A stretch of DNA of 64,000 bases from IMG/VR virus record IMGVR_UViG_3300024308_000016, positions 124,001-188,000 of that record; one strand, written 5' to 3'. Positions within the stretch are counted from its first letter, which is position 1; every line of letters starts with the position of its first letter. The position numbers were made by a program, and so were the translations under genes. A model generated the notes under the pieces. The model saw only the letters and a program-made list of their open reading frames with translations. It did not search any database and was not told where the DNA came from. Shown here in pieces: positions 1-64,000 of the stretch.

Positions 1-22
1 TAACAGCCTGGCATAGGGACCT

Positions 23-69
23 GTCCCGAGCTCCCGGCGGGGAGCTCAGGATGGGACTCTTTTTCTTTT
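23..69 (+). terminator. Intrinsic terminator-like hairpin
   Basis: GAGCTCCC-ggcg-GGGAGCTC (28-47) with an outer GTCCC/GGGAC pair, followed by a T-rich tract. Confidence 0.75.
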
Positions 70-436
70 ACCTTTGGGTATCAGGCAGGCGCAGCTTGTT
101 GCGGGCAGTCATGTACACGGAGGTAATAGCCTCCAGCACCTGGATATCGGGCAGCAGCACGTCCATGGACTGCCCCGAGTAGTCCGCTGGAGACTTCAGT
201 CCGTTCAACAGCATGATCACCCGGTGATACTTCGGAGGGATGGAGAAATGGGTCAGCACCGCGAAGAAGTCACCCCTGGCATTGTCGAGAATGCTGTCAG
301 GGATAGGCCGATACTCGGGGCGGCCGGCTCGCTTGAACCATTCCAGGTGAGAGTCCTGCACCTGGATCAGGTCTTTGTCAAAGTACAGCGTCGCATCTGT
401 ATTGAAGATGGAGCCTTGGAAGATTTTCATAGCCAT
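68..436 (-). CDS. Conserved phiKZ-like small protein, possibly baseplate wedge/LysM-like (T4 gp53-like)
   Basis: Start moved to ATG 436. The pattern RGDFFAVL...IPPKYHRVIMLLNGLKSPADY...LLPD resembles phage gp53-like proteins. Divergent from the nvRNAP beta gene. Confidence 0.6.
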   Translation of the reverse strand: MAMKIFQGSIFNTDATLYFDKDLIQVQDSHLEWFKRAGRPEYRPIPDSILDNARGDFFAVLTHFSIPPKYHRVIMLLNGLKSPADYSGQSMDVLLPDIQVLEAITSVYMTARNKLRLPDTQR

Positions 437-462
437 AAGAGCTGTTCCCAATAATAAATAGG

Positions 463-476
463 CACTTACACTTTAC
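463..476 (+). promoter_or_regulatory. Candidate phage promoter element CACTTACACTTTAC (copy 1)
   Basis: Exact 14-nt match to 56607-56620. Both copies are intergenic, about 40-50 nt upstream of a start codon. Confidence 0.5.
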
Positions 477-525
477 TTGGAAACCACGTCAAAGGTTTTC
501 GAGTTTCACTTGAAAGGAAGAAGGT

Positions 526-2703
526 ATGGAGAATCTGGCAGCACAGATTATGCGTGGGGAGTTGCCGCCTCACCTGATCAATGAGCTGCGTCCTGAGTTC
601 GTGGGCGTACACGCCCTGAATCCGGGACTCGCCAGTAACAGCCCATCTCGCTCGACGATGATGAGCTCGCACATCTCTCAGCATTTGGTGACCGAGCACA
701 TGGATATTCCGCTGACCATAGCGGGACCCGAGGTGGAGTACAGCAAATACACCACTGCCAGCCGCATACCCTGCGACTGTACTGTGTTCGACACCATCGA
801 CCGCTATCCGCGCGGCATGAGCGAGAACTCTCTGAAGTTCAATCCGGAAACCCTGGTGTTTTACTGCGATGAAAACACCGGCGAGTACAACTTCATCAGT
901 GTGCCCTACCACGTCAGCCTGCATCAGTATTTCGGCTATAAGAATGTCAAAACTGATGCCATCAACCGATTGACGCCAGGCGCCTTCCTCAAAGAAGGCA
1001 CCGTGTTGGCCGATACACCCGGTAATGTGGGTAAGTTCTATACCGCGACGACCAACCTGAACGTGATGCTGGCCTCGGACGCCGGTGTGGCTGAGGACGG
1101 CATCATCGCATGTCGGGAGTCGTTGGACAAGCTCGCCTACAAGGTGTACGAAAAGCGAACAGCCTCCGTGGGTCTGAAGAAGTTCCCTGTGAACATCGGC
1201 GGGCCCGACGAGTACAAGTGCTTTTACGACATCGGTGACGAAGTTCCCATCTCCGGGGAATTGATGTACCTGCGCGAATATGTGCCGGGCTTGTCGCCCG
1301 TCATGATGAGTCGCAGGGCCACCCGAGAGGTGGACTATACGTTCGACGAAATTGTCTATGCGCGCCAAGGTGCCGTGGGCAAGGTCGTCGACATCCAAGT
1401 CATCGGCAATGCGGACACCATCCGCGCACTGCCGACGGAAATGACTGCGCAGTTCGAGAAGTATCGGCAAGCCGGTATTCGCTTCAATAAAGCGATCCTC
1501 GAGTTGGAAAAGCGCATGATCCGGGACAGTCGCCAACGCTTTGGCACTGAGTATCCCAAGATCAACTCTGCCTTGCAGCGCCTGTTGGTAGACGCTCGTG
1601 CGTTGACTAACCATGACGAAGCTCGCATGGGTAAGAGCCTGCAGCTTCTGATGAACCGAAATGTGCTCGACGAGTATCAAATCGAGTTCACGATCGAGTA
1701 CACCATTGTTCCCGATATCGGGTTCAAACTGACCAGTATTTCGGGCGATAAGGGAGTGATCACCTCGATCCTTCCCAAAAGCCAAATGCCTCGTGATGCC
1801 GACGGAAACATCGCCGATCTCGTCATGGCCCCAGATGGCACTGTAGCGCGGACCAACTATGCGCGCGGCTACCTCATGTATCTGGGTGGCGCTGCCCGCG
1901 ACATGAGCAAGAGACTGTACACGATGACCGGGCTTGATGCGCGCTGCTCGCCTGATGACGTCGAGTACATGGATGACGGACGCTTCAACCACGTGTGGTC
2001 GACGCTTATCCGTTACTACGACTGCATCCATCCCGACTTTGCGAAGGATATGGATGATCTGTCACCAGCAGACAAGCGCACTCATATCTTCGAGTGCTTG
2101 GAGGCGGGAGTGATCAACTTCCGGGATATCGCGTGTCCCAAGCCTTTGCCTGTCGCTGTCATGGACCTGGAGGCCATGTTCCCACAGACCTTCGGGCCTG
2201 TGACACATCAGCTGATCAACGCCGGTGTCACCGAAACCACCGTCAACGCCGTGCGCATCGCACCGCTGCCAATCATGCTGCTGGACAAAACCACTGACGA
2301 CACCCTGGTAGCAGCTACAGCCGCTCATGGTGCTTTTGGTGTTCTTACCAAGCACAACCAGACTGACCGGTACTCCAAGCCGTGGAAGGATTCTCCTCCA
2401 CGAGCACAAGGCGAGTCCGAGAACCGGACATACGCTACCCACTCCATGAGTCCGGAGATGGTAGCGGAGATGATGGACCGCTCCAACAACCCAGCTGTGC
2501 AGCTGGAGATGGTGCGCCAAATCGTCAACAGCGAGACCCCGGGATATATCGAGGACATCGTCGATCGAGACAAGTTCCCTCTCGGCAGCCCCAAGCCTCT
2601 GGAGTTGATGCACAACTTCTTCCAGTGCTACGGTGTGCGCTTCAGGTATGTGGCAGAAGACATGCGTGAAGTTATTAGGGATCACGTCAATACGATGCAT
2701 TGA
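526..2703 (+). CDS. Non-virion RNA polymerase beta subunit, C-terminal part (phiKZ gp71-73-like)
   Basis: 725 aa; FKLTSISGDKGVI matches the beta catalytic-lysine motif (K..RHG.KG), followed by DLVMAPDGTVARTN; GESE motif near the C-terminus; directly upstream of a beta'-like gene. Confidence 0.9.
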   Translation: MENLAAQIMRGELPPHLINELRPEFVGVHALNPGLASNSPSRSTMMSSHISQHLVTEHMDIPLTIAGPEVEYSKYTTASRIPCDCTVFDTIDRYPRGMSENSLKFNPETLVFYCDENTGEYNFISVPYHVSLHQYFGYKNVKTDAINRLTPGAFLKEGTVLADTPGNVGKFYTATTNLNVMLASDAGVAEDGIIACRESLDKLAYKVYEKRTASVGLKKFPVNIGGPDEYKCFYDIGDEVPISGELMYLREYVPGLSPVMMSRRATREVDYTFDEIVYARQGAVGKVVDIQVIGNADTIRALPTEMTAQFEKYRQAGIRFNKAILELEKRMIRDSRQRFGTEYPKINSALQRLLVDARALTNHDEARMGKSLQLLMNRNVLDEYQIEFTIEYTIVPDIGFKLTSISGDKGVITSILPKSQMPRDADGNIADLVMAPDGTVARTNYARGYLMYLGGAARDMSKRLYTMTGLDARCSPDDVEYMDDGRFNHVWSTLIRYYDCIHPDFAKDMDDLSPADKRTHIFECLEAGVINFRDIACPKPLPVAVMDLEAMFPQTFGPVTHQLINAGVTETTVNAVRIAPLPIMLLDKTTDDTLVAATAAHGAFGVLTKHNQTDRYSKPWKDSPPRAQGESENRTYATHSMSPEMVAEMMDRSNNPAVQLEMVRQIVNSETPGYIEDIVDRDKFPLGSPKPLELMHNFFQCYGVRFRYVAEDMREVIRDHVNTMH

Positions 2704-2720
2704 TAAACAAGAGAGCCTAA

Positions 2721-4760
2721 ATGTCGAATATCGCGAAAGCACGGGATTTCATTCACATGGATCCCGAGGAAGTGCTGAGTTATCCTAAGCGTTTCCAGAT
2801 GGAGTTTGACAATGGCGAGATCCGGGAAGTGCAGCGCAAGCTGACGTGGGCATCGATGTTCGCGTGGCGTATCTTGAGGAAGTTCCCCGGCACTCCGGTA
2901 CTTCCCGATCACCACTTCCAGTTTATCCTCGATGGCAAGAACCTGCAGTCGAGCACTCATAACAAGTGCGCGTCTAACATCTTCAAGACCATCGTGGGCG
3001 ACGGATTTATCTCGCCGGAAGATCGAGAGGTCTTCCAATACGAGGTGCAATGCTTCGTCAATGACCTGTACAACGGGTTGCGGGAGAAGTCGGGTCGACA
3101 CCTTCAGACCATCGACATCGTGGACTGTATCAAAGTGATGATGCACCCACCAGTGCTCGAAGCCTGGGTAAATGCAGAATCCACCCCTCGTGGGGTGGAC
3201 GCAGTAAACACCGTCATCAAGGATTCGATCTACAAGGACAAGGAGCTCAAGTACAACGGCATGGCCATGGCTATGCGTAGTGGCTCCGTCAAGGCCAACC
3301 AGGTCTACCAATCGGTGGGCGTTCGCGGTTTCCCGAAAGAGATCGATGGACGCATCTACCGCACGATGATCTTGTCCAACTACGTGTTTGGCATCACGAA
3401 CTTATATGAGTTCGCCGCTGACTCTCGTGGTTCGGCTGAGCACTTGATGGCCACTGAGAGCCCCTTGCAGGATTCGGAATACTTCTCCCGGCGCCTGCAG
3501 CTGCAAACGTGTGTGCTCGAGCGTATCGAGTATACTGACTGCGGCACGTCCAAGACCATCCCCTGGCTTGTCAAGCCGTCGGCCTACGACGAGTCCTCGG
3601 GTGATTTCTATCCAGGCGATCTGAAGTTCATGATCGGCAAGAAGTACATCGATCCCAAAACCGGTGGACTCAATACGATCTTCGGCTATGAAAAGCACCT
3701 GGAAGGCAAAACCATCCAAGTGCGTTCGGTGCTCACCTGTGAGCACTCCGACCCTCATGCCGTCTGTCAGGTCTGCTTCGGGATGACGGCCAACAACCAC
3801 TCCCGCTGGGCCAACGTGGGTGTGGTGGCCGCTACCACCATCGTGTCCAAGATCTCACAAAAGACCTTGTCTACCAAGCACCACATTGCATCGGGCCAGG
3901 GCTCGGGCATTGTGCTGAACTCGGCACTGAAGACCTACTTCCGGAGAGGTCCAAAGAACACCGACTATGTGCTGGAGAAAGATACGGCCACCTGGGGTCT
4001 CAAGCTCATCGTACCCAGAGATGGAGCACTGGGACTGGTGGACATCGAAAACATGGATGCCGATCTGGAAAAGCTCAACCCCGAGCGGATCACCGGCTTT
4101 GACATCATCCGGATGGTGGGCAAGAATCCTATCACCGGGGTGGAGTTCTCGGACTCGTTGACCGTGATGCAGGGCAACCGGATGGCGTCCATGAGCATCA
4201 AGCTGCTGCGCTATATCCAAAAGCACGGCAAGGAGATGGACAACCGCAACAACTTCGTGATCGACCTCAGGCACTGGGACTTCAACGATGTGCTGCTGAC
4301 GCTGCCTGACATTCAGGTGTCGTTCTCTGCGCACGGCAATGCGATCGCGGAAGTGATCGAGTCCAAGTTCTCCCAGATCTCGGAGCGCAACTCGGAAGAC
4401 GCACCTCTGCGTGTGCTCAACCAAGTGTTCGATATGGTCACTCCAAAGCTCGATGTGCCTTTTGTGGCATTCGAGTGCGTGGTCTATCCGTTGCAGGTTC
4501 CCCGACAAGGCAGTTACGCAATGAGTCGTGGGTCCCCCAACCCCGTGATGGGCATCGGCAAGGACCTGATCCTCAACCGCTCTATGGGCACAGCATGCGC
4601 TTACCAGGAATGGAAGTACAACATTCTGAGCCCTAAGAGCTACGTCAAGACCGGCAAACCCAGCACCGTGATGGATGTGTTCATCTGTCCGCGTGAGGTG
4701 GTCGCTGAGTTCAAGGCCCGTAAACTGGGACCTCACCGCATCAAGCGGCACGCTTTCTAA
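2721..4760 (+). CDS. Non-virion RNA polymerase beta' subunit, C-terminal part (phiKZ gp74-like)
   Basis: 679 aa; bridge-helix-like DSEYFSRRL, then DCGT, Zn site RSVLTC...C..CFG and trigger-loop-like GVVAATTIVSKISQKTLSTKH. Confidence 0.9.
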   Translation: MSNIAKARDFIHMDPEEVLSYPKRFQMEFDNGEIREVQRKLTWASMFAWRILRKFPGTPVLPDHHFQFILDGKNLQSSTHNKCASNIFKTIVGDGFISPEDREVFQYEVQCFVNDLYNGLREKSGRHLQTIDIVDCIKVMMHPPVLEAWVNAESTPRGVDAVNTVIKDSIYKDKELKYNGMAMAMRSGSVKANQVYQSVGVRGFPKEIDGRIYRTMILSNYVFGITNLYEFAADSRGSAEHLMATESPLQDSEYFSRRLQLQTCVLERIEYTDCGTSKTIPWLVKPSAYDESSGDFYPGDLKFMIGKKYIDPKTGGLNTIFGYEKHLEGKTIQVRSVLTCEHSDPHAVCQVCFGMTANNHSRWANVGVVAATTIVSKISQKTLSTKHHIASGQGSGIVLNSALKTYFRRGPKNTDYVLEKDTATWGLKLIVPRDGALGLVDIENMDADLEKLNPERITGFDIIRMVGKNPITGVEFSDSLTVMQGNRMASMSIKLLRYIQKHGKEMDNRNNFVIDLRHWDFNDVLLTLPDIQVSFSAHGNAIAEVIESKFSQISERNSEDAPLRVLNQVFDMVTPKLDVPFVAFECVVYPLQVPRQGSYAMSRGSPNPVMGIGKDLILNRSMGTACAYQEWKYNILSPKSYVKTGKPSTVMDVFICPREVVAEFKARKLGPHRIKRHAF

Positions 4761-4767
4761 GCACCAC

Positions 4768-4814
4768 TGATCCTCGGAGAGCTTCGGCTCTCCGGGGGTC
4801 AGCTCTTTTCTTTT
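4768..4814 (+). terminator. Intrinsic terminator
   Basis: TGATCCTCGGAGAGC-TTCG-GCTCTCCGGGGGTCA with a UUCG loop, then CTTTTCTTTT. Confidence 0.85.
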
Positions 4815-4861
4815 ATGACCCATGGAGGTTATCCACTGAGAGAATCTTTGAGGTAAACCGT

Positions 4862-7180
4862 ATGACTGTGACTGCTACTAAGCCCAGGAACCCATATGGA
4901 GAGCTCGCCATCTATTCCCACAGCTTCATCGTCAAGGGTCATTGTGACCGGGTGATCAAGGCCGCCCGCACGGTGCTTGATCGCTATAGCGAAAAGAAGT
5001 GGGAGAAGGTCAAAGTCGGAGACGGTGAGTTTGTCAACCGCCAAGTCATCGACAAGCGATACGGGACGGCGTTTCCCGATGGCGTCACTTTCCAGTTCCA
5101 CAAAGGGCAATTCAACGAATTCAAACAGCTGCTGCAGTCCATGGAGGTCTACATCGATGCCATGGACATCTACACAGCTCCTACCTACACGCCTCGAAAG
5201 GTGGAGTACGATCTTCGGGAAGGCCGGGTCCTTCGGGACTACCAAGACAATGCCAAGGAGTTTGCACGAGCCGACATCAGCTCGGGTGACCACTTCTCCA
5301 AACTGATCGCCATGCCCACGGGCACCGGCAAAGCTCTGAGTGCCGACACACTCATGGTCACCCGGGACAAGGGAGTGATCCCTTTAAAGGAAGTGATCGT
5401 GGGTGATGAGGTCATGGCGCCTGATGGCTCCTGGACTGTGGTGTTGGGTGTGTATCCCCAGGGGCTGAGGAAGTCCTGGACTGTCACGTTTTTGGACGGT
5501 CGCTCAGTGACATGCGATGCTGAGCATGACTGGGAAGTCATGAAGAATGGCTGTATGGACACCCAGGTGGTCAACACCGAACAGTTAGAAGAGCTGGTTC
5601 TCAGTGATCCGTACTGCGTGCCGTTCTTTGACCCACTGGTGTACTTCTCTGAGCGAGAGGACTACTACGAGGTCACGCAGGCGTTGGTGACAGCTGTGGA
5701 GCGCTCAGGCTTCATCCACGACGAGCAGTTGTACATCGACTGCCCGACTCCGGAAGCTGCCACTGCTTTGGTCGATCTTGCTCACTCCCTGGGTTCGATC
5801 GCAGCACTGAGTCAGATCCTTGCACAGGGCATGCAAGTGTTGGTGCACAATCGCTTCTTGGCCAAGACGCTGTATGAAGCGATCAATCCAGATCGCCGAG
5901 CAGGGATGACACAAGACGCCTACATCCGCAGGCAAACCAACATCACTGGAGTGCCGATCTCCCGTGTGGTGCCCGAGGATGTGTGTGACATGATCTGCAT
6001 CGAGGTCGATCACCATTCTCACCTGTTTGTGCTGGCCAACTTCATCGTCACCCACAATACCGTCACCAGCTGCGCCATCGCTGCTGAAGAAAAGACCCGC
6101 TGGCTCGTATCTGTATTGCCAAAGTACAAGGACAAGTGGGGCTCTGATGTGGTGGAGAACCTGAACCTCAAGCCCAAAGAGGTGATGATTGTAGAGAGCA
6201 CCGATCAGCTGCGTGGGCTGATTGACATGTGCAAGACCCACGGCACCAAGAAACTCCAACCCGTCATCGTTGTCACCTTGACTACGCTGGCGACATTTTT
6301 CAAGCTGTGGATGAAAGACCCGCAGGGCTGCATCGAGGACTATGGCTGTGAGCCTATGGACCTGTGGCGTATCTTGGACATCGGCACTGTGTCGGTGGAC
6401 GAAGCGCACGAGCACATCTACAGCATCTACTTGCTGGCGATGCACCTGCATGGACCCAAGTTCGTCTCCATGAGTGGCACCATGGTGGCGGAAGATCCCT
6501 TCGTTGAGATGATCCAGAAAATCATCTTCCCGATGGTCAAACGCTATGACCAAGTCAAGATGGGTAAGTACATCGACGTCGAGTTCCTGGGATTCTCCAT
6601 CAAGCGGGAATTCAGGCACAAGATCCGGTGCACGGCGTTCGGTAGAAACGACTACTCGCATGTGGAGTTCGAGAAGTCCATCATGCGCAACAAACTCGTC
6701 CTCAATGCCTGGCTCATCATGATCGAGGTCATGATCAGTTACAGCTACTACGACCGAAGGGTCAAGGGTGACAAGCTTGTCGTGTACGCCGCCACCACTG
6801 ACATGGTCAACATCTTGGTCAACCGCTTCAAGCAAACGTACCCGGATCTGGTGATCATGCGCTACGCCAAGACAGAAGGCGACAAGTACAAAAACATCCT
6901 GAGCGCCGACATCACGGGCTCAACGCTGCAGTCTTCTGGGACCGCGGTGGACATCCCCAATCTCATCACCGTCATCTGCACCACCATGGTCAACTCCGCC
7001 AGGACCAACTTGCAGATGCTGGGACGATTGCGGGATTTGGCCGGCAAGCAGATGAAGTGCCTGATGCCCTTTTGCAAGGACATCCCCAAGCACCGATCGT
7101 ACACGGCGTATCGAGCAGACTTGTTCCAAGACCGCTCTAAGTCCATCAAGACGTTCTACTACGACCGAGATCTCGGTTAA
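4862..7180 (+). CDS. SF2 (DEAH-like) helicase, phiKZ gp75-like, intein-containing
   Basis: 772 aa; LRDYQ Q-motif, Walker A MPTGTGK/T split by an intein, VDEAHE Walker B, SMSGT motif III, QMLGRLR motif VI. Confidence 0.9.
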   Translation: MTVTATKPRNPYGELAIYSHSFIVKGHCDRVIKAARTVLDRYSEKKWEKVKVGDGEFVNRQVIDKRYGTAFPDGVTFQFHKGQFNEFKQLLQSMEVYIDAMDIYTAPTYTPRKVEYDLREGRVLRDYQDNAKEFARADISSGDHFSKLIAMPTGTGKALSADTLMVTRDKGVIPLKEVIVGDEVMAPDGSWTVVLGVYPQGLRKSWTVTFLDGRSVTCDAEHDWEVMKNGCMDTQVVNTEQLEELVLSDPYCVPFFDPLVYFSEREDYYEVTQALVTAVERSGFIHDEQLYIDCPTPEAATALVDLAHSLGSIAALSQILAQGMQVLVHNRFLAKTLYEAINPDRRAGMTQDAYIRRQTNITGVPISRVVPEDVCDMICIEVDHHSHLFVLANFIVTHNTVTSCAIAAEEKTRWLVSVLPKYKDKWGSDVVENLNLKPKEVMIVESTDQLRGLIDMCKTHGTKKLQPVIVVTLTTLATFFKLWMKDPQGCIEDYGCEPMDLWRILDIGTVSVDEAHEHIYSIYLLAMHLHGPKFVSMSGTMVAEDPFVEMIQKIIFPMVKRYDQVKMGKYIDVEFLGFSIKREFRHKIRCTAFGRNDYSHVEFEKSIMRNKLVLNAWLIMIEVMISYSYYDRRVKGDKLVVYAATTDMVNILVNRFKQTYPDLVIMRYAKTEGDKYKNILSADITGSTLQSSGTAVDIPNLITVICTTMVNSARTNLQMLGRLRDLAGKQMKCLMPFCKDIPKHRSYTAYRADLFQDRSKSIKTFYYDRDLG
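5333..6058 (+). mobile_element. Class 3 (Ala1) intein, 242 aa, with a degenerate LAGLIDADG remnant
   Basis: Begins GK|ALSADT and ends FIVTHN|T. Block B is TCDAEHDW, block F is MICIEVD, block G is VTHN. Removal restores the P-loop GTGKT. Confidence 0.92.
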
Positions 7181-7186
7181 CACAGC

Positions 7187-7240
7187 AAAAGCTCCCTCTC
7201 TCCAGCCGCAAGGCTGGAGAGAGGTAGAGCTCTTTTTTTT
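7187..7240. terminator. Bidirectional terminator between convergent genes
   Basis: CTCTCTCCAGCC-GCAA-GGCTGGAGAGAG (7196-7223), with AAAA upstream and a T-tract downstream. Confidence 0.85.
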
Positions 7241-7245
7241 GTCCC

Positions 7246-7806
7246 TTATTGCAAAGGGATGCCGTAGACACGACTGATGTCGTTGTTGGTAGTGTTGATG
7301 CAAAAGTCCCGCACCCAGTTCACGTCCTGGTTGGTCTTCTCCCAAAGACGGGTGAAGTACGTGTCCGAACGCTCCATGTTGAAGGCGTCGTATGCTCTCA
7401 CCACCAAGTCCGAGATCTTGACGATCTCCCAGAGCGTGCCACCTGGCATCTTGGGGTTCAGGATCTGCGTGAGGCCGTTGATGTAAGTGGCGAAGAAGAT
7501 CTCGTACAGCTTGATGGGGTCAGGTAGATCACCCCAGCTGACGATGATCGGAGACTCCTTTTTGATGGGGTCGTACTTGTCACCGTGCGTCCATCCCTCG
7601 TTGATGAGATTGGAGTACCAGTGGTCGTGCATCTGAGGCGCTTTGGCGCCCGTCTGCATGCAATAGTCCGCCATCCCTGTGATCATGTTGCGCTGCCAGT
7701 AAGGCGTCTCTCCCCAGGTCTTCAAGTTGAAGGGATTGCCCGAGATGTCAGCGAACTGTTTAACAAAGCCGTAAGCCAGCTCCGTCATTGTAAAGAGGTT
7801 GCTCAT
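7246..7806 (-). CDS. RyR-domain (ryanodine-receptor repeat-like) phage protein
   Basis: 186 aa; HDHW...EGWTHGDKYDPIKKESPIIVSWGDLP fits the RyR repeat pattern H..W......GW.YG...D...K.HP.LV.Y..LP. Confidence 0.7.
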   Translation of the reverse strand: MSNLFTMTELAYGFVKQFADISGNPFNLKTWGETPYWQRNMITGMADYCMQTGAKAPQMHDHWYSNLINEGWTHGDKYDPIKKESPIIVSWGDLPDPIKLYEIFFATYINGLTQILNPKMPGGTLWEIVKISDLVVRAYDAFNMERSDTYFTRLWEKTNQDVNWVRDFCINTTNNDISRVYGIPLQ

Positions 7807-7825
7807 ATGCGGTCCTTATATAGAC

Positions 7826-7862
7826 AGCGCCTACCGCCTCCTTGCGGAGGCGATAGGGCTAT
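7826..7862 (-). terminator. Hairpin (GCAA loop on minus strand) after the 7879-8910 gene
   Basis: CGCCTCC-TTGC-GGAGGCG (7835-7852) plus extended pairing. Confidence 0.6.
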
Positions 7863-7878
7863 CGGAGATGCCCTTGTA

Positions 7879-8910
7879 TTAGGGCTTGCTGGTCTTGAGT
7901 TCCTTCAGACGCGCGTTGTCGATGAAGTTGCGCAGGCGGCCCAGCGCTTCGATCGACAGACCAGTCTGTGCATCAGCGGGGATGGTCACATCACGGGCGT
8001 GATCGGAAGCACAGGCCATCAGCACGTTCATCAGGCGAGTGAAGAGGTTGAACTGCTCGGGAGAGCGGCTCCACTCCTGGCCGCCACGCATGGCGTACAG
8101 AGGCGAGAAGCAGTGGTTGCGGTACTCGCGGAAGTACATGATGGCGATGCGCCACAGGCGATCGAATTCCAGCACGGGAGCGGTTTCCACCAGCTCGTAC
8201 AGCTTCAGGTACAGGCCTTCCTGAGCTTTCCTGATTTGCTCGGGTGTGCGCGGCCGACGAGGGGCCATGTCCACCACGTACTGGTTCAGGAAGTTGATCA
8301 GGCGGATCGCTGTTGGCGTGCCGCGGGCCAGCTCGTTGTTCACCAGGCCGGTGAATTCAGCACTGGGCTGGAAGTTGGCCACGATGACTTCAGGGCTTTC
8401 AGCACGCTTGGCCTTCATGGCGCTGTGCGTGGCCACGCGGCTTTGGTACGAAGGAGGAGAGGTGGGCTCTTCCACCTTAGGTTGCACGAGGGCAGGGGCC
8501 GGAGGCAGCGTGGTTTTGACTTCAGGCACAGCCAGCGTGGGTTCGGGGATGGCTGCGGCGCGCTCGGACGCTTCCACTTGGGTGGAGGGCTCCAGAGCCA
8601 CACGCTGCACGTTCACCACATCGCCTTCAGCGATACCGGCGACTTCCACAACCAGCTTGGTGGCGCCAGGATCGGGGCGATCGACCTTGTCGTCGCCAGG
8701 CAGGCCAGCGGGCAGGTCAGCAGCAGGAGCGCCCAAGGCGCCTTCATCTTCGACCACGGCGGGGGCTGCCGCTTCTTCGGGCTTGGCAGCTTCAGCAGCG
8801 GCAGCTTCGTCACGCTGCTGGGCCAGTGCCAGGGGATCGAGCACTTCGGTTTCGTGGCTCTTTGCACGGCCAGTGAAGCTGGCTGCATCGGGGCGGTTCT
8901 TGCGAGACAT
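7879..8910 (-). CDS. Conserved hypothetical protein of phiKZ-like phages
   Basis: 343 aa; Ala/Pro/Glu-rich N-terminal half and a helical C-terminal domain; codon usage like neighbouring genes; co-oriented cluster. Confidence 0.75.
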   Translation of the reverse strand: MSRKNRPDAASFTGRAKSHETEVLDPLALAQQRDEAAAAEAAKPEEAAAPAVVEDEGALGAPAADLPAGLPGDDKVDRPDPGATKLVVEVAGIAEGDVVNVQRVALEPSTQVEASERAAAIPEPTLAVPEVKTTLPPAPALVQPKVEEPTSPPSYQSRVATHSAMKAKRAESPEVIVANFQPSAEFTGLVNNELARGTPTAIRLINFLNQYVVDMAPRRPRTPEQIRKAQEGLYLKLYELVETAPVLEFDRLWRIAIMYFREYRNHCFSPLYAMRGGQEWSRSPEQFNLFTRLMNVLMACASDHARDVTIPADAQTGLSIEALGRLRNFIDNARLKELKTSKP

Positions 8911-8913
8911 GGA

Positions 8914-9783
8914 TCAGTTCTCCAGGTATTGCTTCAGGCGCTGTACAGCGCCCGGGTTGTTGAGATTGAAGACCGGGATCTTCATGGCTTGGCTCAATGC
9001 GGCGGCCAGACCAGCTTGTTGGGACTTGGGTCCACGGGTTTGCACCGACTCGACACCATCGTCCGACCAAATGATGGTCAGCTGGGCAGGCTCCTTGCAG
9101 TTCTTGCCCAGCACCATGCGCGTGGTCTTGAACCAGAAGGCTTGCTGCTTTTCATTGATCGAGCCCCACTCGGGCACGAAGCGACGAGTGAACTCCTTGC
9201 ACTCGTCGCCGTTGAACGTCGAGAATGCAGGGATGAAGTTGCCTTGTTGGTCCTTGAACTTCCAGGGCAGGTACACTTCAGCGCCGCGGCCAGCGATCTG
9301 GTGCGCCATGTCGTCGAATCCCTTGCCTTGGGAGACGCGGATGATGTAGCCGTGTTGGCGCAGCAGTGCCACCACTTCCTGCACCATGGGAGGGATGTGA
9401 TCCCGGCCTTCGGTGTTGTAGTTGCCCGTGAGCACCGCAGCCTTGGGGAGCACCAGTGCTTCGAGTTGCTGAGGGGTCAGAGGCGGCTTTTGGAAACGAT
9501 TGCCACCGCCACCGAATCCGCCACCGCCGCCGTAGCCGCCACCTTGGGGACGACCACCACCGTAGCCGCCACCGCCTCCACCATAGCCCGAAGAAGGAGC
9601 AGGAGCTTGGTAGCTGGGGGCAGGTGCTTGGTAAGCAGGAGCAGCAGGTGCCGGTGCCTGCACTGGGGCCTGGGGAGTGAAGCCCTCGCTGAAACCAGCG
9701 GGAGCTGCGGAGAAACCTGCGGGGGCAGGTGCTGGGGCTGCGGGCGCACCACCAGAAGAGTAACCGTTGTAGTAGTCAGACAT
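8914..9783 (-). CDS. DprA/SLOG-like protein with a Gly/Tyr/Pro-rich disordered N-terminus
   Basis: C-terminal GAEVYLPW...MVLG...P...IIWS.DG...IPVFNL pattern is typical of phage DprA-like SLOG proteins; SD AAGGAG upstream. Confidence 0.7.
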   Translation of the reverse strand: MSDYYNGYSSGGAPAAPAPAPAGFSAAPAGFSEGFTPQAPVQAPAPAAPAYQAPAPSYQAPAPSSGYGGGGGGYGGGRPQGGGYGGGGGFGGGGNRFQKPPLTPQQLEALVLPKAAVLTGNYNTEGRDHIPPMVQEVVALLRQHGYIIRVSQGKGFDDMAHQIAGRGAEVYLPWKFKDQQGNFIPAFSTFNGDECKEFTRRFVPEWGSINEKQQAFWFKTTRMVLGKNCKEPAQLTIIWSDDGVESVQTRGPKSQQAGLAAALSQAMKIPVFNLNNPGAVQRLKQYLEN

Positions 9784-9809
9784 GAGTGCTCCTTGAAATG
9801 CACCAGGGG

Positions 9810-9840
9810 AAAGAGACCGGATGAGGCCGAAGCCCCATCC
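9810..9840 (-). promoter_or_regulatory. UUCG-capped hairpin in the leader of the DprA-like gene
   Basis: Minus strand reads GGATGGGGC-TTCG-GCCTCATCC; a minus-strand TATG lies just upstream (about 9845-9848). Confidence 0.5.
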
Positions 9841-9870
9841 GTATACATAGGCCTTCGTCGGCTTTTGGCA

Positions 9871-10092
9871 TCAGTGAAATCTAGCAGTCAAATACGGACG
9901 CATATAAGTCGCTGCCGCCTCCACGCTCCACTCGGCCCAGTCACGAGCGTAGGGAGCAGCTGGATGCAGACGAACAAGGTCTGACGCAAAACCTTGGTAG
10001 ATTGAGGTCAGCTCTTGAGAGGCTGTCTCGCATAAAATGCGATAAGCCGGTAGTTTTTCTACCTGATTACGTAAATAGCGTATCAAGATCAA
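9871..10092 (-). CDS. Possible small hypothetical protein
   Basis: 73-aa ORF fills an otherwise empty 280-nt gap in a minus-strand cluster; TTG start; weak support. Confidence 0.3.
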   Translation of the reverse strand: MILIRYLRNQVEKLPAYRILCETASQELTSIYQGFASDLVRLHPAAPYARDWAEWSVEAAATYMRPYLTARFH

Positions 10093-11416
10093 AGTCGTTG
10101 ACCTTCAAAGCGTTGGTGTGCATGGCTTTCATGCGAGCTGCAAGGATAGCTGCGGAGATCTCGGTGAGCGGCAAAGCCACGCCCGTCTCATACCGAGCCA
10201 AAGCGTCACCTGCGCACGTCGAGCAGATACGTTCTCCTGGTGTTTTGCAGTACATGGGTGAGCGGGTGATCAGGGTCTGACCCAGGTACGCGCTCGTGTC
10301 TGCGTCCATGGGTACTTTGACTTGCTTGTTGCCGTAGATGATGGTGCGCCCTCGCAAGCTACCTACCAGCGACCGATCGTAGATGCGCTCCAGCCCCAAC
10401 TTGGAGCCACAATCACCTTGCACGATCACATAGTTGATAGCCGCATTGAGCATCTTCTTGGCAGCCACACCACCTTCCACGGTTTCTGCACCCCGGGAGA
10501 ACGAACCAGCACGAGCGCCATTGAAAGCTGCGACCAACTTGTCAGGCTGCCGGGGAATGCCCTCGGACAGGCTCTCGGTGATGGCGGTGATCTCACCCGC
10601 CTTGGCAAAGCCGCCTTCAGCACCCATGCCCAGGTACAGCTTCTTGCGTGAGTCGTTCAAGATCTTGCCAGATGTGAACTTCTTGAAGCTGGGGTCATCC
10701 TTGAGGTACTCGGCGTCATACGCTTTCAAGCGCTCCTCGTATTCAGCCAGCACAATGGGGTCGTTGAGTCGATCTCCGTACTCCTTGATGAGCTGTGCCT
10801 TGAACTTATCGATGCCCGTCGGAGGCATGATTGTCTTTTCGGTCAAAGCCACCGTAAACAACTCCATCACGGAGGCGAGTAGCTCAATGCCTTTGCTCAT
10901 GTTGTTGTTCTCGAACGCATAGATCGGTCCAGTAAAGTCCCGCTCCTTGATGGGTTCGAGTTGCTCGGGTGTGAGCGGTACATCGATGTTGTCGTAGTTG
11001 GGATCATTGGCCAGGCGAGGAGCGATCATTTTCTCGATGCCCGAGACGCTCACTTCGCCATTGATGTACGGCAGCTTGCCACCGAACACCTCCCAGATCA
11101 TGATGGCGTTGGTGATCAAGATCCCGAAGTCCGTCTCCACGGTACCTTCAATGTTCACCGCCCACGATTCATCGACCACCACCTTGTCCTGGGGAATGAA
11201 CAACGGGCCGCTTCCCGAGTAGTCGTCGATCTTGATCTTCTCGCCAGCCTCATCGAGAAAGAACAAACCTTGCATCTCCCGCATCGGGGTGTAGGGGTCA
11301 GTCGGCAGAGGCTGACCTGGAGGTTCGGCGAACTCGCTGAGATTACGGATGAGCCAATTGGCCTTCCGGTACAGCTTGTGCTTGAAGGCCAGTTTCAGAT
11401 ATTGGTTTTTCTTCAC
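10067..11416 (-). CDS. Virion RNA polymerase beta' C-terminal subunit (phiKZ gp80-like)
   Basis: 449 aa; GARAGSFSRGAETVEGG bridge-helix region, DCGS, RSPMYC...CSTCAG Zn site, ending MKAMH. Confidence 0.88.
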   Translation of the reverse strand: MKKNQYLKLAFKHKLYRKANWLIRNLSEFAEPPGQPLPTDPYTPMREMQGLFFLDEAGEKIKIDDYSGSGPLFIPQDKVVVDESWAVNIEGTVETDFGILITNAIMIWEVFGGKLPYINGEVSVSGIEKMIAPRLANDPNYDNIDVPLTPEQLEPIKERDFTGPIYAFENNNMSKGIELLASVMELFTVALTEKTIMPPTGIDKFKAQLIKEYGDRLNDPIVLAEYEERLKAYDAEYLKDDPSFKKFTSGKILNDSRKKLYLGMGAEGGFAKAGEITAITESLSEGIPRQPDKLVAAFNGARAGSFSRGAETVEGGVAAKKMLNAAINYVIVQGDCGSKLGLERIYDRSLVGSLRGRTIIYGNKQVKVPMDADTSAYLGQTLITRSPMYCKTPGERICSTCAGDALARYETGVALPLTEISAAILAARMKAMHTNALKVNDFDLDTLFT

Positions 11417-12261
11417 GACTTATTGCCCTCACGGTGGCGGTGCAGCTTGTTGACCATCACACCGATGGTCGAACCCAGCCGAGATGCGGTAAACAGATCT
11501 GGCACCAAGTCGGCGCTGTACTCCTGGTACACTTGCATAGGATCCTTGACCCCATCACTGGAGTACAGCAGCAAAAACAGCAGCAGCTCCACCAGCGTAT
11601 TCTCGTCGGTGATCAGTTGCCTGAGCTCCTGGTACAGAGGCAAGTACAGTGAGAACTCCTCACCCGCGATGGCGTCTGAGTTCAAGATCACTCGTACACC
11701 AGCGTTGATACCAAACACCTCCTTGAACAGGCGCACGTATTCTTGCACCTGGGCATTGGCGGGCTCGGCTCGGTTGGTCTGGTTGTCTTCCTGGGTATAC
11801 AGGTACTGGCTGAGCATGGTGATGCAGATAGGGCGCACCTCCTGGAGCTCCGAGAGGATGGTGGGTACCGGCACATCGCTGAGCATGTTCATGATGGTCG
11901 CGATCTTCTCGTCATCTGTCATGAGGGACTCCAGCACCCGCAGGAAAGGTGTGGCGCAGTCGAGCTTTTGGACCATGTACAGGCAGCGCAGCATCATAGC
12001 TCGCGTGGCGAGCGTGGCTTCTTCGTGCACTTTGATGCCGTGGCGGTCGAGCAAGTAGTCTTGACCTTCCACAATACGGTTGGTCACCCCGTCTTGCATC
12101 GCCTCCGGACCCACGTACGATTCCATCATCAGCATGTTCTGTATATCGGCAAATGGATCGAGGTAATTGAATACCCGAAACAGGCCAAACGTCTGATAGA
12201 TATCCTCTTTGGCGTCTTCGCTGTAGACCGAGTTGATAAAGATATCGATAAGATCTTCCAT
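11413..12261 (-). CDS. Conserved hypothetical protein
   Basis: 282 aa; 4-nt overlap with the vRNAP gene (translational coupling); helical composition. Confidence 0.75.
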   Translation of the reverse strand: MEDLIDIFINSVYSEDAKEDIYQTFGLFRVFNYLDPFADIQNMLMMESYVGPEAMQDGVTNRIVEGQDYLLDRHGIKVHEEATLATRAMMLRCLYMVQKLDCATPFLRVLESLMTDDEKIATIMNMLSDVPVPTILSELQEVRPICITMLSQYLYTQEDNQTNRAEPANAQVQEYVRLFKEVFGINAGVRVILNSDAIAGEEFSLYLPLYQELRQLITDENTLVELLLFLLLYSSDGVKDPMQVYQEYSADLVPDLFTASRLGSTIGVMVNKLHRHREGNKS

Positions 12262-12411
12262 GTAGACCCCTTAACACATATATAAAGAGCGCGCTATAGG
12301 CGCTAAACCATAAGATGGCTTTTCCCCTACTATAGGGTTGAATAACTATCAGCTGCCTCGATCATGTAGGGTAGATCCCTATCATTGACTCATCAACACC
12401 AAGAGGCTTTC

Positions 12412-13023
12412 ATGCAAGTGTCCGGCATCCCTTCGTCTTTGCGCAACAAATATCCCCAGTTTCGGACAGGCGAAACCACCAAGCCTGTCGATCAACTCGC
12501 AGTCAATCTGCAGTACCAGAAAAAGGTCGCTGAGCTCACGGAAAAGCTTCAAAAGACCTCGCCCCTGTGGCCGATCCTGGGCGAGAACTTGGTGACGCTC
12601 ACCAATTTCAACGGTCATCTGAACCTGCGCCTCGATTTCCTGGACCTGGACAACCTGCGGTCCCGGGAAAAGGCCAACCTTCAGCTCGCTGAGTTCTTTT
12701 TCAAGCACTTCCAGACCCCCGAAGACTGGGCAGCCTACTCAGAGAACTATCGCAAGTTCATCGAAGATGACGAAAAAGTCTATGGCCACCATCCCGCCAA
12801 CCCCAAGATCTCCACACGGCTGGCTGGTGAGCTGCAGCTCAAAGGCGGCGACCGTTACTTTGTTCGCCAGGCATCGTACTCGCACCTGTTTCAGTACCTG
12901 CTCAACCGTGACCAGGCCACGTATGCCAACTTCCCCCAGGGCGAATGGGACTACCAGCTGGGTAAGATGAAGCACATCTACGTGGCTGTGTTCCGTGCCA
13001 CGCGTGAGTGGAACAAGTACTGA
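12412..13023 (+). CDS. Hypothetical protein
   Basis: Start moved to ATG 12412 (AGAGG upstream); divergent from the 11413-12261 gene; codon usage is coding-like. Confidence 0.7.
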   Translation: MQVSGIPSSLRNKYPQFRTGETTKPVDQLAVNLQYQKKVAELTEKLQKTSPLWPILGENLVTLTNFNGHLNLRLDFLDLDNLRSREKANLQLAEFFFKHFQTPEDWAAYSENYRKFIEDDEKVYGHHPANPKISTRLAGELQLKGGDRYFVRQASYSHLFQYLLNRDQATYANFPQGEWDYQLGKMKHIYVAVFRATREWNKY

Positions 13024-13108
13024 TCATTCAAAAAAAGATAGGGACCTGTCCATAGATGGACAGTCCCGCTTTCCGCATCCCCCTGTATACCTCTTCAAAG
13101 ACACTGTT

Positions 13109-13654
13109 ATGATTTCCACCAAACCGAAAAACACTGCGCAGCAGATCTATGACGGCTTCAAGGTCGGCTCCGGCGACAACTGGGACGAGCTGGCCAATGG
13201 CCAAGAGGAAAAGATCCGCGCGATCATCGCCGAAAGCTCCGTGGGCATCAAGACTGCCACCGACGACGTGGTCGCCGCCGGCCTGATCGACGAAGAATAC
13301 AACGTCATGGCGCGCGGCGTGATGCGCGACCTGCAGGACTTCGCTACGCGTTTCCAGATCCTGACCGAACGCCGCGGCGGCCGCACCGGTCCCACCAAGG
13401 ACGACAAGGACTACACCGACTACATGAACCTGGGCCTGGAATACGTGGCTCTGGACCAGGAAATGAGCGTGGTCTTGCCCATGGGTCTGGTGAACCTGGC
13501 CGAATACCAGGGCCGGGCCCAACGCGTCTTCCAAGAGCGTGAACTGGAAAAGGCCCAGGACGTGAATGTCATCACCGACGTGCAAATCAAAGAACCCAAG
13601 CCGGCACAAGAGCCGGCACCTGAAGCCGACACCGCCGAGGAAGCCCAGCAATGA
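13109..13654 (+). CDS. Conserved hypothetical protein (ends ...DVNVITDV... plus an acidic tail)
   Basis: Start moved to ATG 13109; strong C/G3 codon bias; ATGA overlap with the next gene. Confidence 0.75.
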   Translation: MISTKPKNTAQQIYDGFKVGSGDNWDELANGQEEKIRAIIAESSVGIKTATDDVVAAGLIDEEYNVMARGVMRDLQDFATRFQILTERRGGRTGPTKDDKDYTDYMNLGLEYVALDQEMSVVLPMGLVNLAEYQGRAQRVFQERELEKAQDVNVITDVQIKEPKPAQEPAPEADTAEEAQQ

Positions 13655-15324
13655 GCGAGAACACCCATCTGCCCGAGATCCCGGAAGAAGATCCCTTCAA
13701 GCTCCAGGAATACGTGCCCGAACCCCCAACTGCTCCTCCCGTGTACCGTCCGGCCGCGCCTGGCCACGCGCCCGTGATCAGCTCCGCGCCTGAAGTGCCT
13801 CCGGCAGAACCCACAGCTGCACCCCAAGCGCCCCAAGCAGCAGCCCCGGTCAATCCCCGTGACCCTTTCCGCGCGATCGTGGACTCCCTGGCCAGCGGCG
13901 AGCCCGCTCGCGCCCAGATGGCACGCGACATGGTCTCCGACAAGCAAACGCCAGCCATCGAAAGCCTGCGTATGCCCTCGGCGGACATCCACCAGAACAC
14001 GGACCTGCTCAGCCGCTTCCCCAACATGACCAAGTCGGCCTCGGAAGACGACGCTGAATGGCTGTCGACCTTCATCGACGGCCTGCGCATGGTCTCGGCC
14101 AACCGCCAGTACCTGAATGCCCTCACCCGTGAAGGCTCCGACTGGCGCCAAGGTCTGTTCGACAACGGCGATGTCATTCGCTCGCAGATCCCGCGCTTTG
14201 CCCGTCCCAAGGGCGAGATGCTGACTGGCTCGTCAGCCATCCAGCACGCTGTCAGCTACCTGGGTCTGGGTGATACGTTCACTGCGGCCATGTGGAATTC
14301 CGGCTTCTGGGTGACGTTCACTCCGATGCCCGAAGTGGCGTGGCTGGAACTGAACCGTCTGCTGGGTGCTGAAGAAGTGCGTCTGGGCCGCAACAGCTAT
14401 GGTCTGGCCCACTCGGGTACCACGCAGCTGACGCAGGAGACGATCGTCAACTACGTGCTGCAGTTCGTGTACTCCACGTCGGTGAAGTCCAACGAGATGC
14501 CCGTGGCCTCCATCCCGCAGTACCTGTCGGTGCACGACATCAACTCGTTCCTGTGGGGCTTCGTGTGCGCCAACTTCCCCCACGGCTTCACCATCGAGCG
14601 CTCGTGCGTGGTCGACCCCACCCACTGCCGCAACAAGGTCGAAGAAACCCTGGAAATGCCTGAACTCCAGGTGGTGGACAACTCCGTGCTCGATACCGGC
14701 CTGCGCGCGCACATGCGCAAACGTCAACAAGGCTCCGTGCCTTTGCAAGCGGTGCTGGACTACCAGGAAAAGCTGGCTCTGAATACGCCTCAGGTCGTGG
14801 ACGTGCAGACGGGTTCGGGCAAGGTCGTCAAGATGACGCTTTCCCCGCCCACCGCTCTGCAAGCATTCGATATGAGCCACGCCCACGTGGACATGGTCAC
14901 TACAGCCGTGCAAAAGACCGTCACCCAGGACACGTCGCTGCGTGAGCGTCACATGGCCCTGAACGACTACTTCACCGCCACCGAGATGCGTATCTACCAG
15001 CACTGGGTCAAGTCAATCGAACTCGGCGATGGCAACATCGTGGAGAAGGAAGAAGACATCCAAAAGCTGCTGGGCACGTTCTCCAAGGACGCGACCATGC
15101 GCATGTCGTTCCTGGACGAGATCAGCAAGTACATCGACAAGTCGGTGGCCTCCATCATCGCCCTGTCGCCCATGGTGTGCAAGAAGTGCGGCGCAGACCA
15201 TTCCCGCAAGTCGGCCCACAACCCGGAACTGCGTGACGTCATCCCATTCGACATCACCCATGTTTTTTCGCTCCTCGCCGAGTTCAAAGCCCGGATGGTC
15301 CGCGCGAGGGCATCCATCGAGTAA
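13651..15324 (+). CDS. Putative tail/baseplate-hub assembly chaperone (T4 gp26-like; G partner of a possible G/GT pair)
   Basis: 557 aa; two Cys pairs (C....THC and CKKC); ends near an F codon inside a T6 run; the function call is inference. Confidence 0.7.
   Translation: MSENTHLPEIPEEDPFKLQEYVPEPPTAPPVYRPAAPGHAPVISSAPEVPPAEPTAAPQAPQAAAPVNPRDPFRAIVDSLASGEPARAQMARDMVSDKQTPAIESLRMPSADIHQNTDLLSRFPNMTKSASEDDAEWLSTFIDGLRMVSANRQYLNALTREGSDWRQGLFDNGDVIRSQIPRFARPKGEMLTGSSAIQHAVSYLGLGDTFTAAMWNSGFWVTFTPMPEVAWLELNRLLGAEEVRLGRNSYGLAHSGTTQLTQETIVNYVLQFVYSTSVKSNEMPVASIPQYLSVHDINSFLWGFVCANFPHGFTIERSCVVDPTHCRNKVEETLEMPELQVVDNSVLDTGLRAHMRKRQQGSVPLQAVLDYQEKLALNTPQVVDVQTGSGKVVKMTLSPPTALQAFDMSHAHVDMVTTAVQKTVTQDTSLRERHMALNDYFTATEMRIYQHWVKSIELGDGNIVEKEEDIQKLLGTFSKDATMRMSFLDEISKYIDKSVASIIALSPMVCKKCGADHSRKSAHNPELRDVIPFDITHVFSLLAEFKARMVRARASIE
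15262..15269 (+). other. Candidate -1 ribosomal frameshift site GTTTTTTC
   Basis: Six Ts (15263-15268) in a gene that otherwise uses TTC for Phe; the -1 frame is open from 15237 to 15815; stem CCTCGC/GCGAGG at 15273-15309. Confidence 0.55.
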
Positions 15325-15380
15325 CTGCAGGCTTTTACCATCCTCTTGACGACGCATTCCACGAGAAGGTCGTCAAGAAT

Positions 15381-15815
15381 GTGAACCTGCAGGAATACCT
15401 GGAAGATATCCTGAGCCGCTTGAAGTTCTCCACCTATGCAGAGGCGGATCGCTATCTGAAGCTGCATTATGAGACGGTCTTCAAGATCCACGACCATAAC
15501 AAGGACTTCCAGACTACGGGAAAAGCATCTGTGACACTTCGGCACTCCGGGATGGGTGCCGGGGACTATGAAGTCATTGACAAGCTGCTTCCCGCATATA
15601 CTGACAACTTCATCCGTGAGGTCACGGATATGTCATTTGAACGCTACATCATGCTGCCCAGGCCCATGATGCATGCGTTTAACCGCAGGTGCAAGATCAT
15701 CCATGTCGAGCGCTTGAAGAAGGAAGATGAAGCTAAGGCCAAAGCCGAAGAGCAGCTCAGGCTGCTGATGGGAGGCAAGCTTCCCACAGGCGATCATCCT
15801 CGCACTCCGATGTGA
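15381..15815 (+). CDS. Putative T-partner of a tail assembly chaperone (T4 gp51-like C-terminal region)
   Basis: 144 aa from GTG; the frame extends upstream without a canonical start to 15237; the C-terminal segment MSFERYIMLPR...ERLKKE is gp51/GT-like by eye. Confidence 0.7.
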   Translation: MNLQEYLEDILSRLKFSTYAEADRYLKLHYETVFKIHDHNKDFQTTGKASVTLRHSGMGAGDYEVIDKLLPAYTDNFIREVTDMSFERYIMLPRPMMHAFNRRCKIIHVERLKKEDEAKAKAEEQLRLLMGGKLPTGDHPRTPM

Positions 15816-15816
15816 C

Positions 15817-15873
15817 GCATAGCTACCTGTCCCAGAGCCCCCACTACGGGAGGCTCTGGGGCGGAGGCTATGT
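15817..15873 (+). terminator. CATA...TATG-bracketed long hairpin
   Basis: CATAGC...CCCAGAGCC-loop-GGCTCTGGG...GCTATG. Confidence 0.7.
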
Positions 15874-16062
15874 CTATCATTTGGTAAAATTGAATCAAGA
15901 CCACAGTTACGCAAGAAGGGGGCGTGCTTTGTAGAGGTGAGGCACTGGCTGCCTACGTGAGACTTTGCCTGTCGCACGTTTGGGGCTCATGCAGCTTCAT
16001 CGCCTCTATCTTTTTATCTAGTCATCTCCATCTTTGATCGTCTCCAGAGCAAAGACTTATCT

Positions 16063-16092
16063 CTACCACCGTCCCTTGCGGGGCGGTGGTAG
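16063..16092 (-). terminator. Hairpin after the DNA polymerase gene
   Basis: CTACCACCGTCCC-TTGC-GGGGCGGTGGTAG (GCAA loop on minus strand). Confidence 0.7.
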
Positions 16093-16099
16093 GGACCTT

Positions 16100-17929
16100 T
16101 TATGCCTTTGGCTTCATTTGGTCCATGTCGTACATCGCCAGCCAGTCCATGAGCTTAGGAGCTTGGAACATGCGCGTTGTGTACTCGATGGCATTGGTTG
16201 GACCGAACACGAGGTTCAGATTGTTGCGGCGGAAGAACTCCTCGTCATATCCACCGATCTTGACCACTTCCTTACGGGTAGTGACCTTGGAGACGTTACC
16301 CACCTGAGTGCATGAGGGATAGCTGCTGACAGCATCGGAGTCATAGGTAAACGCCCGGATACCGGTAGTCACATATGGAGCATCAAACAACAGCTTCAGA
16401 CCAGGAGCTGAGAGATGCGAGCTCAGTGTGAGCACCCATCCCTTGCGACTGAGGGTGGGCGGAGCATTGTCCTCTTCTTCCTCCTCTTCGTCTTCGTCCT
16501 CATCATCGTCCCCGTATTCACTTTCCGGAAACTCCTCCTGGATAGGTGGCGCATCCTTGGCGTGTCCCACAGTTCCCACCATCTGACCGTGCTTCTCCAA
16601 TGCGAACACATAGAAGGAGTCACGCAGGCGTTTGGGTTGGGAGTTGCACTGATCGAAACTGGTAATGCCGGCCATACCAGGCAGTTTGTGGCTCAGATCT
16701 CGAGTGACCAGGTCCAGGAAGTTCATGGAGATGGTGTCGAACAATGCGTAGGCGATGTAGATCAACTTGTGGTTGGCCTGCATCTCCTGGTGCCAGCGCT
16801 CCTTGACATACATGTCCGCTGGTGCGTGGGTGAGCTTTCTTATCTTGCCGTCGAAGATCTTGTTCAAGATGAAGTCCAGCGCATAGGAGCGTTCTTCTTG
16901 CTCGCCTAACCGCAGTAGTCGAAATGCCGACATGGCGTCAACTATGGTAAAGCTAGCACTCAAGAACAGAAAGTGCCACTGGTCATATGGAGCCACCGGC
17001 TTGGCTTTGCCTGACGCTGCAACCTTCTTGGTCTGACCACGCTTATACCTGGCGATGCGGTAGTCCCAGGGGATCATGGGGTCGCACAAGATCTGACGGG
17101 GGTCAACTCCGGCTTTCTTGCAGGCATCGAGGACTTTGGTAACGTCAAAGTCCATGTTCCAGATGCTCATCCAGTCAGGCTTGCGGTCGTGGAACCACTT
17201 GAAGCTTTTCTCCACGATCTCGATCTCGGTATCCACCAGCTCGTACGTGATCTTCATGTCTGCGTACTCGATGGCCTGACCTGTCTTGTCGTGGAGGAAC
17301 TTCTTGAACTCCGGATCATGAGGGACATGGAGCTTCTTGAGCACGACAGCTTGGAACTGGCGCTCGAACTCTTCATCGCTCATGAAGTTCAGGAAGTCTC
17401 GCCGGATGATGGCGTGGGCTTCTGGCAGCATCGTCATCGTACCGATGATGATCTCCTCGGTGCCGTACAACACGTCAGTCTCTGTGTCAAAGGAGGCGTT
17501 CTTGTAGGCGCCGCGAACGATGTGCTTGTTGTCCTTTTGGTACAGCTCCCGATGCATGATGGCTGTAGAGGGCACATCGGCTGCATATATATAAGGAGAG
17601 CACAGCAGCTCTGACAGAGACTCTTTGGACCAGGGCCGACCGACAGCCGTGGCTACCACATTACGCAATGCCGACTGCGTGGTCATGATCACGTCCAGTC
17701 TATCGAGAGGCTCGTGCTCTTTCTTATCTTGGTAGGTGCGGTACATGGGCTTGAGAATGCCCACAGGACGCTTAAAGTCCTTTAAGATGCGCATGAACGG
17801 AGTGACAGAGCCGTCCTTCATATGCAGGTACTCTTTGATGAGGTGGTAGTCCTCTCCGTTCGGCCCGACGGGAAGATGCAGGCCAAAGCGCCACTCTCGG
17901 CCTAAGATGTCTTCCTTTTTGATTGCCAT
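16100..17929 (-). CDS. Split family-B DNA polymerase, exonuclease plus motif-A subunit (phiKZ gp82-like)
   Basis: 609 aa; ExoI FDTETD, ExoII WNMDFDV, ExoIII YALFD and motif A DSDAVSSYPS; no motif C. Confidence 0.88.
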   Translation of the reverse strand: MAIKKEDILGREWRFGLHLPVGPNGEDYHLIKEYLHMKDGSVTPFMRILKDFKRPVGILKPMYRTYQDKKEHEPLDRLDVIMTTQSALRNVVATAVGRPWSKESLSELLCSPYIYAADVPSTAIMHRELYQKDNKHIVRGAYKNASFDTETDVLYGTEEIIIGTMTMLPEAHAIIRRDFLNFMSDEEFERQFQAVVLKKLHVPHDPEFKKFLHDKTGQAIEYADMKITYELVDTEIEIVEKSFKWFHDRKPDWMSIWNMDFDVTKVLDACKKAGVDPRQILCDPMIPWDYRIARYKRGQTKKVAASGKAKPVAPYDQWHFLFLSASFTIVDAMSAFRLLRLGEQEERSYALDFILNKIFDGKIRKLTHAPADMYVKERWHQEMQANHKLIYIAYALFDTISMNFLDLVTRDLSHKLPGMAGITSFDQCNSQPKRLRDSFYVFALEKHGQMVGTVGHAKDAPPIQEEFPESEYGDDDEDEDEEEEEEDNAPPTLSRKGWVLTLSSHLSAPGLKLLFDAPYVTTGIRAFTYDSDAVSSYPSCTQVGNVSKVTTRKEVVKIGGYDEEFFRRNNLNLVFGPTNAIEYTTRMFQAPKLMDWLAMYDMDQMKPKA

Positions 17930-18054
17930 GTCCAGTATTCCTTTGCTCTATATCTTATTGGCTCGGATATCCAGTGAGCCTCGTTCACGAGATGAACCTG
18001 CTTTCGGGTATTTCTACAAACTCTATTAACAAGCCTCTCTCAGGAGAATTCAAA

Positions 18055-19446
18055 ATGCGTCTGCCTCGTCGAACGTTCGTCGACACTCTCGAATCCCAGA
18101 TCGCCTCGACGTACAAGCGACCTGGCTTCATCATGACCCACGAGGTGCTGGCCTTCCAAAACAACGACAAGTTCGGCCCGGATATGGAGGCATTGTGCCA
18201 GAAGTACCAGGCACTTATCGAGAGCGGTGCCTCGGCCAAGGTGGTCGCTTCTGACAAGGCCCTGAGCGAGGAGTTCTCCAAACTCATCTTTGACCGCTTC
18301 GGCCTAAAGGTGGAGCTCAAGGCCAACAGCCATCTGGCCGCGGTGATTCCCAACTTCTTCGTGCCCAACAACCCCATCACCTCGGACTACTTCCGAAACT
18401 ACGCTGAAGGCACCAAGAACCTGCCTGGCGCCAAGGAGCTGGCCAAGATGGTGGACAAGAACTTGGGCACTGTCAGTCTGCAGGCTGCCCGCGTCACAGG
18501 TTGGTTCTCCGAGCAATCCAGCCCCATCTTTATCAACTTCCATGCGCTGTTCAAGACGTACAAGTTGAGCCCCGCAGAAGTCACCGGCATCATCTTGCAT
18601 GAGATAGGCCATGTCTTCAACGCCATCGCCTTCCTCAACCGCCAGCACACTACCAATCGCATCATCGCCGACATCGCTCAATATCTGGGTGAGAAAAAGG
18701 AAAAAGCTGATGTGGACTACGTGTATCGGGAGATCAAGAAGCTCGACGAAAACGCCAGCCGTGATATCGCCGAGGGCATGGTCTCAGGCAACGCTCCTGT
18801 CATGGGCGTGGCTCTGTATCGCCTGGCCGTCGGCACCATGGGCTCACTTCTTCCCGACGACACCTACGACCGTGTTCAATTTGAGGCCATGAGCGATGTG
18901 TTCGCTTCTCGCTTCGGATACGGGGAAGCGTTGGTGTCTGGTCTGGAGAAGTTCGAGCAAAGCTATCCCGAGATCAAGATGGAGGCGCAGCGCGCCACGT
19001 TCCTCACGTTCTCAGCGGTGATCGGCACGCTGTACATGATCAGCTCTCTGATCTTGCTGTCGGCAGGCTCCATTTTCCTGGGCGGCTATCTAGCCATCAT
19101 GGCTGCGTTGGTCATCCGAGTGCTGGGCATCGTCACGGGCTCCCGAGGCAAGTTCAAGATCTACGACTCCATCCGAGACCGCTACATGCGTATACGCCAC
19201 CAGATCGTGGAGAACATCAAGGACCCTGAGATCTCCAACGAGCTCAAACAAAACATGCTCGCCCAGATCGCGTCCATCGATGCTGTCATGGAACAAAAGC
19301 AAAACTCGTCCTTCATCATGGACTCCTTCATGGACCTGATCAATCCTGCTGATCGCCGTGCCAAGGCTGGTGTCCAAAACCAGCAAAAGGTCGAAGCCAT
19401 GATCGCCAACGACTTGTTCGTGCAAGCGGCCAAGCTGCGTACGTAA
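18055..19446 (+). CDS. Virion-type zincin metallopeptidase-like protein with a hydrophobic segment
   Basis: Start moved to ATG 18055 (AGGAG upstream); ILHEIGH (HEXXH) followed by FEAMSDVFASRFGYG; about 45-aa hydrophobic stretch. Confidence 0.8.
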   Translation: MRLPRRTFVDTLESQIASTYKRPGFIMTHEVLAFQNNDKFGPDMEALCQKYQALIESGASAKVVASDKALSEEFSKLIFDRFGLKVELKANSHLAAVIPNFFVPNNPITSDYFRNYAEGTKNLPGAKELAKMVDKNLGTVSLQAARVTGWFSEQSSPIFINFHALFKTYKLSPAEVTGIILHEIGHVFNAIAFLNRQHTTNRIIADIAQYLGEKKEKADVDYVYREIKKLDENASRDIAEGMVSGNAPVMGVALYRLAVGTMGSLLPDDTYDRVQFEAMSDVFASRFGYGEALVSGLEKFEQSYPEIKMEAQRATFLTFSAVIGTLYMISSLILLSAGSIFLGGYLAIMAALVIRVLGIVTGSRGKFKIYDSIRDRYMRIRHQIVENIKDPEISNELKQNMLAQIASIDAVMEQKQNSSFIMDSFMDLINPADRRAKAGVQNQQKVEAMIANDLFVQAAKLRT

Positions 19447-19514
19447 ATACCGATCCTTGGGGCTTAACTGCCCCTTTGATCTTTTAGTCCCCCTTATACT
19501 GGAGTTACCTTCCC

Positions 19515-19997
19515 ATGCAAACCGCTTCCCCTGTCAATGGCCTGATGTTCAAACTGAACCAGGAAACCGTCGCCTATATCAACCAGCTGGTTGCCTCTGG
19601 TCGCAGCCGAGATCTGGAAGTGACGATCGCGCTGGCCATGGTTGCCTCCACGCTGCTGGCTGTGCCGTCGTCCCCTGTGCCCGATCCGGAAGCTTACTAC
19701 CGCTCGCAGGCGGGTGTGGCCTCCATCGATCTGGTCAGCTCCGTCAACTCCATGATGAGCGTGGACTACCGTCTGGCTCTGGAGCTGTGCCACAAGCTGT
19801 TCGCTCAACGCTACGAGATGGCCGCCATGCCCTTCCAGTCTTTCAGCATCGAGTGCAATGAGGGCGTGGAGTGCTTGTTTGGTCTGACCAAGCACCTGCC
19901 GGCATTCGTGCTCGAATGCATGTGCAAGAACTCCAAGACCATCGTGCGCCACTACCGTGCCCTGGAAGCGGTCAAGTGCGCGTTCACCAAGGAGTGA
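19515..19997 (+). CDS. Hypothetical (probable virion) protein
   Basis: 160 aa; GGAG SD; lies within the structural cluster. Confidence 0.75.
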   Translation: MQTASPVNGLMFKLNQETVAYINQLVASGRSRDLEVTIALAMVASTLLAVPSSPVPDPEAYYRSQAGVASIDLVSSVNSMMSVDYRLALELCHKLFAQRYEMAAMPFQSFSIECNEGVECLFGLTKHLPAFVLECMCKNSKTIVRHYRALEAVKCAFTKE

Positions 19998-20001
19998 AGC
20001 C

Positions 20002-21174
20002 ATGAGCCTGAACAACTGGAAGCCCAACTCCACCATGACGCTGGAGGACCTGGGCCTGGAGAATACCCCGCCTGTAGCTACGGAAAACCAAAGCGAGGAC
20101 AACAAGCCTTTGGTGGACCCACCCCCCACTGATGCCCCGGAAGCCATCGTCAATACCGACATGCGGCCCGATGCATCCACGGACACGTCGCTCAACGACG
20201 ATGAGATCAAGGAGCTGCCCCAGTGGGCGGTGAAGATCAACTTGATCGAAGAAGACGGCAACAAGCTCGTGGACATGAAGAAGGTCCGCGAGGACATCGA
20301 GACAGGCGGGCAGATGAACCAAGGTGTGGCCGAGACGATCGATGCCACGTTCGAGAAGTTCCTGTCTCCCGCGCGTCCCGTGCAAGGCTTCACCAAGAAC
20401 GACTCCAAGGTCGGCCTCTCAGCTGCTCAGTTCTTCATGAAGCAAAAGTTCCAAGCTTCTCTGGAAGCGCTGGGTCAGCGGCTGGAAGAATACATCGAGG
20501 TGGAGATGCCCCAGCTGCAAGATCAGCTGCAGGTCCTCAAGAACGATCAGTGCCATGACGTCTACACCCAGGTGCGCAAGACCATCTCGGATGTGGAAGA
20601 CGCTTCCTGCAAGCTCGCTGACGCTACCATCGTTTTGCCCTTCCAGGACCAGCAGTTCATCAATATCTTGTGCGATGACCTGTACAACGTGGACATCGAC
20701 AAGCTCGAACAAAGCGTGCCCCTGGACCAAAAGTTCAGGGAAAGTTTCTCCCGGATGCAGACCATCTGGAAGACCACGCCCACCGTCCGCAACATGGTGG
20801 TGGCGTTCGAGCAGTCCGCGGACACCGACACAGACCCGGAAACGCTGATCGTCGGAGACACCAAAGGGACTTTGGCGTTTGGGCTCACGCTCACTCGCCT
20901 GATGAAGGCTTACTCCTCTCGTCATGCCGACATCTTGTATGAATCGGCGCTCGCACAGTCCAGGCTGCTGGAAGACCAGATGGCCAAGGAAACCTTGGAA
21001 ATCCAAAACTGCCAGCCCGACGACTATCGCAACGTGGACTTCATCGCGTCTCGCACCGATCAACTCGCCGCCATCACCAACAGCGCTGTGTCCATCAAGG
21101 GTGCGCTGGAGTCGGTGGCTGAGTTCTCCCGCTGCCTGTCGTGTGTGCTGTGCGCACTCGCCTGCCTTGAATAA
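20002..21174 (+). CDS. Probable head protein with an acidic propeptide
   Basis: Start moved to ATG 20002 (GGAG upstream); acidic/Pro-rich N-terminus; SLE candidate cleavage site. Confidence 0.75.
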   Translation: MSLNNWKPNSTMTLEDLGLENTPPVATENQSEDNKPLVDPPPTDAPEAIVNTDMRPDASTDTSLNDDEIKELPQWAVKINLIEEDGNKLVDMKKVREDIETGGQMNQGVAETIDATFEKFLSPARPVQGFTKNDSKVGLSAAQFFMKQKFQASLEALGQRLEEYIEVEMPQLQDQLQVLKNDQCHDVYTQVRKTISDVEDASCKLADATIVLPFQDQQFINILCDDLYNVDIDKLEQSVPLDQKFRESFSRMQTIWKTTPTVRNMVVAFEQSADTDTDPETLIVGDTKGTLAFGLTLTRLMKAYSSRHADILYESALAQSRLLEDQMAKETLEIQNCQPDDYRNVDFIASRTDQLAAITNSAVSIKGALESVAEFSRCLSCVLCALACLE

Positions 21175-21184
21175 GGCGCCATAA

Positions 21185-21230
21185 GCATACTCACCTACCA
21201 GAGCCCCACAAGGGCTCTGGTAGGGGTATG
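21185..21230. terminator. CATAC...GTATG-bracketed hairpin between convergent genes
   Basis: CCTACCAGAGCCC-cacaa-GGGCTCTGGTAGG. Confidence 0.8.
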
Positions 21231-21240
21231 TGCCGTATGG

Positions 21241-24195
21241 CTACAGTTGATCGTCCACCGTGGGCTTGCGGCCTCGGTAGAAGTTCACCGTGACGTCTTC
21301 CCTGATGATGAAGGAGCCGTCTTGCTGGGCTTGCAAGATGCGTTTCAGGCAGAAACGATCTTCGTCCTTGAGCATATTGACCAGCTGCAAGTCCTGAGAG
21401 CCACCAAGGCCCTTGATGGACACAGCAGTGGCTACGTCACCGTACAGAGTCATCAGACCTGTAGAGGCTGTGGAGATCGCCACTTGCTGGGTAGAGATCC
21501 AGCTGTCCAGATACCGGATGGTCTTTTCCTCCAGGATCTGACGCTGCTCATTGTCGCGGTACACGTTGTCGGAGACGTACACGTCCACAGTCAGCGACTG
21601 GTCGGACTCCAAGCTCAGCTTGTTGCCCTCTCCGGTTTGCACGTTGATGATGCTCAGTTGGTTGGTGGGATAGAACAACACTTCCGTGCGCTCGAACGTG
21701 CGCTCGTTCAAGGTCATCATGTCCTTCAAGACCCAATTGACCACCACGTTGATGAATTCGGTGTTGTACTCCTTGAACGTCTCGTCCGTCACAAAGTAGT
21801 GACGGCCGTCCACGAAGAACATGTCGAACTCCCGGGTACCGACACGCGTGTAGTCCACCACCGGCTCACCGCCCTCTCGCACAGTCTCCCCGGCCCGGTG
21901 GGCATACATGATCTGCCCGTGTTCATCCCTGACCACCTCTCCTCGCTTGTACAGCAAATTGTAGTGGATCTTGCCATCGATGATCGAGATGCCAGAGCCC
22001 GTAGCTGGATCGATCTCATAGACGTCCTCCGGGTACTCCATGGGCACGTCGATAGTGTAGCGCTTGTATACCTCGGTGTCCGGGTAAGTGCGAGCGCGCG
22101 TCCACAGGCGTTTCAGGTAGTGGCCAAACGTCGCAGTGACCGTCTCGTGGGTGATGGCCGCCGATGGCGTGGGCAAGAACGTCAGCCCGATCATGTTTTG
22201 CGTAGCGTCGGGCTTGTAGATACCAGCCGGTATCGACGTGGTGGTGTGGAAGATGTGGATCTCCTGTTTCAGGTCCACCCACACCGGAGTCGGGATCTCC
22301 GAGTCGATCACACCGTTGGTCAGCTCGATCTGTTCGTTGGCGTCCAGGTCGTAGTTGGTGGTAAGCGTAAACGTGAAGATGCGCTCCCCGTCTTGAGTCC
22401 TTCCCGTTTGCACGCCGTTCCAGTACACGAAGCGACTGGAGTTCTTCAGTCGGATGCCGATCTGGGCATTGACTTCACTGTCTTCCAAGTTCTTGTAGTA
22501 CGAACCACTCTTGGTCTGGATGGTCAGCTGGTAGCCGTTGTCCAGTTTGGCCAAGTTGTACTGGCTGGTATTGACCACCAGCTGCAGTGTTGGGTTCTGG
22601 GTGATGAAGCTCAGATCAGTCGCTTTGGGGTCGTCGAGGTGGTAGGGCCGCAGCTCCAGCTCCAGGCCGGATGTGTCGACCACATAGTAGTAGGGCGAGT
22701 ACAGATACCGGTTCTTGTTGAGCAAGTTGGTCTTGGCCGTCGCTGTCATCACCTCGATGGCATCAACCTCTGCCTTGGTAAGGATCTTGATGATCCCTTC
22801 TTCGGAACGGTACAGGTTCTTGGACAAGAACGTAGTACGAGGCCCGTGGTTGATGATCCAGGGATGTGCCAGCTGGGATGGGTCGTCGGTCACATAGGTG
22901 GCGATGCCGATATTGGCCGATGTCATCAGGCGAGGATCGGACGGAGGAGGCAGACGCCGAGTGGCCAAGAAGATGCGGTCAGTGACCACATCCACGTGGG
23001 TGACCAGCTCAAAGCCCAGGTTCTCAGCAGCTGTCTTCATCTGCACGTTGGTGATCGGTACGTCAGGCTCGCCGACGGAGTTGTATATCACACGCTCGCG
23101 CATCTGGGTAAATGGGATCTCATCGGTGCCGCCGCTCATGGTGGCTGTGGAGATGAAAACAGCCGAGACGTGCAGCATCGCTGCTGTATAGGCGTTGGAG
23201 TCCTGGTTGGGATCGATGGGATTCATTTCCATCACGTAGTCGTTTGGCGAGTACGTCTCCATGCGGTATACAGCCGCACCCTTAGAGGTGTAGATGTCGA
23301 TGCGCAGCTCCCCCGTCAATCCCAGAGCGTTTTGGTAGATGGTCGGCAGCGATACCGTCAGCTCATTGCCCACCACCTTGAGCTTCATGGTCGGTGTAGT
23401 GGGATCATACACCGTAGGTGAATGGGTGGTGGCCATTTCCACCCAACCGTTGGTCAGCGATGAACGGTTCCAGCACCTGGCGTAGTAGAACTGGTCGGTG
23501 AACGGGATGGTGCGTGTGAAGTACTGACCCTGCTGGACGTTGCCAGAACTCGACGAGAAATCCACTTGCAGCATGGGTACCGTAAACCGGATCCAACGCT
23601 CAGCGGATGCTGGCTCGTTGATCAGCATGTACTCCAGCAAGTTGGTGGACAACTTTTGCAGGGGGCTCTCGATGGTGTTGTTGTACGTGATCTGGATGGA
23701 CTCCGAATCGAAGTACTTGATCTCGATCGGATACTGGAGCGTGAACTTCAGCGATCCCGCCACCGTGATCTGTGTGTCCCGAGGGATGGTGACCATCGAG
23801 TAGTCCAAGCCAGGTACCCGCACCATATGGGTTTGGAAGTCCGTAAAGCTCAGGTTGAACACGATCGGCACAGTCGCAGGAGAGCAAAACCGATTCAGGT
23901 ACTCCTTGTACGACATGTGGTTGTATAGCTGGGCGGGAGTCTCCGCCAGGATCGGGTATTGTTCCCGAAGCCCCGCGGTGTTCTCCATCACAGACGCCGA
24001 GTGGATGGAGGCGGCTGCTGACCACAGTGCTGCGATCGGGTTGGTCGCATCCACGAACTCCACCGTACCGCCCACGACCTCACTGATCATGTCCATGGAC
24101 GTCTGCAGCACCAACTGCGGGTTTCCCTTGGCAGCCATCACCTCCATCAGCATCGTGTTCAGGGGGATATTGCGCCGTGTTGGCAAATCAGCCAT
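21241..24195 (-). CDS. Large virion structural protein, probably baseplate (phiKZ gp87-like)
   Basis: 984 aa; beta-rich; ATMSGGTDE motif like baseplate wedge proteins; syntenic position. Confidence 0.8.
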   Translation of the reverse strand: MADLPTRRNIPLNTMLMEVMAAKGNPQLVLQTSMDMISEVVGGTVEFVDATNPIAALWSAAASIHSASVMENTAGLREQYPILAETPAQLYNHMSYKEYLNRFCSPATVPIVFNLSFTDFQTHMVRVPGLDYSMVTIPRDTQITVAGSLKFTLQYPIEIKYFDSESIQITYNNTIESPLQKLSTNLLEYMLINEPASAERWIRFTVPMLQVDFSSSSGNVQQGQYFTRTIPFTDQFYYARCWNRSSLTNGWVEMATTHSPTVYDPTTPTMKLKVVGNELTVSLPTIYQNALGLTGELRIDIYTSKGAAVYRMETYSPNDYVMEMNPIDPNQDSNAYTAAMLHVSAVFISTATMSGGTDEIPFTQMRERVIYNSVGEPDVPITNVQMKTAAENLGFELVTHVDVVTDRIFLATRRLPPPSDPRLMTSANIGIATYVTDDPSQLAHPWIINHGPRTTFLSKNLYRSEEGIIKILTKAEVDAIEVMTATAKTNLLNKNRYLYSPYYYVVDTSGLELELRPYHLDDPKATDLSFITQNPTLQLVVNTSQYNLAKLDNGYQLTIQTKSGSYYKNLEDSEVNAQIGIRLKNSSRFVYWNGVQTGRTQDGERIFTFTLTTNYDLDANEQIELTNGVIDSEIPTPVWVDLKQEIHIFHTTTSIPAGIYKPDATQNMIGLTFLPTPSAAITHETVTATFGHYLKRLWTRARTYPDTEVYKRYTIDVPMEYPEDVYEIDPATGSGISIIDGKIHYNLLYKRGEVVRDEHGQIMYAHRAGETVREGGEPVVDYTRVGTREFDMFFVDGRHYFVTDETFKEYNTEFINVVVNWVLKDMMTLNERTFERTEVLFYPTNQLSIINVQTGEGNKLSLESDQSLTVDVYVSDNVYRDNEQRQILEEKTIRYLDSWISTQQVAISTASTGLMTLYGDVATAVSIKGLGGSQDLQLVNMLKDEDRFCLKRILQAQQDGSFIIREDVTVNFYRGRKPTVDDQL

Positions 24196-24200
24196 AATTG

Positions 24201-25292
24201 TTAATCTCCAGATTCAAGAGCATAGACACCAGAAGAGTTCATCGTCTCGACAATAACTCGGGAGCGAGACTCATAAACTTCGCGCTTGACCCACCATTCA
24301 AAGTGGTTGTTGTCAGGATTGATGCGGGGGTAACCCACACCACGAAAGAACCGTTGTGTCACCTTGGACAGCTTGACCATGGCACTGTCGCGGTTGCGGT
24401 CTCGCATACCCGGACAAAAAGCACACACGGTGCCATTGAAAGCATAGATCAAGATTGGATCCATGATGATAAAGCCGTCACATTCAAAACTGATGTTCAG
24501 GTCTTTATTTTGATCGGAAAACGGAGTCTCCCGATTGTAGTCCGCCGCCACCGCCACAGAGTTCGAAGACGGCAAAGCTGCGCCTGTAGCGAAGATCTTG
24601 GTGACGCGCTCTTTTTGAGCATCAAGCACGATGCGGTAGATGCGGGTGTTGGTGTCGATATAGTCGTACGCTTCGAAGTCCGCATAGGGGCGCAGCTCCC
24701 CAAGGGTGGATACCGCTGACATATAGTACATCCAGTAATGCATCAGCTTGATGGTCGGATCACCGAACACGTTGCGCACGTTAGCCGTTACCGTGTATTT
24801 GCCATTGTTGCGGATGTTGCCATTGGGTTGAGTTCGCATGCCATTGTAGACGTCCGCTTTGGAAGTCTGAAACGTCATGGTCTCTTCCGGAAACCCCGTG
24901 ATGGTATTCAGGTTGTTGGTGAGGAACGGAATGAATGGGTTGTCGTTTTGCACCAACGGTGTGGCGTACTTCCTGGCTTCCGTATTCAGATACCTGTAGC
25001 CTGCGCCCAGTCGTGGATCCAACAGGCACCGGATCATGTACTCTTCGGTCAGAGGGTTGTTGCTCAGCAAGTCATACATGTTGCGGCAATTTCGCAAATT
25101 GTCGGACTGCATATTGAGCTGAGGCCTCGTGAAAAACACGAAGCCTTGGTTCTCTTTGCTGCGGGGAATTGGTTGCGGAATCTGGGAGCTATCGATACCT
25201 GCGGCGTTCAGGCCGATTGCTTTATCTAATGATCCGATACCACTCGCTACAAAGAGATCGTCGATGGAATAATCTACGATGCTATCAGCCAT
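24201..25292 (-). CDS. Virion structural protein (phiKZ gp88-like), possibly tube/baseplate fold
   Basis: Real start is ATG 25292 (MADSIVDY); the first 388 codons of the track ORF are an antisense shadow; ENQGFVFFTRPQLN...LLDPRL. Confidence 0.78.
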   Translation of the reverse strand: MADSIVDYSIDDLFVASGIGSLDKAIGLNAAGIDSSQIPQPIPRSKENQGFVFFTRPQLNMQSDNLRNCRNMYDLLSNNPLTEEYMIRCLLDPRLGAGYRYLNTEARKYATPLVQNDNPFIPFLTNNLNTITGFPEETMTFQTSKADVYNGMRTQPNGNIRNNGKYTVTANVRNVFGDPTIKLMHYWMYYMSAVSTLGELRPYADFEAYDYIDTNTRIYRIVLDAQKERVTKIFATGAALPSSNSVAVAADYNRETPFSDQNKDLNISFECDGFIIMDPILIYAFNGTVCAFCPGMRDRNRDSAMVKLSKVTQRFFRGVGYPRINPDNNHFEWWVKREVYESRSRVIVETMNSSGVYALESGD

Positions 25293-25334
25293 GGCGAAAA
25301 TGCCCCTTTCACATTCCAAAATTGGAGAAACGTC

Positions 25335-26414
25335 GTGAACCTGAATATGATTTCGTCCGCCTTCCAGCAGCTGGTGAAGTTCTACAACCAAGCTCAGCGC
25401 TATATGGGCCTGTACAAGGACACGTCCTTGGCGGACTTGACGCGGCTGACCAAGGTCGAGCCGCTGGTGGTGATCTCGCGTGACTGCATGGGCCTGGACA
25501 TCATGCCCGACCTCATGCTGGGCACTCTCAACTATACGATCTCCGATTACACCCAGGCCACCGAGATCCTGGGCAAAGTCAAGGACATCCAGGTCATCAA
25601 GACACTGGACAAGCTCAACCCCAACCGTGACTCCACCGGCATGCTGCTGATGGCGGAGGTCTCCAACGAGTCCATGACTCCTGCGGCGCTGAGCTTTTCG
25701 CTGCCCACCGAGACCAACGAAAGCCGCACGCTTACGGTGGAAGCCCGTGACAACTCCGCTGACTCCACGGTGCTGGCTGTGGGCAAGCAAGTGAACGTGT
25801 CGATCGCCATCAACACCGCCAACGGCGAAGAGCGCGTGGTGCAAGTGCCCATCGCCTTCCGGCTGATCCCGCGCTACGTCTCCAGTCCGCAGGTACAGCG
25901 CATCATCGGCTATGGTGTCGACGACACTGGCCTGATCGCACGCTTTCAGCGCGCCCGAGATGGCGGCATCGCTCCGTTCATGGACTTCATCATGGCGCAG
26001 GACCTGATCCAGGAAAAGCGCAAGGCCATGATCCAAGACGATTCCCGCGTGCTGCAGGAGATCATGACTCGCGTGGCCACCAACAAGCGCTACGGGCTGC
26101 TGACCAACAATCCCTCGCTGGTGACCCTGAGCAACATCTTCGTGATCACCGAAAGCGAGCAAAAGGCCCTGGAGTCGAAGTTCGGCGGCTCCATGCAGTC
26201 TGCGGCTGTGCGCAACCGTATGTTCGAGAACGTCTCGGCCTCGACCATCATCGTCGTCAACCGTGCCTGGAACATGGTGTACTTCTACCAGCGCGGCTTC
26301 GACTCCCCCAGCGAGATCTCGTTCAAGGAGCTGAAGGTCGGCGCCTCCAAGGCGCCTGATCTGATGGACCAGCTCAAGAGCTTCAACCTGGGTATGCCGA
26401 TCTCGATGGCGTAA
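25335..26414 (+). CDS. Head/inner-body protein (phiKZ gp89-like)
   Basis: 359 aa; GTG start with GGAG; TNE and TVE candidate cleavage sites; syntenic. Confidence 0.78.
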   Translation: MNLNMISSAFQQLVKFYNQAQRYMGLYKDTSLADLTRLTKVEPLVVISRDCMGLDIMPDLMLGTLNYTISDYTQATEILGKVKDIQVIKTLDKLNPNRDSTGMLLMAEVSNESMTPAALSFSLPTETNESRTLTVEARDNSADSTVLAVGKQVNVSIAINTANGEERVVQVPIAFRLIPRYVSSPQVQRIIGYGVDDTGLIARFQRARDGGIAPFMDFIMAQDLIQEKRKAMIQDDSRVLQEIMTRVATNKRYGLLTNNPSLVTLSNIFVITESEQKALESKFGGSMQSAAVRNRMFENVSASTIIVVNRAWNMVYFYQRGFDSPSEISFKELKVGASKAPDLMDQLKSFNLGMPISMA

Positions 26415-26434
26415 CCTTCGACCATAAGCTCTAA

Positions 26435-26470
26435 GCAGGTGCTGCGCAAGCAGCACCTGTTTCTTTTTTT
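26435..26470 (+). terminator. Intrinsic terminator
   Basis: GCAGGTGCTGC-GCAA-GCAGCACCTGT followed by a T-tract. Confidence 0.88.
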
Positions 26471-26496
26471 GTCTTACCTTCTAATTAGAGGCCATC

Positions 26497-27393
26497 ATGC
26501 TTGGAATCTTCGACTTCATCAAGAGTCTGTCTACCCGCATCGAGAAGAACACGCTGCTCGACGATGTGGACACCTCCATCCGGGAAATCAACAACTTCAC
26601 ACTGCCTGCGCTGCAAACGCTCGCTGAAGTCGAGAAGCTCACTCCCTTCACCAACGAGTTCGCCAAGAAAGCCGAGAATGGTCTGTACTCGGCCATTAAG
26701 TTCTCTCGCAAAGGCGGCAACTGGGTGCTCGATCTGCACGCCATGATCTCCAACGTGGGCATGAACCTGCAAAGCCTGCGCAAGATCGCCGACGATGCGC
26801 TGGAGCAAGACACGCTCAAGGATGCCATCACCGCCCGCGGCGCTCACGTCATCCGCGCAGCCTCGGCCATGAGCTTCCTCAGCCGCTATGCGTTCGAGAT
26901 GAGCGACTTCATCATGGCGCAGGAAGTGTCCTCGGTGGGTAAGGAAGCGGCTGACATCCCGCCCGCACAAGTCGAGTACATGAACAAGAAGCTCGACGAG
27001 TTCTTCCGGTTGCTGGCCGACTACTCCATCCCCAACAAGGACTTCATGAAGATCTTCGGGGATCTGCCCAGCATCTACCTGGACAAGGATGGCGAGAAGG
27101 CCAACTCCATGTTCTCGCGCATCGTTCTCGATCCGTTCAAGAACTCCATGAGCATGAGCGGCTTTCGCGGCAACCCCATTTACCACCTGCGGCTGCTGTG
27201 GACTGAATGGGAAGCCAAGCGCTACCACGCGGCCAAGGAGCGTCAGGTCATTCTGAACCTGCGCCTGATCCACCTGCGCAATCTGCAGGCCGACCAACCC
27301 AACATCCGCATCGAGCGCGAGATCGAAGGCGTGCAAAAGCGCCTGGACAACCTCGACCGCTGGATCCGTGATGTTGAACAATCCGTGGAGTGA
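26497..27393 (+). CDS. Head/inner-body protein (phiKZ gp90-like)
   Basis: 298 aa; NPIYHLRL...WEAKRY with a C-terminal coiled coil; syntenic. Confidence 0.78.
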   Translation: MLGIFDFIKSLSTRIEKNTLLDDVDTSIREINNFTLPALQTLAEVEKLTPFTNEFAKKAENGLYSAIKFSRKGGNWVLDLHAMISNVGMNLQSLRKIADDALEQDTLKDAITARGAHVIRAASAMSFLSRYAFEMSDFIMAQEVSSVGKEAADIPPAQVEYMNKKLDEFFRLLADYSIPNKDFMKIFGDLPSIYLDKDGEKANSMFSRIVLDPFKNSMSMSGFRGNPIYHLRLLWTEWEAKRYHAAKERQVILNLRLIHLRNLQADQPNIRIEREIEGVQKRLDNLDRWIRDVEQSVE

Positions 27394-27396
27394 CCG

Positions 27397-28017
27397 ATGA
27401 GCGTGCTCAAGTACCCGATCCTGCAGTCCGGTTTCGTGGCTTTCAGCGAGACCGGCCTGGTCAGGCCCAAGACCAGCCCTCCGACGTTCAGCGAGCAGAT
27501 CCTGTTTCGCCAAAAGAACCAGGAGTACGCTCCCTACTTCTACAGTGAGGACGTCACCAACGCCTTCAACGAGTGGCGGGGTATGCCGTACATCATCAAG
27601 AGCTTTGACTTCCAGGAAAAGATCCTGAAGCTCGCATTCGCCAGGTTCGGCCTGAACATCGGCGACTGGATGATGAACCAGTCCTACAAGCCGTCGTTCA
27701 CCTTCACGCACCGACAGTTCCTGGAGCTGATGCTGCCGTGGATGCAAAATGCAGACCTGGTGCAGGTCACTGACTCCAGCGAAGCACTGCGGTGGATCGG
27801 TATCATTGGCCCCTCCTCGGGTCACGAGGTGCTGTTCCCGCTGGGCGAGCTGTTGCAAAACCGTTTCGCCGGCGACACCTCCGTGATGCAGACCCAAGTG
27901 GCCGTGCGCAACTGGGTGCAGCATGAAGGCGGCTATGAAAGCCTCCTGACGTTTCTGTTCGCCATCTTCGGTGAGCGCACCAACCACATGCAGACGCCTC
28001 CGCGCTCTGTGAGCTGA
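27397..28017 (+). CDS. Conserved hypothetical virion-cluster protein
   Basis: 206 aa; operon with the neighbouring head genes. Confidence 0.72.
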   Translation: MSVLKYPILQSGFVAFSETGLVRPKTSPPTFSEQILFRQKNQEYAPYFYSEDVTNAFNEWRGMPYIIKSFDFQEKILKLAFARFGLNIGDWMMNQSYKPSFTFTHRQFLELMLPWMQNADLVQVTDSSEALRWIGIIGPSSGHEVLFPLGELLQNRFAGDTSVMQTQVAVRNWVQHEGGYESLLTFLFAIFGERTNHMQTPPRSVS

Positions 28018-28030
28018 CAGGGGACTCGCC

Positions 28031-29506
28031 ATGAGTGCCCGTCACTTCATCGCCACGTTCGAAGCCGAACTGGCGGTCAACAAGCTGGAGCAAGAAACGA
28101 TCGCCGCTGAAGGGGAATCCCCCAAGCAGTACGAGGAGTTCATCCAGCAAACGGAAGCCGAGGCGATCGAGAAAAAGGATGAGCTCGTCGAGGAGCAAAA
28201 GGAAGAAGATGAGTTCTCCGACCCAGATGCCGAGATGGGAGACGGCCAAGGTGGTGAGGGTGGTGATCAAGGCGATCCTGGCGACCTTGATGACTCTAGC
28301 GATCTTGGTGACAGTGGCGACAGCGATGGCGATAGTGGCGGCGAGGATGATCCGCAAGAGGTGGATGACGCCGACGCCATCGACGATGCCGAGGCACAAG
28401 CTGACCTCGCCGAAGAAAAAGCTGCCACCTCCGAAAACCTGAACGCCATCACCACGGGTCTGGGGCAGGCGGCATCCTTTGTGACCGCCTCTCTCAGCGA
28501 CCTGATGATGGGCCTAGGTCGTCTGGGTATCAAGTATACCCCGATCCTGGGCACTATGATGTACAAGGGCGTTATCTGGATGTTCTCGCGTACCGGCACG
28601 CTGCTATACCGCACCGGTGTGTCGATCGGCAAGTACATCGAGAGCAACTACAACTCAGCCACTCGACTCAGCGATCGCCTGGACAGCTGTATGGATCGCC
28701 TGAACGCGCTGGTGGAGAACTCCGTGCAGCGTCCCAAGGAGCCGTACCGCAACAAGGCCGTGATCAATCGCATCAAGGTGGGTAAGCGCCTGACCGTGGC
28801 CTACAACCTGGACCAAACCCGTACGGGCCTGGAGACGGTAATCAAATCTCTGGTGGAGGAGGCCAAGAATGGCTACAACATCATCGAAAAGCTCGCCGAG
28901 ACCAATCCCCACAATGGACCAAAGCACCTGGATGCTTTGCTGGAAGTCAACGCCAGCACACTCAAGGGTATGAGTCCCGGGTATGCGGATGGCTTCAAAG
29001 ATGACACAGGCTTGGTCCTGCAGTACAAGAGCGTGGATGTCTATCCAGGTGACATGGTCTTCATGCTCAATGCACCCCAGTGCCGCAACCGGGAGATGGA
29101 ATCCATCGCCCAGGCTTATCGAGAAGCCTCGTCTTTTTTGGCGGTCGACACTGCCTCCATCAAGCTCATCGAGCAGATGGACTATATGAGCCCCCATGAC
29201 CTGGTCAGGGTGGTGCAATCGGCTCGCCGGTTGGTGGAGATGATGAGATCCCTGGACTCCACGTACAAGGAGCTCCAAAAGGTCCAACCCTCTCTGGCAT
29301 ATAGTGTGAAGAAGTTGTTTCTTCAATTGGCCGATGACGAAGCGAAGACTCGTTTGTCTTCGTCGTATATCGAGCCGATGTATTTGCGGTCGTCACTCGC
29401 CTCCAGTGTGCTGATTCACGGCGTCATGGATTTGAATACTTATGTATCCAGATTGGTGGCAGCGAGCGTTCAGCTTGTCGAGGATCACATCCGGAAAATG
29501 TCCTAA
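28031..29506 (+). CDS. Head protein with a very acidic Gly/Asp-rich propeptide (phiKZ gp92-like)
   Basis: 491 aa; D/E/G-rich residues about 40-130 ending AATSE, a candidate cleavage site. Confidence 0.8.
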   Translation: MSARHFIATFEAELAVNKLEQETIAAEGESPKQYEEFIQQTEAEAIEKKDELVEEQKEEDEFSDPDAEMGDGQGGEGGDQGDPGDLDDSSDLGDSGDSDGDSGGEDDPQEVDDADAIDDAEAQADLAEEKAATSENLNAITTGLGQAASFVTASLSDLMMGLGRLGIKYTPILGTMMYKGVIWMFSRTGTLLYRTGVSIGKYIESNYNSATRLSDRLDSCMDRLNALVENSVQRPKEPYRNKAVINRIKVGKRLTVAYNLDQTRTGLETVIKSLVEEAKNGYNIIEKLAETNPHNGPKHLDALLEVNASTLKGMSPGYADGFKDDTGLVLQYKSVDVYPGDMVFMLNAPQCRNREMESIAQAYREASSFLAVDTASIKLIEQMDYMSPHDLVRVVQSARRLVEMMRSLDSTYKELQKVQPSLAYSVKKLFLQLADDEAKTRLSSSYIEPMYLRSSLASSVLIHGVMDLNTYVSRLVAASVQLVEDHIRKMS

Positions 29507-29683
29507 TCAGTTGGAACATTTGCCGACGCCCCAATCTGTGGAGTCTGCAAATGCCCTGAGAAGGCACCCCCTGGCGACCGCGATAGTTAGAAACATCCGT
29601 CAATTCGCTGGATCCCCCGCGACTGCCTGAGCTCCCCAGCTTGGGAATTTTGTCAAACCTTTCCCCTATCTTGGAGAAAACAC

Positions 29684-31000
29684 ATGTCGTTCAAACTCGG
29701 CGCAGCTGTCGCCACCATGGAAAATCTGTCCGAAGAAGGCGCTCTGGGCGCCACCGAGGACGCCCTCGAAGCCGCGGAAACCGCGGTCGACGTTGCTGAA
29801 GGCAACACCGAAGTCGTCGCTGAAGCCGGCGAGATCGACAACCTGGACACCGGCATCGAAGACGCCTTCGAAGCCGTCGACAAGGTCGAAGAGCTCAAGG
29901 ACATCGCCGAAGAAACCATGCAAGAAGGCGGCATGGACGAAGCCACCGCCAAGGCCGTGGAAGTCGCCCACGAATCCATCATGGCCGCCATCGGCATGAG
30001 CCACCGCCACAGCGGCCGCACCGACAGCCCCGTGCTGAGCACCGAGTCCTACCGCTCCGCTCAATCGCGCTCGGCCGCCACCAAGCTCACGATCGAAAAG
30101 CTGTCCGAATCGGCCGGCAAGATCATCGAGAACATCAAGCGCGCGCTGAAGCACGCCTGGAACATGGTGCAGAACTTCTTCGCCGGCATCATGCGCAACC
30201 GCGCCTTGATGGAAAAGCACCTGAACTCCCTGGATGCCAAGGTCAAGGGCATCGCTGCTGGTTCCACCATGAAGTCCGACAAGGTCAAGGGCGGCGCCAA
30301 TGGCATCCGCATCGACGGCAAGGCCGACGCCGACACCGCTTCCAAGGTCCTGCAGTCGGCCTCCAGCCTGCTGAGCGCATCGCAAACCGTGGCCGCTGAA
30401 GTGGGCAAGGCTTCGCTGAACGACGACGGCACCGCCGGCAAGTGGGTCGCCGACTTCGGCACCAAGCTGAGCACCGCCGTGCACCGTCTGGGCAACAACG
30501 GCAAGGCCGAAGGCAAGGACGCTTACGGCTATCTGGCTGGCGGCCGCGCGCTGGTCATCGATGGCGGCACCGATGAGCAGGCCGCTCGTGTGTCCATCGT
30601 CGAAGTGGGCAAGAAGGTCGAAGAAGCTTCGGCTCCTTCCATCGACCAGATGAAGCGCCTGGTCACCCAGGCCAAGACCGTGCTGAATGAACTGCGCGCC
30701 TACGAAAAGTCGATCGGCGACCTGCGCAAGGGCTCCGAGCTGGCCATCAAGGCCCTGGACCACGCCTCCAGCATGACGTCCAAGGCGCAAGACCCCGACG
30801 ACAAGGCCGCCACCGAAGCCGCTGGCAAGGCCCGTGACGGCGTCAAGAAGGCTGCTCGCACCGTGATCACCGCCATGAACAAGTTCGGCGGCCCGATCCC
30901 CGGCTCGGCATTCGCCGCTGTGAAGGCCACCGCCGACTACGTGACGGCCGGCGTCAACAACTACGGCGCGGCCGGCGAGAAGAAGGACGAGAAGAAGTAA
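29684..31000 (+). CDS. Internal head (ejection) protein of the phiKZ gp93-97 family
   Basis: 438 aa; acidic propeptide, STES...TIE sites, then KIIENIKRALKHAW amphipathic start; very strong codon bias suggests high expression. Confidence 0.85.
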   Translation: MSFKLGAAVATMENLSEEGALGATEDALEAAETAVDVAEGNTEVVAEAGEIDNLDTGIEDAFEAVDKVEELKDIAEETMQEGGMDEATAKAVEVAHESIMAAIGMSHRHSGRTDSPVLSTESYRSAQSRSAATKLTIEKLSESAGKIIENIKRALKHAWNMVQNFFAGIMRNRALMEKHLNSLDAKVKGIAAGSTMKSDKVKGGANGIRIDGKADADTASKVLQSASSLLSASQTVAAEVGKASLNDDGTAGKWVADFGTKLSTAVHRLGNNGKAEGKDAYGYLAGGRALVIDGGTDEQAARVSIVEVGKKVEEASAPSIDQMKRLVTQAKTVLNELRAYEKSIGDLRKGSELAIKALDHASSMTSKAQDPDDKAATEAAGKARDGVKKAARTVITAMNKFGGPIPGSAFAAVKATADYVTAGVNNYGAAGEKKDEKK

Positions 31001-31031
31001 TTCTTCAAAGCCTGACACTCAGCGATGACTG

Positions 31032-31071
31032 ATACTCCTCCCGGGCCTTCGGGCCTGGGAGGAGTATTTTT
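31032..31071 (+). terminator. Intrinsic terminator
   Basis: ATACTCCTCCCGGGCC-TTCG-GGCCTGGGAGGAGTAT followed by Ts. Confidence 0.88.
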
Positions 31072-31138
31072 GTTGTCCTGTCTTCGGCAGACAGGGGCGA
31101 TCGTATCGTATGGTCCATCTTTTTATAGGGAGTCATGC

Positions 31139-32767
31139 ATGCCAGTGGTAAACATGTCGCTCAACAACACCTCTCAGTCCTTCGTTCGCCCTGTGGTGAT
31201 CGAGATCGTCAACCAGGTGATGGCAGCGACCAAGATAGACAAGAAGGTCCCCATCTTCTATGGCGGAGAGATGGGGCTGCAGCAAGCGGCAGGCTCTGGT
31301 GTTGACCAGGCCGATAATCGCCGAGCGCGCTTTGAGGCACTGCGCCGTATGGTGATTGAAGAAGAAGAGGTGTATGCTGAAGACCAGCATACTACCGACA
31401 TCGTGGGTAAGATCAACAACATCCCCATTTTTGCAGATCGTGCACTCGGTGTATACATCCTCCCCACCTACACCACCACAACCATGAACGTCAAGTTCAG
31501 GTACGAGACTCGCTCTAAGGAGGAGTGCCTTCGCTGGAGGCAGGAGATGACAATGAAGTACATGATGCTGCGCATCTCACTGATGCACCAGATCACGTAC
31601 TCGTATACACTACCTGAGCCTATCTGGGAGCTGGTGGAGAACATCTACGAATGCCGTGAAGCTGTCGCTGGCTACGGGGAGATGTTTGGGGAATACCTCA
31701 ACAAGTGCATGACCAACCGCCTCACCGTGATCGGCAATGAGAACGGTAAGAACCGGCAGTTCGCTGTTACTGAGCGTCAAGACCGTATCCAGGGCTTCTT
31801 TGACTTCACTACAGATCCTCACAAGCCTGAGTACGAGGGTGACAAGGGTGTGTGGGTGATCGAGTTCACTTACAGCTTCACCTACCAAAAGCCAGTCGGT
31901 GTGGACACCTGGTTTCCCATCATGGTGCACAACCAGTTCTTGAAGGACAAGTTCTTGGACTTCCAGCCCATGACGCTCACTCGTGATCCCTATATGCGGG
32001 ATATCCGGGATTGGTCGCTGGGGATGTTCGAGACAGGTCAGACTCTGGGCGTGATCAAGCCCCGTTACCCGTACTTGCGTATTCCGCAAGACGATGATTT
32101 CAACATCACCAACCCAAGCCCCGGCACTGGCACGTTCTTGCTGGTGTTGATGAAGCTGTCCGCCGATGGCGACAATACCTTCAACTTGAAGGAGCTCGGA
32201 GACACAGTGATCGATCCAGCTATCTTGAAGTGGCTGGAAGACGGGGAATGGAGGCACATCGGCAGGTTCGGCTCCTCCATCATCCAAGCGGAGGTCTACA
32301 AGAACGACCAACGACTGGCGGATCCTACCGTCTCGGTCGACAAAGACTTGAATGTGAAGCTACATGTGAAGATCGATCTGCGCTGCACTTATCGCGTCAG
32401 GTTCTCCCTGGTGACAGATCTGTCGTTCCTGCAGCTCGATGCATTCGAGCGCCTGCAGTGCCATCCCAAAGCGTTTGTCCGGATACTGGGAGCGATCAAC
32501 GAGCTGCTGTTGTACAGGTCGGACTTCCAAAGGCTGGGCAACCAGCAGCATATCTACCCGTGGCAGCTCACACGGGTCTACGAGGTGATCACGGGCACCC
32601 CAATCACCAACGGCTATGGAGGCTTTACCTCCGGCAGATGCCAGCCCAATTGGCAGGAGGGCTTTCTCGCTATCCCCGAGAAGGTAATCGAGCAAGCCCG
32701 GCGAGTACGCAAGAAACTCAAGACGGTGATGAACTACACCACCATCGCACACAGACAAGGAGAGTAA
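31139..32767 (+). CDS. Virion structural protein (phiKZ gp98-like)
   Basis: Start moved to ATG 31139 (GGGAG upstream); 542 aa; syntenic. Confidence 0.78.
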   Translation: MPVVNMSLNNTSQSFVRPVVIEIVNQVMAATKIDKKVPIFYGGEMGLQQAAGSGVDQADNRRARFEALRRMVIEEEEVYAEDQHTTDIVGKINNIPIFADRALGVYILPTYTTTTMNVKFRYETRSKEECLRWRQEMTMKYMMLRISLMHQITYSYTLPEPIWELVENIYECREAVAGYGEMFGEYLNKCMTNRLTVIGNENGKNRQFAVTERQDRIQGFFDFTTDPHKPEYEGDKGVWVIEFTYSFTYQKPVGVDTWFPIMVHNQFLKDKFLDFQPMTLTRDPYMRDIRDWSLGMFETGQTLGVIKPRYPYLRIPQDDDFNITNPSPGTGTFLLVLMKLSADGDNTFNLKELGDTVIDPAILKWLEDGEWRHIGRFGSSIIQAEVYKNDQRLADPTVSVDKDLNVKLHVKIDLRCTYRVRFSLVTDLSFLQLDAFERLQCHPKAFVRILGAINELLLYRSDFQRLGNQQHIYPWQLTRVYEVITGTPITNGYGGFTSGRCQPNWQEGFLAIPEKVIEQARRVRKKLKTVMNYTTIAHRQGE

Positions 32768-32768
32768 G

Positions 32769-34142
32769 ATGGCTATCGCTACACGCACGCCGGTCACCGA
32801 CGTGACGCCCAAGCCCACGATGCCCTATGCGTACACCGACAACTACAAAGGGTTGATGTACGATAACAACCATACTCCACTGGTGAGCCTGATCTCCTAC
32901 ATGGATGGCTCTCCGTGGACGGTGCAGTCGTACTTTCGGCAGAGCTTGGGCGAGCACAACGACCTGAAGATGCTCGACACAGTACTGGACGCAGAGTTCC
33001 AGGGCTACGAGCGGATCGACAAGCTGGAGATCCTCGTGGACACAGATCTGCAGTCCTCCAGCGATACTGTCCAGCAAGTGACCAAGACCAACGGCGCGGG
33101 TATGATCTACCCGTTCTTTGTTCCTAATGTCAATGACTATTTTATCGCGGTCACGGGCTTTCGGAACATGGGTCTGTTCCGGGTAACCAATGTCGACCGC
33201 CGTACCTTCCGTACGGACTCGGTGCACTACATCGAGTACACGATGGTTGGGTATCTGGACGATCTACCCAATGAAGCTGCCTCCTTGAAGGAGAAGACCG
33301 TGCGCACGTACGTTTTCTCCAGGGAGCGGCTGATGGAAGGGCTTGCCCCCATCCTGAAGACGGAGGTCTTCGAAGCCATAGGCGATCTGCGTTATGAGTA
33401 CGAGGCCATGGGTCGCTACTACCTTGACAACTTCCTTGACCGGGGAGCCAAGACGTTGATCTATCCGGGTCAGACCAACCACCGCATCTACGACCCATTT
33501 TTGGTGCAGTTCGTGATGCAGACGTTCAGCTACGACACGTTCGATGCCATCATCAACATGAAGCAGCTGAACAAGGATGGCAACCGGTATCTGGATCAGC
33601 CTCAGTTCTGGGATGTAATGATCAACCAAAACTGGGCAGAGCTCAAGTTCTGCAACCAGGTCATGGGCTTTGCCCGTACTGGTCAGTTCGATCCCAACAC
33701 GTACATCAAGAGCTTGGCCTTCCAGCGCGTGGACTATGTGGTGTTCCCGGATCAACCCGACATCTCCACGCGTTCGTATGACGATGAGCTCCCACTTCCC
33801 GTGGTCAAAGGCATCGCAGTCAAGACCACCAACGGCCGAGGCAAGACGCTCACTACCATCGAGAAGTCCTACTCGCTGGCCAACAAGCTCATCCCCAGCT
33901 ATCCCATGATCTTGGACGATGAACACTACGTGCTGTCCAAGAACTTCTATGACAACAAGGGAAGTGATCTGTCGCTGTTGGAGATCATGACACGCGACTA
34001 TATCCATCGCCGCACACTGGACCTCAAGCAGATCCTGCATATGGTCAAGCTGTATCCCTCCATGGAGAGGCTGGAGCAGTTTTACTATATCCCGATCCTG
34101 ATGACGCTGGTGCGCTACTTTGAAAAGAGTGCATACACATGA
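32769..34142 (+). CDS. Virion structural protein (phiKZ gp99-like; possibly neck)
   Basis: 457 aa; GGAG SD; PFFVPNVNDYF...YIEY pattern. Confidence 0.78.
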   Translation: MAIATRTPVTDVTPKPTMPYAYTDNYKGLMYDNNHTPLVSLISYMDGSPWTVQSYFRQSLGEHNDLKMLDTVLDAEFQGYERIDKLEILVDTDLQSSSDTVQQVTKTNGAGMIYPFFVPNVNDYFIAVTGFRNMGLFRVTNVDRRTFRTDSVHYIEYTMVGYLDDLPNEAASLKEKTVRTYVFSRERLMEGLAPILKTEVFEAIGDLRYEYEAMGRYYLDNFLDRGAKTLIYPGQTNHRIYDPFLVQFVMQTFSYDTFDAIINMKQLNKDGNRYLDQPQFWDVMINQNWAELKFCNQVMGFARTGQFDPNTYIKSLAFQRVDYVVFPDQPDISTRSYDDELPLPVVKGIAVKTTNGRGKTLTTIEKSYSLANKLIPSYPMILDDEHYVLSKNFYDNKGSDLSLLEIMTRDYIHRRTLDLKQILHMVKLYPSMERLEQFYYIPILMTLVRYFEKSAYT

Positions 34143-34759
34143 CCCAATCTCTGAGCAAGCAGCACCGAAACATCACCCGTATCTGGGTCGATCTGTATCG
34201 AGTGCTTGTACCCGCTGGCCGAGTCCGCTCCGTGGAGAGTCAACTCGGCCGGCCAGACCTTTTGACAGGTGACCGGCGTATCGATGATATGCAAGTCAAG
34301 GCGTTGACTCCCATCTACGTTACAATTGACGACATGGTGGAGTACTTCCGCGAGGGCACGGAAGTGCGCCTCACGAACGATCTGGACGCTGTCAAGATCT
34401 TCGACGCACTCATGGACCACGTGGGTTGCTGGAAGAGCGCACTGCAGACAGTCCTGAATGTGGGCGATGCTCCTGTAGAGGACCTGATCCTCATGGAGGA
34501 GTTTGCCGTGAGCATTTATGACATCGCCAAGTTCCGCATCTTCGAGGACAAGCGCGGTGATCTGATCCGCCGTATGAACAAGGGCTTCCGCCACTTTGGC
34601 GGTTTGCAGCGCACCACTACCTCGACACGCCGCCCAGCACCGGTCATGAAAGACAAGACCAACCTGGAAATCGATCAACTGCGCTACGAGCCCTCTCTGG
34701 ATGTGCTGCAGCGCGTAGCCGTGGAGCAAAGCATCAACCATGCCGATCGGGGATATTGA
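34139..34759 (+). CDS. Conserved hypothetical protein
   Basis: 206 aa; ATGA overlap with the upstream gene. Confidence 0.75.
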   Translation: MTQSLSKQHRNITRIWVDLYRVLVPAGRVRSVESQLGRPDLLTGDRRIDDMQVKALTPIYVTIDDMVEYFREGTEVRLTNDLDAVKIFDALMDHVGCWKSALQTVLNVGDAPVEDLILMEEFAVSIYDIAKFRIFEDKRGDLIRRMNKGFRHFGGLQRTTTSTRRPAPVMKDKTNLEIDQLRYEPSLDVLQRVAVEQSINHADRGY

Positions 34760-36143
34760 ATATACCCCACTATGGCAAGATGTAAAGGCCACCGTGTACT
34801 CGGGGCCTAAGCAAGTCAAGTTTGACTACTTTGTCATGGTGCATACCGAGCAAGGGGACTTCAATGTCTTCAAGCTCATCACGCTCGAAGACGAGTGTGA
34901 CTACGCCAATATGATCGGCTCCAACGTCAACTTGCAGTTCCAAGTGGGCCTGGGCGACTACCTGCTACGTCTGTATCCGTTTCGCGCCAACCTGGAGGTC
35001 AGTATCAAGAAAGTCCCACAACTGGAGACTGGAGGTACTGACATGGAGAAAGACGTCTCGGTAGTGCGCTACAAGGCAATCTTGAAGCCCGGCAAGAATG
35101 TGGAGCCCACCGGTACACGGATCACGGATCATGACTACCAGACACTGAATACATCCAACTTGGTTGATGTGTTTATCGAACTGCAAGACCGAAACTTTGA
35201 GCCTCTACGTCTGAAGACTTTCCCAGGTGGCACGTTCACCAATCTGACCGTCAAGGACATCATGACGGTGTGCGTGTTCGGAGAGTCCAAAAACGTACTG
35301 GTCGACGGCGCGGTGCCTGTGGATGGTATCGACATCGTGGAGCCTGACAACACCGCTCGTATCCCGTACTTGATCATGCCCAACATGAAAGCGGCCATGA
35401 TCCCTACATACCTGCAAGAGCGCTCGCTGGGTGTGTACAACGCGGGACTGGGCACCTTCTATCAACGGTACAAGGACAAGAGCTACTGGTACATCTACTC
35501 GCTGTTCAATCCTGAGCGGTTTGACGAGGACGTGGACCGGATGGTGTTCTTTGCGATGCCCAAGGAAAGGTTCCCAGGGATTGATCGCACCTATCGGCAA
35601 GAAGGCAAGATCACATATGTGGTAGTTACGGGAGACCGGGGTTACACGGACAGCGGGGACCTGACGGACGTCAACGAAGGTATCGGCTTTCGGATGCCCG
35701 ATGCCAACGCCATGATGAAAAAGCCTGTTGTCATGACAGAGCAAGGCCCCAAGGCTGACCGAGCACGGCTAAATACCGAAGTGGCTGGTAGAAAGCGCGC
35801 CGACGGAAACATCTTCGCGCCGGTGGTCACCAACTCCGCCAATCCGTACCGCCTCTACAGCCAGCTGGCTTGCCGCCAGCTCGCCCGAGTCGACGTGGTC
35901 TGGGAGAACTCTGATCCCGATCTCATCTACCCGGGCATGCCATGCAAGTATGTCTTCATGGACAAAGAAGAGTACAAAGAGCTCAAAGGCATCATCGTGT
36001 ACAAGTACTCCTGTCATTCATTGGTGGGGCGACCTGTCGTCTCAAGTACTTATCGCACCTCCACTCAAGTCACCATCATGCTGGAGCAGTTTATGGATCC
36101 TCCCCCGGAGCAGCCAACCATGAACGCCCCAGGAAAGTTCTAA
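34740..36143 (+). CDS. Virion structural protein (phiKZ gp101-like; possibly baseplate hub)
   Basis: 467 aa; GVYNAGLG.FYQ and WENSDPDLIYPGMPCK motifs. Confidence 0.78.
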   Translation: MPIGDIEYTPLWQDVKATVYSGPKQVKFDYFVMVHTEQGDFNVFKLITLEDECDYANMIGSNVNLQFQVGLGDYLLRLYPFRANLEVSIKKVPQLETGGTDMEKDVSVVRYKAILKPGKNVEPTGTRITDHDYQTLNTSNLVDVFIELQDRNFEPLRLKTFPGGTFTNLTVKDIMTVCVFGESKNVLVDGAVPVDGIDIVEPDNTARIPYLIMPNMKAAMIPTYLQERSLGVYNAGLGTFYQRYKDKSYWYIYSLFNPERFDEDVDRMVFFAMPKERFPGIDRTYRQEGKITYVVVTGDRGYTDSGDLTDVNEGIGFRMPDANAMMKKPVVMTEQGPKADRARLNTEVAGRKRADGNIFAPVVTNSANPYRLYSQLACRQLARVDVVWENSDPDLIYPGMPCKYVFMDKEEYKELKGIIVYKYSCHSLVGRPVVSSTYRTSTQVTIMLEQFMDPPPEQPTMNAPGKF

Positions 36144-36145
36144 CT

Positions 36146-39061
36146 ATGAAAATCGGCACATTTGAAGACTTTGGCTCTGCGCCTCCATTGTCGCAGGCAG
36201 AACCCATCAACCCGACTCCGGGCATGGGTGTGGAGCAACCGGAGGTGATGCAAGTCACCATCCCCGAGCAAGACATCGACCGAGACACGGGCTTGCCTGT
36301 CACTATGCGCAATGCCGAATACGACAAGCTCACGGTGGACGTGTTCGACAATGCCATGCTGACGATGGAGGACGAGGAGTTTGACCTGCAGCAAAAGGTC
36401 CAGCAACTGAACTTGCTGCAAGATGCCTTCAACACCATCGAAGACACCGAGAACGTCTCGCCTGCCCAGGTACGTGCCATCGGCGTGCAGCTGTCGATGC
36501 TCGACAAGTACCTGCCCCGCGAAGACCGCCTCATCCGTGATGCTCATCTGGGGGGCGCCTCCGAGGACACAGTCAAGAACCGTGTGGTCACCCAAGAAGC
36601 GCTGGGCACTTCCATGAAGGTGCTGTTGCCGATCATCGCGGCCATCGGCGTGATGCTGGGCGGTCTGTACCTGTTCCTGCGCTCCAGGAAGGTGGCTGAC
36701 GCTCAAGCTTCACACAACGAGGCCGTCTTCAAGGCCATGCATCGGGAGGTCGACGCAGCTGTGCAAGGCGCCGCTGAAACCCTCATGCGGTCCCCCCTGG
36801 CCAAGGTGGCCAATGGCGACATGTCGGCTGTGCCGGGCATGAAGCAAGCCAGCGACAACCTGGACCGAGCGATCGAGCAGATCCAGCGAGAGCTGCAAGC
36901 TGCGAGTGTGGAGGCACAAGCTGCCCGCAAAGCGGCTGTAAAGATCGCCCGTGCCAAGGAGCGCCTGATCACCAAGCTGCAGCGCTACAATTTCATCCAG
37001 TCGACCGAGCTGGGCAAGAACGCTTTTGCGCAAGCTGCCAATGCTTATACCAAGTATGGGCAACTCGGCGAGATCGGTGAGGAGCTGGCTGCGACCATCA
37101 GCGATCTTCTCAAGCGAACCACCAAGGAGATGTCCGGTGGCTCCATCGATCCAGCCAAAGCTGGTGAGATCTCGGAAGCGCTCGGTGCTGCTTCCAGCAA
37201 AGCCATCAGCCGCATCAAGTCTGTGGGCATGTCCATGTCGGCCAGCCAGCTCGGATCGCTGATCGACGGTGCTGATCGCCAAAACCAGCTGGTGTGCTTT
37301 CCGATGTTCCCAGGCTCTGCTGGCCCCATCTTGGCGATCGGCGACTCCTCTGCCTCGTACGTCTCACCCAACCGTGACAACACGCCACCTGTGACGACTG
37401 CCGTGACGCTAATGGAGTACATCTCCATGCGCGCCAGTTTCAACTCCATCCCTGTGGCTACCCGCAAGGCGGAGAAGGAAGCCGAAGCTCGCGCCAAGGT
37501 GGGCAAGGATATCACGGAACTCGCTCGCAAGCTGCGCTCTATCGGCAACACCGACGAAGAGCGTGCCAACATCCGTGGCCTGGCGTCTCACCTGAACTCG
37601 GCGCGACAGATCATCACCATGCTGGACCGCACGTGGTTGGAGCTGTGTGCATGCGCCAACGGCCTGACTGATCTGGCCCACTCCTCGCTGGAGGTGGCCC
37701 GCATCACCAAGGAAGCGGCAAGTGCACCAGCTGCGAAAAAGCCTGATGCGCCGCAGCAGCCTACCACCGAGAGCCTGGATGCGGAGATCGCCTCCTTCGA
37801 GAGCCGCCAAACTCCGGTGCCAGTGGCCACTCACGAAGCCATGAGCGCCACAGCCGTGGGCGTGATCGCTGCAGTCATCGCTATGGCACTGGGTGCGCTC
37901 TTTGCGTTCCTGCGTGACAAGCAAATCGCCAAACGCCAATCAGCCACCATCAAGTTCACATTCACTCCTGTGAACTCCGACACTGGTGCCGCCAAGCAGC
38001 GTGCCAGCTCCACAGAGTTTGCCGACCAGATGGCCAGGGCCACTCGCATGCGTTCGGCCGAGTATGAGCGCAAGTGGAAGGAGACAATGGACCGGCTGGA
38101 CAAGACACTCAACGAGATGTATGAGGAAGCAAAACGTTCTGACGAGGAGACGACTCGTCGGTTCAAGGAAAGCCAAGCCGCTCAAGGCTCCAATGGCACT
38201 GCTTCCTCGGCCGATGAGATCCCGCCTCAAGCCGGCAAGGAAATGCTCAAGCTGCGCAAGACCCTGCAAAGCTTCAACTTCCAGGGGGAAGTGACGATCA
38301 AGAAGCAGGAGTTCGCAATTGCCATCCAGAACTACCAGGACTATTCGGCGCTGGCCACCATCGCTGAAGACCTGGGGGCTGCGGCGAAAGTCTCCTTGGA
38401 TCTGCTGGCCCGGGAGCTCACCGACGAGGGCATCACTCCGGAGGCCAACGACAAGATCACCCAGGGCCTGACCAAGGCGCTGATGCGTTCGCACGACGAG
38501 ATCAAATCCGTGGGCACTGCTATGAGTGTTTCCCAAGCCAAGGGTCTGATGACCCAAGCGGCCGGCGATCTGCAAGGCGGCACGTATGTGGTCTTCCCGT
38601 TGTTCCGGGGGTCTATCTCGGCGGCCATGAGCATCAGCGCCCGTGGAGAGGTCCATCCTGGTCATCTGAGCAAAGAAGGCAACGACGTCAACCCTGCTCT
38701 GCAGATGAACTTCGATGACTTCATGGCACTTAAGAGTCAGTTCGAGACCATTCCCAAGGCCACGGAAGCTGCTGAGCGCGCAGCTGAGGACCGAGCCCGT
38801 ATCGGCAAGTCCATCCAGCAAACGCTCCAGCGTCTGAAGAGCCACAAGCAGTTCTCCTCCGAGAACTCCAACATCCGCTCTATTGGCAAGCTGCTGACTG
38901 ACACCACCGCCACGCTTCGCCAGATCGACCAGTGCTGGCTCAAGCTGTGCGGAGATGCCAACCGGTTGGTGGAAGTGGCCTCTTTGGTCAAGGCCATCAC
39001 CACCAAGGGTGATAAGACCGCCCGTGGGGAAGACACCCCAATGGCTGACCGCGTCAACTGA
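36146..39061 (+). CDS. Tandem-duplicated head/ejection protein (probable polyprotein)
   Basis: Start moved to ATG 36146; 971 aa; two homologous modules, each beginning T-X-E|A plus a hydrophobic helix. Confidence 0.8.
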   Translation: MKIGTFEDFGSAPPLSQAEPINPTPGMGVEQPEVMQVTIPEQDIDRDTGLPVTMRNAEYDKLTVDVFDNAMLTMEDEEFDLQQKVQQLNLLQDAFNTIEDTENVSPAQVRAIGVQLSMLDKYLPREDRLIRDAHLGGASEDTVKNRVVTQEALGTSMKVLLPIIAAIGVMLGGLYLFLRSRKVADAQASHNEAVFKAMHREVDAAVQGAAETLMRSPLAKVANGDMSAVPGMKQASDNLDRAIEQIQRELQAASVEAQAARKAAVKIARAKERLITKLQRYNFIQSTELGKNAFAQAANAYTKYGQLGEIGEELAATISDLLKRTTKEMSGGSIDPAKAGEISEALGAASSKAISRIKSVGMSMSASQLGSLIDGADRQNQLVCFPMFPGSAGPILAIGDSSASYVSPNRDNTPPVTTAVTLMEYISMRASFNSIPVATRKAEKEAEARAKVGKDITELARKLRSIGNTDEERANIRGLASHLNSARQIITMLDRTWLELCACANGLTDLAHSSLEVARITKEAASAPAAKKPDAPQQPTTESLDAEIASFESRQTPVPVATHEAMSATAVGVIAAVIAMALGALFAFLRDKQIAKRQSATIKFTFTPVNSDTGAAKQRASSTEFADQMARATRMRSAEYERKWKETMDRLDKTLNEMYEEAKRSDEETTRRFKESQAAQGSNGTASSADEIPPQAGKEMLKLRKTLQSFNFQGEVTIKKQEFAIAIQNYQDYSALATIAEDLGAAAKVSLDLLARELTDEGITPEANDKITQGLTKALMRSHDEIKSVGTAMSVSQAKGLMTQAAGDLQGGTYVVFPLFRGSISAAMSISARGEVHPGHLSKEGNDVNPALQMNFDDFMALKSQFETIPKATEAAERAAEDRARIGKSIQQTLQRLKSHKQFSSENSNIRSIGKLLTDTTATLRQIDQCWLKLCGDANRLVEVASLVKAITTKGDKTARGEDTPMADRVN

Positions 39062-39076
39062 CGCAACCGCTGCAAT

Positions 39077-39125
39077 CATACTCCTTACCATTTCCCCATA
39101 ACCGGGGAGATGGTGGGGAAGTATG
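39077..39125 (+). terminator. CATAC...GTATG-bracketed hairpin
   Basis: ACCATTTCCCC...GGGGAGATGGT core, with outer CATAC/GTATG pairing. Confidence 0.7.
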
Positions 39126-39223
39126 CTGCGCTATATAAATCCTACCAGTAATACTGATCTTTTCAAGATCCAATGGCCGAACACTGTTCATGTTTGGGTC
39201 TTTAACCCCTCTGGGAGGAATCC

Positions 39224-39655
39224 ATGGAACTTACCGAAAATGAATTCTTGATCTCCAGAGCTCTCTCGATCTACAACGAACAATATCACCGGGATATCAA
39301 AGTTGCCGATTGCGAGATCACCTCGATCCCCCATGACCCTCATAGCGATCGAGGCTACGAGATCACCACACCAACGAAAGACCAGTTCTTCCGCATCCAC
39401 TTCTACGTCAAGTTCACCAACAACGACCGCTCCGCCCCAGTGCGACTGGAGGTGACCCCTCCTTATGTGGTCGGTGCGCTGGGCGACGAAGTGTTTGTGG
39501 TGCGCTCTGGCATCGACGAGTGGTATCGCTCCTCGGGCATGTATCGGTTTACGCCGATCGTGCCGATGGATGTTCCTCCGGGCACCTTCATCACCGAGCG
39601 CGGCATTCCCTTCGTCACGGAGTACGAGGCTTTCCTCATCTCCGAAGCAGCGTAA
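39224..39655 (+). CDS. Hypothetical tail-associated protein
   Basis: 143 aa; GGAGG SD; C-terminal ITERGIPFVTE motif. Confidence 0.75.
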   Translation: MELTENEFLISRALSIYNEQYHRDIKVADCEITSIPHDPHSDRGYEITTPTKDQFFRIHFYVKFTNNDRSAPVRLEVTPPYVVGALGDEVFVVRSGIDEWYRSSGMYRFTPIVPMDVPPGTFITERGIPFVTEYEAFLISEAA

Positions 39656-39667
39656 AGGAGCAGCTCC

Positions 39668-40123
39668 ATGGCCCTGCTTTACCCCTTCTCCGACAAGTTC
39701 AAGGAAGAGTTCTTCCCTGTGCTTGTGAAGGCGTTCAACGAGCAACGCGGCACGCGTCTTGACCCCAAAGAGTTTGAGATGCTGCTGTCGGTGCCTGTCA
39801 AGAAGGGCGACACCGTCGGCATCTTGATGGTCACCAAGCGTACGGACGACTTTCTGCGCTTTCGGGTGCGCCTGACTGGCTTCACGGATCTGACGACCGT
39901 GAGCAACTTCGTGATGCGACACGAAATGAACTTCGCCACCAGTTTGCTGGAGGTGTACTGGGAGACGAATGTCACGCTGGAGAAATCCAAGTTCCAAGAA
40001 CTGGGCGTGGCGATCCGTTCTCCCCTTTATCAACGCTGGCTCAACTCCGATCACATCCTGTACCTGGAAGATCGTGGCCGCCTGAAGACGGAGACCGGTG
40101 GCTTCGTCTTGACTCAAACCTGA
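39668..40123 (+). CDS. Hypothetical tail-associated protein (likely paralog of the previous gene)
   Basis: 151 aa; AAGGAG SD; C-terminal LEDRGRLKTETGG motif. Confidence 0.75.
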   Translation: MALLYPFSDKFKEEFFPVLVKAFNEQRGTRLDPKEFEMLLSVPVKKGDTVGILMVTKRTDDFLRFRVRLTGFTDLTTVSNFVMRHEMNFATSLLEVYWETNVTLEKSKFQELGVAIRSPLYQRWLNSDHILYLEDRGRLKTETGGFVLTQT

Positions 40124-40130
40124 GGACATC

Positions 40131-41483
40131 ATGAGCGAAAATACAAAACCTCTGGCCGCAGAACTCGACGCTGATGTGGGTGTGGACCTGTCGATCTCCC
40201 AACTGCCCGAGCTGGCCAACTTCCGCGGCGGTGAGCTGGTGCACGTCGTCTCCAACGGCCGCGACTTCCGCATGGACGCGACCAAGTTCGCCGCTGAACT
40301 GGCGGGCTCCGAAGTGTCGATGTCGGACCTGAACAAGAAGGCCGACAAGACCACGGTGCAGGACATCGGCACTCAGCTGGCTCTGCTGGACGCCAAGAAG
40401 GCCAACAAGAGCGACCTCGACGCTCTGGCCATCACTGTCAGCGAGATGGATCTGGCCAAGGCCAGCCGTGACCAATTCCTGAGCGTGGAAGGCCGTGTCA
40501 ACGCCCTGGAAGTGCGCTCTGGCAACATCGAACGCAAGGCCACCGAACAAGGCGAGGAGATCTTCGCTCTGGGTCGCCGGGTCGCCGCTGTCGAGCTGAC
40601 GGTGCAAGCAGCCGCTACCACTGCCCAAAAGGGCGTGGACGATGCAGCCCGTGCGCAGATCAAGGCCAACCAGGCCGACGCCGCTGCTCAGGAAGCCCTG
40701 GGCTCTATCGCAGCCCAGACCTCCCGCATCGATGCACAAGCCACGACAATTTCCCGTATTGATGGGGAAACCGACACCAACCGTCGCAACATCACCAATG
40801 TCCAAAGCGAAGTCTCCGCTTTGGGAATCCGAATGGGATCTGCCGAGGTTGCACAAGCGCAACTGTCTTCCCGCGTTGCTACGGTCGAGGCCGAACTGCC
40901 CTCGTTCGTGAAGAAGGCTGATCTGGTCGCTACCAACGCCCGTGTGCAGACCAACACCGACGCCATCATCGCTCATGACGCGATGATCGCCACCAACCGC
41001 GTGGACATCGACAAGCTGCGTCTGGATCTGCTGACCATGCGCACTGAACTGGACGCCGTCGATGCTGACTTGCTGCTGCAAATCATCGCCCTGCAGGACA
41101 AGCTGGCGGCACTGACCACTCGCGTGGATCAGATCACCGCCGGTGGTGGCTCCATCATCCCCGCGGTATCGGTGATCGGCACGGTCTCCCAGCCTGGCGG
41201 CTACACGGGTAACAACTACTCGATGTCGATCGTCAACACGGTGACCAACAGCTACGGCAACCCGCTCAATGGGCTGATGTTCCATCTGGAGACCAAGCGT
41301 GGTGTCGGGAACTGGCAAAACGCTCGCTCGTCCCAGTTCACGGACCTGGACAGCGGCGCTTCCGTCCAATTCGACGTCACACTGCAGCCGGGCGAGACCA
41401 TCGAGTACCGCTGCGTGCTGCGTGACAAGTACCGTCCGGGCTGGGTGCACATCATCCGCACCTTCAGCTACACGGCTCTGTAA
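40131..41483 (+). CDS. Coiled-coil fibre-like protein with a C-terminal beta (Ig-like) domain
   Basis: 450 aa; N-terminal ISQLPE...GGELVHVV motif, long heptad region, about 95-aa beta-rich end. Confidence 0.75.
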   Translation: MSENTKPLAAELDADVGVDLSISQLPELANFRGGELVHVVSNGRDFRMDATKFAAELAGSEVSMSDLNKKADKTTVQDIGTQLALLDAKKANKSDLDALAITVSEMDLAKASRDQFLSVEGRVNALEVRSGNIERKATEQGEEIFALGRRVAAVELTVQAAATTAQKGVDDAARAQIKANQADAAAQEALGSIAAQTSRIDAQATTISRIDGETDTNRRNITNVQSEVSALGIRMGSAEVAQAQLSSRVATVEAELPSFVKKADLVATNARVQTNTDAIIAHDAMIATNRVDIDKLRLDLLTMRTELDAVDADLLLQIIALQDKLAALTTRVDQITAGGGSIIPAVSVIGTVSQPGGYTGNNYSMSIVNTVTNSYGNPLNGLMFHLETKRGVGNWQNARSSQFTDLDSGASVQFDVTLQPGETIEYRCVLRDKYRPGWVHIIRTFSYTAL

Positions 41484-41582
41484 CTGGAACTACATCGGGT
41501 TTTGTTTAATTTCGATTGATCCATTGGAGATCCTTATCCGAAGTGACCGAAACCCGACGTCTAGTATGTCGGAACAAGCAGT

Positions 41583-42122
41583 ATGAGTTGTAATAGTCGA
41601 GATGATATCAAAACTGGCGACTTGCTGGCGTGGTCTGATTACTCGAAAGAGCACAGTACGTTTTGGTTGAAGTTGGTCCGCCTAGCGACGATGTCCGAGT
41701 TTGGGCACGTCTCTGTGGCTTGGCGCCAGGGCGAGCAGCTCTTTCACGTGGAGGCAGTGATGCCTTTCATCCGTGTAGTGCCTGTGCCTGAAGGTGAGTC
41801 CTTCTTCTACATCCCTATGTCCCGTTTTCTGAAGACGCCGCCCAGGATGTCAGAGTTCTTCTCTGACAAGATCGGGCAGCGCTACAGCGTGCTGGATGCG
41901 GTCAAAGCCTATCTCGGTATAGCGACGCAACGCGACAACAACTGGCAGTGTGCAGAGTTGTCTAATGCGTTCTACGCTGAGCATGGTGTGGATCTGGGAT
42001 CTAAGGCTATGACGCCTTCTCGGGTTGTTTATGCTGCGCTCGATGAGTGCGGCGCATCGTTGATGAGGATCAACGCCATAAAGTCCTGTTCTATAGGCAA
42101 GGAGTCGAATACAAATGGCTGA
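41583..42122 (+). CDS. Permuted papain-like (NlpC/P60, YiiX/YebB-like) amidase/peptidase
   Basis: IKTGDLL, then FGHVSV (His) preceding WQCAEL (Cys): the permuted catalytic order. Confidence 0.8.
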   Translation: MSCNSRDDIKTGDLLAWSDYSKEHSTFWLKLVRLATMSEFGHVSVAWRQGEQLFHVEAVMPFIRVVPVPEGESFFYIPMSRFLKTPPRMSEFFSDKIGQRYSVLDAVKAYLGIATQRDNNWQCAELSNAFYAEHGVDLGSKAMTPSRVVYAALDECGASLMRINAIKSCSIGKESNTNG

Positions 42123-42690
42123 CGCAAAGCAAACCATTCGACGGGTCAACATGCTTCCTGGCACTCTGGAGGCCAACACGATGTACATCGTGAAGGCGCC
42201 TGGTGCTTTGGAAGCCGATCTCGTCTTCACCGGCAGCGACCCCACGGTCAATGCTAGCACCATCTCCCGGATGTCGATCGAGCAGATCGTCGGCACTGCG
42301 GTGGATGCAAGTACCTCCGTGTACTTCAAGCAGGCCTACGCCGACATGCTCAGTGATCGCCCCAAGGCCAATGCCCTGGTGTACGTCGCTGACACCACTG
42401 GTGACCCCACAGCGACCACGGCCAGCCGTGTGTACCTGTACAACAAGGCCACCAACACCTTCATGGGTTTTCCCAGCTCTGGCGGCGGCTCCTCGGACGT
42501 CACCTGGAACCAGATCCTGGGCAAACCCACGTCCACCCCCGCACAGATCGATCAAGCGGTCGCGCAGATGCATACCCACACCAACAAACAGGTGCTGGAT
42601 CTCATCGGCGAGAACGCTTCGCAAAAGCTCACGTTCCGTGGTGCTCAGGTCGACACCCCCTCGCCCGTGACGTTCACGGCGAACTGGTAA
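42115..42690 (+). CDS. Fibre-associated protein
   Basis: 191 aa; VTWNQILGKP...AQIDQAV...HTH.NK.VLD motif; ends in Trp. Confidence 0.75.
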   Translation: MADAKQTIRRVNMLPGTLEANTMYIVKAPGALEADLVFTGSDPTVNASTISRMSIEQIVGTAVDASTSVYFKQAYADMLSDRPKANALVYVADTTGDPTATTASRVYLYNKATNTFMGFPSSGGGSSDVTWNQILGKPTSTPAQIDQAVAQMHTHTNKQVLDLIGENASQKLTFRGAQVDTPSPVTFTANW

Positions 42691-42715
42691 TTTCTCGTTC
42701 TTTTAGGAGATAGAA

Positions 42716-43993
42716 ATGGCAAATCTGAATATCGAACGCCTGGTCGCGCTTCCCGAAGTCGCCAACCGCAAGCCCTCGACGCTGTACATCGTCAAGAGCG
42801 CCTCCAACGCCAACCTGGTGGACTTCTACGTCACTGGCTCGCTGGTCGAAGGTCAGCCCCTGGAGATCCGCCACGCGCTGAGCTCCCAGGACGTGCAGCA
42901 AGCGATCGACGAGGCCGTGGCCAACATCGACCCCGCCAGCCTGCCCGACATCCCTGGCTCCAAGATCATCTCGGAGATCAGCGTCAACACCACCGGCAAT
43001 GCAGCCACCGCCACCAAGGCCCTGACGGCGGACAGCGCCACCACGGCGGGCACCGCGGCCAAGGCCGATGAAGCCACTTCCCTGGCCCCTGGCGCCACCA
43101 TCAACGGCGTGCTGTTCACCGGCACCGCCGCCATCGTGGTCCCGGCTGTGGACACCGAAACGCCTCGCGTGCCCCAAACGGCCGTGGGCACCTCGGTCGC
43201 CCCCCTGGTGGACGGCAAGGTCCCCGTGCAGTTCATCCCGGCTGCCTTCGACAACATCAACACGTTCCCCACCAAGAGCGACTTCCCCGCTGAAGGTGCA
43301 CGTGACGTCATCTACATCTCCGAAGATGACAATGCGATGTATCGCTGGGCAGGCACCGAGTACATCCTGATCCCCACGGGTGCAGGCGGTACCGACACGG
43401 CTCTGAAGCTGGCCAACGCTCGTCAGATCCGTCTGTCGGGTGATGCCACCGGTCAAATCGTGGGCGCCACCGGCTTCGACGGCTCCGCTGACGTCACCAT
43501 CGAGGTGACGCTCAAGACCATCGAAGGCGCTGCCGGCACGGGCTCCAAGGTCACCGTCAACGAAAAGGGCCTCGTCACCGATGTGGAAGCCCTGACGGCT
43601 GCTGACATCCCTGACCTGCCTGGTTCCAAGATCACCTCCGCCCTGTCGGTGGACACCACCGGCAATGCTGCCACCGCCGACAAGCTTAAGACCCCCCGGA
43701 CCATCACGTTCGAAGGCGCTCTGAGCGGCACGGCCACGTTCGACGGCTCCGCTGATGTGACCGTGACCCTGTCGGGTTCCAGCACTGGCGTGACCCCGGG
43801 CGAATACACCAAGGTCACCGTCAACGCCGGCGGCCTGGTCACGGCTGGCGATCTGCTGACCCCGGCGGACATCCCCAACCTGCCCGGCTCCAAGATCACT
43901 TCCGATCTGACCGTGAACACCAGCGGCAAGGCCGCCACTGCCGGCGTCGCCGACACGGCCAAGGCCATCGAGCTGGCCGCTGCCGAGTGGTAA
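42716..43993 (+). CDS. Fibre protein with three internal repeats
   Basis: 425 aa; repeated IP.LPGSKI.S...V.TTG.AATA; ends in Trp; strong codon bias. Confidence 0.8.
   Translation: MANLNIERLVALPEVANRKPSTLYIVKSASNANLVDFYVTGSLVEGQPLEIRHALSSQDVQQAIDEAVANIDPASLPDIPGSKIISEISVNTTGNAATATKALTADSATTAGTAAKADEATSLAPGATINGVLFTGTAAIVVPAVDTETPRVPQTAVGTSVAPLVDGKVPVQFIPAAFDNINTFPTKSDFPAEGARDVIYISEDDNAMYRWAGTEYILIPTGAGGTDTALKLANARQIRLSGDATGQIVGATGFDGSADVTIEVTLKTIEGAAGTGSKVTVNEKGLVTDVEALTAADIPDLPGSKITSALSVDTTGNAATADKLKTPRTITFEGALSGTATFDGSADVTVTLSGSSTGVTPGEYTKVTVNAGGLVTAGDLLTPADIPNLPGSKITSDLTVNTSGKAATAGVADTAKAIELAAAEW
42940..43945 (+). repeat. Three in-frame coding repeats of about 75 nt
   Basis: Copies near 42940-43012, 43601-43680 and 43865-43942. 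Confidence 0.8.
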
Positions 43994-44035
43994 GCACTCG
44001 CGGCTGTTAGCAACCCACTACACGGAAGGATAGAT

Positions 44036-44524
44036 ATGACTCTCGTATCGCCTTCCGCGACTCGTGCCCGCGCCGGTGGCGCGCTCGCCCCTATGAAGTT
44101 CAGCGCTCTGCCGAAACTTCAGGTGGTGAGCGACGCCATCGAGCTGCCGGTCCTGTTCGCGGGAGAAAACTACACCATCGAAGCGGGTCTGTTCAAGACC
44201 ATCGTGACGAAGTCGACCATCGGCCTGGACAAGGTGGACAACACCTCCGACATGGCCAAGCCGATCTCCACGGCGACCCAGGCGGCCATCGATGAGCTGT
44301 TGGACCGCATCAACGAGAAGGCCAACCTCTCGGATCTGGGAGCTCTGGGCGCTCGCGTCGGCGCCAATGAGCGCAAGATCGCGGATCTGGAGCTGTTCAT
44401 GACGTCGGGTCTGATCCCAGCTGACCGCATCACTGGCCTGAACCCGGTGATCGATGCTCGCATCGACGCCAAGATCGACGGCATCGTGGCCCCCACGGTG
44501 TTCGCCGGTCCCAATGACTGGTAA
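44036..44524 (+). CDS. Fibre-associated protein
   Basis: 162 aa; IGLDKVDNTSDMAKPISTATQAA fibre motif; ends in Trp. Confidence 0.78.
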   Translation: MTLVSPSATRARAGGALAPMKFSALPKLQVVSDAIELPVLFAGENYTIEAGLFKTIVTKSTIGLDKVDNTSDMAKPISTATQAAIDELLDRINEKANLSDLGALGARVGANERKIADLELFMTSGLIPADRITGLNPVIDARIDAKIDGIVAPTVFAGPNDW

Positions 44525-44531
44525 GCAGTCC

Positions 44532-44576
44532 TAGATCCTCCAGGGGCCCCTTACGGGGCTCCTGGGGGCATCTATG
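44532..44576 (+). terminator. Long hairpin ending in TATG
   Basis: TAGAT..CCAGGGGCCCC-TTAC-GGGGCTCCTGG..ATCTATG. Confidence 0.7.
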
Positions 44577-44627
44577 GTCGCAAATAAGATGGACTACAAA
44601 AGTCATCCTTAGAATTTTGGAGTATGT

Positions 44628-47096
44628 ATGGCACTTCCCATCTACCGTTACCCGTTGGACAGAACAGGCACCAACCGGGATAACCTGATCCTCAACGAGC
44701 CTCATACGCTCGCACCCAAGGCCCGTGTCACTGATGTACGCGTGGCCGCTCCCATCTACGGCCCGATGTACTCGGAGTCTGTGATCGTGGTCGATGCCAT
44801 CACCCGCCGCAAGCTGGACAAGGACATCGACTACAAGCTCACTGACCTGTTGCAAACGGCCACACTTCAATTCGCCAAGCCTGTCACCCAGTTTGTGGTG
44901 ATCGTCAATGGCACGGTCTCCAACGAGATCGAGCTCACCTACCAGTGTGTGGGCGGTAACTATCAAAACGATTCCACCGCCGTTATCCACGCCTACGAGA
45001 CGTTCCTGAATGATGCTCGTGCCGTGGACTGGGAAGACATCACCGGCAAACCCATCGAGTTCCCTCCTGGTCCACACATCCACTTGCTGGAAGACGTGAT
45101 CGGCTGGGGTCCCATGCTCTGGGCACTTGAGCGTGTGCGCGAAGCGATCTTGCTGAGTAACTCCTCGGTGTTCGAGAACTTCCTGGAGTGGTTCAAGTTC
45201 CGCCCTGTGGACTGGAACTTGGTGGTCAATCGCCCCACCACACTGGAAGGCTATGGCATCACCGATGCTGTGCACGTCTCGCGCCGTATCCGCACCATCA
45301 ACGGCATCATCGGGGGCGGCACACTCGCCCAGGACCTGACGCTGCAGCTGTCCACCACCGGCGTGACTGCTGGCACCTACGGCACGATGACCAAGTTCCC
45401 CACGTTCACGGTGGACGACCGCGGCCGCATCACCCAGGCAGCTGAGTTTGATCACAGCTTCCTGACACTGATCGACAAGCCCACAACGCTGGCGGGTTAC
45501 GGCATCACGGACGCGGTCAACCTGTGGGGCCCGCAGACCATCACCGGTCAAAAGACCTTCACCCGGGAGATCATCCAGAAATCCACTGTCAATGCCACCG
45601 ATGCATACCGCACCGCTGACGCTGTCTATGGTGCGTTCTGGCGGATGGAGAACCAGCGCTTTTGGCTGCTGCTGACCGCCGACGGTGACCCACTGGGCGG
45701 CAACAATTCCTTCCGTCCGATGTGGGTCAACATGCCTACAGGCGAAGTGCACTTCGATACCAAGGTGTACGCCAGCGTCGGCATCGAAGGTAACGCATCG
45801 TCTGCGACCAAGCTGCAGACTGCTCGCTCTATCGCCACCAGTGGCGGCGCTACTGGTACTGCCACGCTGTTTGACGGCACTGCCAACATCATCATCCCGA
45901 TCACCGCTTTGGACGTCTCCAAGGTCAATGCAGGCGTGCTGCCTGGCACGTTCGGTGGCACAGGTATGAACGTCTTCACAGTGGGCAACTACTTTGTGGG
46001 CGAGACGCTCAACAAGATGAAGCAGGTGACCCCGGCGGAGCTGATGACAGATGTGGGTAAGACCCGCAAGATCATCGCGGGTATCGGCCTGCTCGGAGGC
46101 GGCGATCTGAGTGCAGATGTCACCGTGAGCATGGCGCCTCCTGGCACCCTGACCAACAAGACAGGCAACTCCGCCACAGCCACAGGCCACACCCACGCAC
46201 TGACAGCGGCGACTATGGTGGACGCTGGTATCGTTCGACTGGCCACCGATCAGGAAGTCAAGGACTTCACCGGCAATGGCGTGGTTACGGCCACTCAGCT
46301 CAAGAACGCTGCAGCTCCCGGCACTGTGATGCCTATCGTGGACGGCTCTCCTGGCTGGAACTATGCCGGCAAGATCGGTACTTCCACCAAGTATGCTCGT
46401 GAAGACCACGTCCACCCATCGGACATCAAGCTTCGCGGCAACCACAATGGCGCTGTTGTGGTTCCGGCAGGCGGCTATTACAACATACCCGTCAACTCCG
46501 TTGGCATGTTCTTGGTGTGTTTTGAAAACAGCTCCATCCAACTGCCGCATCCGAGCAACTTCACTGATGCAGATGCCGGTCTGTGTGTTCGCGCATATGT
46601 CCACGGCTACAACACCTCCGCGAAGGTGAACCTGCCTCTGGGATATGGGGGGTCGGGCTCGGAGAGCTATACATTCTTCTCCACGATTGCCATCATGCTG
46701 GTCAAGCGTGAGGACGGCCGTATGGGCTGGTTCACCACTGACGATGGACACACCATCTTCACAGACTCCCAGGATGCATACTACCAAAACCGCTGCTATA
46801 CCCGTCTGGGTAACCCGGCATGGGGGCACATCGCTGGACCCTACGGCATGGTCGGTGGGACGCTGTACAACGTCAGTGAAGGCGAATACACGTTCGAATA
46901 TCCCCACCTTCAGTCCCGTTGGATCAAGTACCAGGCATCGCGCGCTTTCATCAATGTCTCCAGCCAAAGCGGAACGTCCTATGTGGCGAACGTGCTGAGT
47001 CTGTCAACTTCTGCAGTTCGCTTTGAAATCAAGAAGGTGGCGGGCCCCGGTATCTGGGGAACCATGAACGCTTCGATCATTGTTTTTGGATGCTGA
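44628..47096 (+). CDS. Long tail fibre protein
   Basis: 822 aa; phiKZ-type N-terminus YPLDRTG.N..NLI..E.H; two PTTL.GYGITDAV repeats; GNASSATKLQTAR motif; distinct C-terminal tip. Confidence 0.88.
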   Translation: MALPIYRYPLDRTGTNRDNLILNEPHTLAPKARVTDVRVAAPIYGPMYSESVIVVDAITRRKLDKDIDYKLTDLLQTATLQFAKPVTQFVVIVNGTVSNEIELTYQCVGGNYQNDSTAVIHAYETFLNDARAVDWEDITGKPIEFPPGPHIHLLEDVIGWGPMLWALERVREAILLSNSSVFENFLEWFKFRPVDWNLVVNRPTTLEGYGITDAVHVSRRIRTINGIIGGGTLAQDLTLQLSTTGVTAGTYGTMTKFPTFTVDDRGRITQAAEFDHSFLTLIDKPTTLAGYGITDAVNLWGPQTITGQKTFTREIIQKSTVNATDAYRTADAVYGAFWRMENQRFWLLLTADGDPLGGNNSFRPMWVNMPTGEVHFDTKVYASVGIEGNASSATKLQTARSIATSGGATGTATLFDGTANIIIPITALDVSKVNAGVLPGTFGGTGMNVFTVGNYFVGETLNKMKQVTPAELMTDVGKTRKIIAGIGLLGGGDLSADVTVSMAPPGTLTNKTGNSATATGHTHALTAATMVDAGIVRLATDQEVKDFTGNGVVTATQLKNAAAPGTVMPIVDGSPGWNYAGKIGTSTKYAREDHVHPSDIKLRGNHNGAVVVPAGGYYNIPVNSVGMFLVCFENSSIQLPHPSNFTDADAGLCVRAYVHGYNTSAKVNLPLGYGGSGSESYTFFSTIAIMLVKREDGRMGWFTTDDGHTIFTDSQDAYYQNRCYTRLGNPAWGHIAGPYGMVGGTLYNVSEGEYTFEYPHLQSRWIKYQASRAFINVSSQSGTSYVANVLSLSTSAVRFEIKKVAGPGIWGTMNASIIVFGC

Positions 47097-47097
47097 T

Positions 47098-47754
47098 ATG
47101 ACTGACCAAACCCCTACCCAAGAGCTGGACATCAACATGGACGATCTCCAATTGGTGGATCCCAAGAACACGGGCTTCACTGACCCGGAGTTCATGATGT
47201 TCCATGCTCCCACCCTGGCGTTCTACAATCCACTTGTCGACACTGATATCCCGGAAGACTGTGTCCAAGTGCCGATGATCGAAGTGAATGCGATCTTCAA
47301 TAAGCTCGACGGCCTGACCGAGCTGTGCGCAGATGAGGATGGCTACCCCACCATCCGCCAGACGACTACGCTCAGTGAAGACAAGATCCGTGCACAGATG
47401 CAGCAAACACTCACCAATCACTACGAGATCCAGATCAAGGAACCTGTGGTGATCGAGGGTGTCAAGATGCCGCCAACTGTGGAGGAGATGAACAAGTTTG
47501 TCACCTTCCTCACGATGGCTCAGTTCACGGACGAGCAGACGATGGACTACCAGGCCACCGACGGCTGGGTCAAGCTGGAGATCGAAGCTGTCAGGCGCAT
47601 CGTCAAGGAGATGCGTAAGTGGCAGATCGCCTACACCGAGGAGTACAAGCGCCTGCAGCAGACCATCGATCAACACATCGCTGACTGCCACGGCATCTTC
47701 CGTCTCATGTACAACTACAAGTACGAACCCAATTGGCCCACTGAGGTCAAGTAA
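47098..47754 (+). CDS. Tail fibre assembly chaperone (DUF4376-like)
   Basis: Directly after the fibre gene; FHAPTLAFYNP...IPEDCVQV pattern and YQATDGWVKL in the C-terminal domain. Confidence 0.72.
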   Translation: MTDQTPTQELDINMDDLQLVDPKNTGFTDPEFMMFHAPTLAFYNPLVDTDIPEDCVQVPMIEVNAIFNKLDGLTELCADEDGYPTIRQTTTLSEDKIRAQMQQTLTNHYEIQIKEPVVIEGVKMPPTVEEMNKFVTFLTMAQFTDEQTMDYQATDGWVKLEIEAVRRIVKEMRKWQIAYTEEYKRLQQTIDQHIADCHGIFRLMYNYKYEPNWPTEVK

Positions 47755-47854
47755 GTGGTCTTTCTATAAGTGCTATAGATCCAGTAGTAAGTACCTATAA
47801 TAGGGTACTACTATTGGGTTTATGGTATTGTCTTTGTTATCAGGAGAATCTGTT

Positions 47855-48175
47855 ATGCGTTATCGTTTCGTATTCATGGCCATCACCCTCACTCTGGGCT
47901 TTGGTCTTCTGGTGCTGTCCACACCTGGCTTGAACATCATCCAGATGGATGTGGGCGCTGACACACTGAGCAAGCTCATGCGCTTGTTCTTCGGCCTGAT
48001 GTCTGTGGGCATCTTCCACATCTCTCGCAAGGCACTGTTCGACTACATCGATGTCAGTGCGCTACTCGCGCAAGCAATAAAAGAGCCTACTGGAGCAGGA
48101 TTGGCTTTTCTAGGCTTTGGTGTCTGGATGCTTGGTGTGTCTGTGATGTTTGCTGTTCTGGTTTCTTTGTTCTGA
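47855..48175 (+). CDS. Putative holin (three transmembrane segments)
   Basis: Start moved to ATG 47855 (AGGAG upstream); 106 aa; SRKALFDYID...GAGLAFLG; immediately upstream of a transglycosylase. Confidence 0.65.
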   Translation: MRYRFVFMAITLTLGFGLLVLSTPGLNIIQMDVGADTLSKLMRLFFGLMSVGIFHISRKALFDYIDVSALLAQAIKEPTGAGLAFLGFGVWMLGVSVMFAVLVSLF

Positions 48176-48230
48176 TCTGTGGACTGGGGCCCCTGTATCC
48201 TTTCGGATACAGAGGTCTTGGAGTTTACTC

Positions 48231-48977
48231 ATGACATACAGACGACTGGTCAGTTTTGCATCACTGGTGCTGATGGCTCTATTGGTGACGATGTGCTCGC
48301 CAGTGGCGGCCCAAGATCCCAAAACGTACATCCACCCACGAGCCAAAGCCCTGCTGCCTGAGGTAGGCGCGGAGATCGAGCGATTGTTCCCCACACTCCC
48401 CAAGTGGGAGTATGTGCCCGGCCTCATCGAGCACGAGTCGTGCGTGACCCTCAGAGCCGCCAAGTGCTGGAACTCTACCTCCGAGCTCAAGACAAGTCGA
48501 GAGCAGGGCGTAGGGTTGGGCCAGCTTACCCGAGCATGGGACAAGATAGGCAACTTGCGCTTTGACAACTTGGACGTACTCAGAAAGCGCTACCCCTCGG
48601 AGATGGGGCAGGCGGATTGGGCTACTTTCAAGGACAGGCCCGATCTTCAGATCCGAGGGATCCTTCTGATGCTCAAGGAGGATTACAACTACTTCGCCTT
48701 CATCAAGGACGAAGAGTTGCGACTGCAGATGACGGACTCCGCCTACAATGGCGGAAGGCGCGATGCTCAGCGCGCTCGGGAAGTCTGCGGCATGACCAAA
48801 GGCTGCAATCCCAATCGCTGGTTTGGCAATATCGAAAACCACTGTGTCAAGTCCAAGGTGGCCAATCCTGGCTATGGCGGCAGAAATGCCTGCGACATTA
48901 ACAATGGACATGTCCGTGATGTGTTCTTGATTCGAATGGGCAAGTTCAAGCCTTATATGGACGCCATGCGTGAATAA
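48231..48977 (+). CDS. Lytic transglycosylase (SLT-like) endolysin with an N-terminal signal peptide
   Basis: LIEHES (catalytic Glu), GVGLGQLT and SAYNGG motifs; N-terminus MTYRR plus a hydrophobic core and VAA|QD. Confidence 0.85.
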   Translation: MTYRRLVSFASLVLMALLVTMCSPVAAQDPKTYIHPRAKALLPEVGAEIERLFPTLPKWEYVPGLIEHESCVTLRAAKCWNSTSELKTSREQGVGLGQLTRAWDKIGNLRFDNLDVLRKRYPSEMGQADWATFKDRPDLQIRGILLMLKEDYNYFAFIKDEELRLQMTDSAYNGGRRDAQRAREVCGMTKGCNPNRWFGNIENHCVKSKVANPGYGGRNACDINNGHVRDVFLIRMGKFKPYMDAMRE

Positions 48978-49038
48978 CGCCATACACTCCCTCTCCCAGA
49001 CCCTCGCGGGCCTGGGGGATGGGAAGTATGTTTTCTTT
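48978..49038 (+). terminator. CATAC...GTATG-bracketed hairpin with T-tract
   Basis: CCCAGACCC-TCGC-GGGCCTGGG core, then GTATGTTTTCTTTT. Confidence 0.8.
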
Positions 49039-49088
49039 TGAGTCTATGGGTCGATCCAATGACCATCGTTTCTAACAAAGGAGTTGCC

Positions 49089-49718
49089 ATGGTACTCAGA
49101 CTACTTGAGCATCCAGGTCCCACCTCCAGGTACTACGACTTCAATCACCGCTACAGACTCACAGCAGGCGGCGTGTTCGTGTTCGGTTCAAATCTAGCCG
49201 GCAGACACGGCAAGGGAGCAGCGCTGGAGGCCAAACAAGTGTACGGCGCACATTACGGCGTCGGCAAAGGCTTCACCGGCATGAGTTTTGCTATACCGAC
49301 CAAAGACCAGGATCTGAGGATCTTGTCTCTCACCGAGATCGAGCAGCATATCCGAGACTTTGTGTGGGCGTCCGAAGCCTGTGATATGGACAACCGACCC
49401 TTGTGGTTTTACGTCACTCCTGTAGGTACTGGTCTGGCTCAGTACTCTCACGAGCAAATCGCTCCCATGTTTCAGGGAGTCAGCAATTGCTGGCTACCCG
49501 ATATCTGGAGACCTTACTTAGGTTCCCATCCCTCTGTCTACTTATCTCGACAACTATGCCCGCAGATCCCCGATACGACGAAGCCAAATCCGGAGTCATC
49601 GCAGCTGATGCTCCCTATGGATGCCACAACAGAGAGCGCCCCATCTACGGAGCCCCAGTCACCTCCAAGCACGTCAGCTGGCCTTACAAGTTCTCCACCG
49701 AGTGCAGATATGACATGA
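49089..49718 (+). CDS. Macro-domain-like (ADP-ribose-binding/hydrolase-like) phage protein
   Basis: Start ATG 49089 (AAGGAG upstream); VFVFGSNLAGRHGKGAA...FAIPTK...FYVTPVGTGLA...IAPMF. Confidence 0.7.
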   Translation: MVLRLLEHPGPTSRYYDFNHRYRLTAGGVFVFGSNLAGRHGKGAALEAKQVYGAHYGVGKGFTGMSFAIPTKDQDLRILSLTEIEQHIRDFVWASEACDMDNRPLWFYVTPVGTGLAQYSHEQIAPMFQGVSNCWLPDIWRPYLGSHPSVYLSRQLCPQIPDTTKPNPESSQLMLPMDATTESAPSTEPQSPPSTSAGLTSSPPSADMT

Positions 49719-49792
49719 GTCAGACGGATGCAAGGTGCTCCGGCTGCCGTCACCAGCACATCAACGCCTCTTGGCATAAGGAAACACCATGA
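49556..49792 (+). CDS. Small Cys-rich protein overlapping the 3' end of the macro-like gene
   Basis: 78 aa; YGCHNR...ECRYD...RCSGC pattern resembles small phage Cys-rich proteins; ATGA overlap with the next gene. Confidence 0.55.
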   Translation: MPADPRYDEAKSGVIAADAPYGCHNRERPIYGAPVTSKHVSWPYKFSTECRYDMSQTDARCSGCRHQHINASWHKETP

Positions 49793-50307
49793 CCTCGCGA
49801 ACATCTTTCAGTGACTATCCCTATCACCGCATGTCGGGATGCAACTACGAGCCGGGCATCCCTACTGTGGGTAGTGTGATGGAATCGCCCATCGGGCGCA
49901 TCATCCGGGAGAAGGCCAAAGAAGAAAGTGAGCGCATCAACCGCAACATCCAGGACCTGGTCTATATGCCGGTGTCCGCTGATATCAAGCTTGCGCAGCG
50001 TCGCTCCGACGACCCGCTCATCAACCTGTACAACGATGCCAAGGCGATGATCGAAGATCGCGCGATCTTGAAGCCCCGGCTACTGGGCATCGAGGACAAG
50101 GGCGACGAAGTCACGTACGTCTACCATCTGAACGTTGATGACGCCAAGGAGCTCGACACCTGCACAATGGCGGTCATCATGTTTCGCACCAAGATACGGG
50201 CGATCTACCAAAAAGCCCACGACGCCGCACAGGACGCCAGGCGCGCCACTGTGATCGTCGTCACCTCCGAAGATACTGCCCGCGAATGGCTCGCTGGCAA
50301 TAAGTAA
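49789..50307 (+). CDS. Hypothetical protein
   Basis: 172 aa; AAGGA SD; coding-like codon usage. Confidence 0.7.
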   Translation: MTSRTSFSDYPYHRMSGCNYEPGIPTVGSVMESPIGRIIREKAKEESERINRNIQDLVYMPVSADIKLAQRRSDDPLINLYNDAKAMIEDRAILKPRLLGIEDKGDEVTYVYHLNVDDAKELDTCTMAVIMFRTKIRAIYQKAHDAAQDARRATVIVVTSEDTAREWLAGNK

Positions 50308-50322
50308 TCCCGGAGACAAGAA

Positions 50323-51000
50323 ATGCGTCACAAAATCAAAATCGACTCCAACGAGAATCTCCAACGTCTGATAGAAGCAGCGTCTGCTGAGCTGCTAAAG
50401 AGACAGGTTCAAGTGGTGTCAGGCACAGTCTTGTCTTTGTTCGGGACCTACTGCGATGAAAACGATGGGATCTTACCTGTCGTTAACATCCACCTGAAGC
50501 ACACCTACCAAGATAGTGATCGAGAGCTGCTGTTGACTATGAGGGCAGAAGTGGAGCGAATACTCGCTCACTTTACGGCATCTCCGATATGCTGCGGTAT
50601 GGTGGGGCCAAACAGTTTTTCTGGTGTGGGTCACGGCATGGACTATTTGTCCATGGTGACTCCGTCAGATCCCAAAGCGTCACTTGGGACTATACTGGCA
50701 CAGGAGATGAACTGCCACCACATGGCGAACTATCTGCTGCGCTGCACCAACGGGCTTTTGAAGCTTGCTGAGCATGCCCATAAATGCGCGGGCTTGCTCT
50801 ATGAACCCCAGATACTGGAGTTTCGCGCTATCCCCCTGGCCTCGCATCCTACACGCAAGGTACAGATCGAAGTCCAAGTGCCCGAAGGCGTCACCATCAG
50901 TCACCCGGTGGCCAAACTGTGGTTCACGGACACGTTTTTCAATTCCACTTTCATCCGTAAAGTGGCTGCTTTGTACAAGTTCACGATAAGGAAGGCTTGA
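50323..51000 (+). CDS. Hypothetical protein
   Basis: 225 aa; GGAG SD; more A/T-ending codons than the core genes. Confidence 0.65.
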   Translation: MRHKIKIDSNENLQRLIEAASAELLKRQVQVVSGTVLSLFGTYCDENDGILPVVNIHLKHTYQDSDRELLLTMRAEVERILAHFTASPICCGMVGPNSFSGVGHGMDYLSMVTPSDPKASLGTILAQEMNCHHMANYLLRCTNGLLKLAEHAHKCAGLLYEPQILEFRAIPLASHPTRKVQIEVQVPEGVTISHPVAKLWFTDTFFNSTFIRKVAALYKFTIRKA

Positions 51001-51001
51001 C

Positions 51002-51469
51002 ATGTCCTTTTGGCCCGCTTCTTCCCCCAGTGCTGCCCGATGCCTGGGGGATTTGATGGAAATGACCGGACTTCGCCGCAATCCTCCGACTCCCAAGCGT
51101 GAGCCGGTCTCTGCGCTCAGGCCCAAGATCAATCCCGACACCATTTGTCTCAATACACTCAGGCAAGTGTTGCTGGAAGATCAAAAGCTGCTCGCCGGCA
51201 ACCCCATCGTCAAGCAGGTGATTGATCGCTATGTGGACATTGTCCAGAATGTCGATGAAAACGGCTACAACAAAGCTCCCATCGAGCCGACTGTGTCGTT
51301 TCGCACCTGGATCAACGACCTGACGGTCGGACATCTGGAGCGTGTCCGCAAAAAGCGTCAAAAGCTCAAGTACCGTCAAGAGCGCAAGACCCGTGAAAAG
51401 CAAGCCAAGAGCTTGGGCAAGGCCAAGTTCGACAAAACCCAACGAAAGCGCACCAATGTCAATAGCTAG
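51002..51469 (+). CDS. Hypothetical protein with a basic C-terminus
   Basis: 155 aa (alternative start about 51056); K/R-rich tail. Confidence 0.65.
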   Translation: MSFWPASSPSAARCLGDLMEMTGLRRNPPTPKREPVSALRPKINPDTICLNTLRQVLLEDQKLLAGNPIVKQVIDRYVDIVQNVDENGYNKAPIEPTVSFRTWINDLTVGHLERVRKKRQKLKYRQERKTREKQAKSLGKAKFDKTQRKRTNVNS

Positions 51470-52262
51470 TGTCCTGGGCAAAGTGCCTGTATACGTGAAT
51501 GTGAACACCACGGCACGCGCCAAGACCTCCAAGGGCTTTTACGTCGTTGTGGAAGGGATCGATGGCTCCGGAAAAACGGAGCTGGTCGACACCATGACCA
51601 GTCGGATGACGTTTTTGGTGCCTGGCCATCAAGGCAAGGCCCTGAAGGTGCGTCAACCCGGCGGCTCCGTGTACGCGGAGTCTATCCGCAACACGTGCAG
51701 GCAGGCAAAGGTCGACAACTTCACCCAGACACTGGTGTATGGTTCGGCTCTGTACGATACGTACTCCACCGTGATAAAGCCGTACCTGGAAGATGACGGC
51801 ATCGTCATCGCTGATCGGGGCTTCAACACCTTGTTCGCCTACCAGGGCTTGTACGGCAAGACCAGCTCGCTGATCATCGCCATGCTGCGGGAGATCCACC
51901 GCTATCGGGCGCCTGATCTGACGATCTATCTGTCGCTGCCCCTGGAAGAATCCCTCAAAAGGACCGGGGCTAATCGACCAGGCCAAGATGATGACCGTTA
52001 CGCTGCCCAGGATCTGGAGCAAAAGCGCAAGCTCAAAGCGTACTACGATCTGCTGCATGGCGTGGATACGGGGGTCAAGGAAGTTTTGACCAACGAGGAG
52101 TATCAGTGGGCGAAGATCGCCATACACAACTACCTGGATCTGGACGATCGCATCCGCTGGTCGATGCCGCGGCCTGCACCTGTCGTCATCGACGCCATGC
52201 AGACTCGCGAACAGATCCAGGCTCAGGTTTACAAAGTCATCAGTTCTGAATTGGAGAAATAA
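51456..52262 (+). CDS. tmk: Thymidylate (dTMP) kinase
   Basis: VVVEGIDGSGKT P-loop, RQPGG, IADRG and PDLTIYL motifs; start moved to ATG 51456. Confidence 0.9.
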   Translation: MSIASVLGKVPVYVNVNTTARAKTSKGFYVVVEGIDGSGKTELVDTMTSRMTFLVPGHQGKALKVRQPGGSVYAESIRNTCRQAKVDNFTQTLVYGSALYDTYSTVIKPYLEDDGIVIADRGFNTLFAYQGLYGKTSSLIIAMLREIHRYRAPDLTIYLSLPLEESLKRTGANRPGQDDDRYAAQDLEQKRKLKAYYDLLHGVDTGVKEVLTNEEYQWAKIAIHNYLDLDDRIRWSMPRPAPVVIDAMQTREQIQAQVYKVISSELEK

Positions 52263-52265
52263 TCT

Positions 52266-53384
52266 ATGCAGCAATACCTGGCTGGCCTCAAGCATATCCT
52301 GGACAACGGCGTGATGCGCACCGATCGCACTGGCAAAGGCCGGCTGGGTGTTTTCTGCCCCCCGCAGGAACGCTATGACCTGCGTCTAGGGTTTCCCCTG
52401 GTCACCACTCGCCAGATCAACCCCATCGGCATGATCGATGAACTCCTGTGGTTCATCTTGGGCGATACCTCCATCAAGACCCTGAAAGCGTCGTACTTCT
52501 GGGATCGCTGGGCGCTGACCGAGGAACAGGCCCGGGACTTCATGACCCGCAAGAACATCGACCCCACGTCAGAGCGTGGCGCGGATGTCCTGCAGCGTGT
52601 GGGGACGATCGGCAACCTGTACGGCGTCAGCTGGCGCCATGCACCAGCGCCTGAAGGCTCCTTCAAGCCGTTTCGCCGTCCTGACCAGCTGCCCTCGGAC
52701 TTCATCGCCCAGCACATCCCGGTGTTCGGCAGTGACCCGGCCTTCCATTCAGGTCCAGACTTCCGCAGGTGGTTGGAGACCGAGACTGACTCGGGCGCTA
52801 CCAACAACCTGCGCTCCAGTGTGCTCAACCACCTCAACGAGCTGTACTGGAAGCAGACCGACCAGCTCAATGAGCTGATCGTCAACATCAAGGAGCGTCC
52901 CTACTCCTCGCGTCTGCGGGTGACAGCGATGCTGCCGCAGTACATGGCGTTCGAGGACTTCTCCATCGCCGACAACATCGCCGACGGCCGCGCAGCGTTG
53001 ACACCGTGCCACGCCATGTTCCAGTTCTACGTCAATCCGAACGGCCAGCGTGGACGCCAGGAACTGAGCATGTCGCTGACCATGACCAGCAACGACTACC
53101 CGGTCGGCCGTGTCTACAACATCGCCCAGTACGCTCTGCTGCTGTCGATGGTGGCCCAGGTCACTGACATGGTGCCCGCTGAGCTGATCGTCAACACCAA
53201 CGACGGTCACATCTATGCTGACCAGATCCCGTACGTGCGTGAGCAGATCGAGCGCGATCCAATGCCGTTGCCTACGTTGCGCCTGAACCCCGACATCAAG
53301 GACCTGTTCGCCTTCACCCGCAATGACATCTTGATCGATGGCTATACTAGCCACGGCAAGATCCCCTACCCCGTCGCCGTGTAA
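52266..53384 (+). CDS. thyA: Thymidylate synthase (divergent, with a large insertion)
   Basis: DRTGKG, GFPLVTT, ELLWF, LTPCH (catalytic Cys), SNDYPVGRVYN and DGHIY motifs. Confidence 0.92.
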   Translation: MQQYLAGLKHILDNGVMRTDRTGKGRLGVFCPPQERYDLRLGFPLVTTRQINPIGMIDELLWFILGDTSIKTLKASYFWDRWALTEEQARDFMTRKNIDPTSERGADVLQRVGTIGNLYGVSWRHAPAPEGSFKPFRRPDQLPSDFIAQHIPVFGSDPAFHSGPDFRRWLETETDSGATNNLRSSVLNHLNELYWKQTDQLNELIVNIKERPYSSRLRVTAMLPQYMAFEDFSIADNIADGRAALTPCHAMFQFYVNPNGQRGRQELSMSLTMTSNDYPVGRVYNIAQYALLLSMVAQVTDMVPAELIVNTNDGHIYADQIPYVREQIERDPMPLPTLRLNPDIKDLFAFTRNDILIDGYTSHGKIPYPVAV

Positions 53385-53397
53385 AAGGAGTATCACC

Positions 53398-53910
53398 ATG
53401 GCCACCAAGAAACCCGCAACAGCCAAGAAGGTGGCCAAGGCCACCACACCCGCTGATGAAAACAAGCCAGCAAAGCCGAATGCGAAGGTGGCGTCTGCTG
53501 CTGCGAAGGCTGCCAAGTCTGCCTCCAAAGCCAAGGATGCGCCCACCAAGGCAGCACCAGCCAAGCCCCGGGTGGGTGCTTCGATACAAGCACGTCCACC
53601 GAAGGCTGAGACCACTGCAGCGTCGGTGCTCGACCATCTGAAGCAGGCGATGGAAGAAGCCAAGATCGAACAGGTGCCCAAGGCAGAGCCTCTGCCTGAG
53701 CCGGTCGCACCTCTGCCCTGGGAAGACACCCCCACCTTCCCGGACATCAAGGACGACTTCAAGCCTGATCTGCGCTACCGTCCTGACAACCGGATCAGCC
53801 TGGGCGTGCAAGAAGCCCAAACGTCTGTCAACGGCAAGCTGATCTTTCGCCCCAATGCGCCGCGGCCCGCTTCTGAGCGCAAGGACGTGAAGTTCTTCTT
53901 CCGCAAGTAG
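53398..53910 (+). CDS. Histone H1-like Lys/Ala/Pro-rich protein
   Basis: Start ATG 53398 (AAGGAG upstream); MATKKPATAKKVAKA...AAKAAKSASKAK N-terminus. Confidence 0.75.
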   Translation: MATKKPATAKKVAKATTPADENKPAKPNAKVASAAAKAAKSASKAKDAPTKAAPAKPRVGASIQARPPKAETTAASVLDHLKQAMEEAKIEQVPKAEPLPEPVAPLPWEDTPTFPDIKDDFKPDLRYRPDNRISLGVQEAQTSVNGKLIFRPNAPRPASERKDVKFFFRK

Positions 53911-53918
53911 CAGCCGCC

Positions 53919-53969
53919 GCATACTCCCAGAGGTCCCGTCATGGGGCCTCTGGGATGTATGTATGTTTT
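53919..53969 (+). terminator. CATAC...GTATG-bracketed hairpin
   Basis: CCCAGAGGTCCC...GGGGCCTCTGGG, then GTATGTATGTTTT. Confidence 0.78.
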
Positions 53970-54027
53970 AGGCATCACGCCAATTTAGTGTGAAGTACAC
54001 AACTGACCTTTTAAGGAGTGACCCATT

Positions 54028-54948
54028 ATGAATGAAGCGACAATTGTCTTGAAGTCCCAGATCGACCAATCCGTCAACACGGTCGATGCACGTGGGTTCG
54101 AGACTCGGTATGTCGAGCGTGACGAAGGCAAGACCGCCATCATCTATCTGTCGAGCCACGCTGGCTGCGACCGCGCCTGCCGGATGTGCTGGCTGACCCA
54201 GACCGGGCAGACCGATATGACACCAGCGACCATGGATGACTACCTGACTCAGGCAAGGGCGTCCCTGGAAGCGATGCAGGAACGTCGGGCAGCCTCTGGC
54301 CTGGGAGTGCCCGAGGTGGTGCATTTTAACTTCATGGCTCGGGGAGAGCCTATGAAGAACCCCGTCATCCGTGAGAAGTTCGACGAGTTGGCCTCTGCTC
54401 TGGAATCGGGCGTGGCTGCACTGGTCGATGGTTTTACCGGCCAGGTCAAGTTCAAGATCTCCACCATCATGACGGACATCTACGTCAAGGACAAGGATGG
54501 CACCTATCTGGATGGCATGAGCCAGCTGCCGTTCAACCGTTACAAGCCGGAAATCTACTACTCGCTGTACTCCATGAATCCGGAGTTCCGCAAGCGCTGG
54601 TTGCCCAAGGCCGAAGAACCGTTGGACGCACTGCGACTGTTGGCTGCCTACCGTGGCAAGGGCGGAGAGGTGCGCATCCATAGCGCTTTCATCGCCGGCC
54701 ACAACGATGACATGACGGACGTGGCCAAGATGGTGCATACCGTCAAGATGTATGGCTTCAAGAAGTTCAACATCGTACGCTTTAACTCCATCGATACCGA
54801 CAAGTGGGTGGAGACCGATGAGGAATACCTCGAAGGCATCAAGACGTTTATGGAATCGAAGGGCCTGGAAGTGCAGATGGTCTCCCGCGTGGGCACCGAT
54901 GTGGCAGCGAGTTGCGGCACCTTCGTATCTCCGGAGCAAGCACCGTGA
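54028..54948 (+). CDS. RlmN/Cfr-like class A radical SAM enzyme
   Basis: SSHAGCDRACRMC (CxxxCxxC), FMARGEP (MGMGEP-like), FNIVRFN and GTDVAASCG (DI.AACG-like). Confidence 0.88.
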   Translation: MNEATIVLKSQIDQSVNTVDARGFETRYVERDEGKTAIIYLSSHAGCDRACRMCWLTQTGQTDMTPATMDDYLTQARASLEAMQERRAASGLGVPEVVHFNFMARGEPMKNPVIREKFDELASALESGVAALVDGFTGQVKFKISTIMTDIYVKDKDGTYLDGMSQLPFNRYKPEIYYSLYSMNPEFRKRWLPKAEEPLDALRLLAAYRGKGGEVRIHSAFIAGHNDDMTDVAKMVHTVKMYGFKKFNIVRFNSIDTDKWVETDEEYLEGIKTFMESKGLEVQMVSRVGTDVAASCGTFVSPEQAP

Positions 54949-54950
54949 CT

Positions 54951-55370
54951 ATGACCAGCTACCGTGCACCTACTATGGCACGCTACACAGCGAACCACAC
55001 CGAGGCTGACGGAAACCGGGGAGTATTGACCCTGGAAGATGTCAACAGCCGCCGAGTGCTCAGCACCAGCGAGTACGCTATCCGCATGGGAGGAGACCCT
55101 AAGCTGGTGACACTGACCATCACGTGTGCTACTTGGAAACGTGAGACAGCCACTGGTCCCTTCGTCCCCACTGATCACCGGGATGCGGAGTCCATCGCGG
55201 TCAACATCGTCGGCTACATCAAGGAAAACTGCCCGATCTCCGACAAGATCGAACGCCTGATGCTGATCAACACCCGTGTGGCCTGGACCCAGGACAAGGT
55301 ACCCGACATCATCAAGCGTGTACAGGCGATACTGCCTGGTATCACGGACTTCAAGTTCCATGGAGAGTGA
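54951..55370 (+). CDS. Hypothetical protein
   Basis: Start ATG 54951 just after the radical SAM gene stop; about 139 aa. Confidence 0.65.
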   Translation: MTSYRAPTMARYTANHTEADGNRGVLTLEDVNSRRVLSTSEYAIRMGGDPKLVTLTITCATWKRETATGPFVPTDHRDAESIAVNIVGYIKENCPISDKIERLMLINTRVAWTQDKVPDIIKRVQAILPGITDFKFHGE

Positions 55371-55371
55371 C

Positions 55372-56064
55372 ATGACCGAAGAAAAGAAACCAGCATCCAT
55401 CGAAGAGCTGACCGCAGCCTTCAAAAGCCGCATGGAAACCGCTGTCGACCAAGAAGCCGAGATCGTCAAGAAGATCGGCTTTGTGGTGAAGGTGGAATCC
55501 GGCGTGGCCTACACCAAGGAGCTGAAGATCGCGGGCAAGCCCTCCATGATCATCGGCTTCGCTGACCAGCGCTATCTGCACTCCCAGTACCTGGGAGAGA
55601 GCCTGGGTATCGCTGCGGGCAATGCCCAGCACGAAGGTGTGGTGCGCGCTACCTATGACCTGCACGTGATGCTGGACCTGGGCCTGGGCAATGAAGTCAA
55701 CCGCGTACCCCTGGCCAACCGGCTGATGAAGGTCTCCAATGAGCAGATCATTGCCCATATCGAGACCATGGGGCGAGGGCTGCTGCCCCAAGAGGGTATG
55801 GACGTGTATCTGATGCAGTTCGGGGATTACCAAAACCGACTGCCGGGCACCGAAGGCTATGAAGATGTCGGCCAGCTCGCTCCGATGACCGACGATGGCC
55901 TCATGGCCAAGTTCTTCGTGCCCAAGAAGGCACCTTCCAAAAAAGCACCCAGCCTCAACAACTGGCTGACCGGCTACAAGCCTGCAGTCCCGCCTGGCCT
56001 GACCTCCAGTGAACCTCATCCCGACACCGTCCAGACCACCGTCACCCCGGAGCAACCTCAATGA
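55372..56064 (+). CDS. Hypothetical protein, DUF4262-like
   Basis: Start ATG 55372; VAYT..L...G.P..II.G...QFGD..NRLP pattern; family call is weak. Confidence 0.65.
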   Translation: MTEEKKPASIEELTAAFKSRMETAVDQEAEIVKKIGFVVKVESGVAYTKELKIAGKPSMIIGFADQRYLHSQYLGESLGIAAGNAQHEGVVRATYDLHVMLDLGLGNEVNRVPLANRLMKVSNEQIIAHIETMGRGLLPQEGMDVYLMQFGDYQNRLPGTEGYEDVGQLAPMTDDGLMAKFFVPKKAPSKKAPSLNNWLTGYKPAVPPGLTSSEPHPDTVQTTVTPEQPQ

Positions 56065-56528
56065 TCCCCGTTCAGCGCTTTGAAGATCCCAAGAGCCATC
56101 TGGTCAAGACCGCATCGACCATCGTCATCGGAGAGGGCGGCCATACCGTCCATACCCAGCGCCAAGACGGCCGTGGCTTTTACCTGGCTGTGCACTCCCA
56201 GCAGCTGTATCTGGGCGAGCTGATCGTGCACATCTACGACAAGCACGTCACTGCCCGCTGGGTGCCGTCCATGACACAGACCATGCTGTATATCCAGCAA
56301 ACCGGATCGAGCAATGGTGAACGCACGGACACAGCTACGTTGTACCGGGATCTGCTGGGCATGGTGAGGTTTTACCTGATCACCTACTACGGCTATCAGA
56401 TCCCCACTCCCAAGGACGGCCAAGAGCTCGATTTGCTGCTGCTGCGCAAAGTGCAAAGCTCCATCATCTTGCAGTCCAGTGCAGACACCGGACTGCACCT
56501 GGGCGTGGAAGTCGGCTACACCGACTGA
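56061..56528 (+). CDS. Hypothetical protein
   Basis: 155 aa; ATGA overlap with the upstream gene. Confidence 0.68.
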   Translation: MIPVQRFEDPKSHLVKTASTIVIGEGGHTVHTQRQDGRGFYLAVHSQQLYLGELIVHIYDKHVTARWVPSMTQTMLYIQQTGSSNGERTDTATLYRDLLGMVRFYLITYYGYQIPTPKDGQELDLLLLRKVQSSIILQSSADTGLHLGVEVGYTD

Positions 56529-56536
56529 CGCTATAG

Positions 56537-56592
56537 CGCCATACACTCATCTCCCAGACCCGCGAGGGTCTGGGAGATGAGGCATGTGTTTG
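56537..56592 (+). terminator. Hairpin nearly identical in its 5' arm to 48978-49030
   Basis: CTCATCTCCCAGACCC-GCGA-GGGTCTGGGAGATGAG. Confidence 0.8.
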
Positions 56593-56606
56593 TAAACAGT
56601 TATGGT

Positions 56607-56620
56607 CACTTACACTTTAC
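56607..56620 (+). promoter_or_regulatory. Candidate phage promoter element CACTTACACTTTAC (copy 2)
   Basis: Exact match to 463-476. Confidence 0.5.
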
Positions 56621-56661
56621 CTGAGCAGGAATAGGCCTACTCAGTTTTAGTGGAGGACTGT

Positions 56662-57156
56662 ATGTCTTCTTATCTGTCAGCGCCGATCATATCGTCATTG
56701 AGGACGAGTGATCCAACACCGAAGGCAATGACACGCAAGGACGTGTCTGCCCGTATAGCCAGTGGCAAATCTCCCGTAGACTCAGTCTACCAGTATGCCG
56801 TCAGTCTCGCTCACCGGTTCAAGAACCGTCTCAGTTACAAAGTCAAACGCGACTCAGTAACAGGGGAGCCTATATATCGAGTCCGTGGGCGAGAGCTCGC
56901 TCGATCGATGGGGCACTTCTTCAACGGGATCGAGGGCGTGATCGCAAATGGCGAGCTACACTACCTACACCCCAACCCGCACAATGGTGCGGACTTGAGC
57001 TTCGATCTGTATCGGTACGTATGTGACCAGACCAGTTTCGAAGACAGCGATGGAGAGCTAAGCCGCCGTATAGCGAACCTGGCTCCAGTCGAACGTAGCA
57101 TAATTCTTAACCCCCTGAGCCCGAGGGCTCAGGGGATCTCGAAGGCTACATGGTAA
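56662..57156 (+). CDS. Hypothetical protein
   Basis: ATG 56662 with a GGAGG SD; atypical codon usage; a GC hairpin lies inside its 3' end. Confidence 0.55.
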   Translation: MSSYLSAPIISSLRTSDPTPKAMTRKDVSARIASGKSPVDSVYQYAVSLAHRFKNRLSYKVKRDSVTGEPIYRVRGRELARSMGHFFNGIEGVIANGELHYLHPNPHNGADLSFDLYRYVCDQTSFEDSDGELSRRIANLAPVERSIILNPLSPRAQGISKATW

Positions 57157-57272
57157 AAAACGAAGTCGATACCCCTAGGGGCTGAGCTTCGGAGAGACTG
57201 AATAATCACTTCAGTCTCTCTGCCAAAGAATGTATTGTATCAATCAATTTCATAGGAGATCATAAGCCACTA

Positions 57273-57316
57273 CCCCACTACCCTTGCGGGTAGTGGGGAG
57301 CAGTGCTCTTTTTTTT
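57273..57316. terminator. Terminator at the dnaB 3' end
   Basis: CCCCACTACCC-TTGC-GGGTAGTGGGG; T-tract on the + strand and a GCAA loop on the - strand. Confidence 0.8.
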
Positions 57317-57319
57317 GTC

Positions 57320-58849
57320 TCAGAATCCGAAGATCGCAGCACTTTCGTTGCTGACCGCTCTTCCGATCCGCTTGACACCGATACACTCCATACCGATATC
57401 ATCGGGCACAGGCATCTTTCCCTTGAACGGCATGAAGAAGAACTTGTCGTCTTCATCCAAGATACCCGGGATACGGTGCTTGTCACGGCAAAACGCTTTG
57501 TAGGCCAGTCCGTCCTTCTTGACGATGTGCACGTAAAACGCGCCATCGAACTCTCGGTCCAGACCCTTGCAGTCTTGCCAGTAGCCCTTCATGGTGATGT
57601 AGGGCAGCAGTGTCTCATCAGTGACGACGCCTCGGGTGAGGTTACGAGCTTCTGTGGACAGCTGGTGAGGGGTCAGGAACAAGATGCCCCGGGAGCGGCA
57701 GAAGTTGCGTACTCGGCGAAACAGATCTTGCAGCTCCGTACCTGCGGGTCCTTGCCTGCAGCCAGTAGTCGGCATCATGGACAGATAGTCCACCATGAGC
57801 ACTTGCACATCGCACCCTTCAGACTCCAGCTTGTTGACGTAGTTGAACAAACTGCGAAACGTCCACTCCGAGGGGTTGACGTCAATCATGCGCACATCGT
57901 AGCCGGAGTCCACGAAGTGCTTGGAGACCACCCGCAAGATCTCGTCTGGTGCAACCGTCTTGGGGTCGATGTTGCCGCAGTCCGGATCGATGTTGACCAT
58001 GATGTCCTTGTACAGGTACTGGAAGTTAGTGGTCAGTGGATCTTCCATCGTGATGCGGGCAATCGTAGGCCGTTTGCCGGGTTTTCGGACAAAGGGCTTG
58101 TTGTACTGGGCGAACTGTCTGAACAGCGTCAGCATCGTACCGGTCTTGTCCATGTGGGGCAAAGCGCCCACCGCCCACGTCTCGCCTTCCCGAAAGCCAC
58201 CCTGGGTCATGATGTTGACCTTCTGGTGACCCGTCTTCCAGATACGGTCACCGCTATTGATCTCACCGATACGGTCAGTGATGACCTTAGCGGTCTCGAT
58301 CTGGTCGAACCTGACTTCATCGTTGACTGCGGCATCCTTCTCCACAGTCGTGTTGGTCATGCCTTCGAGCTCACCGAGCAGCGTCTGCAAAAACAGCTTG
58401 TGGTCGGAGATGTCGTCGTTCTTGAAGTTCCATTCCCCGGATGCTTTCCTCAGCAGCTGCCCGATCTTCTCTCTACTTATTAGAGCAGTGGCCTTGTACC
58501 TGAGGGCAGAGACAGATTTGAGGAGAGACAATCCTTCGAGCTTGGCATTGAGGCCTTTCTCCAGAGCCTGGTACCACTTGTCGTCATCGGCGACGTTGAT
58601 GCGCAGCCTGGCTAAGAGGTCGTCCTTTTGAAAGTACGTGACATCGGACGCTCGGCACATATCGACCACGGTCGCTTTAACGGAGTTGACGGCATCAGTT
58701 TCCGTCCCAGAGCCCAGATTCACCTCTGATACTTTGACTAAGTCAAGCAATTCCTTTATGAGTTCAGTGCTGACGCCGCCCTCGTCTTCGAGCAGACTTT
58801 CCCGATAAGCGAGGGTCACGCAGGTCGTCAGTGCTAACTTGTTGTCCAT
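57320..58849 (-). CDS. dnaB: DnaB-like replicative helicase (phiKZ gp118-like)
   Basis: 509 aa; phiKZ-type Walker A GALPHMDKT, LMVDYL Walker B, LTPHQLS and RDKHR motifs; divergent from the capsid operon. Confidence 0.88.
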   Translation of the reverse strand: MDNKLALTTCVTLAYRESLLEDEGGVSTELIKELLDLVKVSEVNLGSGTETDAVNSVKATVVDMCRASDVTYFQKDDLLARLRINVADDDKWYQALEKGLNAKLEGLSLLKSVSALRYKATALISREKIGQLLRKASGEWNFKNDDISDHKLFLQTLLGELEGMTNTTVEKDAAVNDEVRFDQIETAKVITDRIGEINSGDRIWKTGHQKVNIMTQGGFREGETWAVGALPHMDKTGTMLTLFRQFAQYNKPFVRKPGKRPTIARITMEDPLTTNFQYLYKDIMVNIDPDCGNIDPKTVAPDEILRVVSKHFVDSGYDVRMIDVNPSEWTFRSLFNYVNKLESEGCDVQVLMVDYLSMMPTTGCRQGPAGTELQDLFRRVRNFCRSRGILFLTPHQLSTEARNLTRGVVTDETLLPYITMKGYWQDCKGLDREFDGAFYVHIVKKDGLAYKAFCRDKHRIPGILDEDDKFFFMPFKGKMPVPDDIGMECIGVKRIGRAVSNESAAIFGF

Positions 58850-58975
58850 GGATTCTCCAGGGGGATTGGATTGATTTGTTGGTCCTACTGGGATCGACTC
58901 TAGTAGAGTTTTTCCCGTTCACATACCATGATGAACGATGAGAAAATATCGATTTATAGCCCTTAGGAGAGCCAA

Positions 58976-59632
58976 TTGAACACGATCGACCCGCCACAGA
59001 TCAAGCGCCCTTATATCAGCACTTTCATCATTCCCAGCTTTATCGTTGATGCGGCCCGCAAAGCCAACATCAATCTTATGGAACTCACCGACTACCGCAA
59101 GTTGCGCCAGGTGTGTTCCCTGGAAGATATCGCTGTGTTTGCGGCCATCCACGACAACGCCCGCGTCGGCGTGGCGCAGATGTCCACTTTGCCGCTGAGC
59201 ATTCTGATGGCTCGCACCGGTGCTCCCGAGAGGGAGGCCGAGGCCACTTTGACCGTGATGCCCAAGACCCAGGAAATCTTGGCCATCGCCCAAAGCTTCC
59301 TGAGCGAGCCCATCGGTGAGCATACTTATATGTTCACCCTGAACAAGCCCAAGGGGGTCGCAGAAGTTGTCACCAACACTGCGCCAGCAGCAACAATCGG
59401 AAACCCGCAGCAGCCGGCTCCCGATTTGCCATATCAACTGGAAACCATCGACACTAATGTCTTTATTATTGTTGGTCCTGGTTTTTCTACATATGTTGGG
59501 ACTTCTGGCCGCGGAGATACGGCGCAAGCATTTGTGCGTGATTTTATCAAGCACTGCAGCGCCGTCTTCGGGCCGGTTGAAGTCGCAAAGCACCCTCTGT
59601 TCGTCAATTTCCTCACTTCCCTCGCGGGCTAA
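58976..59632 (+). CDS. Conserved protein upstream of the capsid gene (phiKZ gp119-like)
   Basis: TTG start with AGGAG; 218 aa; syntenic. Confidence 0.75.
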   Translation: MNTIDPPQIKRPYISTFIIPSFIVDAARKANINLMELTDYRKLRQVCSLEDIAVFAAIHDNARVGVAQMSTLPLSILMARTGAPEREAEATLTVMPKTQEILAIAQSFLSEPIGEHTYMFTLNKPKGVAEVVTNTAPAATIGNPQQPAPDLPYQLETIDTNVFIIVGPGFSTYVGTSGRGDTAQAFVRDFIKHCSAVFGPVEVAKHPLFVNFLTSLAG

Positions 59633-59656
59633 CCCCGCTTAACCAGGAGATCCCCC

Positions 59657-61870
59657 GTGAACTTCAAAGATCTGATCTCGCCCAGCACCAGCGGGCACGA
59701 ACCGATGGCGATGCCCGCTCAGAAGGTGCGCCAAGCACTGCAGGGCAACCAGGCCATCTCCGTCACTGCCGCCAAGGCCGTGGTGAGCATGGAAAGCCGC
59801 GCCGGCATCCAAGGCGCTGAGCTCGAAAACCTGCACGCCCTGTCCAGCGACATCGGCACTTTCCTGGGCGAAATCAAGGACCGTCTGGTCAGCGCCAAGC
59901 CCAACAAGGAAGGCAAGCTGCCCTTCGGCACGATGACCCACGAATCCCGTGCGGCCGCGGCCATGACCGGTCTGATGATGGCCTCCGACACCTCCATGGG
60001 CGCTCTGCGCGCACAGACCCTGAAGGCGCCGGCCGGCGGCGAAGGCGTCACCGTGGTGAACTTCGAAGGCAAGGGCGGCTTCGACACTCGTCAGTACATC
60101 GTGACGACCGAAGCGTTCAAGAACTACGACCTGGACAACAGCCGCATCTTCTCGACGCTGTTCAACTACAGCATCGTCGACTTCGATGACTACATCCGCA
60201 CGTTCTGGCGCCCCGTCACCATGTCGCCCGACAGCTCCTTCGTCGAGCTGCTGGTCAACGTGCTGACCGTCTTCAACGGCTACGAACACCGCATCGACGG
60301 CGAACATCGCGACTGGATGCGTCACAACCTGGTCCGCGCCATCGCCGACCACACCATCCTGCACACGAACCTGACCGAAGCCATCCCCGTGGTGCGCCCC
60401 GAATCGGCCAAGTTCTTCATGGATCCCGCGGTCGTGCCGCCCACCGACATCATGCAAGCCGGCGACCTGCCCGTCACCACGGCTCCGCTGAAGTTCGGCG
60501 TGGAAAATGCCTCCCTGATCTCCCTGGCCTCTCCCGGCTGGCTGATCAAGACCGGCGCGCTGGACCAGCGTGACGGTATCGACCCCGGCGTCAAGATGGC
60601 CCGTGTGGTGATCGCGCTGGCCAACGACGTGCTGAGCTTCGATGTCAAGGGCCTGCCCGGCTCCGAGTTCAACGAAGCGCCCCAGGGCGACCGCCAGCTG
60701 ATCCAGCTGAACTGGGTCACCACCAGCTTCAAGGTGGACAAGGACACCCTGAACGCCGACGGCACGCCTCTGGCCGACCTGGCCATCGTCAAGACCGGCG
60801 AGTACGTGCTGCGCATCAAGATGAACATCACGCTGACGCTGAACATCGAAACCGGTGAACTGATCTCGAACGCCCAGAGCGCTTCGATCCGCTCGCTGGT
60901 GGACAAGGACGGCAACACCGTGGCGCCCACGGACGCGAACTACATCGCCATCCAGGCCGCTCTGGCCGGCAAGAAGGAAGCCGGCTTCGTGCTGGAAGCC
61001 TATCGCAACAACGAAGACCGTCGTCAACGTGGTCAGCTGATCAACATCCGCCAGTTCGCCGAGAACGTGGTCGTGCCCTGGCGCGATCCGATCGCTGCCG
61101 AGCGTCCCGCCCACGGCTCGACCGAGCAGGACACGGCTGACCTGACGGCCCTGATCTCCGCCACTCGCATCCGCATCCACAACGAAGGCGTGACCGCGCT
61201 GCTGGACGCTGAAGACGTGATCCGTGCCTCGGCCGTGGCTCCCGGTGAAGTGCCCAACTCCACCGAGATCCCCGTCTCGCTGGGCGTCGGCCGCTACTAC
61301 GTCATCCCGACGTACCACCACGAAGAGCTGGACATGCTCAAGATCGTGGACTCGCTGAAGTCCAGCGAGCGCGCCGCTGACATCCAAGCCGCCATCGTCG
61401 CCACGATGCGCAACCGCCTGGCACACGTCTACACGGACTCGCAGTACAAGGCCGCTCAAGACGCCCTGACCGGCGGCACCGGCAGCCGTCCCAAGGTGGC
61501 TGTGGTCTGTGACCCCGTGGTCGCTCGCTACATCATCGAGCCGGGTGAACTGCGCTCGCTGGTCGACTTCGAAATGATCGTGATCCCGATCCTGGACTTC
61601 CGTATGCGCGGCAAGCTGCGCATGGTGTTCGTCTCGGACGACGGCGGCACGGACGTGAACTACCTGAACTTCGGCTACCTCTTCTGGTCGCCCGAGCACG
61701 TTCTGGTGGCCAACATGAGCCGTACCGGCGCGTACAACCGCGAAACGCAGGTCAGCCCGCGCTATCGCTTCTACGTGGCCTGCCCGATCATGATCTCGCT
61801 GGACATCGTCCACATCGAGGAAGCGCTGGCCAAGATGCCGATCAACGTGGACAACAAGGACCGTCCGTAA
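59657..61870 (+). CDS. Major capsid protein (phiKZ gp120-like)
   Basis: 737 aa; propeptide ending VTTE|AF; FW.PVT.SPD motif; C-terminal P.Y.F....PIM...D; strongest codon bias in the window; follows dnaB and gp119 in the conserved order. Confidence 0.92.
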   Translation: MNFKDLISPSTSGHEPMAMPAQKVRQALQGNQAISVTAAKAVVSMESRAGIQGAELENLHALSSDIGTFLGEIKDRLVSAKPNKEGKLPFGTMTHESRAAAAMTGLMMASDTSMGALRAQTLKAPAGGEGVTVVNFEGKGGFDTRQYIVTTEAFKNYDLDNSRIFSTLFNYSIVDFDDYIRTFWRPVTMSPDSSFVELLVNVLTVFNGYEHRIDGEHRDWMRHNLVRAIADHTILHTNLTEAIPVVRPESAKFFMDPAVVPPTDIMQAGDLPVTTAPLKFGVENASLISLASPGWLIKTGALDQRDGIDPGVKMARVVIALANDVLSFDVKGLPGSEFNEAPQGDRQLIQLNWVTTSFKVDKDTLNADGTPLADLAIVKTGEYVLRIKMNITLTLNIETGELISNAQSASIRSLVDKDGNTVAPTDANYIAIQAALAGKKEAGFVLEAYRNNEDRRQRGQLINIRQFAENVVVPWRDPIAAERPAHGSTEQDTADLTALISATRIRIHNEGVTALLDAEDVIRASAVAPGEVPNSTEIPVSLGVGRYYVIPTYHHEELDMLKIVDSLKSSERAADIQAAIVATMRNRLAHVYTDSQYKAAQDALTGGTGSRPKVAVVCDPVVARYIIEPGELRSLVDFEMIVIPILDFRMRGKLRMVFVSDDGGTDVNYLNFGYLFWSPEHVLVANMSRTGAYNRETQVSPRYRFYVACPIMISLDIVHIEEALAKMPINVDNKDRP

Positions 61871-61880
61871 TCGGCGGCGA

Positions 61881-61965
61881 CTGGGCCAAGTGGAGTTATT
61901 CGTAGCTCCCTGGCTCAGCCTGATAGATCCCCTCCCGGAGCTTCGGCTCTGGGAGGGGGTTTATG
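61881..61965 (+). terminator. Tandem UUCG hairpins after the capsid gene
   Basis: CTGGGCCA..GGAGTTA-TTCG-TAGCTCC.TGGCTCAG, then CCCCTCCCGGAGC-TTCG-GCTCTGGGAGGGG ending TTTATG. Confidence 0.75.
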
Positions 61966-62031
61966 TTGTCCTGTCATTTTTGAGCCTTGTGCTCTGATAG
62001 TGTGCCTAGATAAGAGGAGCTTATATCAATC

Positions 62032-62499
62032 ATGTCTAACCAACTTCATCAACACGGCTACGTCAACAAGACGCGGCCGTGTGTATCTGTGTTCTTGCGC
62101 AGTGCCGGGATTCCAGCTACTGCTCTGGGCTCGGTGTCGGGCGCCTCCTACAACACAGCTGTGGAAAAGTGGTTGCAATCGAACTGGACCACTAACTGGT
62201 ATGTGATCAACACGCTGGGCGAGGAACTCACTGCAACGGGCAATCGCTTCTTTCGCGTGGCGTGCTCCAGCAAAGCGTATCTGGGAGCAGCCAACGCCGT
62301 GGGTAAGTTCGCTGTGGCCAACCGCGACGCCATCGTCCATTTGTACTCCACACTGGGTGCTGGCGCGCAGATGGGTAACCATCCCGCTATCTCCAAGGCG
62401 TTCAACTCCATGAGCTATCCGGAGAGGAAAGCCATCATGCGCGCTAACCTCGCCAGGCTTGAGGAAGTGCCTCAGGACGAGCCTCCTGCTAACGGCTGA
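62032..62499 (+). CDS. Conserved hypothetical protein
   Basis: 155 aa; GAGGAG SD. Confidence 0.7.
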   Translation: MSNQLHQHGYVNKTRPCVSVFLRSAGIPATALGSVSGASYNTAVEKWLQSNWTTNWYVINTLGEELTATGNRFFRVACSSKAYLGAANAVGKFAVANRDAIVHLYSTLGAGAQMGNHPAISKAFNSMSYPERKAIMRANLARLEEVPQDEPPANG

Positions 62500-62661
62500 G
62501 CCAAGACACCAGCTCTAATAGAAAGCAGCACCTGTGCGTTCCTAGCAAGAGTATTTGGGCTCGAAACTATAGTTTGGGCACAGAGATTTTTGCCCTAATA
62601 GGCACACCGATTTCCCTCCATGTGAGCTCTTAGGAGCTTGCACTACTTACCCTTTTACACC

Positions 62662-64000
62662 ATGCAAGAAGCTAACAATTTCGACTCCCTGGCTGCCAAG
62701 ATCACTCCTGACGTGATGGCTATCCCTGAGGGCTACCAAGTCCTGCGCAGGGCTGGGGATGTCGTGGAGTTCCGGCCCAACAAGATCGCTATCGCCTTGG
62801 CCAAGGCGTTCATCGCTGTGCGTGGCAAGGAAGCCTGTGCGTCGGACTCCGTGCGCGACATCATCGTCGAGTGCACCAACCAAGCTGTGAAGGCGTTGGT
62901 TCGCTCGCGTCCAGCTGGCGGCACCATCCATATCGAAGACATCCAAGACAATGTGGAGCTGGCGCTCATGCGTGGCGGCCACCAGGACGTGGCCCGTGCG
63001 TACGTGCTGTACCGGGAAAAGCAGCACCAAGCCCGCCAACTGGAAGTCAAGCCCGAAGAAGCGGCCAAGCAATTCATCAGCGTCGAAGACGATGGCGTCA
63101 AGCAGTCTTTGGCCTTTGCAGCTATCCGTGGCGTGGTGGTGCGTGCCTGTAAGGGTCGTCCTTCCACCGACTCCGAAGCTATCGTCCAGGAAACCATCAA
63201 GAACCTGTACGAAGGCATGCAGTTGTCGGAAGTGTACCGCGCCATGATCTTGGCTGCGCGCACTCGCATCGAGCTCGACCCCGAGTACACGTACGTGACG
63301 GCGGCTCTCCTGATGGATACCATCGTGCGTGACAACTTCTCCAGCACTCAGTACTCCAGCATGCAAGAGCTGTATGAAGGTGTGTTCGCCTCCAGTCTCA
63401 AGGAAGGCGTGGAACACGGCTTGCTTGATCCGCGTCTGCTGCAGTTCAACCTACCGCTGCTGGCTTCGAGCTTGAAGGCTGACCGTGATGGCAAGTTCGA
63501 CTACCTTGGTCTGCAGACGCTGTATGACCGCTACTTCCTGCACATCAACAAGCGTCGCATCGAACTGCCCCAGACGTTCTTCATGCGCGTGGCCATGGGT
63601 CTGGCCATCGAAGAGCCGGCCGATACCCGCGATGCCGCGGCTCGCACGTTCTACGACACGCTGTCGTCGTTCGACTTCATGAGCTCCACACCAACGCTGT
63701 TCAACGCCGGCACCATGCGGCCCCAGCTGTCGTCGTGTTACCTGACCACCATCCCCGATAGCCTGGAAGGCATCTACGACGGCATGAAGGAAAATGCGCT
63801 GCTGTCCAAGTATGCGGGCGGCCTGGGCAACGACTGGACCAATGTGCGGGCTATGGGCGCACACATCAAGGGCACCAACGGTGAATCCCAAGGCGTGGTG
63901 CCGTTTCTGAAGGTGGCCAATGATACTGCCGTTGCGGTGAACCAAGGCGGCAAGCGCAAGGGTGCCATGTGCGCGTATCTGGAAAGCTGGCACCTGGACA
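62662..64000 (+). CDS. nrdA: Class Ia ribonucleotide reductase alpha subunit with two ATP cones (partial; runs off the window)
   Basis: Absent from the ORF track because there is no stop in the window. My translation gives YQVLRRAGDVVEFRPNKI (ATP cone), FMSSTPTLFNAGT.RPQLSSCY and VNQGGKRKGAMCAYLE. Confidence 0.95.
   Translation, partial: MQEANNFDSLAAKITPDVMAIPEGYQVLRRAGDVVEFRPNKIAIALAKAFIAVRGKEACASDSVRDIIVECTNQAVKALVRSRPAGGTIHIEDIQDNVELALMRGGHQDVARAYVLYREKQHQARQLEVKPEEAAKQFISVEDDGVKQSLAFAAIRGVVVRACKGRPSTDSEAIVQETIKNLYEGMQLSEVYRAMILAARTRIELDPEYTYVTAALLMDTIVRDNFSSTQYSSMQELYEGVFASSLKEGVEHGLLDPRLLQFNLPLLASSLKADRDGKFDYLGLQTLYDRYFLHINKRRIELPQTFFMRVAMGLAIEEPADTRDAAARTFYDTLSSFDFMSSTPTLFNAGTMRPQLSSCYLTTIPDSLEGIYDGMKENALLSKYAGGLGNDWTNVRAMGAHIKGTNGESQGVVPFLKVANDTAVAVNQGGKRKGAMCAYLESWHLD

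What the first reader, a model, noticed from the sequence alone, without database searches (positions are those of the whole stretch)
5333..6058. Non-canonical class 3 intein in the helicase P-loop, with a decaying endonuclease
Seen: the intein starts with Ala (no N-terminal nucleophile) and carries the full class 3 WCT triplet: Trp in block B (EHDW), Cys in block F (MICIEV) and Thr in block G (VTHN), with Thr+1. At 242 aa it is between mini and full size. Its centre has only worn LAGLIDADG-like traces (LVTAVERSG, LAHSLG). Splicing is needed to restore Walker A GTGKT, so the intein could gate helicase activity. Conditional splicing through the catalytic Cys (redox or metal) is inference.
Basis: partly seen in the sequence, partly recalled or inferred. 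Interest (0 to 1): 0.6.

Follow-up and report, generated by a model that had tools for sequence, protein, structure and literature searches.

The report
Class 3 intein in phage helicase
A self-excising protein insert (a class 3 intein with a dead, half-deleted homing endonuclease) splits the ATP-binding loop of a jumbo phage's single-copy helicase; it is a real, well-conserved new member of a known kind.

Summary
Window 5333-6058 encodes a 242-aa in-frame insert between Lys and Thr of the Walker A motif (GTGK|T) of a 772-aa SF2 helicase. The host is a 272-kb phiKZ-like jumbo phage from a metagenome.

Intein-less homologues read GxGK-T/S without a gap. 72 homologues carry an intein at this site. 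In all 72, His65, Trp67, Cys222, Thr240, His241 and Asn242 are invariant, while residue 1 varies. That is the class 3 signature.

The predicted structure (pLDDT 95.8) matches solved class 3 inteins (Z 20.1). It also contains one LAGLIDADG-fold half-domain.

Compared with 342-374-aa relatives, LAGLIDADG blocks C and D are deleted. Block E has decayed, with the catalytic Asp replaced by Ser125. The endonuclease is therefore dead. The remnant is not in free decay, because dN/dS is about 0.05.

The family shows the whole homing cycle: empty, full, half and mini alleles interleaved on the extein tree.

Conditional splicing has no specific support. The Cys48 redox partner and Tyr128 zinc ligand of the mycobacterial model are Ser48 and Phe232 here.

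Verdict: a new member of a known kind, of modest interest.

The parts
4862..7180 (+). Helicase precursor gene: 772 aa plus stop. It encodes the SF2 (DEAH) helicase of phiKZ-like jumbo phages and is single-copy in the 272-kb genome.
   Evidence: ORF. phrog_16 'DNA helicase' at E 2.3e-23. tblastn finds homologues in 298 phage records, almost all jumbo phages. No paralogue in the phage's own genome.
4862..5332 (+). N-extein, 157 aa. It ends with the first four residues of Walker A, G-T-G-K (5321-5332).
   Evidence: Intein-less alleles continue directly with Thr or Ser.
5333..6058 (+). Class 3 intein, 242 aa, running from Ala1 to Asn242.
5333..5629 (+). N-terminal part of the HINT splicing domain (residues 1-99). 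It holds block A and block B. Block B contains D62-x-x-H65 and W67 (His codon 5525-5527, Trp codon 5531-5533).
   Evidence: H65 and W67 are invariant in 72/72. The region aligns to class 3 DnaB inteins. Structural match at Z 20.1.
5630..5950 (+). Remnant of the homing endonuclease (residues 100-206). It is one LAGLIDADG half-domain with an alpha-beta-beta-alpha-beta-beta-alpha fold. The block E remnant L-V-T-A-V-E-R-S-G lies at 5684-5710, with Ser125 in place of the catalytic Asp. Block H lies at 5768-5809. Blocks C and D are absent.
   Evidence: Alignment to 342-374-aa relatives. hhalign gives probability 93.7 and E 1.9e-7 to the second half of the full endonuclease profile. Secondary structure and pLDDT. 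Structural matches of residues 101-204 to WhiA (Z 8.0), I-DmoI (Z 6.9) and I-CreI (Z 6.2). dN/dS 0.054.
5951..6058 (+). C-terminal part of the HINT domain (residues 207-242). Block F holds the presumed initiating nucleophile Cys222 (5996-5998). Block G holds T240-H241-N242 (6050-6058).
   Evidence: C222, T240, H241 and N242 are invariant in 72/72..
6059..7177 (+). C-extein, 373 aa. It starts with Thr+1 (6059-6061), which is both the last Walker A residue and the second nucleophile. The DEAH box lies at 6398-6409.

Best explanation
Window 5333-6058 encodes a class 3 intein. It is inserted at the classic P-loop site, between the Lys and Thr of Walker A, in the single-copy SF2 helicase of a phiKZ-like jumbo phage. 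The precursor is translated as one 772-aa chain.

Inferred mechanism, taken from the class 3 inteins that have been studied:
1. Cys222 (block F, position 4) attacks the Lys157-Ala158 peptide bond. This forms the class-specific block F thioester branch. His65 and Trp67 assist.
2. The N-extein is passed to the hydroxyl of Thr+1.
3. Asn242 cyclises, helped by His241, and releases the intein.
4. An O-to-N shift leaves an intact G-T-G-K-T loop and an active 530-aa helicase.

The intein descends from a full-size (about 345 aa) LAGLIDADG intein of the same family. It has lost the first endonuclease half-domain and the catalytic Asp of the second, so it can no longer home by itself.

The surviving half-domain is kept folded by purifying selection. 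The most likely reason is that a misfolded insert would impair splicing of an essential helicase (the known 'HEN-HINT mutualism').

Shown here: the anatomy, conservation, predicted fold, selection and family history. Inferred: the chemistry, splicing competence and the reason the remnant is retained.
For: - Insertion point. 26 homologues read GxGK followed directly or nearly so by the C-extein: 19 with no extra residue (GxGK-T/S) and 7 with a 1-3-residue Gly-first difference. 72 carry an insert at the same point.
- Signature. H65, W67, C222, T240, H241 and N242 are invariant in 72/72. Residue 1 varies (A 37, L 15, M 5, S 3, F 3, E 2 and others). The +1 residue is Thr in 70 and Ser in 2.
- Sequence relatives with solved structures are the gp41-1 intein and the class 3 DnaB inteins of M. 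smegmatis and M. chimaera.
- The AlphaFold model has pLDDT 95.8 and pTM 0.90.
- Best structural matches are the class 3 MchDnaB-1 intein (Z 20.1, rmsd 1.9, 127 residues) and gp41-1 W/C variant 6riz (Z 19.1). PI-SceI aligns over 233 of 242 residues (Foldseek).
- Endonuclease remnant: plus LAGLIDADG structural matches for residues 101-204.
- Selection, window against its nearest relative: exteins dN/dS 0.007, intein 0.055, centre 0.054.
- The helicase is single-copy and the genome holds no other LAGLIDADG domain.
- Near-identical intein-bearing DNA occurs in three other studies. No intein-less joint was seen.
- The class 3 criteria and mechanism are taken from PMC3196547, PMC5222942 and PMC6195587.
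- The K|T site is called the 'classic' P-loop insertion in PMC5050341.
- HEN-HINT mutualism and the homing cycle are described in PMC8966425.
Against: - No experiment shows splicing. All chemistry is inferred by homology.
- The curated HMM libraries do not call it. Pfam Hom_end_hint gives E 0.53. NCBIfam intein_Cterm gives 12.7 bits against a cut-off of 15.6.
- The structure is a prediction.
- dS to the more distant relatives is saturated. The selection estimate therefore rests mainly on one close pair.
- Essentiality of the helicase is inferred from its conservation and single copy. It was not tested.
Confidence: 0.9

Rival explanations
1. The intein is a conditional switch. Oxidation or zinc reversibly blocks Cys222, so helicase activity, and with it phage replication, is gated by the state of the host cell. 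This is the model shown for the M. smegmatis DnaB intein.
For: - It has the same class, the same kind of site (a helicase P-loop) and the same D62-x-x-H65, W67 and block F Cys layout as Msm DnaBi1.
- Any catalytic thiol can in principle be oxidised or bind zinc.
- Block F here is unusually rich in His (H227, H228, H230). H228 is found in only 4 of 72 relatives.
Against: - The disulfide partner Cys48 of Msm DnaBi1 is Ser48 here.
- The zinc ligand Tyr128 corresponds to Phe232 here.
- The other cysteines (61, 74, 95, 137, 218) are not conserved. Position 61 is Cys in 41 and Ala in 23 of 72, which fits a buried small residue. Position 218 is Cys in 3 of 72.
- Empty, mini, half and full alleles alternate among close relatives. 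This fits a selfish element better than a retained regulator.
Confidence: 0.12
2. The retained LAGLIDADG half-domain has been put to a new use, for example DNA binding as in WhiA. It might also still support mobility, either as a homodimer or with an endonuclease supplied in trans by a co-infecting relative.
For: - Purifying selection acts on the remnant.
- The best structural match of the remnant alone is the non-catalytic LAGLIDADG protein WhiA (Z 8.0, 26% identity over 83 residues).
- Every one of the 216-282-aa inteins at this site lost half 1 and kept half 2.
- The half-size intein clade is monophyletic (support 0.99), but it sits on exteins that are interleaved with other intein types.
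- Synonymous divergence of the intein is 2.7 times that of the exteins. The divergent patch extends about 300 nt into both flanks, like a co-conversion tract.
Against: - No acidic residue stands at the catalytic position in any half-size relative.
- The remnant is the fastest-evolving part of the protein. Its identity is 47% where the exteins are 84-88%, and it falls to 7-18% in the wider clade. That fits a constraint on folding better than a conserved binding surface.
- Other divergent patches exist elsewhere in the locus, so mosaic recombination is not specific to the intein.
- The phage's own genome holds no other LAGLIDADG domain.
Confidence: 0.2
3. The intein no longer splices, and the helicase gene is a disabled relic.
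For: No direct evidence of splicing exists. One class 3-like intein (Arth_1007) is a documented pseudogene.
Against: - All catalytic residues are present, unlike in Arth_1007, which lacks Cys F4 and His B10.
- The frame is open for 772 codons.
- Exteins have dN/dS 0.007 and the intein 0.055.
- The gene is single-copy and conserved across jumbo phages.
- The same intein lineage persists across relatives with 49-68% C-extein identity.
Confidence: 0.04

Closest known systems
M. smegmatis DnaB intein 1 (Msm DnaBi1, PDB 6BS8/6OWN) and M. chimaera MchDnaB-1 intein (6RIX/6RIY): class 3 inteins in the P-loop of the replicative helicase DnaB
   Same: - Ala1, D62-x-x-H65, W67, block F Cys, T-H-N at the C-terminus, and Ser/Thr at +1.
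- Inserted in a helicase Walker A loop.
- Sequence E 2e-6 to 1e-4.
- Structural Z 20.1, rmsd 1.9, 28% identity.
   Different: - The host protein is an SF2 DEAH helicase of a jumbo phage, not the RecA-fold hexameric DnaB.
- This intein is 242 aa with a folded LAGLIDADG half-domain, where the others are 139-145 aa with a disordered linker.
- It lacks Cys48 (Ser48) and Tyr128 (Phe232), the residues that mediate redox and zinc control in Msm DnaBi1.
Mycobacteriophage class 3 inteins (MP-Be DnaB, MP-Catera gp206; terminase and Cas4 inteins of actinobacteriophages)
   Same: - Phage-borne class 3 inteins with LAGLIDADG endonucleases, many in P-loops of ATPases.
- tblastn of this intein hits cluster C1 mycobacteriophage inteins at 38% identity over residues 1-102.
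   Different: - A different extein family and a different host group (Gram-negative jumbo phages and their metagenomic kin).
- Here the endonuclease is half-deleted.
gp41-1 intein (cyanophage-like metagenomic split intein; PDB 6QAZ, and its W/C variant 6RIZ)
   Same: The best sequence match among solved structures (E 6.7e-9). Structural Z 19.1. Also sits in a phage helicase.
   Different: gp41-1 is a naturally split class 1 intein with Cys1 and no endonuclease. The class 3-like residues in 6RIZ were engineered.
PhoVMA intein (PDB 7QST) and other inteins with degenerate endonucleases; the homing-cycle model
   Same: A LAGLIDADG endonuclease that has lost its catalytic Asp while keeping its fold. 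This is interpreted as a stage between fixation and deletion, possibly slowed by HEN-HINT mutualism.
   Different: PhoVMA keeps both half-domains. Here one whole half is gone, and the same one-sided loss recurs in about ten lineages of the family.
WhiA (non-catalytic LAGLIDADG-fold transcription factor)
   Same: The best structural match of the remnant domain alone (Z 8.0). It is a LAGLIDADG scaffold without catalytic residues that is kept by selection.
   Different: WhiA has two LAGLIDADG domains plus a helix-turn-helix, and it is a free-standing protein. There is no evidence that the intein remnant binds DNA.

Membership tests
Class 3 intein | No Cys/Ser/Thr nucleophile is required at intein position 1 | tested here: met
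   Ala1 (GCT, 5333-5335). Position 1 varies across the 72 family members: A, L, M, S, F, E, C, G, P and D.
Class 3 intein | Trp at block B position 12, two residues after the universal His B10 | tested here: met
   H65 and W67 are both invariant in 72/72. They carry the same numbers as in Msm DnaBi1.
Class 3 intein | Cys at block F position 4 (the initiating nucleophile) | tested here: met
   C222 is invariant in 72/72. It aligns to Cys118 of Msm DnaBi1.
Class 3 intein | Thr at block G position 5, followed by His G6 and Asn G7 | tested here: met
   T240-H241-N242 are invariant in 72/72.
Class 3 intein | Ser or Thr (rarely Cys) at +1 | tested here: met
   Thr+1 (6059-6061). In the family it is Thr in 70 and Ser in 2. 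Criterion from PMC5222942.
Class 3 intein | HINT fold | tested here: met
   The predicted model has pLDDT 95.8. Z 20.1 to the class 3 MchDnaB-1 intein and Z 14-19 to many other inteins. This rests on a prediction, not a solved structure.
Class 3 intein | Splicing through a block F branched thioester intermediate; Cys F4 to Ala abolishes splicing | not testable with these tools
   Needs expression, mutagenesis and mass spectrometry.
Class 3 intein | Placement inside the monophyletic class 3 clade | tested here: inconclusive
   The nearest sequences with solved structures are class 3 DnaB inteins and gp41-1. No tree with a broad panel of class 1 inteins was built.
Active LAGLIDADG homing endonuclease | Two LAGLIDADG helices (two half-domains, or a homodimer), each with a catalytic Asp/Glu at motif position 8 | tested here: not met
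   Only one half-domain is present. Blocks C and D are absent. Motif position 8 is Ser125. All 342-374-aa relatives but P0081 keep D-T-D-G in block E, and all but P0081 and P0053 keep L-G-D-G in block C.
Active LAGLIDADG homing endonuclease | alpha-beta-beta-alpha-beta-beta-alpha core fold | tested here: met
   DSSP on the model gives H109-125, E126-129, E132-137, H140-151, E156-160, E167-172 and H177-183. Z 5-8 to WhiA, I-DmoI, I-CreI and I-MsoI over residues 101-204.
Redox- or zinc-gated intein of the Msm DnaBi1 type | A non-catalytic Cys48 that forms a disulfide with Cys F4 | tested here: not met
   Ser48 here. Criterion from PMC6195587.
Redox- or zinc-gated intein of the Msm DnaBi1 type | A zinc site formed by Cys F4, the next backbone residue and the Tyr128 hydroxyl | tested here: not met
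   Tyr128 aligns to Phe232 here. In the family this position is Tyr in 53 and Phe in 19. Criterion from PMC7360933.
Classic P-loop intein insertion | [quoted passage not shown] | tested here: met
   G-T-G-K | intein | T. Empty alleles read GxGK-T/S. Described as the classic site in PMC5050341.

The most novel reading that the evidence does not exclude
The jumbo-phage helicase P-loop hosts a large, so far undescribed class 3 intein family. In it, endonuclease decay is directional: about ten lineages independently deleted the first LAGLIDADG half and kept the second, catalytically dead half under purifying selection. One possibility is that the splicing domain has come to depend on that half. 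Another is that the half has a new role, such as DNA binding or mobilisation in trans. In the second case, half-endonuclease inteins like this one could still move between helicase alleles.
Probability: 0.25. Interest if true: 0.5.

Novelty: new member of a known kind. Interest (0 to 1): 0.3.

Why it matters
The intein itself is a textbook-conforming class 3 intein at the classic P-loop site. It adds a member, not a principle.

Three things give it modest value.

1. It belongs to a family of at least 72 inteins at one site of a core jumbo-phage helicase. That family shows every stage of the homing cycle side by side: empty, full, half and mini. This makes a good natural system for studying how endonucleases decay and whether splicing domains become dependent on them.

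2. Standard HMM libraries miss the intein. Its presence also misleads annotation: relatives of this helicase are labelled 'terminase large subunit' or 'DarB-like antirestriction'.

3. Compact class 3 inteins with a Thr at +1 are useful parts for protein engineering.

Tried and rejected
- Pfam and NCBIfam scans gave only sub-threshold hints. Hom_end_hint scored E 0.53. intein_Cterm scored 12.7 bits against a cut-off of 15.6. ResIII scored E 0.009.
- The PHROG hits to 'terminase', 'primase' and 'DnaC-like loader' fall on the intein, not the helicase. I reject them as a description of the host protein.
- megablast against phage records found nothing.
- The search for related loci in IMG/VR with the C-extein found no close relative.
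- A search of the phage's own genome found no LAGLIDADG_3 domain, no second intein of this family and no helicase paralogue.
- The antisense ORFs over the intein (5705-6835, 5239-5577 and 6019-6201, minus strand) have no Pfam match. There is therefore no sign of an out-of-frame or antisense endonuclease of the kind reported in actinobacteriophages.
- The G+C content of the intein equals that of its flanks, so there is no sign of recent foreign origin.
- Read laying on four runs showed no joint that skips the intein. These were contigs only, so a rare empty allele is not excluded.
- Class 2 splicing (direct attack by the +1 residue) is rejected. The W/C/T triplet is present, and in the class 3 inteins tested so far the +1 residue cannot initiate splicing.
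- Tori and Perler 2011 (PMC3133030) is not held in the library.
- I did not run the large representative protein search. I also did not fold the remnant alone, because the whole-model search already listed LAGLIDADG folds for residues 101-204.
Full report
**Where the window lies.** The window is bases 124001-188000 of a 272,393-base virus record, which CheckV rates 100% complete. The genes next to the finding are split RNA-polymerase beta and beta-prime subunits typical of phiKZ-like jumbo phages. The best run that holds the stretch is a subsurface metagenome, which may be its source.

**The observation.** ORF 4862-7180 (+) encodes 772 aa.
- Residues 154-157 are G-T-G-K.
- Residue 158 (5333-5335) is Ala.
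- The following 242 residues end in V-T-H-N (6047-6058).
- The next residue is Thr (6059-6061).

Inside the insert I find E64-H65-D66-W67, M220-I221-C222-I223-E224-V225 and T240-H241-N242.

**Is it an insert, and exactly there?** One word-indexed protein search with the whole precursor returned 170 homologues. I aligned the best 97 with the query.
- 26 of 98 sequences read GxGK followed directly or nearly so by the C-extein: 19 with no extra residue (GxGK-T/S) and 7 with a 1-3-residue Gly-first difference. Their total length is 499-537 aa.
- 72 carry an insert of 138-374 aa at precisely that point.

The ligated product would therefore carry an intact Walker A loop, G-T-G-K-T. A DEAH box follows at residues 513-516.

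- The C-extein was searched by reference.
- The extein tree uses C-extein columns only.
- The N-extein was not searched on its own.

**Class.** Across the 72 inserts the invariant positions are R57, H65, W67, C222, I223, V239, T240, H241 and N242.
- Position 1 is A in 37, L in 15, M in 5, S in 3, F in 3 and E in 2, with other residues in the rest.
- The +1 residue is Thr in 70 and Ser in 2.

These are the published class 3 criteria: no N-terminal nucleophile needed, Trp B12, Cys F4, Thr G5, and Ser/Thr at +1 (PMC3196547; PMC5222942).

The numbering D62-x-x-H65 and W67 coincides with that of the M. smegmatis DnaB intein 1.

phmmer against PDB sequences finds inteins at the top:
- the gp41-1 intein variant 6riz at E 6.7e-9;
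- Msm DnaBi1 (6bs8) at E 2e-6;
- MchDnaB-1 (6rix, 6riy) at E 5e-5 to 1e-4.

The curated HMM libraries miss it.

**Structure.** I folded the intein with an alignment of 63 sequences (A1). AlphaFold2 gives pLDDT 95.8 and pTM 0.90.

An exhaustive structural comparison puts these on top (Foldseek agrees):
- the class 3 MchDnaB-1 intein: Z 20.1, rmsd 1.9 over 127 residues, 28% identity;
- gp41-1 W/C variant 6riz (the entry's title lists C1A, F65W, D107C): Z 19.1.

Full-size endonuclease inteins align over nearly the whole model: PI-SceI over 233 of 242 residues and PI-PfuI over 230.

Residues 101-204 alone match LAGLIDADG proteins:
- WhiA, Z 8.0;
- I-DmoI, Z 6.9;
- I-CreI, Z 6.2;
- I-Vdi141I, E-DreI and I-MsoI, Z 5.2-5.5.

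Individually these Z values are middling. Together, and alongside the sequence evidence, they are consistent. DSSP on the model shows a clean alpha-beta-beta-alpha-beta-beta-alpha unit.

**The endonuclease.** I aligned the intein with its 342-374-aa relatives, which carry Pfam LAGLIDADG_3. All but one keep D-T-D-G in block E, and all but two keep L-G-D-G in block C.
- The window's intein lacks the whole first half-domain, blocks C and D. It has 0 residues there, against about 90 in the full-size forms.
- It keeps the second half: 75 of 84 positions.
- 'LVTAVERSG' aligns column for column with the second LAGLIDADG motif. The catalytic Asp at motif position 8 is Ser125.
- 'LVDLAHSLGSIAAL' is block H. 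The block names follow PMC5050341.

As an independent check, I compared two profiles: the 14 half-size inteins' centres against the full endonuclease region of the 29 inteins of 342 aa or more. hhalign gives probability 93.7% and E 1.9e-7. The match maps to the second half only.

With one half-domain and no catalytic acid, the endonuclease is dead. The genome holds no other LAGLIDADG_3 domain. The antisense ORFs over the intein match nothing.

**Is the remnant decaying?** I compared the window with its nearest relative (locus L007, 98% protein identity) using Nei-Gojobori counts.

| Region | Synonymous differences | Non-synonymous differences | dS | dN/dS |
|---|---|---|---|---|
| Exteins | 67 | 2 | 0.22 | 0.007 |
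| Whole intein | 69 | 18 | 0.60 | 0.055 |
| Centre | 32 | 8 | not given | 0.054 |

The centre departs from neutrality with p 8e-14. So the remnant is constrained.

It is still the fastest-evolving segment. Against a 77%-identical relative, the centre is 47% identical, the HINT parts are 60-72% and the exteins are 84-88%. In the wider clade the centre falls to 7-18%.

This pattern fits selection for a folded, non-disruptive insert. It matches the 'HEN-HINT mutualism' discussed in PMC8966425. It fits a conserved binding surface less well.

**Family history.**
- On a C-extein tree, empty, mini, half-size and full-size alleles are interleaved down to near-identical exteins. One example is a 515-aa empty allele next to 216-aa and 345-aa intein alleles. 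Another is an empty allele nested inside the window's own subclade.
- On a tree of the splicing-domain columns, the window's intein belongs to a monophyletic group of 14 half-size inteins (227-249 aa, support 0.99). The other 216-282-aa inteins branch separately next to full-size ones, in about ten lineages. Several of those sister relations have support of 0.9 or more.
- Every one of these intermediate forms lost half 1 and kept half 2. None shows the reverse.
- If the lineages are independent, this one-sidedness is unlikely by chance: p 0.06 for five lineages and p 0.001 for eleven. Independence rests on a quick tree, so I treat the result as a lead.

**Exchange.**
- The intein's synonymous divergence is 2.7 times that of the exteins in the closest pair (Fisher p 2e-7).
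- The low-identity patch (84.7-94% per 150-nt window) spans about 5060-6410. That is the intein plus roughly 300 nt of each flank, as a co-conversion tract would look.
- Similar patches occur elsewhere in the locus (1462-2061 and 9262-9711). Ordinary mosaic recombination between related phages is therefore an equally good reading.
- G+C content is the same as in the flanks.
- Contigs from three other studies bridge both intein junctions at 95-99% identity. No contig skips the intein.

**Conditional splicing.**
- There, peroxide drives a Cys48-Cys118 disulfide (PMC6195587).
- Zinc is bound by Cys118, the backbone of Val119 and the hydroxyl of Tyr128 (PMC7360933).
- Here the aligned residues are Ser48 and Phe232.
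- No second cysteine is conserved. Position 61 is Cys or Ala. Position 218 is Cys in 3 of 72.

What remains is the generic sensitivity of a thiol nucleophile, plus an unusual run of histidines (H227, H228, H230) next to Cys222. I put the probability of a physiologically meaningful switch at about 0.1.

Before splicing, the insertion certainly splits the P-loop. The statement that helicase activity depends on splicing is therefore a sound inference. The gene is single-copy and is conserved in 298 phage records.

**Comparison with what is known.** Class 3 inteins, their proposed phage origin, P-loop insertion between Lys and Thr, and endonuclease degeneration within the homing cycle are all established.

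In the held literature I found no description of this intein family in the phiKZ-like helicase. Isolated phages clearly carry it:
- Xanthomonas phage RTH11 has a full-size class 3 intein with both LAGLIDADG motifs.
- Serratia/Klebsiella phage KpZh_1 has a short one.
- Pseudomonas phage EL and others also match.

Their records label the gene helicase, terminase or DarB-like.

**Verdict.** The finding is a genuine class 3 intein with a half-deleted, catalytically dead LAGLIDADG endonuclease. It is a new member of a known kind. The regulatory idea is unsupported. The family-level pattern of one-sided endonuclease loss is the most interesting by-product.

Noticed in passing
window 5333-5600 (intein residues about 12-85) within ORF 4862-7180: The PHROG families named 'terminase large subunit' (phrog_19299, phrog_15), 'DNA primase' (phrog_510) and 'DnaC-like helicase loader' (phrog_50) hit only the intein part of the helicase. 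GenBank records of relatives label the same helicase 'terminase large subunit' or 'DarB-like antirestriction'. Inteins embedded in the profiles probably spread these wrong names.
   Followed up: partly
window 526-2703 (+), 2721-4760 (+), 10067-11416 (-): These are split RNA-polymerase beta and beta-prime-like subunits (phrog_3295, phrog_3015, phrog_2962; E 1e-100 to 1e-150). They mark the phage as phiKZ-like. The gene order RNAP-RNAP-helicase is kept in the three closest metagenomic relatives.
   Followed up: partly
window 862-11180 against locus L007: The closest relative is a mosaic. Stretches of 100% identity alternate with patches of 85-93% identity at 1462-2061, 4012-4161, 5060-6410 and 9262-9711. 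This suggests frequent recombination among co-circulating phages.
   Followed up: partly
proteins P0029, P0092 (Cys1) and P0019, P0034, P0085 (Ser1): Five inteins at the same helicase site start with Cys or Ser yet keep the full W/C/T triplet. They would be natural test cases for whether a position-1 nucleophile is used when Cys F4 is present.
   Followed up: no
all 216-282-aa inteins of the family (for example P0037, P0016, P0015, P0054, P0061, P0080, P0083): Every intermediate-size intein lost the first LAGLIDADG half-domain and kept the second. In each, block E has degenerated and block H (R-S-L-G-G) is conserved. None shows the opposite pattern.
   Followed up: partly
window 8914-9783 (-) and 7246-7806 (-): The first is a 289-aa protein with a Gly/Pro/Ala-rich N-terminal half and a DprA-like C-terminal domain (phrog_768, E 9e-14). 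The second is a 186-aa protein with a weak RyR-domain hit in its relatives.
   Followed up: no
window 5705-6835 (-): A 376-codon antisense open frame overlaps the intein's 3' part and the C-extein. It has no Pfam match and is probably a by-product of 55% G+C coding sequence.
   Followed up: yes

Follow-up and report, generated by a model that had tools for sequence, protein, structure and literature searches.

Does the gp77-like gene of phiKZ-like giant phages make a single protein, or does a run of T's close to its 3′ end allow some ribosomes to slip back one base and add a further domain? The question arose from a 64 000-nt stretch of the IMG/VR virus record IMGVR_UViG_3300024308_000016 (positions 124 001 to 188 000; hereafter the window), in which an original prediction, made from the sequence alone, proposed that a 557-aa gene is fused at low frequency to a downstream 144-aa ORF by a programmed −1 frameshift, giving a G/GT-type tail chaperone pair in a phiKZ-like phage. 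The elements of the locus, all on the + strand, are as follows.

13651..15324 (+): zero-frame gene of 557 aa, homologue of phiKZ gp77, PhiPA3 gp074, SPN3US gp39 and Goslar gp081 (phrog_4585), giving the short product
15263..15268 (+): T6 slippery run, read in the zero frame as GTT TTT TCG
15267..15324 (+): dual-coding overlap, the zero frame encoding the conserved C-terminal helix (SLLAEFKARMVRARASIE) and the −1 frame a Pro/Arg/Gly-rich linker (FAPRRVQSPDGPREGIHRV)
15273..15309 (+): stem CCTCGC/GCGAGG with an inner CGGA/TCCG pair, conserved in the window's clade only, a possible stimulator
15325..15380 (+): 'intergenic' 56 nt that is really coding in the −1 frame (AGFYHPLDDAFHEKVVKN), with the conserved H...F(G) motif and the first helix of the extension domain, and without a start codon of its own
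15267..15815 (+): −1 frame read after the slip, 182 codons plus the stop at 15813-15, encoding the linker and a ~160-aa all-helical extension domain (phrog_12109 family)
15381..15383 (+): GTG taken by gene callers as the start of a 144-aa ORF, more probably an internal Val codon
16060..16095 (+): terminator-like hairpin

Sequence architecture of the locus

Every sequence detail of the original prediction was confirmed. The zero frame at the T6 run reads CAT GTT TTT TCG (H V F S, with Phe539), whilst the −1 frame has a TGA at 15234-36, is open from 15237 to the stop at 15813-15, has the GTG at 15381 as its first ATG/GTG/TTG and reads ...CFFAPRRVQSPDGPREGIHRVTAGFYHPLDDAFHEKVVKNVNLQEYL... The arms of the stem lie at 15273-78 (CCTCGC) and 15304-09 (GCGAGG), and the inner CGGA/TCCG pair at 15292-95/15299-302. 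The predicted fusion is 539 + 182 = 721 aa, as originally proposed. Codon usage at the site is unusual for this gene, since TTT represents 2 of 21 Phe codons (the other 19 being TTC), GTT 1 of 44 Val codons (the one at the site) and AGG 1 of 31 Arg codons (the one in the 3′ arm of the stem).

Within the window alone, however, neither the T6 run nor the stem exceeds chance. There were 14 overlapping TTTTTT matches on both strands (8 distinct runs) against 11.2 expected, and the stem region folded no better than shuffled sequence (z = +1.07; 174 of 200 shuffles folded at least as well). Megablast of the locus against GenBank phages and tblastn of the 144-aa ORF gave no match, searches of Pfam and NCBIfam returned nothing for either protein, a PDB sequence search was likewise negative and no Rfam family was found at the site. 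The evidence is comparative.

Conservation of the T-run and the −1 frame

The original prediction had named loss of the T-run or of −1 continuity in orthologues as an outcome that would count against it, and in order to assess this we examined 77 loci. These include 70 metagenomic/IMG-VR loci, whose proteins share 16-83% identity with that of the window, plus phiKZ, PhiPA3, SPN3US, Stratton, Goslar and Bacillus phage AgentSmith, and they span 27-63% GC. Both features were conserved in every one of the 77, with a T5-T8 run 29-121 nt (mostly 45-65 nt) before the stop, lying in an open −1 frame that continues 122-182 codons into a homologous domain, whilst the +1 frame continues only a few. The rest of the 70 gp77-like genes (83.6 kb) holds only 2 T6 runs and no T7 or longer, whereas the site itself has T6 or longer in 65 of 70 and T5 in the other 5. 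The −1 frame is open from the run to the stop in 70 of 70 loci against 20.4 expected, the +1 frame in only 32 of 70.

Such conservation also rules out, to all intents and purposes, a homopolymer sequencing error or a frameshift mutation that has split one long gene. Homopolymers are error-prone on some platforms, but the same arrangement appears in 77 independent assemblies and isolates sequenced with different methods, and the zero-frame tail after the run is itself conserved and ends at a conserved position. Both frames are conserved in the overlap (consensus F..L......I..R in the family alignment A4) and, between the window and L003, one of the related loci, 14 of 16 codons of the overlap are identical, versus 62% gene-wide. 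No in-frame fused gene appeared among the top 150 of 1875 homologous clusters. We also considered whether the 686-aa phiEaH2 protein might be an in-frame fusion, but it is not: SPN3US-like and Erskinevirus proteins are simply longer at the N-terminus and keep the T7 run plus a separate −1 ORF.

The −1 frame is coding upstream of its first start codon

Could the two reading frames instead be separate genes, the downstream one translated only by its own initiation (at GTG 15381 in the window, or at a non-canonical or coupled start), with the T-run merely reflecting conserved Val/Leu-Phe-Phe residues? In favour of this, gene callers and GenBank annotators call separate small ORFs everywhere, F539 is invariant and could favour T-rich codons, and a GAGAAGG lies 11 nt before the GTG, which could allow some independent initiation and is not excluded, although it is not conserved in position in L003. 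Across the family, however, called starts are scattered over profile positions 2-37, and no start or RBS is conserved. The first canonical start in the −1 frame ranges from −133 to +374 nt relative to the zero-frame stop; in 49 of 58 loci it lies downstream of the conserved His column and in 40 of 58 downstream of the conserved Phe column, whilst in 4 of these 58 (L010, L040, L057 and L063) it lies beyond the core YE motif, phiKZ, outside this set, being a further such case. In phiKZ, 218 nt are unannotated for this reason. The window and L003 differ synonymously in YHPLD, within the stretch before the GTG, and an AF2 model places a confident helix there (pLDDT 78-91, helix 10-19). Moreover, given the use of TTC and the single GTT in the window gene, the protein sequence does not explain the T-run. 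We consider the two-gene explanation very unlikely.

Phase of the slippery run and candidate stimulators

Family-wide, all T7 and T8 runs and the codon-position-3 T6 runs give canonical T TTT TTY/TTT heptamers, 53 of 70 in total, and no T7 run is in the one phase that would not. The window's own site is T TTT TCG, which is not a canonical X XXY YYZ heptamer: tRNA-Phe in the P site can re-pair perfectly from TTT 15265-67 to TTT 15264-66, whilst the A-site tRNA-Ser cannot, and TCG is a common codon here (19 of 45 Ser), so that there is no obvious pause. Whether the window's sequence qualifies as a slippery site in the strict sense is not settled by these observations, and the comparison with P2 E/E′ made in the original prediction is imperfect, since only the P-site tRNA can re-pair.

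The stem is real and conserved within the window's clade, its core pairs being invariant in 9 clade members, and its 3′ arm always uses a rare AGG or AGA Arg codon. It begins only 2 nt after the A-site codon (a 2-4 nt spacer), shows one compensatory pair and almost no covariation, and is not thermodynamically special; the data do not decide either way whether it acts as a stimulatory structure. A family-wide downstream RNA structure was rejected (mean z −0.14 against windows from the same genes).

Ribosomal or transcriptional slippage

The same fusion would arise if the phage or host RNA polymerase added one extra U on the T-run in a fraction of transcripts. Consistent with this, the conserved element is a homopolymer of 5-8 T, most often T7, without family-wide downstream structure, the run occurs in all three codon phases among T6 sites, and phiKZ-like phages transcribe with their own unusual multisubunit RNA polymerases. 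On the other hand, the runs of T5-T6 in 23 of 70 loci, the window included, are short for efficient polymerase slippage in bacteria (usually 8-9 or more), and all 47 T7/T8 runs are in phases that give a canonical heptamer, which polymerase slippage would not require. RNA contigs of a phiKZ-like phage cross the T7 run without an indel, showing co-transcription and an unedited majority mRNA, but only assembled contigs of RNA runs were examined, in which minor variants are invisible, RNA indels were not quantified at read level, and they leave the presence of indel-bearing transcripts above the DNA background undecided. Low-level transcriptional slippage is therefore not excluded, although we regard it as unlikely to be the main route.

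Taken together, a programmed −1 frameshift that makes a 721-aa fusion is strongly supported, and a ribosomal mechanism is favoured, an explanation in which we have fairly good confidence. In this view most ribosomes would translate the gp77-like gene to its TAA at 15322-24 and make the 557-aa protein, whilst a minority would slip back one base with tRNA-Phe on TTT, read TTC GCT CCT... through the short linker into the helical domain, and make a 721-aa isoform (...DITHVFFAPRR...) lacking the last 18 residues of the short form. Both products would be needed, so that the T-run, the zero-frame stop and the open −1 frame are all kept across phiKZ-like phages. The analysis itself demonstrates the architecture of the locus, its conservation and the coding nature of the stretch upstream of the GTG; that slippage occurs on the ribosome, how efficient it is and that the clade-specific stem stimulates it are inferences, and there is no direct product or ribosome-profiling evidence for the fusion. 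The predicted phiKZ junction reads ...STFFYFGGLEVK, with FPHLIPIDMLSTFFYFGGLEVK as the predicted tryptic peptide.

Searches found no report of this frameshift in the searchable literature, in agreement with the original prediction, which knew of none for phiKZ-like jumbo phages, and it is not annotated as a frameshift product in any of the nine phage records inspected. phiKZ and its relatives are the main models for phage nuclei and are candidates for phage therapy, yet most of their core genes have no known function. The finding adds a recoding event to their core genome and corrects the annotation of a region that is mis-called in every record inspected, from truncated small ORFs to overlapping ORFs to the unannotated gap in the phiKZ reference. 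It also predicts a new ~80-kDa protein that proteomics searches based on current annotations would miss, and it offers recoding research a very large natural series of T-run sites, with about 1900 clusters at 50% identity, T5 to T8 runs, three phases, 27-63% GC, and Gram-negative and Gram-positive hosts.

Relationship to tail and baseplate assembly chaperones

The original interpretation was only partly supported, since the −1 fusion and the phiKZ-like nature of the phage were upheld whilst the label 'G/GT-type tail chaperone pair' was not. In lambda G/GT and P2 E/E′ a −1 frameshift near the end of ORF1 gives an ORF1-ORF2 fusion at a fixed low ratio, P2 using a T6G run, and the arrangement is conserved although the sequences diverge; the locus studied here shares the position of the shift and the resulting fusion, by comparative inference only. 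The gene does not, however, lie between tube and tape-measure genes, its neighbours being a virion RNA polymerase beta subunit, gp79-like and gp78-like genes and a DNA polymerase. At 557 aa it is four times the size of lambda G (ORF1 being ~100-150 aa in those systems). Its AF2 model (pLDDT 87.7, pTM 0.83) had no fold match in the PDB, nor did that of the extension, and matches to annotated tail chaperones in BFVD were at noise level (E 0.26-0.66, with low probability). gp77 is not mentioned among the 40 phiKZ virion proteins, nor Goslar gp81/82 among the 28 modelled proteins, and a role in assembly was not assayed; these absences do not tell whether the pair is needed for tail assembly. The function of the pair is unknown; it appears to be a non-virion protein, possibly an assembly factor.

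There is only a weak hint of kinship with the T4 gp26/gp51 baseplate-hub assembly chaperones (PF12322). Foldseek against BFVD gave E 1.8e-4 (TM 0.27/0.47) to a T4-like 'baseplate hub assembly protein' and 1.9e-5, likewise to a 'baseplate' protein, and an atlas search gave leads at TM 0.45. None of 58 family members reached the curated PF12322 cut-off, with 2 of 58 giving sub-threshold PF12322 (E ~0.008) and phrog_150 hits, whereas T4 gp26 and gp51 themselves scored 8.8e-64 and 3.9e-52. Profile-profile comparison (hhalign of A4 against A5, a T4 gp26/gp51 profile) was not significant, at 8% probability, and together these structural and profile comparisons point neither clearly towards nor away from a relationship. 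T4 gene 26 also makes two related products, 26 and 26′, but by internal initiation rather than frameshifting, and the proteins are 208-249 aa.

A more speculative reading, which we consider doubtful but which is not excluded, is that all nucleus-forming (phiKZ-like) jumbo phages and their relatives make a previously unrecognised core protein, a ~680-720-aa frameshift isoform of gp77 carrying a novel helical domain, and that this short/long pair is the functional counterpart of the two-isoform tail or hub assembly chaperones (lambda G/GT, T4 gp26/26′). If so, the rule of a conserved frameshift in tail assembly genes would extend to a lineage where no such pair was known.

Amongst other −1 frameshifts, that of phage T7 gene 10A/10B (capsid) also lies close to the end of a gene and gives a minor isoform that shares the whole N-terminal body and replaces the last residues with a C-terminal extension. 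The gene family is different and the T7 extension is short, whilst here the site is a plain T-run and the extension a conserved, independently folding ~160-aa domain; the features of the T7 system were not tested in this analysis. E. coli dnaX (A AAA AAG with a downstream stem-loop and an upstream SD) is likewise a −1 shift by the bacterial ribosome on a homopolymeric heptamer, and the window's clade also has a downstream stem, but in dnaX the shift gives a shorter product and has strong, well-defined stimulators, whereas here it extends the product and no family-wide stimulator was found.

Finally, the terminator-like hairpin (16 pairs plus a T tract) lies between the extension ORF and the convergent DNA polymerase gene and is the likely end of the transcription unit, by analogy with the RNA contigs of the phiKZ-like phage, which run from gp77 to just past the −1 ORF stop.

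Sequence features of the T-run and its surroundings

The region lies within the 272-kb IMG/VR contig IMGVR_UViG_3300024308_000016, and its features are as follows.
13651..15324: the 557-aa ORF.
15234-36: TGA in the −1 frame, which is then open to 15815.
15263-15268: T6 run, read CAT GTT TTT TCG in the zero frame.
15273-78 and 15304-09: stem arms CCTCGC and GCGAGG respectively, with an inner CGGA/TCCG pair.
15381: GTG, before which the open −1 frame contains no ATG, GTG or TTG.
15831-15860: 9-bp hairpin (CCCAGAGCC/GGCTCTGGG), 16 nt after the stop of the −1 extension.
16060-16095: strong 16-pair terminator-like hairpin with a T tract, between the convergent extension ORF and DNA polymerase gene.

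Each descriptive statement made in the original prediction, including the positions of the T-run, the −1 frame and the stem, was confirmed. Within the 557-aa gene TTT accounts for 2 of 21 Phe codons, GTT for 1 of 44 Val codons (the one at the site) and AGG for 1 of 31 Arg codons (the one in the 3' arm of the stem). Slipping on Phe539 gives a product of 539 + 182 = 721 aa with the junction ...DITHVFFAPRR. Taken alone, however, these features are not beyond chance, since T6 runs in the 64-kb window occur at the expected rate and the 72-nt region folds no better than dinucleotide shuffles (z = +1.07). Other homopolymer runs, which appear to be intergenic and were not examined for recoding, are found at 13030-13036 (A7 on the + strand, between the two upstream ORFs) and, as T7-T8, at 7233-7240, 26464-26470 and 57309-57316. 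The extension ORF (15324-15812) has a clearly lower GC (0.52) and GC3 (0.67) than the upstream gene (13651-15321; 0.62 and 0.80), which is the GC-richest of the genes sampled in the window. The reason for this is unknown, one possibility being weaker codon selection on a rarely translated frame.

Identity and genomic context of the gene

The 557-aa protein matches phrog_4585 (unknown function; E 1.9e-73) and no Pfam family. A tblastn search found it in 189 GenBank phages, all of them phiKZ-like jumbo phages and relatives, at up to 27.5% identity, and it corresponds to PhiPA3 gp074, phiKZ gp77, 201phi2-1 gp136 and EL gp47. Synteny is kept, with a virion RNA polymerase beta subunit (phrog_2962, E 5e-100) and a gp79-like gene lying upstream on the other strand and a convergent DNA polymerase (phrog_3011) downstream. 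The proposed ‘phiKZ-like’ assignment is therefore right, whilst the context is not a tail module. The DNA of the window as a whole was best represented in a subsurface metagenome, probably its source, and near-identical stretches also occur in invertebrate-gut and wastewater runs, so this phage lineage is environmentally widespread.

Conservation of the T-run and the open −1 frame

Whether the T-run and the continuity of the −1 frame are kept in related phages had been named in the original prediction as a point on which it could fail, and we therefore examined relatives of increasing divergence. One close relative (L003, a Logan contig), with an 81%-identical protein, shares the T6 in the same phase, the same stem and a GTG at the same place. 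The 56 nt between the zero-frame stop and the GTG read AGFYHPLDDAFHEKVVKN in the −1 frame of the window and DGWYHPLDEKFKTDVVQK in L003, and four of the five YHPLD codons differ only synonymously, which is the signature of translated sequence, yet this stretch has no start codon.

In order to extend the comparison we retrieved graded relatives sharing 67% down to 16% protein identity with the window's protein (identities taken from the alignments), both from metagenome assemblies and from 59 IMG/VR loci found with a profile, and added phiKZ, PhiPA3, SPN3US, Erwinia phage Stratton, Goslar and Bacillus phage AgentSmith. In all 77 loci a run of 5-8 T (40 T7, 18 T6, 7 T8 and 5 T5 among the 70 scored together) lies near the end of the gene, usually 45-65 nt before the stop, and sits inside an open −1 frame. 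This −1 frame continues 122-182 codons beyond the zero-frame stop, whilst the +1 frame continues only a few. The remaining 83.6 kb of the same 70 genes contains only two T6 runs and none longer. The −1 frame is stop-free from run to stop in 70 of 70 loci against 20.4 expected, compared with 32 of 70 for the +1 frame, and the loci span 27-63% GC.

The extension is a conserved domain lacking its own start

The −1 peptides align as one family (phrog_12109 in 52 of 58), in which a His...Phe-Gly motif follows directly after the zero-frame stop, then a core ...A..L...YE..fGI.dH... and ...EFL.LPR. The first canonical start codon in the −1 frame lies anywhere from −133 to +374 nt relative to the stop, downstream of the conserved His column in 49 of 58 loci and of the Phe column in 40 of 58, and even beyond the core YE motif in four of the relatives (L010, L040, L057 and L063) and likewise in phiKZ. 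A profile search of 1.84 billion representatives found 1,875 clusters, of which the top 150 are all 104-186 aa with called starts scattered over profile positions 2-37, and none of these is an in-frame ~700-aa fusion. AlphaFold2 folds the window's 163-residue stretch confidently (pLDDT 87.9) as an all-helical domain, the first helix of which (residues 10-19) lies upstream of the GTG. The zero-frame tail after the run is also conserved (F..L......I..R) and is modelled as a confident terminal helix. Both frames are therefore under selection in the 15-20-codon overlap, as expected if both products are made.

None of the nine GenBank/RefSeq records inspected annotates a slippage here, showing instead separate small ORFs, an overlapping ORF or a gap. 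In the phiKZ reference (NC_004629, 11443-11903, minus strand) 218 nt are left unannotated between PHIKZ077 and PHIKZ076.4, and the latter (80 aa) is only the C-terminal half of the 152-codon −1 extension of gp77. Bacillus phage AgentSmith (4345-4793), a relative with a Gram-positive host, keeps the same T7 run and −1 extension with an analogous 215-nt unannotated gap before gp12, and its gp11 is annotated ‘putative baseplate hub assembly protein’. In Erwinia phage RAY (2601-3149) gp266 is annotated as an ORF overlapping the end of gp267 by 136 nt, using an upstream −1-frame start, a third way in which annotators have dealt with the same start-less extension. Full-text literature searches, which did not extend to subscription-only papers, produced no mention of this frameshift, including in the Chimalliviridae core-genome paper, the phiKZ and Goslar structure papers and the PRFect paper. 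Whilst −1 frameshifting as a mechanism is already known, the gene family and its universality in a heavily studied phage group appear to be new.

Mechanism of the proposed slippage

All T7 and T8 runs and the codon-position-3 T6 runs (53 of 70) form the canonical heptamers T TTT TTT, T TTT TTC, T TTT TTA or T TTT TTG, and no T7 run is in the one phase that would not. This phase preference, and the retention of the arrangement with only T5-T6 in 23 loci, favour slippage on the ribosome. The minimal common element is a zero-frame TTT preceded by T, on which the P-site tRNA-Phe can always re-pair, whilst the window's clade has the weaker T TTT TCG/TGT/TCA. The same clade, and only this clade, shows a conserved stem right after the run, in which the core CTCGC/GCGAG is invariant in nine members and the 3' arm always uses a rare AGG or AGA Arg codon, with inner extensions that differ between members and one GC-to-AU compensatory pair. 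This fits a compensating stimulator, although the spacing is short, the fold is not exceptional in the window itself and such a role is unproven. Against L003, synonymous sites around the run and stem are unusually conserved (14 of 16 identical codons against 62% overall, in the top 0.7% of windows), but this does not hold against a further relative, L006.

Transcriptional slippage remains the main rival. The RNA data examined were assembled contigs from four RNA runs aligned to a phiKZ-like IMG/VR locus (L075), which cross the T7 without an indel and continue from gp77 to within about 10 nt of the −1 ORF stop. In the region 3497-3529 of L075 these contigs end at 3509-3529, just past the −1 ORF stop, where a nanopore (ONT) cDNA contig has a poly(A) loose end, and there is a variable extra A after 3517. 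This is probably a transcript 3' end. Whilst this says nothing about minor edited species, it shows co-transcription and an unedited majority mRNA. The sequence observation held in full, and a programmed −1 frameshift, as originally proposed, is strongly supported by the comparative evidence. We consider recoding at the T-run very likely, and that it is ribosomal, as inferred from run length and phase, probable.

Function and the proposed tail chaperone role

The gp77-like model is confident (pLDDT 87.7, pTM 0.83) but has no PDB fold match, and nor has the extension. Against predicted viral structures the gp77-like model matches its own family and, more weakly, metagenomic ‘baseplate proteins’ (E 4e-28 for a 687-aa one, 1.9e-5 for a 312-aa one) and a ‘T4-like baseplate hub assembly protein’ (E 1.8e-4, TM 0.27/0.47), whilst annotated tail assembly chaperones appear only at E 0.26-0.66. 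The ESM atlas gives leads to clusters carrying PF12322, and two of 58 members touch PF12322 (E ~0.008) and phrog_150 ‘baseplate hub’ (E 4e-4). PF12322 covers both T4 gp26 and gp51, which NCBI names ‘gp26 family baseplate hub assembly chaperone’. In T4 (3803-5229 of the retrieved locus) both proteins match this family strongly (8.8e-64 and 3.9e-52), so they are paralogues, and gene 26 also has an annotated internal product, 26'. A profile-profile comparison with a gp26/gp51 alignment, however, gives only 8% probability.

phiKZ gp77 is not mentioned in the phiKZ virion structural atlas paper, which reports 40 constituent proteins, and Goslar gp81/82 are not mentioned in the Goslar virion structure preprint, whose model has 28 proteins. 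The protein is thus most probably a non-virion factor, and a distant relation to hub-assembly chaperones is possible but unproven. The interpretation in the original prediction was only partly borne out, since the G/GT-type tail chaperone label is not supported as stated: membership in the lambda G/GT family fails on location, size and fold, and what is shared is the expression logic. The gp77-like protein of the window also has two Cys pairs, C..C and CxxCG..H (residues C319, C326, C510 and C513; DNA about 14605-15189), suggesting a zinc site. Four of 58 members give sub-threshold YgiT-type zinc-finger hits, and hhalign pairs the CKKCG motif with the CPECG motif of T4 gp26.

What the first reader, a model, noticed from the sequence alone, without database searches (positions are those of the whole stretch)
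36146..39061. Two-module head protein that looks like a protease-resolved polyprotein of membrane-targeting ejection proteins
Seen: module 1 starts at 36599 (TQE|ALGTSMKVLLPIIAAIGVMLGGLYLFLR) and module 2 at 37838 (THE|AMSATAVGVIAAVIAMALGALFAFLR). Aligned blocks are IKSVGMSMSASQ/IKSVGTAMSVSQ, VCFPMFPGS/VVFPLFRGS, IPVATRKAEKEAEARAKVGKDI/IPKATEAAERAAEDRARIGKSI and LDRTWLELC/IDQCWLKLC. One acidic propeptide precedes both, and the linker holds two T-X-E sites. Inference: one capsid-targeting propeptide delivers two diverged paralogs, and cleavage exposes an N-terminal TM helix on each.
Basis: partly seen in the sequence, partly recalled or inferred. Interest (0 to 1): 0.7.

Follow-up and report, generated by a model that had tools for sequence, protein, structure and literature searches.

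The report
Tandem membrane-helix internal head protein
A 971-residue gene of an uncultured phiKZ-like giant phage is a real tandem duplication of a module that folds like the phage's packaged, host-injected "internal head" proteins; each copy starts with a membrane-grade hydrophobic helix placed just after a likely head-protease cutting site, so it is a rare variant of a known protein class that could tie injected proteins to membranes.

Summary
Gene 36146-39061 (+) encodes 971 aa. Residues 163-511 align with 574-945 at 29% identity, E = 8e-33. Two 22-residue hydrophobic helices (Kyte-Doolittle 2.4 and 2.7) each begin 5-6 residues after a T-x-E-A site.

The window belongs to a 272-kb phiKZ-like phage. 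Sequence searches find only three relatives:
- a self copy;
- a 48% identical orthologue with the same two modules;
- a 492-aa single-module paralogue, encoded as its own gene in a ~98% identical phage.

The evidence for a head-internal protein cut by the prohead protease is indirect.
- An AlphaFold model of one module matches only PF12699 (phiKZ internal head protein) models. Pfam and profile-profile comparison do not detect the family.
- The N-terminal leader MKIGTFE|D matches the leaders of this clade's PF12699 proteins.
- The T-x-E pattern matches this phage's predicted capsid-protein maturation site (VTTE|A) and conserved sites in 28 PF12699 relatives.

Cleavage, virion residence and membrane insertion are all untested. 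The upstream gene is the baseplate hub, so gene position alone does not say "head". The acidic N-region is the best conserved part, so it may be more than a disposable propeptide.

Verdict: a new variant of a known kind.

The parts
36146..39061 (+). Whole gene, 971 codons plus stop (protein P0001, 105 kDa)
   Evidence: Orthologue P0003 is 48% identical over the full length.
36146..36166 (+). Leader MKIGTFE (putative first cut E7|D8). The same 21 nt are the direct repeat that flanks the P0004 gene insertion in related genomes.
   Evidence: Leader shared with PF12699 proteins. E7 is an invariant column in 8 sequences of two subfamilies. Repeat and indel.
36167..36598 (+). Acidic N-terminal region, residues 8-151 (16 kDa, pI 4.2), with conserved T-M-E75, T-I-E99 and A-S-E140
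   Evidence: 73.5% identical to P0003. Aligns with the N-region of the TM-less syntenic protein P0034, E = 3e-4.
36590..36598 (+). T-Q-E (149-151), putative protease site V-V-T-Q-E|A
   Evidence: E151 is invariant in 8 sequences. The pattern matches VTTE|A of the capsid protein and the PF12699 sites.
36614..36679 (+). Hydrophobic helix 1, residues 157-178, followed by R-S-R-K
   Evidence: Kyte-Doolittle 2.37. 90% identical in P0003.
36599..37717 (+). Module 1, residues 152-524 (about 40 kDa, pI 9.2)
   Evidence: Self-alignment. AF2 model pLDDT 75, pTM 0.73. BFVD neighbours are PF12699 proteins.
37718..37837 (+). Linker, residues 525-564, with T-T-E|S (540-542), S-F-E|S (550-552) and T-H-E|A (562-564). 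T-K-E|A (521-523) lies just upstream.
   Evidence: P0003 keeps A-Q-E|A, S-N-E|S, S-F-E|D and T-N-E|A at the matching places.
37841..37909 (+). Hydrophobic helix 2, residues 566-588, followed by R-D-K
   Evidence: Kyte-Doolittle 2.66. Only 27% identical in P0003, but its hydrophobicity is kept.
37838..39058 (+). Module 2, residues 565-971 (44.4 kDa, pI 8.6)
34740..36143 (+). Context: homologue of phiKZ gp101, the baseplate hub (T4 gp27-like), directly upstream
   Evidence: role taken from PMC13250141
29684..31000 (+). Context: the only Pfam-detectable PF12699 (phiKZ_IP) gene of this genome, with leader MSFKLGAAVATME13|N
28031..29506 (+). Context: 491-aa acidic protein with the same kind of leader (MSARHFIATFE11|A)
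60101..60112 (+). Context: V-T-T-E (149-152) of the major capsid protein (gene 59657-61870), the predicted maturation site
   Evidence: Alignment with phiKZ gp120, cut at E163|N164 according to PMC11297242

Best explanation
The gene encodes a head-internal protein of the phiKZ 'internal head / inner body / injected protein' class (PF12699-like fold). Its mature domain has been duplicated in tandem. Proposed architecture: a short leader ending T-F-E7; an acidic, well conserved N-region (8-151); the site V-T-Q-E151|A; a hydrophobic helix plus a basic helical/beta module (152-524); a short acidic linker rich in x-x-E sites; the site A-T-H-E564|A; and a second hydrophobic helix plus module (565-971). 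Proposed mechanism (inferred): the leader and N-region take the precursor into the prohead. The phage's gp175-type prohead protease then cuts at the T-x-E sites. This frees two basic products of about 40-44 kDa, each beginning with a hydrophobic helix. The products are packaged with the DNA and ejected into the host, like other PF12699 proteins. There the N-terminal helix could anchor them in a membrane, such as the early-infection vesicle. Shown here: the duplication, the hydrophobic helices, the conserved sites, the fold neighbourhood, the shared leader, the presence of the protease gene, and a single-module paralogue encoded as a separate gene. Inferred: virion location, every cleavage, ejection and membrane insertion.
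For: Duplication: E = 8e-33. Phage type: phiKZ-like jumbo phage of 272 kb with gp91-, PF12699-, gp98-, gp99-, gp100- and gp101-like genes upstream in phiKZ order. Fold: the AF2 model of module 1 (pLDDT 75, pTM 0.73) gives 24 BFVD matches at E < 1e-3, all jumbo-phage virion or internal head proteins. 22 of those 24 are among the top 50 matches of a model of the window's own bona fide PF12699 protein. The same model finds nothing below E = 0.07 in the PDB, so helical bias does not explain the matches. A protein language model puts 36 of its 100 nearest clusters in PF12699, but the score of 0.88 makes this only a lead. Leader: M-K-[LIF]-[GA]...T-x-E starts only three genes of this genome: this one, the PF12699 gene and the 491-aa neighbour. 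Shuffled proteomes give 0.13. It matches the leaders of phiKZ gp92-97 and gp162, of which gp93 E13|S14 and gp162 E17|R18 are documented cuts (PMC11297242). Protease: a gp175 homologue lies at G000:C1:246208-246894, E = 3e-30. Specificity: the capsid protein has IVTTE|AF beside the phiKZ E163 site. In 28 PF12699 relatives the conserved E columns 13, 97, 121 and 138 have P3 = T/S/A, a hydrophobic P4 and P1' = S/N. SPN3US gp245 likewise prefers V/A at P4 and a small P1' (PMC10052503). Site conservation: E7 and E151 are two of only eight invariant columns across two subfamilies that are 16-22% identical. All five modules keep T-x-E-[A/S] just before the helix. Separate gene: P0004 (492 aa: acidic N-region, LTKE|S, hydrophobic helix, one module) sits next to an identical copy of this gene in a ~98% identical phage. 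Charge flanks: both helices carry the positive charges on their C-side. A two-span hairpin would not show this; two independent N-terminal anchors would (direct reading of the sequence, inference). Precedent: phiKZ gp162 and gp93 are cut into several pieces that stay in the head (PMC11297242). PF12699 proteins are proteolysed, injected, and found with the lipid EPI vesicle (bioRxiv 10.1101/2024.03.24.586471; 10.64898/2026.04.21.720040).
Against: There is no experimental datum for this protein or its relatives; all come from metagenomes. Sequence methods do not place it in PF12699. There is no Pfam or PHROG hit, and hhalign gives probabilities of 5% and 0.2%. Structural matches have low TM-scores (0.27-0.45) and large rmsd, and the model rests on five sequences. 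The gene lies after the baseplate hub gene, not inside the PF12699 operon. Known PF12699 proteins of phiKZ, PhiPA3, Goslar and FLC9, and most of the 28 relatives, have no TM-grade segment. Four relatives reach Kyte-Doolittle 2.0-2.1, but in a helix that contains K and N. The corresponding first helix of the PF12699 domain is part of the helical bundle in the model, so the hydrophobic helix might be structural. The high conservation of the N-region and of helix 1 argues against a merely disposable propeptide. How a protein with two TM-grade helices avoids co-translational membrane insertion before prohead entry is unexplained.
Confidence: 0.55

Rival explanations
1. It is a PF12699-like internal head protein that stays as one two-domain chain; at most the leader and N-region are trimmed. 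The hydrophobic helices are buried structural elements, for example the first bundle helix or an oligomerisation core of an inner-body-like assembly. They are not membrane anchors.
For: In bona fide PF12699 relatives the site T-I-E138 is followed by an amphipathic hydrophobic helix and L-L-R-N-R. This aligns with T-x-E + helix + F-L-R-S-R of the modules (shuffle z of 2-8, weak). In the AF2 model that helix is part of a long bundle helix. Helix 1 is 90% identical between orthologues, which suits specific protein contacts. Long PF12699-containing proteins exist in other phages: phiKZ gp97, Goslar gp53, PhiPA3 gp102.
Against: The two helices have 22 uncharged residues and Kyte-Doolittle values of 2.4-2.7, above every PF12699 protein scanned. 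Helix 2 keeps its hydrophobicity but not its sequence (27% identity), which is typical of a lipid-facing anchor. The linker keeps several x-x-E sites in both orthologues. In the module model the helix has low confidence and is not packed (pLDDT 30-55). The other long PF12699 proteins show no internal repeat.
Confidence: 0.2
2. It is a tail or tail-lumen protein (tape-measure-like or a membrane-piercing cargo) encoded next to the baseplate hub. It is ejected first, and its hydrophobic helices form or line the channel through the inner membrane.
For: The gene follows the gp101 (hub) homologue directly, with a 2-nt spacer. Tail-fibre-like genes lie downstream. Neither the phiKZ atlas paper nor the Goslar structure paper mentions a tape measure, by word search. 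It is established knowledge that tape measure proteins are helical, often carry hydrophobic segments and are often processed.
Against: The fold neighbours are head-internal PF12699 proteins. The leader is the one used by PF12699 proteins. The putative sites match prohead-protease sites, and that enzyme acts inside proheads. Nearly identical phages differ by a whole extra module gene, which a length-determining protein would not tolerate easily. phiKZ, PhiPA3, Goslar and FLC9 have no such gene after the hub. 971 residues is short for a tail of about 200 nm.
Confidence: 0.1
3. It is not a virion component. It is an inner-membrane protein made late, for example a tether or organiser of membrane-associated prohead assembly, inserted co-translationally through its two hydrophobic segments.
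For: Internal TM-grade segments that follow a 151-residue N-domain would normally be recognised by the host targeting machinery (established knowledge). No virion data exist.
Against: Both helices have their positive flank on the C-side, which conflicts with a two-span hairpin topology. The PF12699-like fold, the shared leader and the conserved T-x-E sites all point to the processed head-protein class. The TM-less syntenic homologue P0034 shares the N-region and the site, so the basic role of the locus does not need a membrane helix.
Confidence: 0.1

Closest known systems
phiKZ internal head / inner-body proteins of Pfam PF12699 (gp92-gp97, gp162, gp163; Goslar gp53-gp58)
   Same: Predicted fold neighbourhood. 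A short N-terminal leader ending in (S/T)-x-E. An acidic N-part followed by a helix-rich basic domain. Multiple paralogues per genome. Location in the same structural gene block of a phiKZ-like phage.
   Different: Not detectable by the Pfam HMM or by profile-profile comparison. Encoded after the hub gene rather than between the gp91- and gp98-like genes. Two mature domains in one ORF. Each domain starts with a TM-grade hydrophobic helix, which the known members lack.
phiKZ gp162 and gp93, which are multi-fragment products of the gp175 protease
   Same: One precursor is cut at several x-x-E sites and more than one piece is kept in the head. The N-piece binds the capsid shell and the C-piece is the helix-rich domain (PMC11297242). 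The conserved N-region here could be the analogue of that N-piece.
   Different: Those precursors contain one PF12699 domain, and their fragments are not paralogous to each other. Here the two products would be diverged copies of the same module.
T4 internal proteins IPI-III, with a capsid targeting sequence removed by gp21; and the SPN3US E proteins gp53/gp54, cut by gp245 at A-x-E
   Same: Works alike: an N-terminal targeting part, cleavage after Glu by the prohead protease, basic cargo packaged with the DNA and ejected. SPN3US gp245 prefers V/A at P4 and a small P1', and its propeptides hold several sites (PMC10052503).
   Different: No sequence relationship was found. P3 is T here, against L/I in T4 and A in SPN3US. 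Those proteins have no hydrophobic anchor and no tandem modules.
Membrane-inserting ejection proteins of podoviruses (T7 gp14/15/16, P22 gp7/16/20)
   Same: Capsid-packaged proteins that end up in host membranes after ejection. This is my own knowledge and was not tested here.
   Different: No fold or sequence similarity was seen. Those proteins form a trans-envelope channel for a tail-less-tube phage. A contractile-tail jumbo phage has no known need for one.

Membership tests
Pfam PF12699 (phiKZ_IP, phiKZ-like internal head proteins) | Match to the family HMM above the gathering score | tested here: not met
   No PF12699 hit for P0001 even at E <= 0.1. A genome-wide scan finds only the 438-aa gene at window 29684-31000.
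Pfam PF12699 (phiKZ_IP, phiKZ-like internal head proteins) | Profile-profile similarity to aligned family members | tested here: not met
   hhalign of the 5-module alignment against 8 and against 28 family members gives probabilities of 5.2% and 0.15%.
Pfam PF12699 (phiKZ_IP, phiKZ-like internal head proteins) | Shared three-dimensional fold (long helices, a small beta meander at about two thirds of the length, two long C-terminal helices) | tested here: met
   Foldseek against BFVD gives 24 matches at E < 1e-3, all jumbo-phage virion or internal head proteins. 22 of them are in the top 50 of the bona fide PF12699 model. TM-scores are only 0.27-0.45. Both sides are predictions.
Pfam PF12699 (phiKZ_IP, phiKZ-like internal head proteins) | N-terminal leader of 7-17 residues ending in (S/T)-x-E | tested here: met
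   MKIGTFE7|D compares with ..ATxE13|N in 25 of 28 relatives and with phiKZ gp93 ..SLE13|S. Only 3 genes of the genome start this way; shuffles give 0.13.
Pfam PF12699 (phiKZ_IP, phiKZ-like internal head proteins) | Packaged in the head, cut by the gp175-type protease, injected with the DNA | not testable with these tools
   The phage is uncultured and no proteome is available.
Substrates of the phiKZ gp175 / SPN3US gp245 prohead protease | Cleavage after Glu in a small-x-E motif (S/A/G-x-E in phiKZ by my own recollection of Thomas et al. 2012, not verified here; A-x-E in SPN3US), with the protease encoded by the phage | tested here: inconclusive
   The protease homologue is present (E = 3e-30). 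P3 is T, outside the published sets. But T is the residue at the predicted capsid-protein site and at conserved PF12699 sites of this clade. Cleavage itself was not observed.
Tail tape measure proteins | A single essential copy whose length sets the tail length; largely helical; not processed by the head protease | tested here: not met
   The module number varies between ~98% identical phages. The fold and the leader are of the head-internal class.
Polytopic inner-membrane proteins | Hydrophobic spans whose flanking charges fit one consistent topology | tested here: not met
   Both helices have their basic flank on the C-terminal side (RSRK; RDKQIAKR), read directly from the sequence. This was judged by hydropathy only; no TM predictor was run.

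The most novel reading that the evidence does not exclude
After cleavage the two modules are ejected with the genome, along with the third module P0004 in phages that carry it. They insert through their N-terminal helices into the inner-membrane-derived early phage infection (EPI) vesicle. That would make them the first phage-encoded integral membrane components of that compartment. They would be PF12699-type injected proteins that have evolved a direct lipid anchor, so membrane shaping or DNA tethering at the vesicle could be tested with a defined protein.
Probability: 0.15. Interest if true: 0.85.

Novelty: new variant of a known kind. Interest (0 to 1): 0.55.

Why it matters
PF12699 proteins are packaged in hundreds to thousands of copies in chimallivirus heads and injected with the DNA. 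They are found with the lipid-bounded early infection vesicle, and recent papers call their role an unsolved question. None of the known members has a membrane anchor.

A PF12699-like protein whose mature domain starts with a TM-grade helix right after a protease site would be a natural handle on two questions: whether and how injected head proteins touch the vesicle membrane, and how hydrophobic cargo is kept soluble inside a capsid.

The locus also shows how such cargo evolves. It has a tandem fusion of two old paralogues. It also has a third module that is gained or lost precisely at a 21-nt repeat encoding the shared leader.

The limits are plain. Only three metagenomic lineages carry the family, no host is known, and every functional step is inferred.

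Tried and rejected
**Searches that found nothing**
- Megablast of the locus and tblastn of P0001 against 50,697 phage records: no match. The same holds for the TM-less syntenic protein P0034.
- Pfam and PHROGs on P0001: only sub-threshold noise.
- A word-based search of 5.8 billion proteins found only the self copy and one orthologue.
- An HMM search of 1.84 billion representatives added only P0004.
- hmmsearch with the module profile and with the N-region profile against the phage's own ORFs: no further paralogue.
- hhalign against PF12699 alignments: not significant.
- Foldseek against the PDB: nothing below E = 0.07. The top rows are ClyA/HlyE pore-forming toxin, at probability 0.14, which I do not count as evidence.
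- ESM Atlas shape search and the module-2 feature search: nothing usable.
- PF03420 (T4 gp21 protease) in the genome: no hit. blastp of phiKZ gp175 against my ORF set also failed, because my greedy ORF caller had dropped the gene. A six-frame search found it.

I rebuilt the alignment from permitted database hits only.

**Ideas rejected**
- Internal translation start for module 2 at M566: rejected, because the Met is not kept in P0003.
- Tandem repeats as a general feature of long PF12699 proteins (phiKZ gp97, Goslar gp53, PhiPA3 gp102, FLC9 gp334): rejected, because none shows a significant self-match.

**Not run**
- Complex prediction, because the report makes no binding claim.
Full report
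**1. What is in the sequence**

The ORF runs from 36146 to 39061 on the + strand (971 codons). It starts two bases after the stop of the upstream gene.
- BLASTP of the first 560 residues against the rest gives one long alignment, 163-511 vs 574-945. It has 29% identity over 376 columns and E = 8e-33.
- With another split point the alignment begins at residue 147 and takes in the T-x-E sites.
- A 19-residue Kyte-Doolittle scan finds two strong hydrophobic segments, 157-178 (2.37) and 566-588 (2.66).
- Each segment begins five to six residues after T-x-E-A (VVTQE|ALG, VATHE|AMS). Each is followed by a basic cluster (RSRK, RDKQIAKR).
- The first 151 residues have net charge -17 and pI 4.2. The two modules have pI 9.2 and 8.6.

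The word 'transmembrane' rests on hydropathy only.

**2. What genome this is**

The window is bases 124001-188000 of a 272,393-bp IMG/VR virus record. The genes upstream of the ORF follow phiKZ order:
- a gp91-like vertex protein gene (27397-28017);
- a 491-aa acidic protein gene (28031-29506);
- a PF12699 'internal head protein' gene (29684-31000);
- homologues of phiKZ gp98, gp99, gp100 and gp101 (31025-36143).

The 2026 phiKZ atlas assigns gp98 as tail terminator, gp99 as stopper and gp101 as the T4 gp27-like baseplate hub (PMC13250141). The gene under study therefore follows the hub gene, and its position alone does not make it a head protein. phiKZ, PhiPA3, FLC9 and Goslar have no comparable gene after the hub.

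The major capsid protein gene lies in the window at 59657-61870. A homologue of the phiKZ head maturation protease gp175 lies elsewhere in the genome (E = 3e-30).

**3. Relatives**

The family is very rare. A word-based search of 5.8 billion proteins found only an identical copy and one orthologue, P0003 (973 aa, 48% identity, same two modules). A full HMMER profile search of 1.84 billion representatives with the four aligned modules added only one more protein, P0004.

P0004 is 492 aa long. It is a single-module version with the leader MKIGTFEN, an acidic N-region (net -18), the site LELTKE|SMG, a hydrophobic helix (2.31) and one module.

P0004 is encoded in a contig that is about 98% identical to the window in nucleotides. 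There it sits between the hub gene and a gene that encodes a protein identical to P0001.
- Laying public contigs on the window shows that the 1,479-nt insert lies between two copies of the 21 nt ATGAAAATCGGCACATTTGAA (36146-36166).
- The insert is present in two invertebrate-gut metagenomes.
- It is absent in the source sample and in another gut metagenome.

The unit 'acidic N-region + T-x-E + hydrophobic helix + module' exists as a free-standing gene. The three module types are old paralogues, 21-31% identical to each other.

A more distant clade (loci L013, L015) has six PF12699 genes in the canonical place. At the post-hub position it has a 491-aa protein, P0034.
- The N-region of P0034 aligns in register with residues 65-161 of P0001 (E = 3e-4). 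QVTME|N lies on VVTQE|A.
- What follows the site in P0034 is amphipathic, not TM-grade.
- Across the eight N-regions of both subfamilies (16-22% identity) only eight columns are invariant. Two of them are E7 and E151, the P1 residues of the putative leader site and of the pre-helix site.

**4. Fold**

An AlphaFold2 model of module 1 was built from the five-module alignment. It has mean pLDDT 75 and pTM 0.73. It shows long helices, a four-strand beta meander at about two thirds of the length, and two long C-terminal helices. The hydrophobic helix itself is poorly defined.
- Foldseek against BFVD gives 24 matches at E < 1e-3. All are virion or 'internal head' proteins of phiKZ-like phages: PhiEaH1, 201phi2-1, PhiPA3, RP12, Psa21, Noxifer.
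- For comparison I modelled the window's own bona fide PF12699 protein from 28 homologues (pLDDT 79) and searched the same library. 22 of the 24 module matches are within its top 50.
- The module model finds nothing below E = 0.07 in the PDB, a library of similar size. The viral matches are therefore not a helical-bias artefact.
- A protein language model places 36 of the 100 nearest clusters of P0004, and 32 of 100 for P0034, in PF12699. The scores (0.88, 0.85) make these leads only.

Against membership: there is no Pfam hit, hhalign probabilities are 5% and 0.2%, and TM-scores are only 0.27-0.45. I therefore call the modules PF12699-like in fold. I do not call them members by sequence.

**5. 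The leader and the protease motif**

The PF12699 proteins of this clade begin M-x-K-[LF]-[GA]-x-[IL]-x-A-T-x-E13|N (T at P3 in 25 of 28). The 491-aa neighbour begins MSARHFIATFE11|A. P0034 begins MKFAQLIPTSE11. P0001 and P0004 begin MKIGTFE7|D/N.

In the whole genome only three genes start with this pattern. Shuffled proteomes give 0.13.

The phiKZ paralogues have the equivalent leader with S at P3: gp93 MSLLKMLDKLSLE13|S, and likewise gp92, gp94, gp95, gp97 and gp162. The cuts at gp93 E13|S14 and gp162 E17|R18 are documented (PMC11297242).

Further conserved Glu columns in the 28 relatives (97, 121, 138) have P3 = T/S/A, a hydrophobic P4 and P1' = S.

phiKZ's capsid protein is cut at E163|N164. 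In the alignment, the only small-x-E site near that position in this phage is IVTTE|AFKNYD.

SPN3US gp245 cuts after A-x-E with V/A preferred at P4 and a small P1', and its propeptides hold several sites (PMC10052503).

So V-T-Q-E|A, A-T-H-E|A, I-T-K-E|A and P-T-T-E|S fit what this clade's protease most likely recognises. This is inference from homology and conservation. No cleavage has been seen.

**6. How it most likely works**

The architecture copies that of PF12699 precursors: a leader, an acidic N-part, a (S/T)-x-E site and a helix-rich basic domain. Two things differ.
- The first helix of the mature domain has become fully hydrophobic.
- The unit 'site + helix + domain' has been duplicated in tandem.

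A weak local alignment puts T-I-E138 + amphipathic helix + LLRNR of PF12699 proteins on T-x-E + hydrophobic helix + FLRSR of the modules. The shuffle z is 2-8, uncorrected.

Both helices carry their basic flank on the C-side. That is inconsistent with a two-span hairpin. It fits two independent N-terminal anchors, which needs the chain to be cut.

Between orthologues helix 1 is 90% identical, while helix 2 keeps only its hydrophobicity (27% identity). The latter is what a lipid-facing anchor looks like.

The N-region is the most conserved part (73.5% identity, against 40-45% for the module bodies). That suits contacts with the shell or core, like the capsid-bound N-arm of phiKZ gp93. It suits a peptide that is merely discarded less well.

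My best reading (about 0.55): a head-internal, protease-processed precursor that yields two basic products of about 40-44 kDa with hydrophobic N-termini.
- Ejection is plausible by analogy with PF12699 proteins.
- Membrane insertion is the least secure step.

**7. Rivals**

- (a) One uncut two-domain head protein whose hydrophobic helices are structural (0.2).
- (b) A tail-lumen or tape-measure-like protein encoded beside the hub (0.1). The fold, the leader and the module-number variation between near-identical phages argue against it.
- (c) A non-virion inner-membrane protein (0.1). The charge flanks and the TM-less homologue argue against it.

**8. Comparison and novelty**

The closest known things are the phiKZ PF12699 proteins and, for multi-product processing, phiKZ gp162 and gp93. 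Functionally it resembles the T4 internal proteins and the SPN3US E proteins.

It differs from all of them in three ways.
- It has a tandem of two paralogous mature domains. No significant internal repeat is seen in phiKZ gp97, Goslar gp53, PhiPA3 gp102 or FLC9 gp334.
- It has TM-grade helices. These are absent from the PF12699 proteins of phiKZ, PhiPA3, Goslar and FLC9 and from most of the 28 relatives. Four relatives reach Kyte-Doolittle 2.0-2.1, but in a helix that contains K and N.
- It lies after the hub gene.

I rate it a new variant of a known kind, of moderate interest. The interest would rise sharply if the modules proved to be membrane-anchored injected proteins of the early infection vesicle.

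Noticed in passing
window 36146-36166; L006 10001-11499: A 1,479-nt insert carrying a whole extra gene (P0004, 492 aa, single module) is present in some near-identical genomes (runs X2, X3) and absent in others (the window, X5). It is bounded by a 21-nt direct repeat that encodes the shared leader MKIGTFE, so it looks like a precise gain or loss by recombination at the repeat.
   Followed up: yes
window 29684-31000; L013 8506-17138; L015 1-8215: This genome has only one Pfam-detectable PF12699 gene between the gp91-like and gp98-like genes. A related clade has six in a row there (phiKZ has eight in all). The two (or three) PF12699-like modules after the hub may make up for the short canonical array.
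   Followed up: partly
window 28031-29506: A 491-aa protein without a Pfam or PHROG match starts with the PF12699-type leader (MSARHFIATFE11|A). An extremely acidic, low-complexity stretch follows. It sits where phiKZ has gp92, which the Goslar and EPI-vesicle papers count among the PF12699 proteins.
   Followed up: partly
window 60101-60112 (capsid protein gene 59657-61870): The predicted capsid-protein maturation site is V-T-T-E|A, next to the aligned position of phiKZ E163|N164. A second T-H-E|S lies in the propeptide (residues 94-96). This suggests the clade's protease accepts T at P3.
   Followed up: partly
L015 13460-14935 (P0034) and relatives P0035-P0038: A TM-less 480-491-aa protein family occupies the same post-hub position in a related clade. 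It shares the leader, the N-region and the V-T-x-E site with P0001. It has no match in cultured phages.
   Followed up: partly
P0005-P0033, around residues 138-175 of P0005 (window 29684-31000): In bona fide PF12699 proteins the conserved T-I-E138 is followed by an amphipathic, fairly hydrophobic helix (Kyte-Doolittle up to 2.1) and an invariant N-R. This may be the ancestor of the TM-grade helix of the modules.
   Followed up: partly
window 41583-42122: A 179-aa ORF inside the structural block matches a PHROG annotated enoyl-CoA hydratase/carnitine racemase-like (E = 4e-8). That is an odd annotation for this position.
   Followed up: no
window 42716-47096: Tail-fibre-like genes lie downstream: a 425-aa protein, a 162-aa protein, and an 822-aa protein with a T4 gp34 trimerisation domain (PF21446, E = 9e-9).
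   Followed up: no
window 29666-31018 (-) and other long antisense ORFs: At about 57% G+C the window carries many long antisense ORFs. A greedy longest-ORF caller chose the 450-aa antisense ORF over the real PF12699 gene and also dropped the protease gene.
   Followed up: yes
window 36146-39061: Near-identical sequence occurs in a subsurface metagenome, in invertebrate-gut and gut metagenomes, in a fermentation metagenome, in runs labelled with single organisms, and at low share in wastewater RNA libraries. The host is unknown.
   Followed up: no
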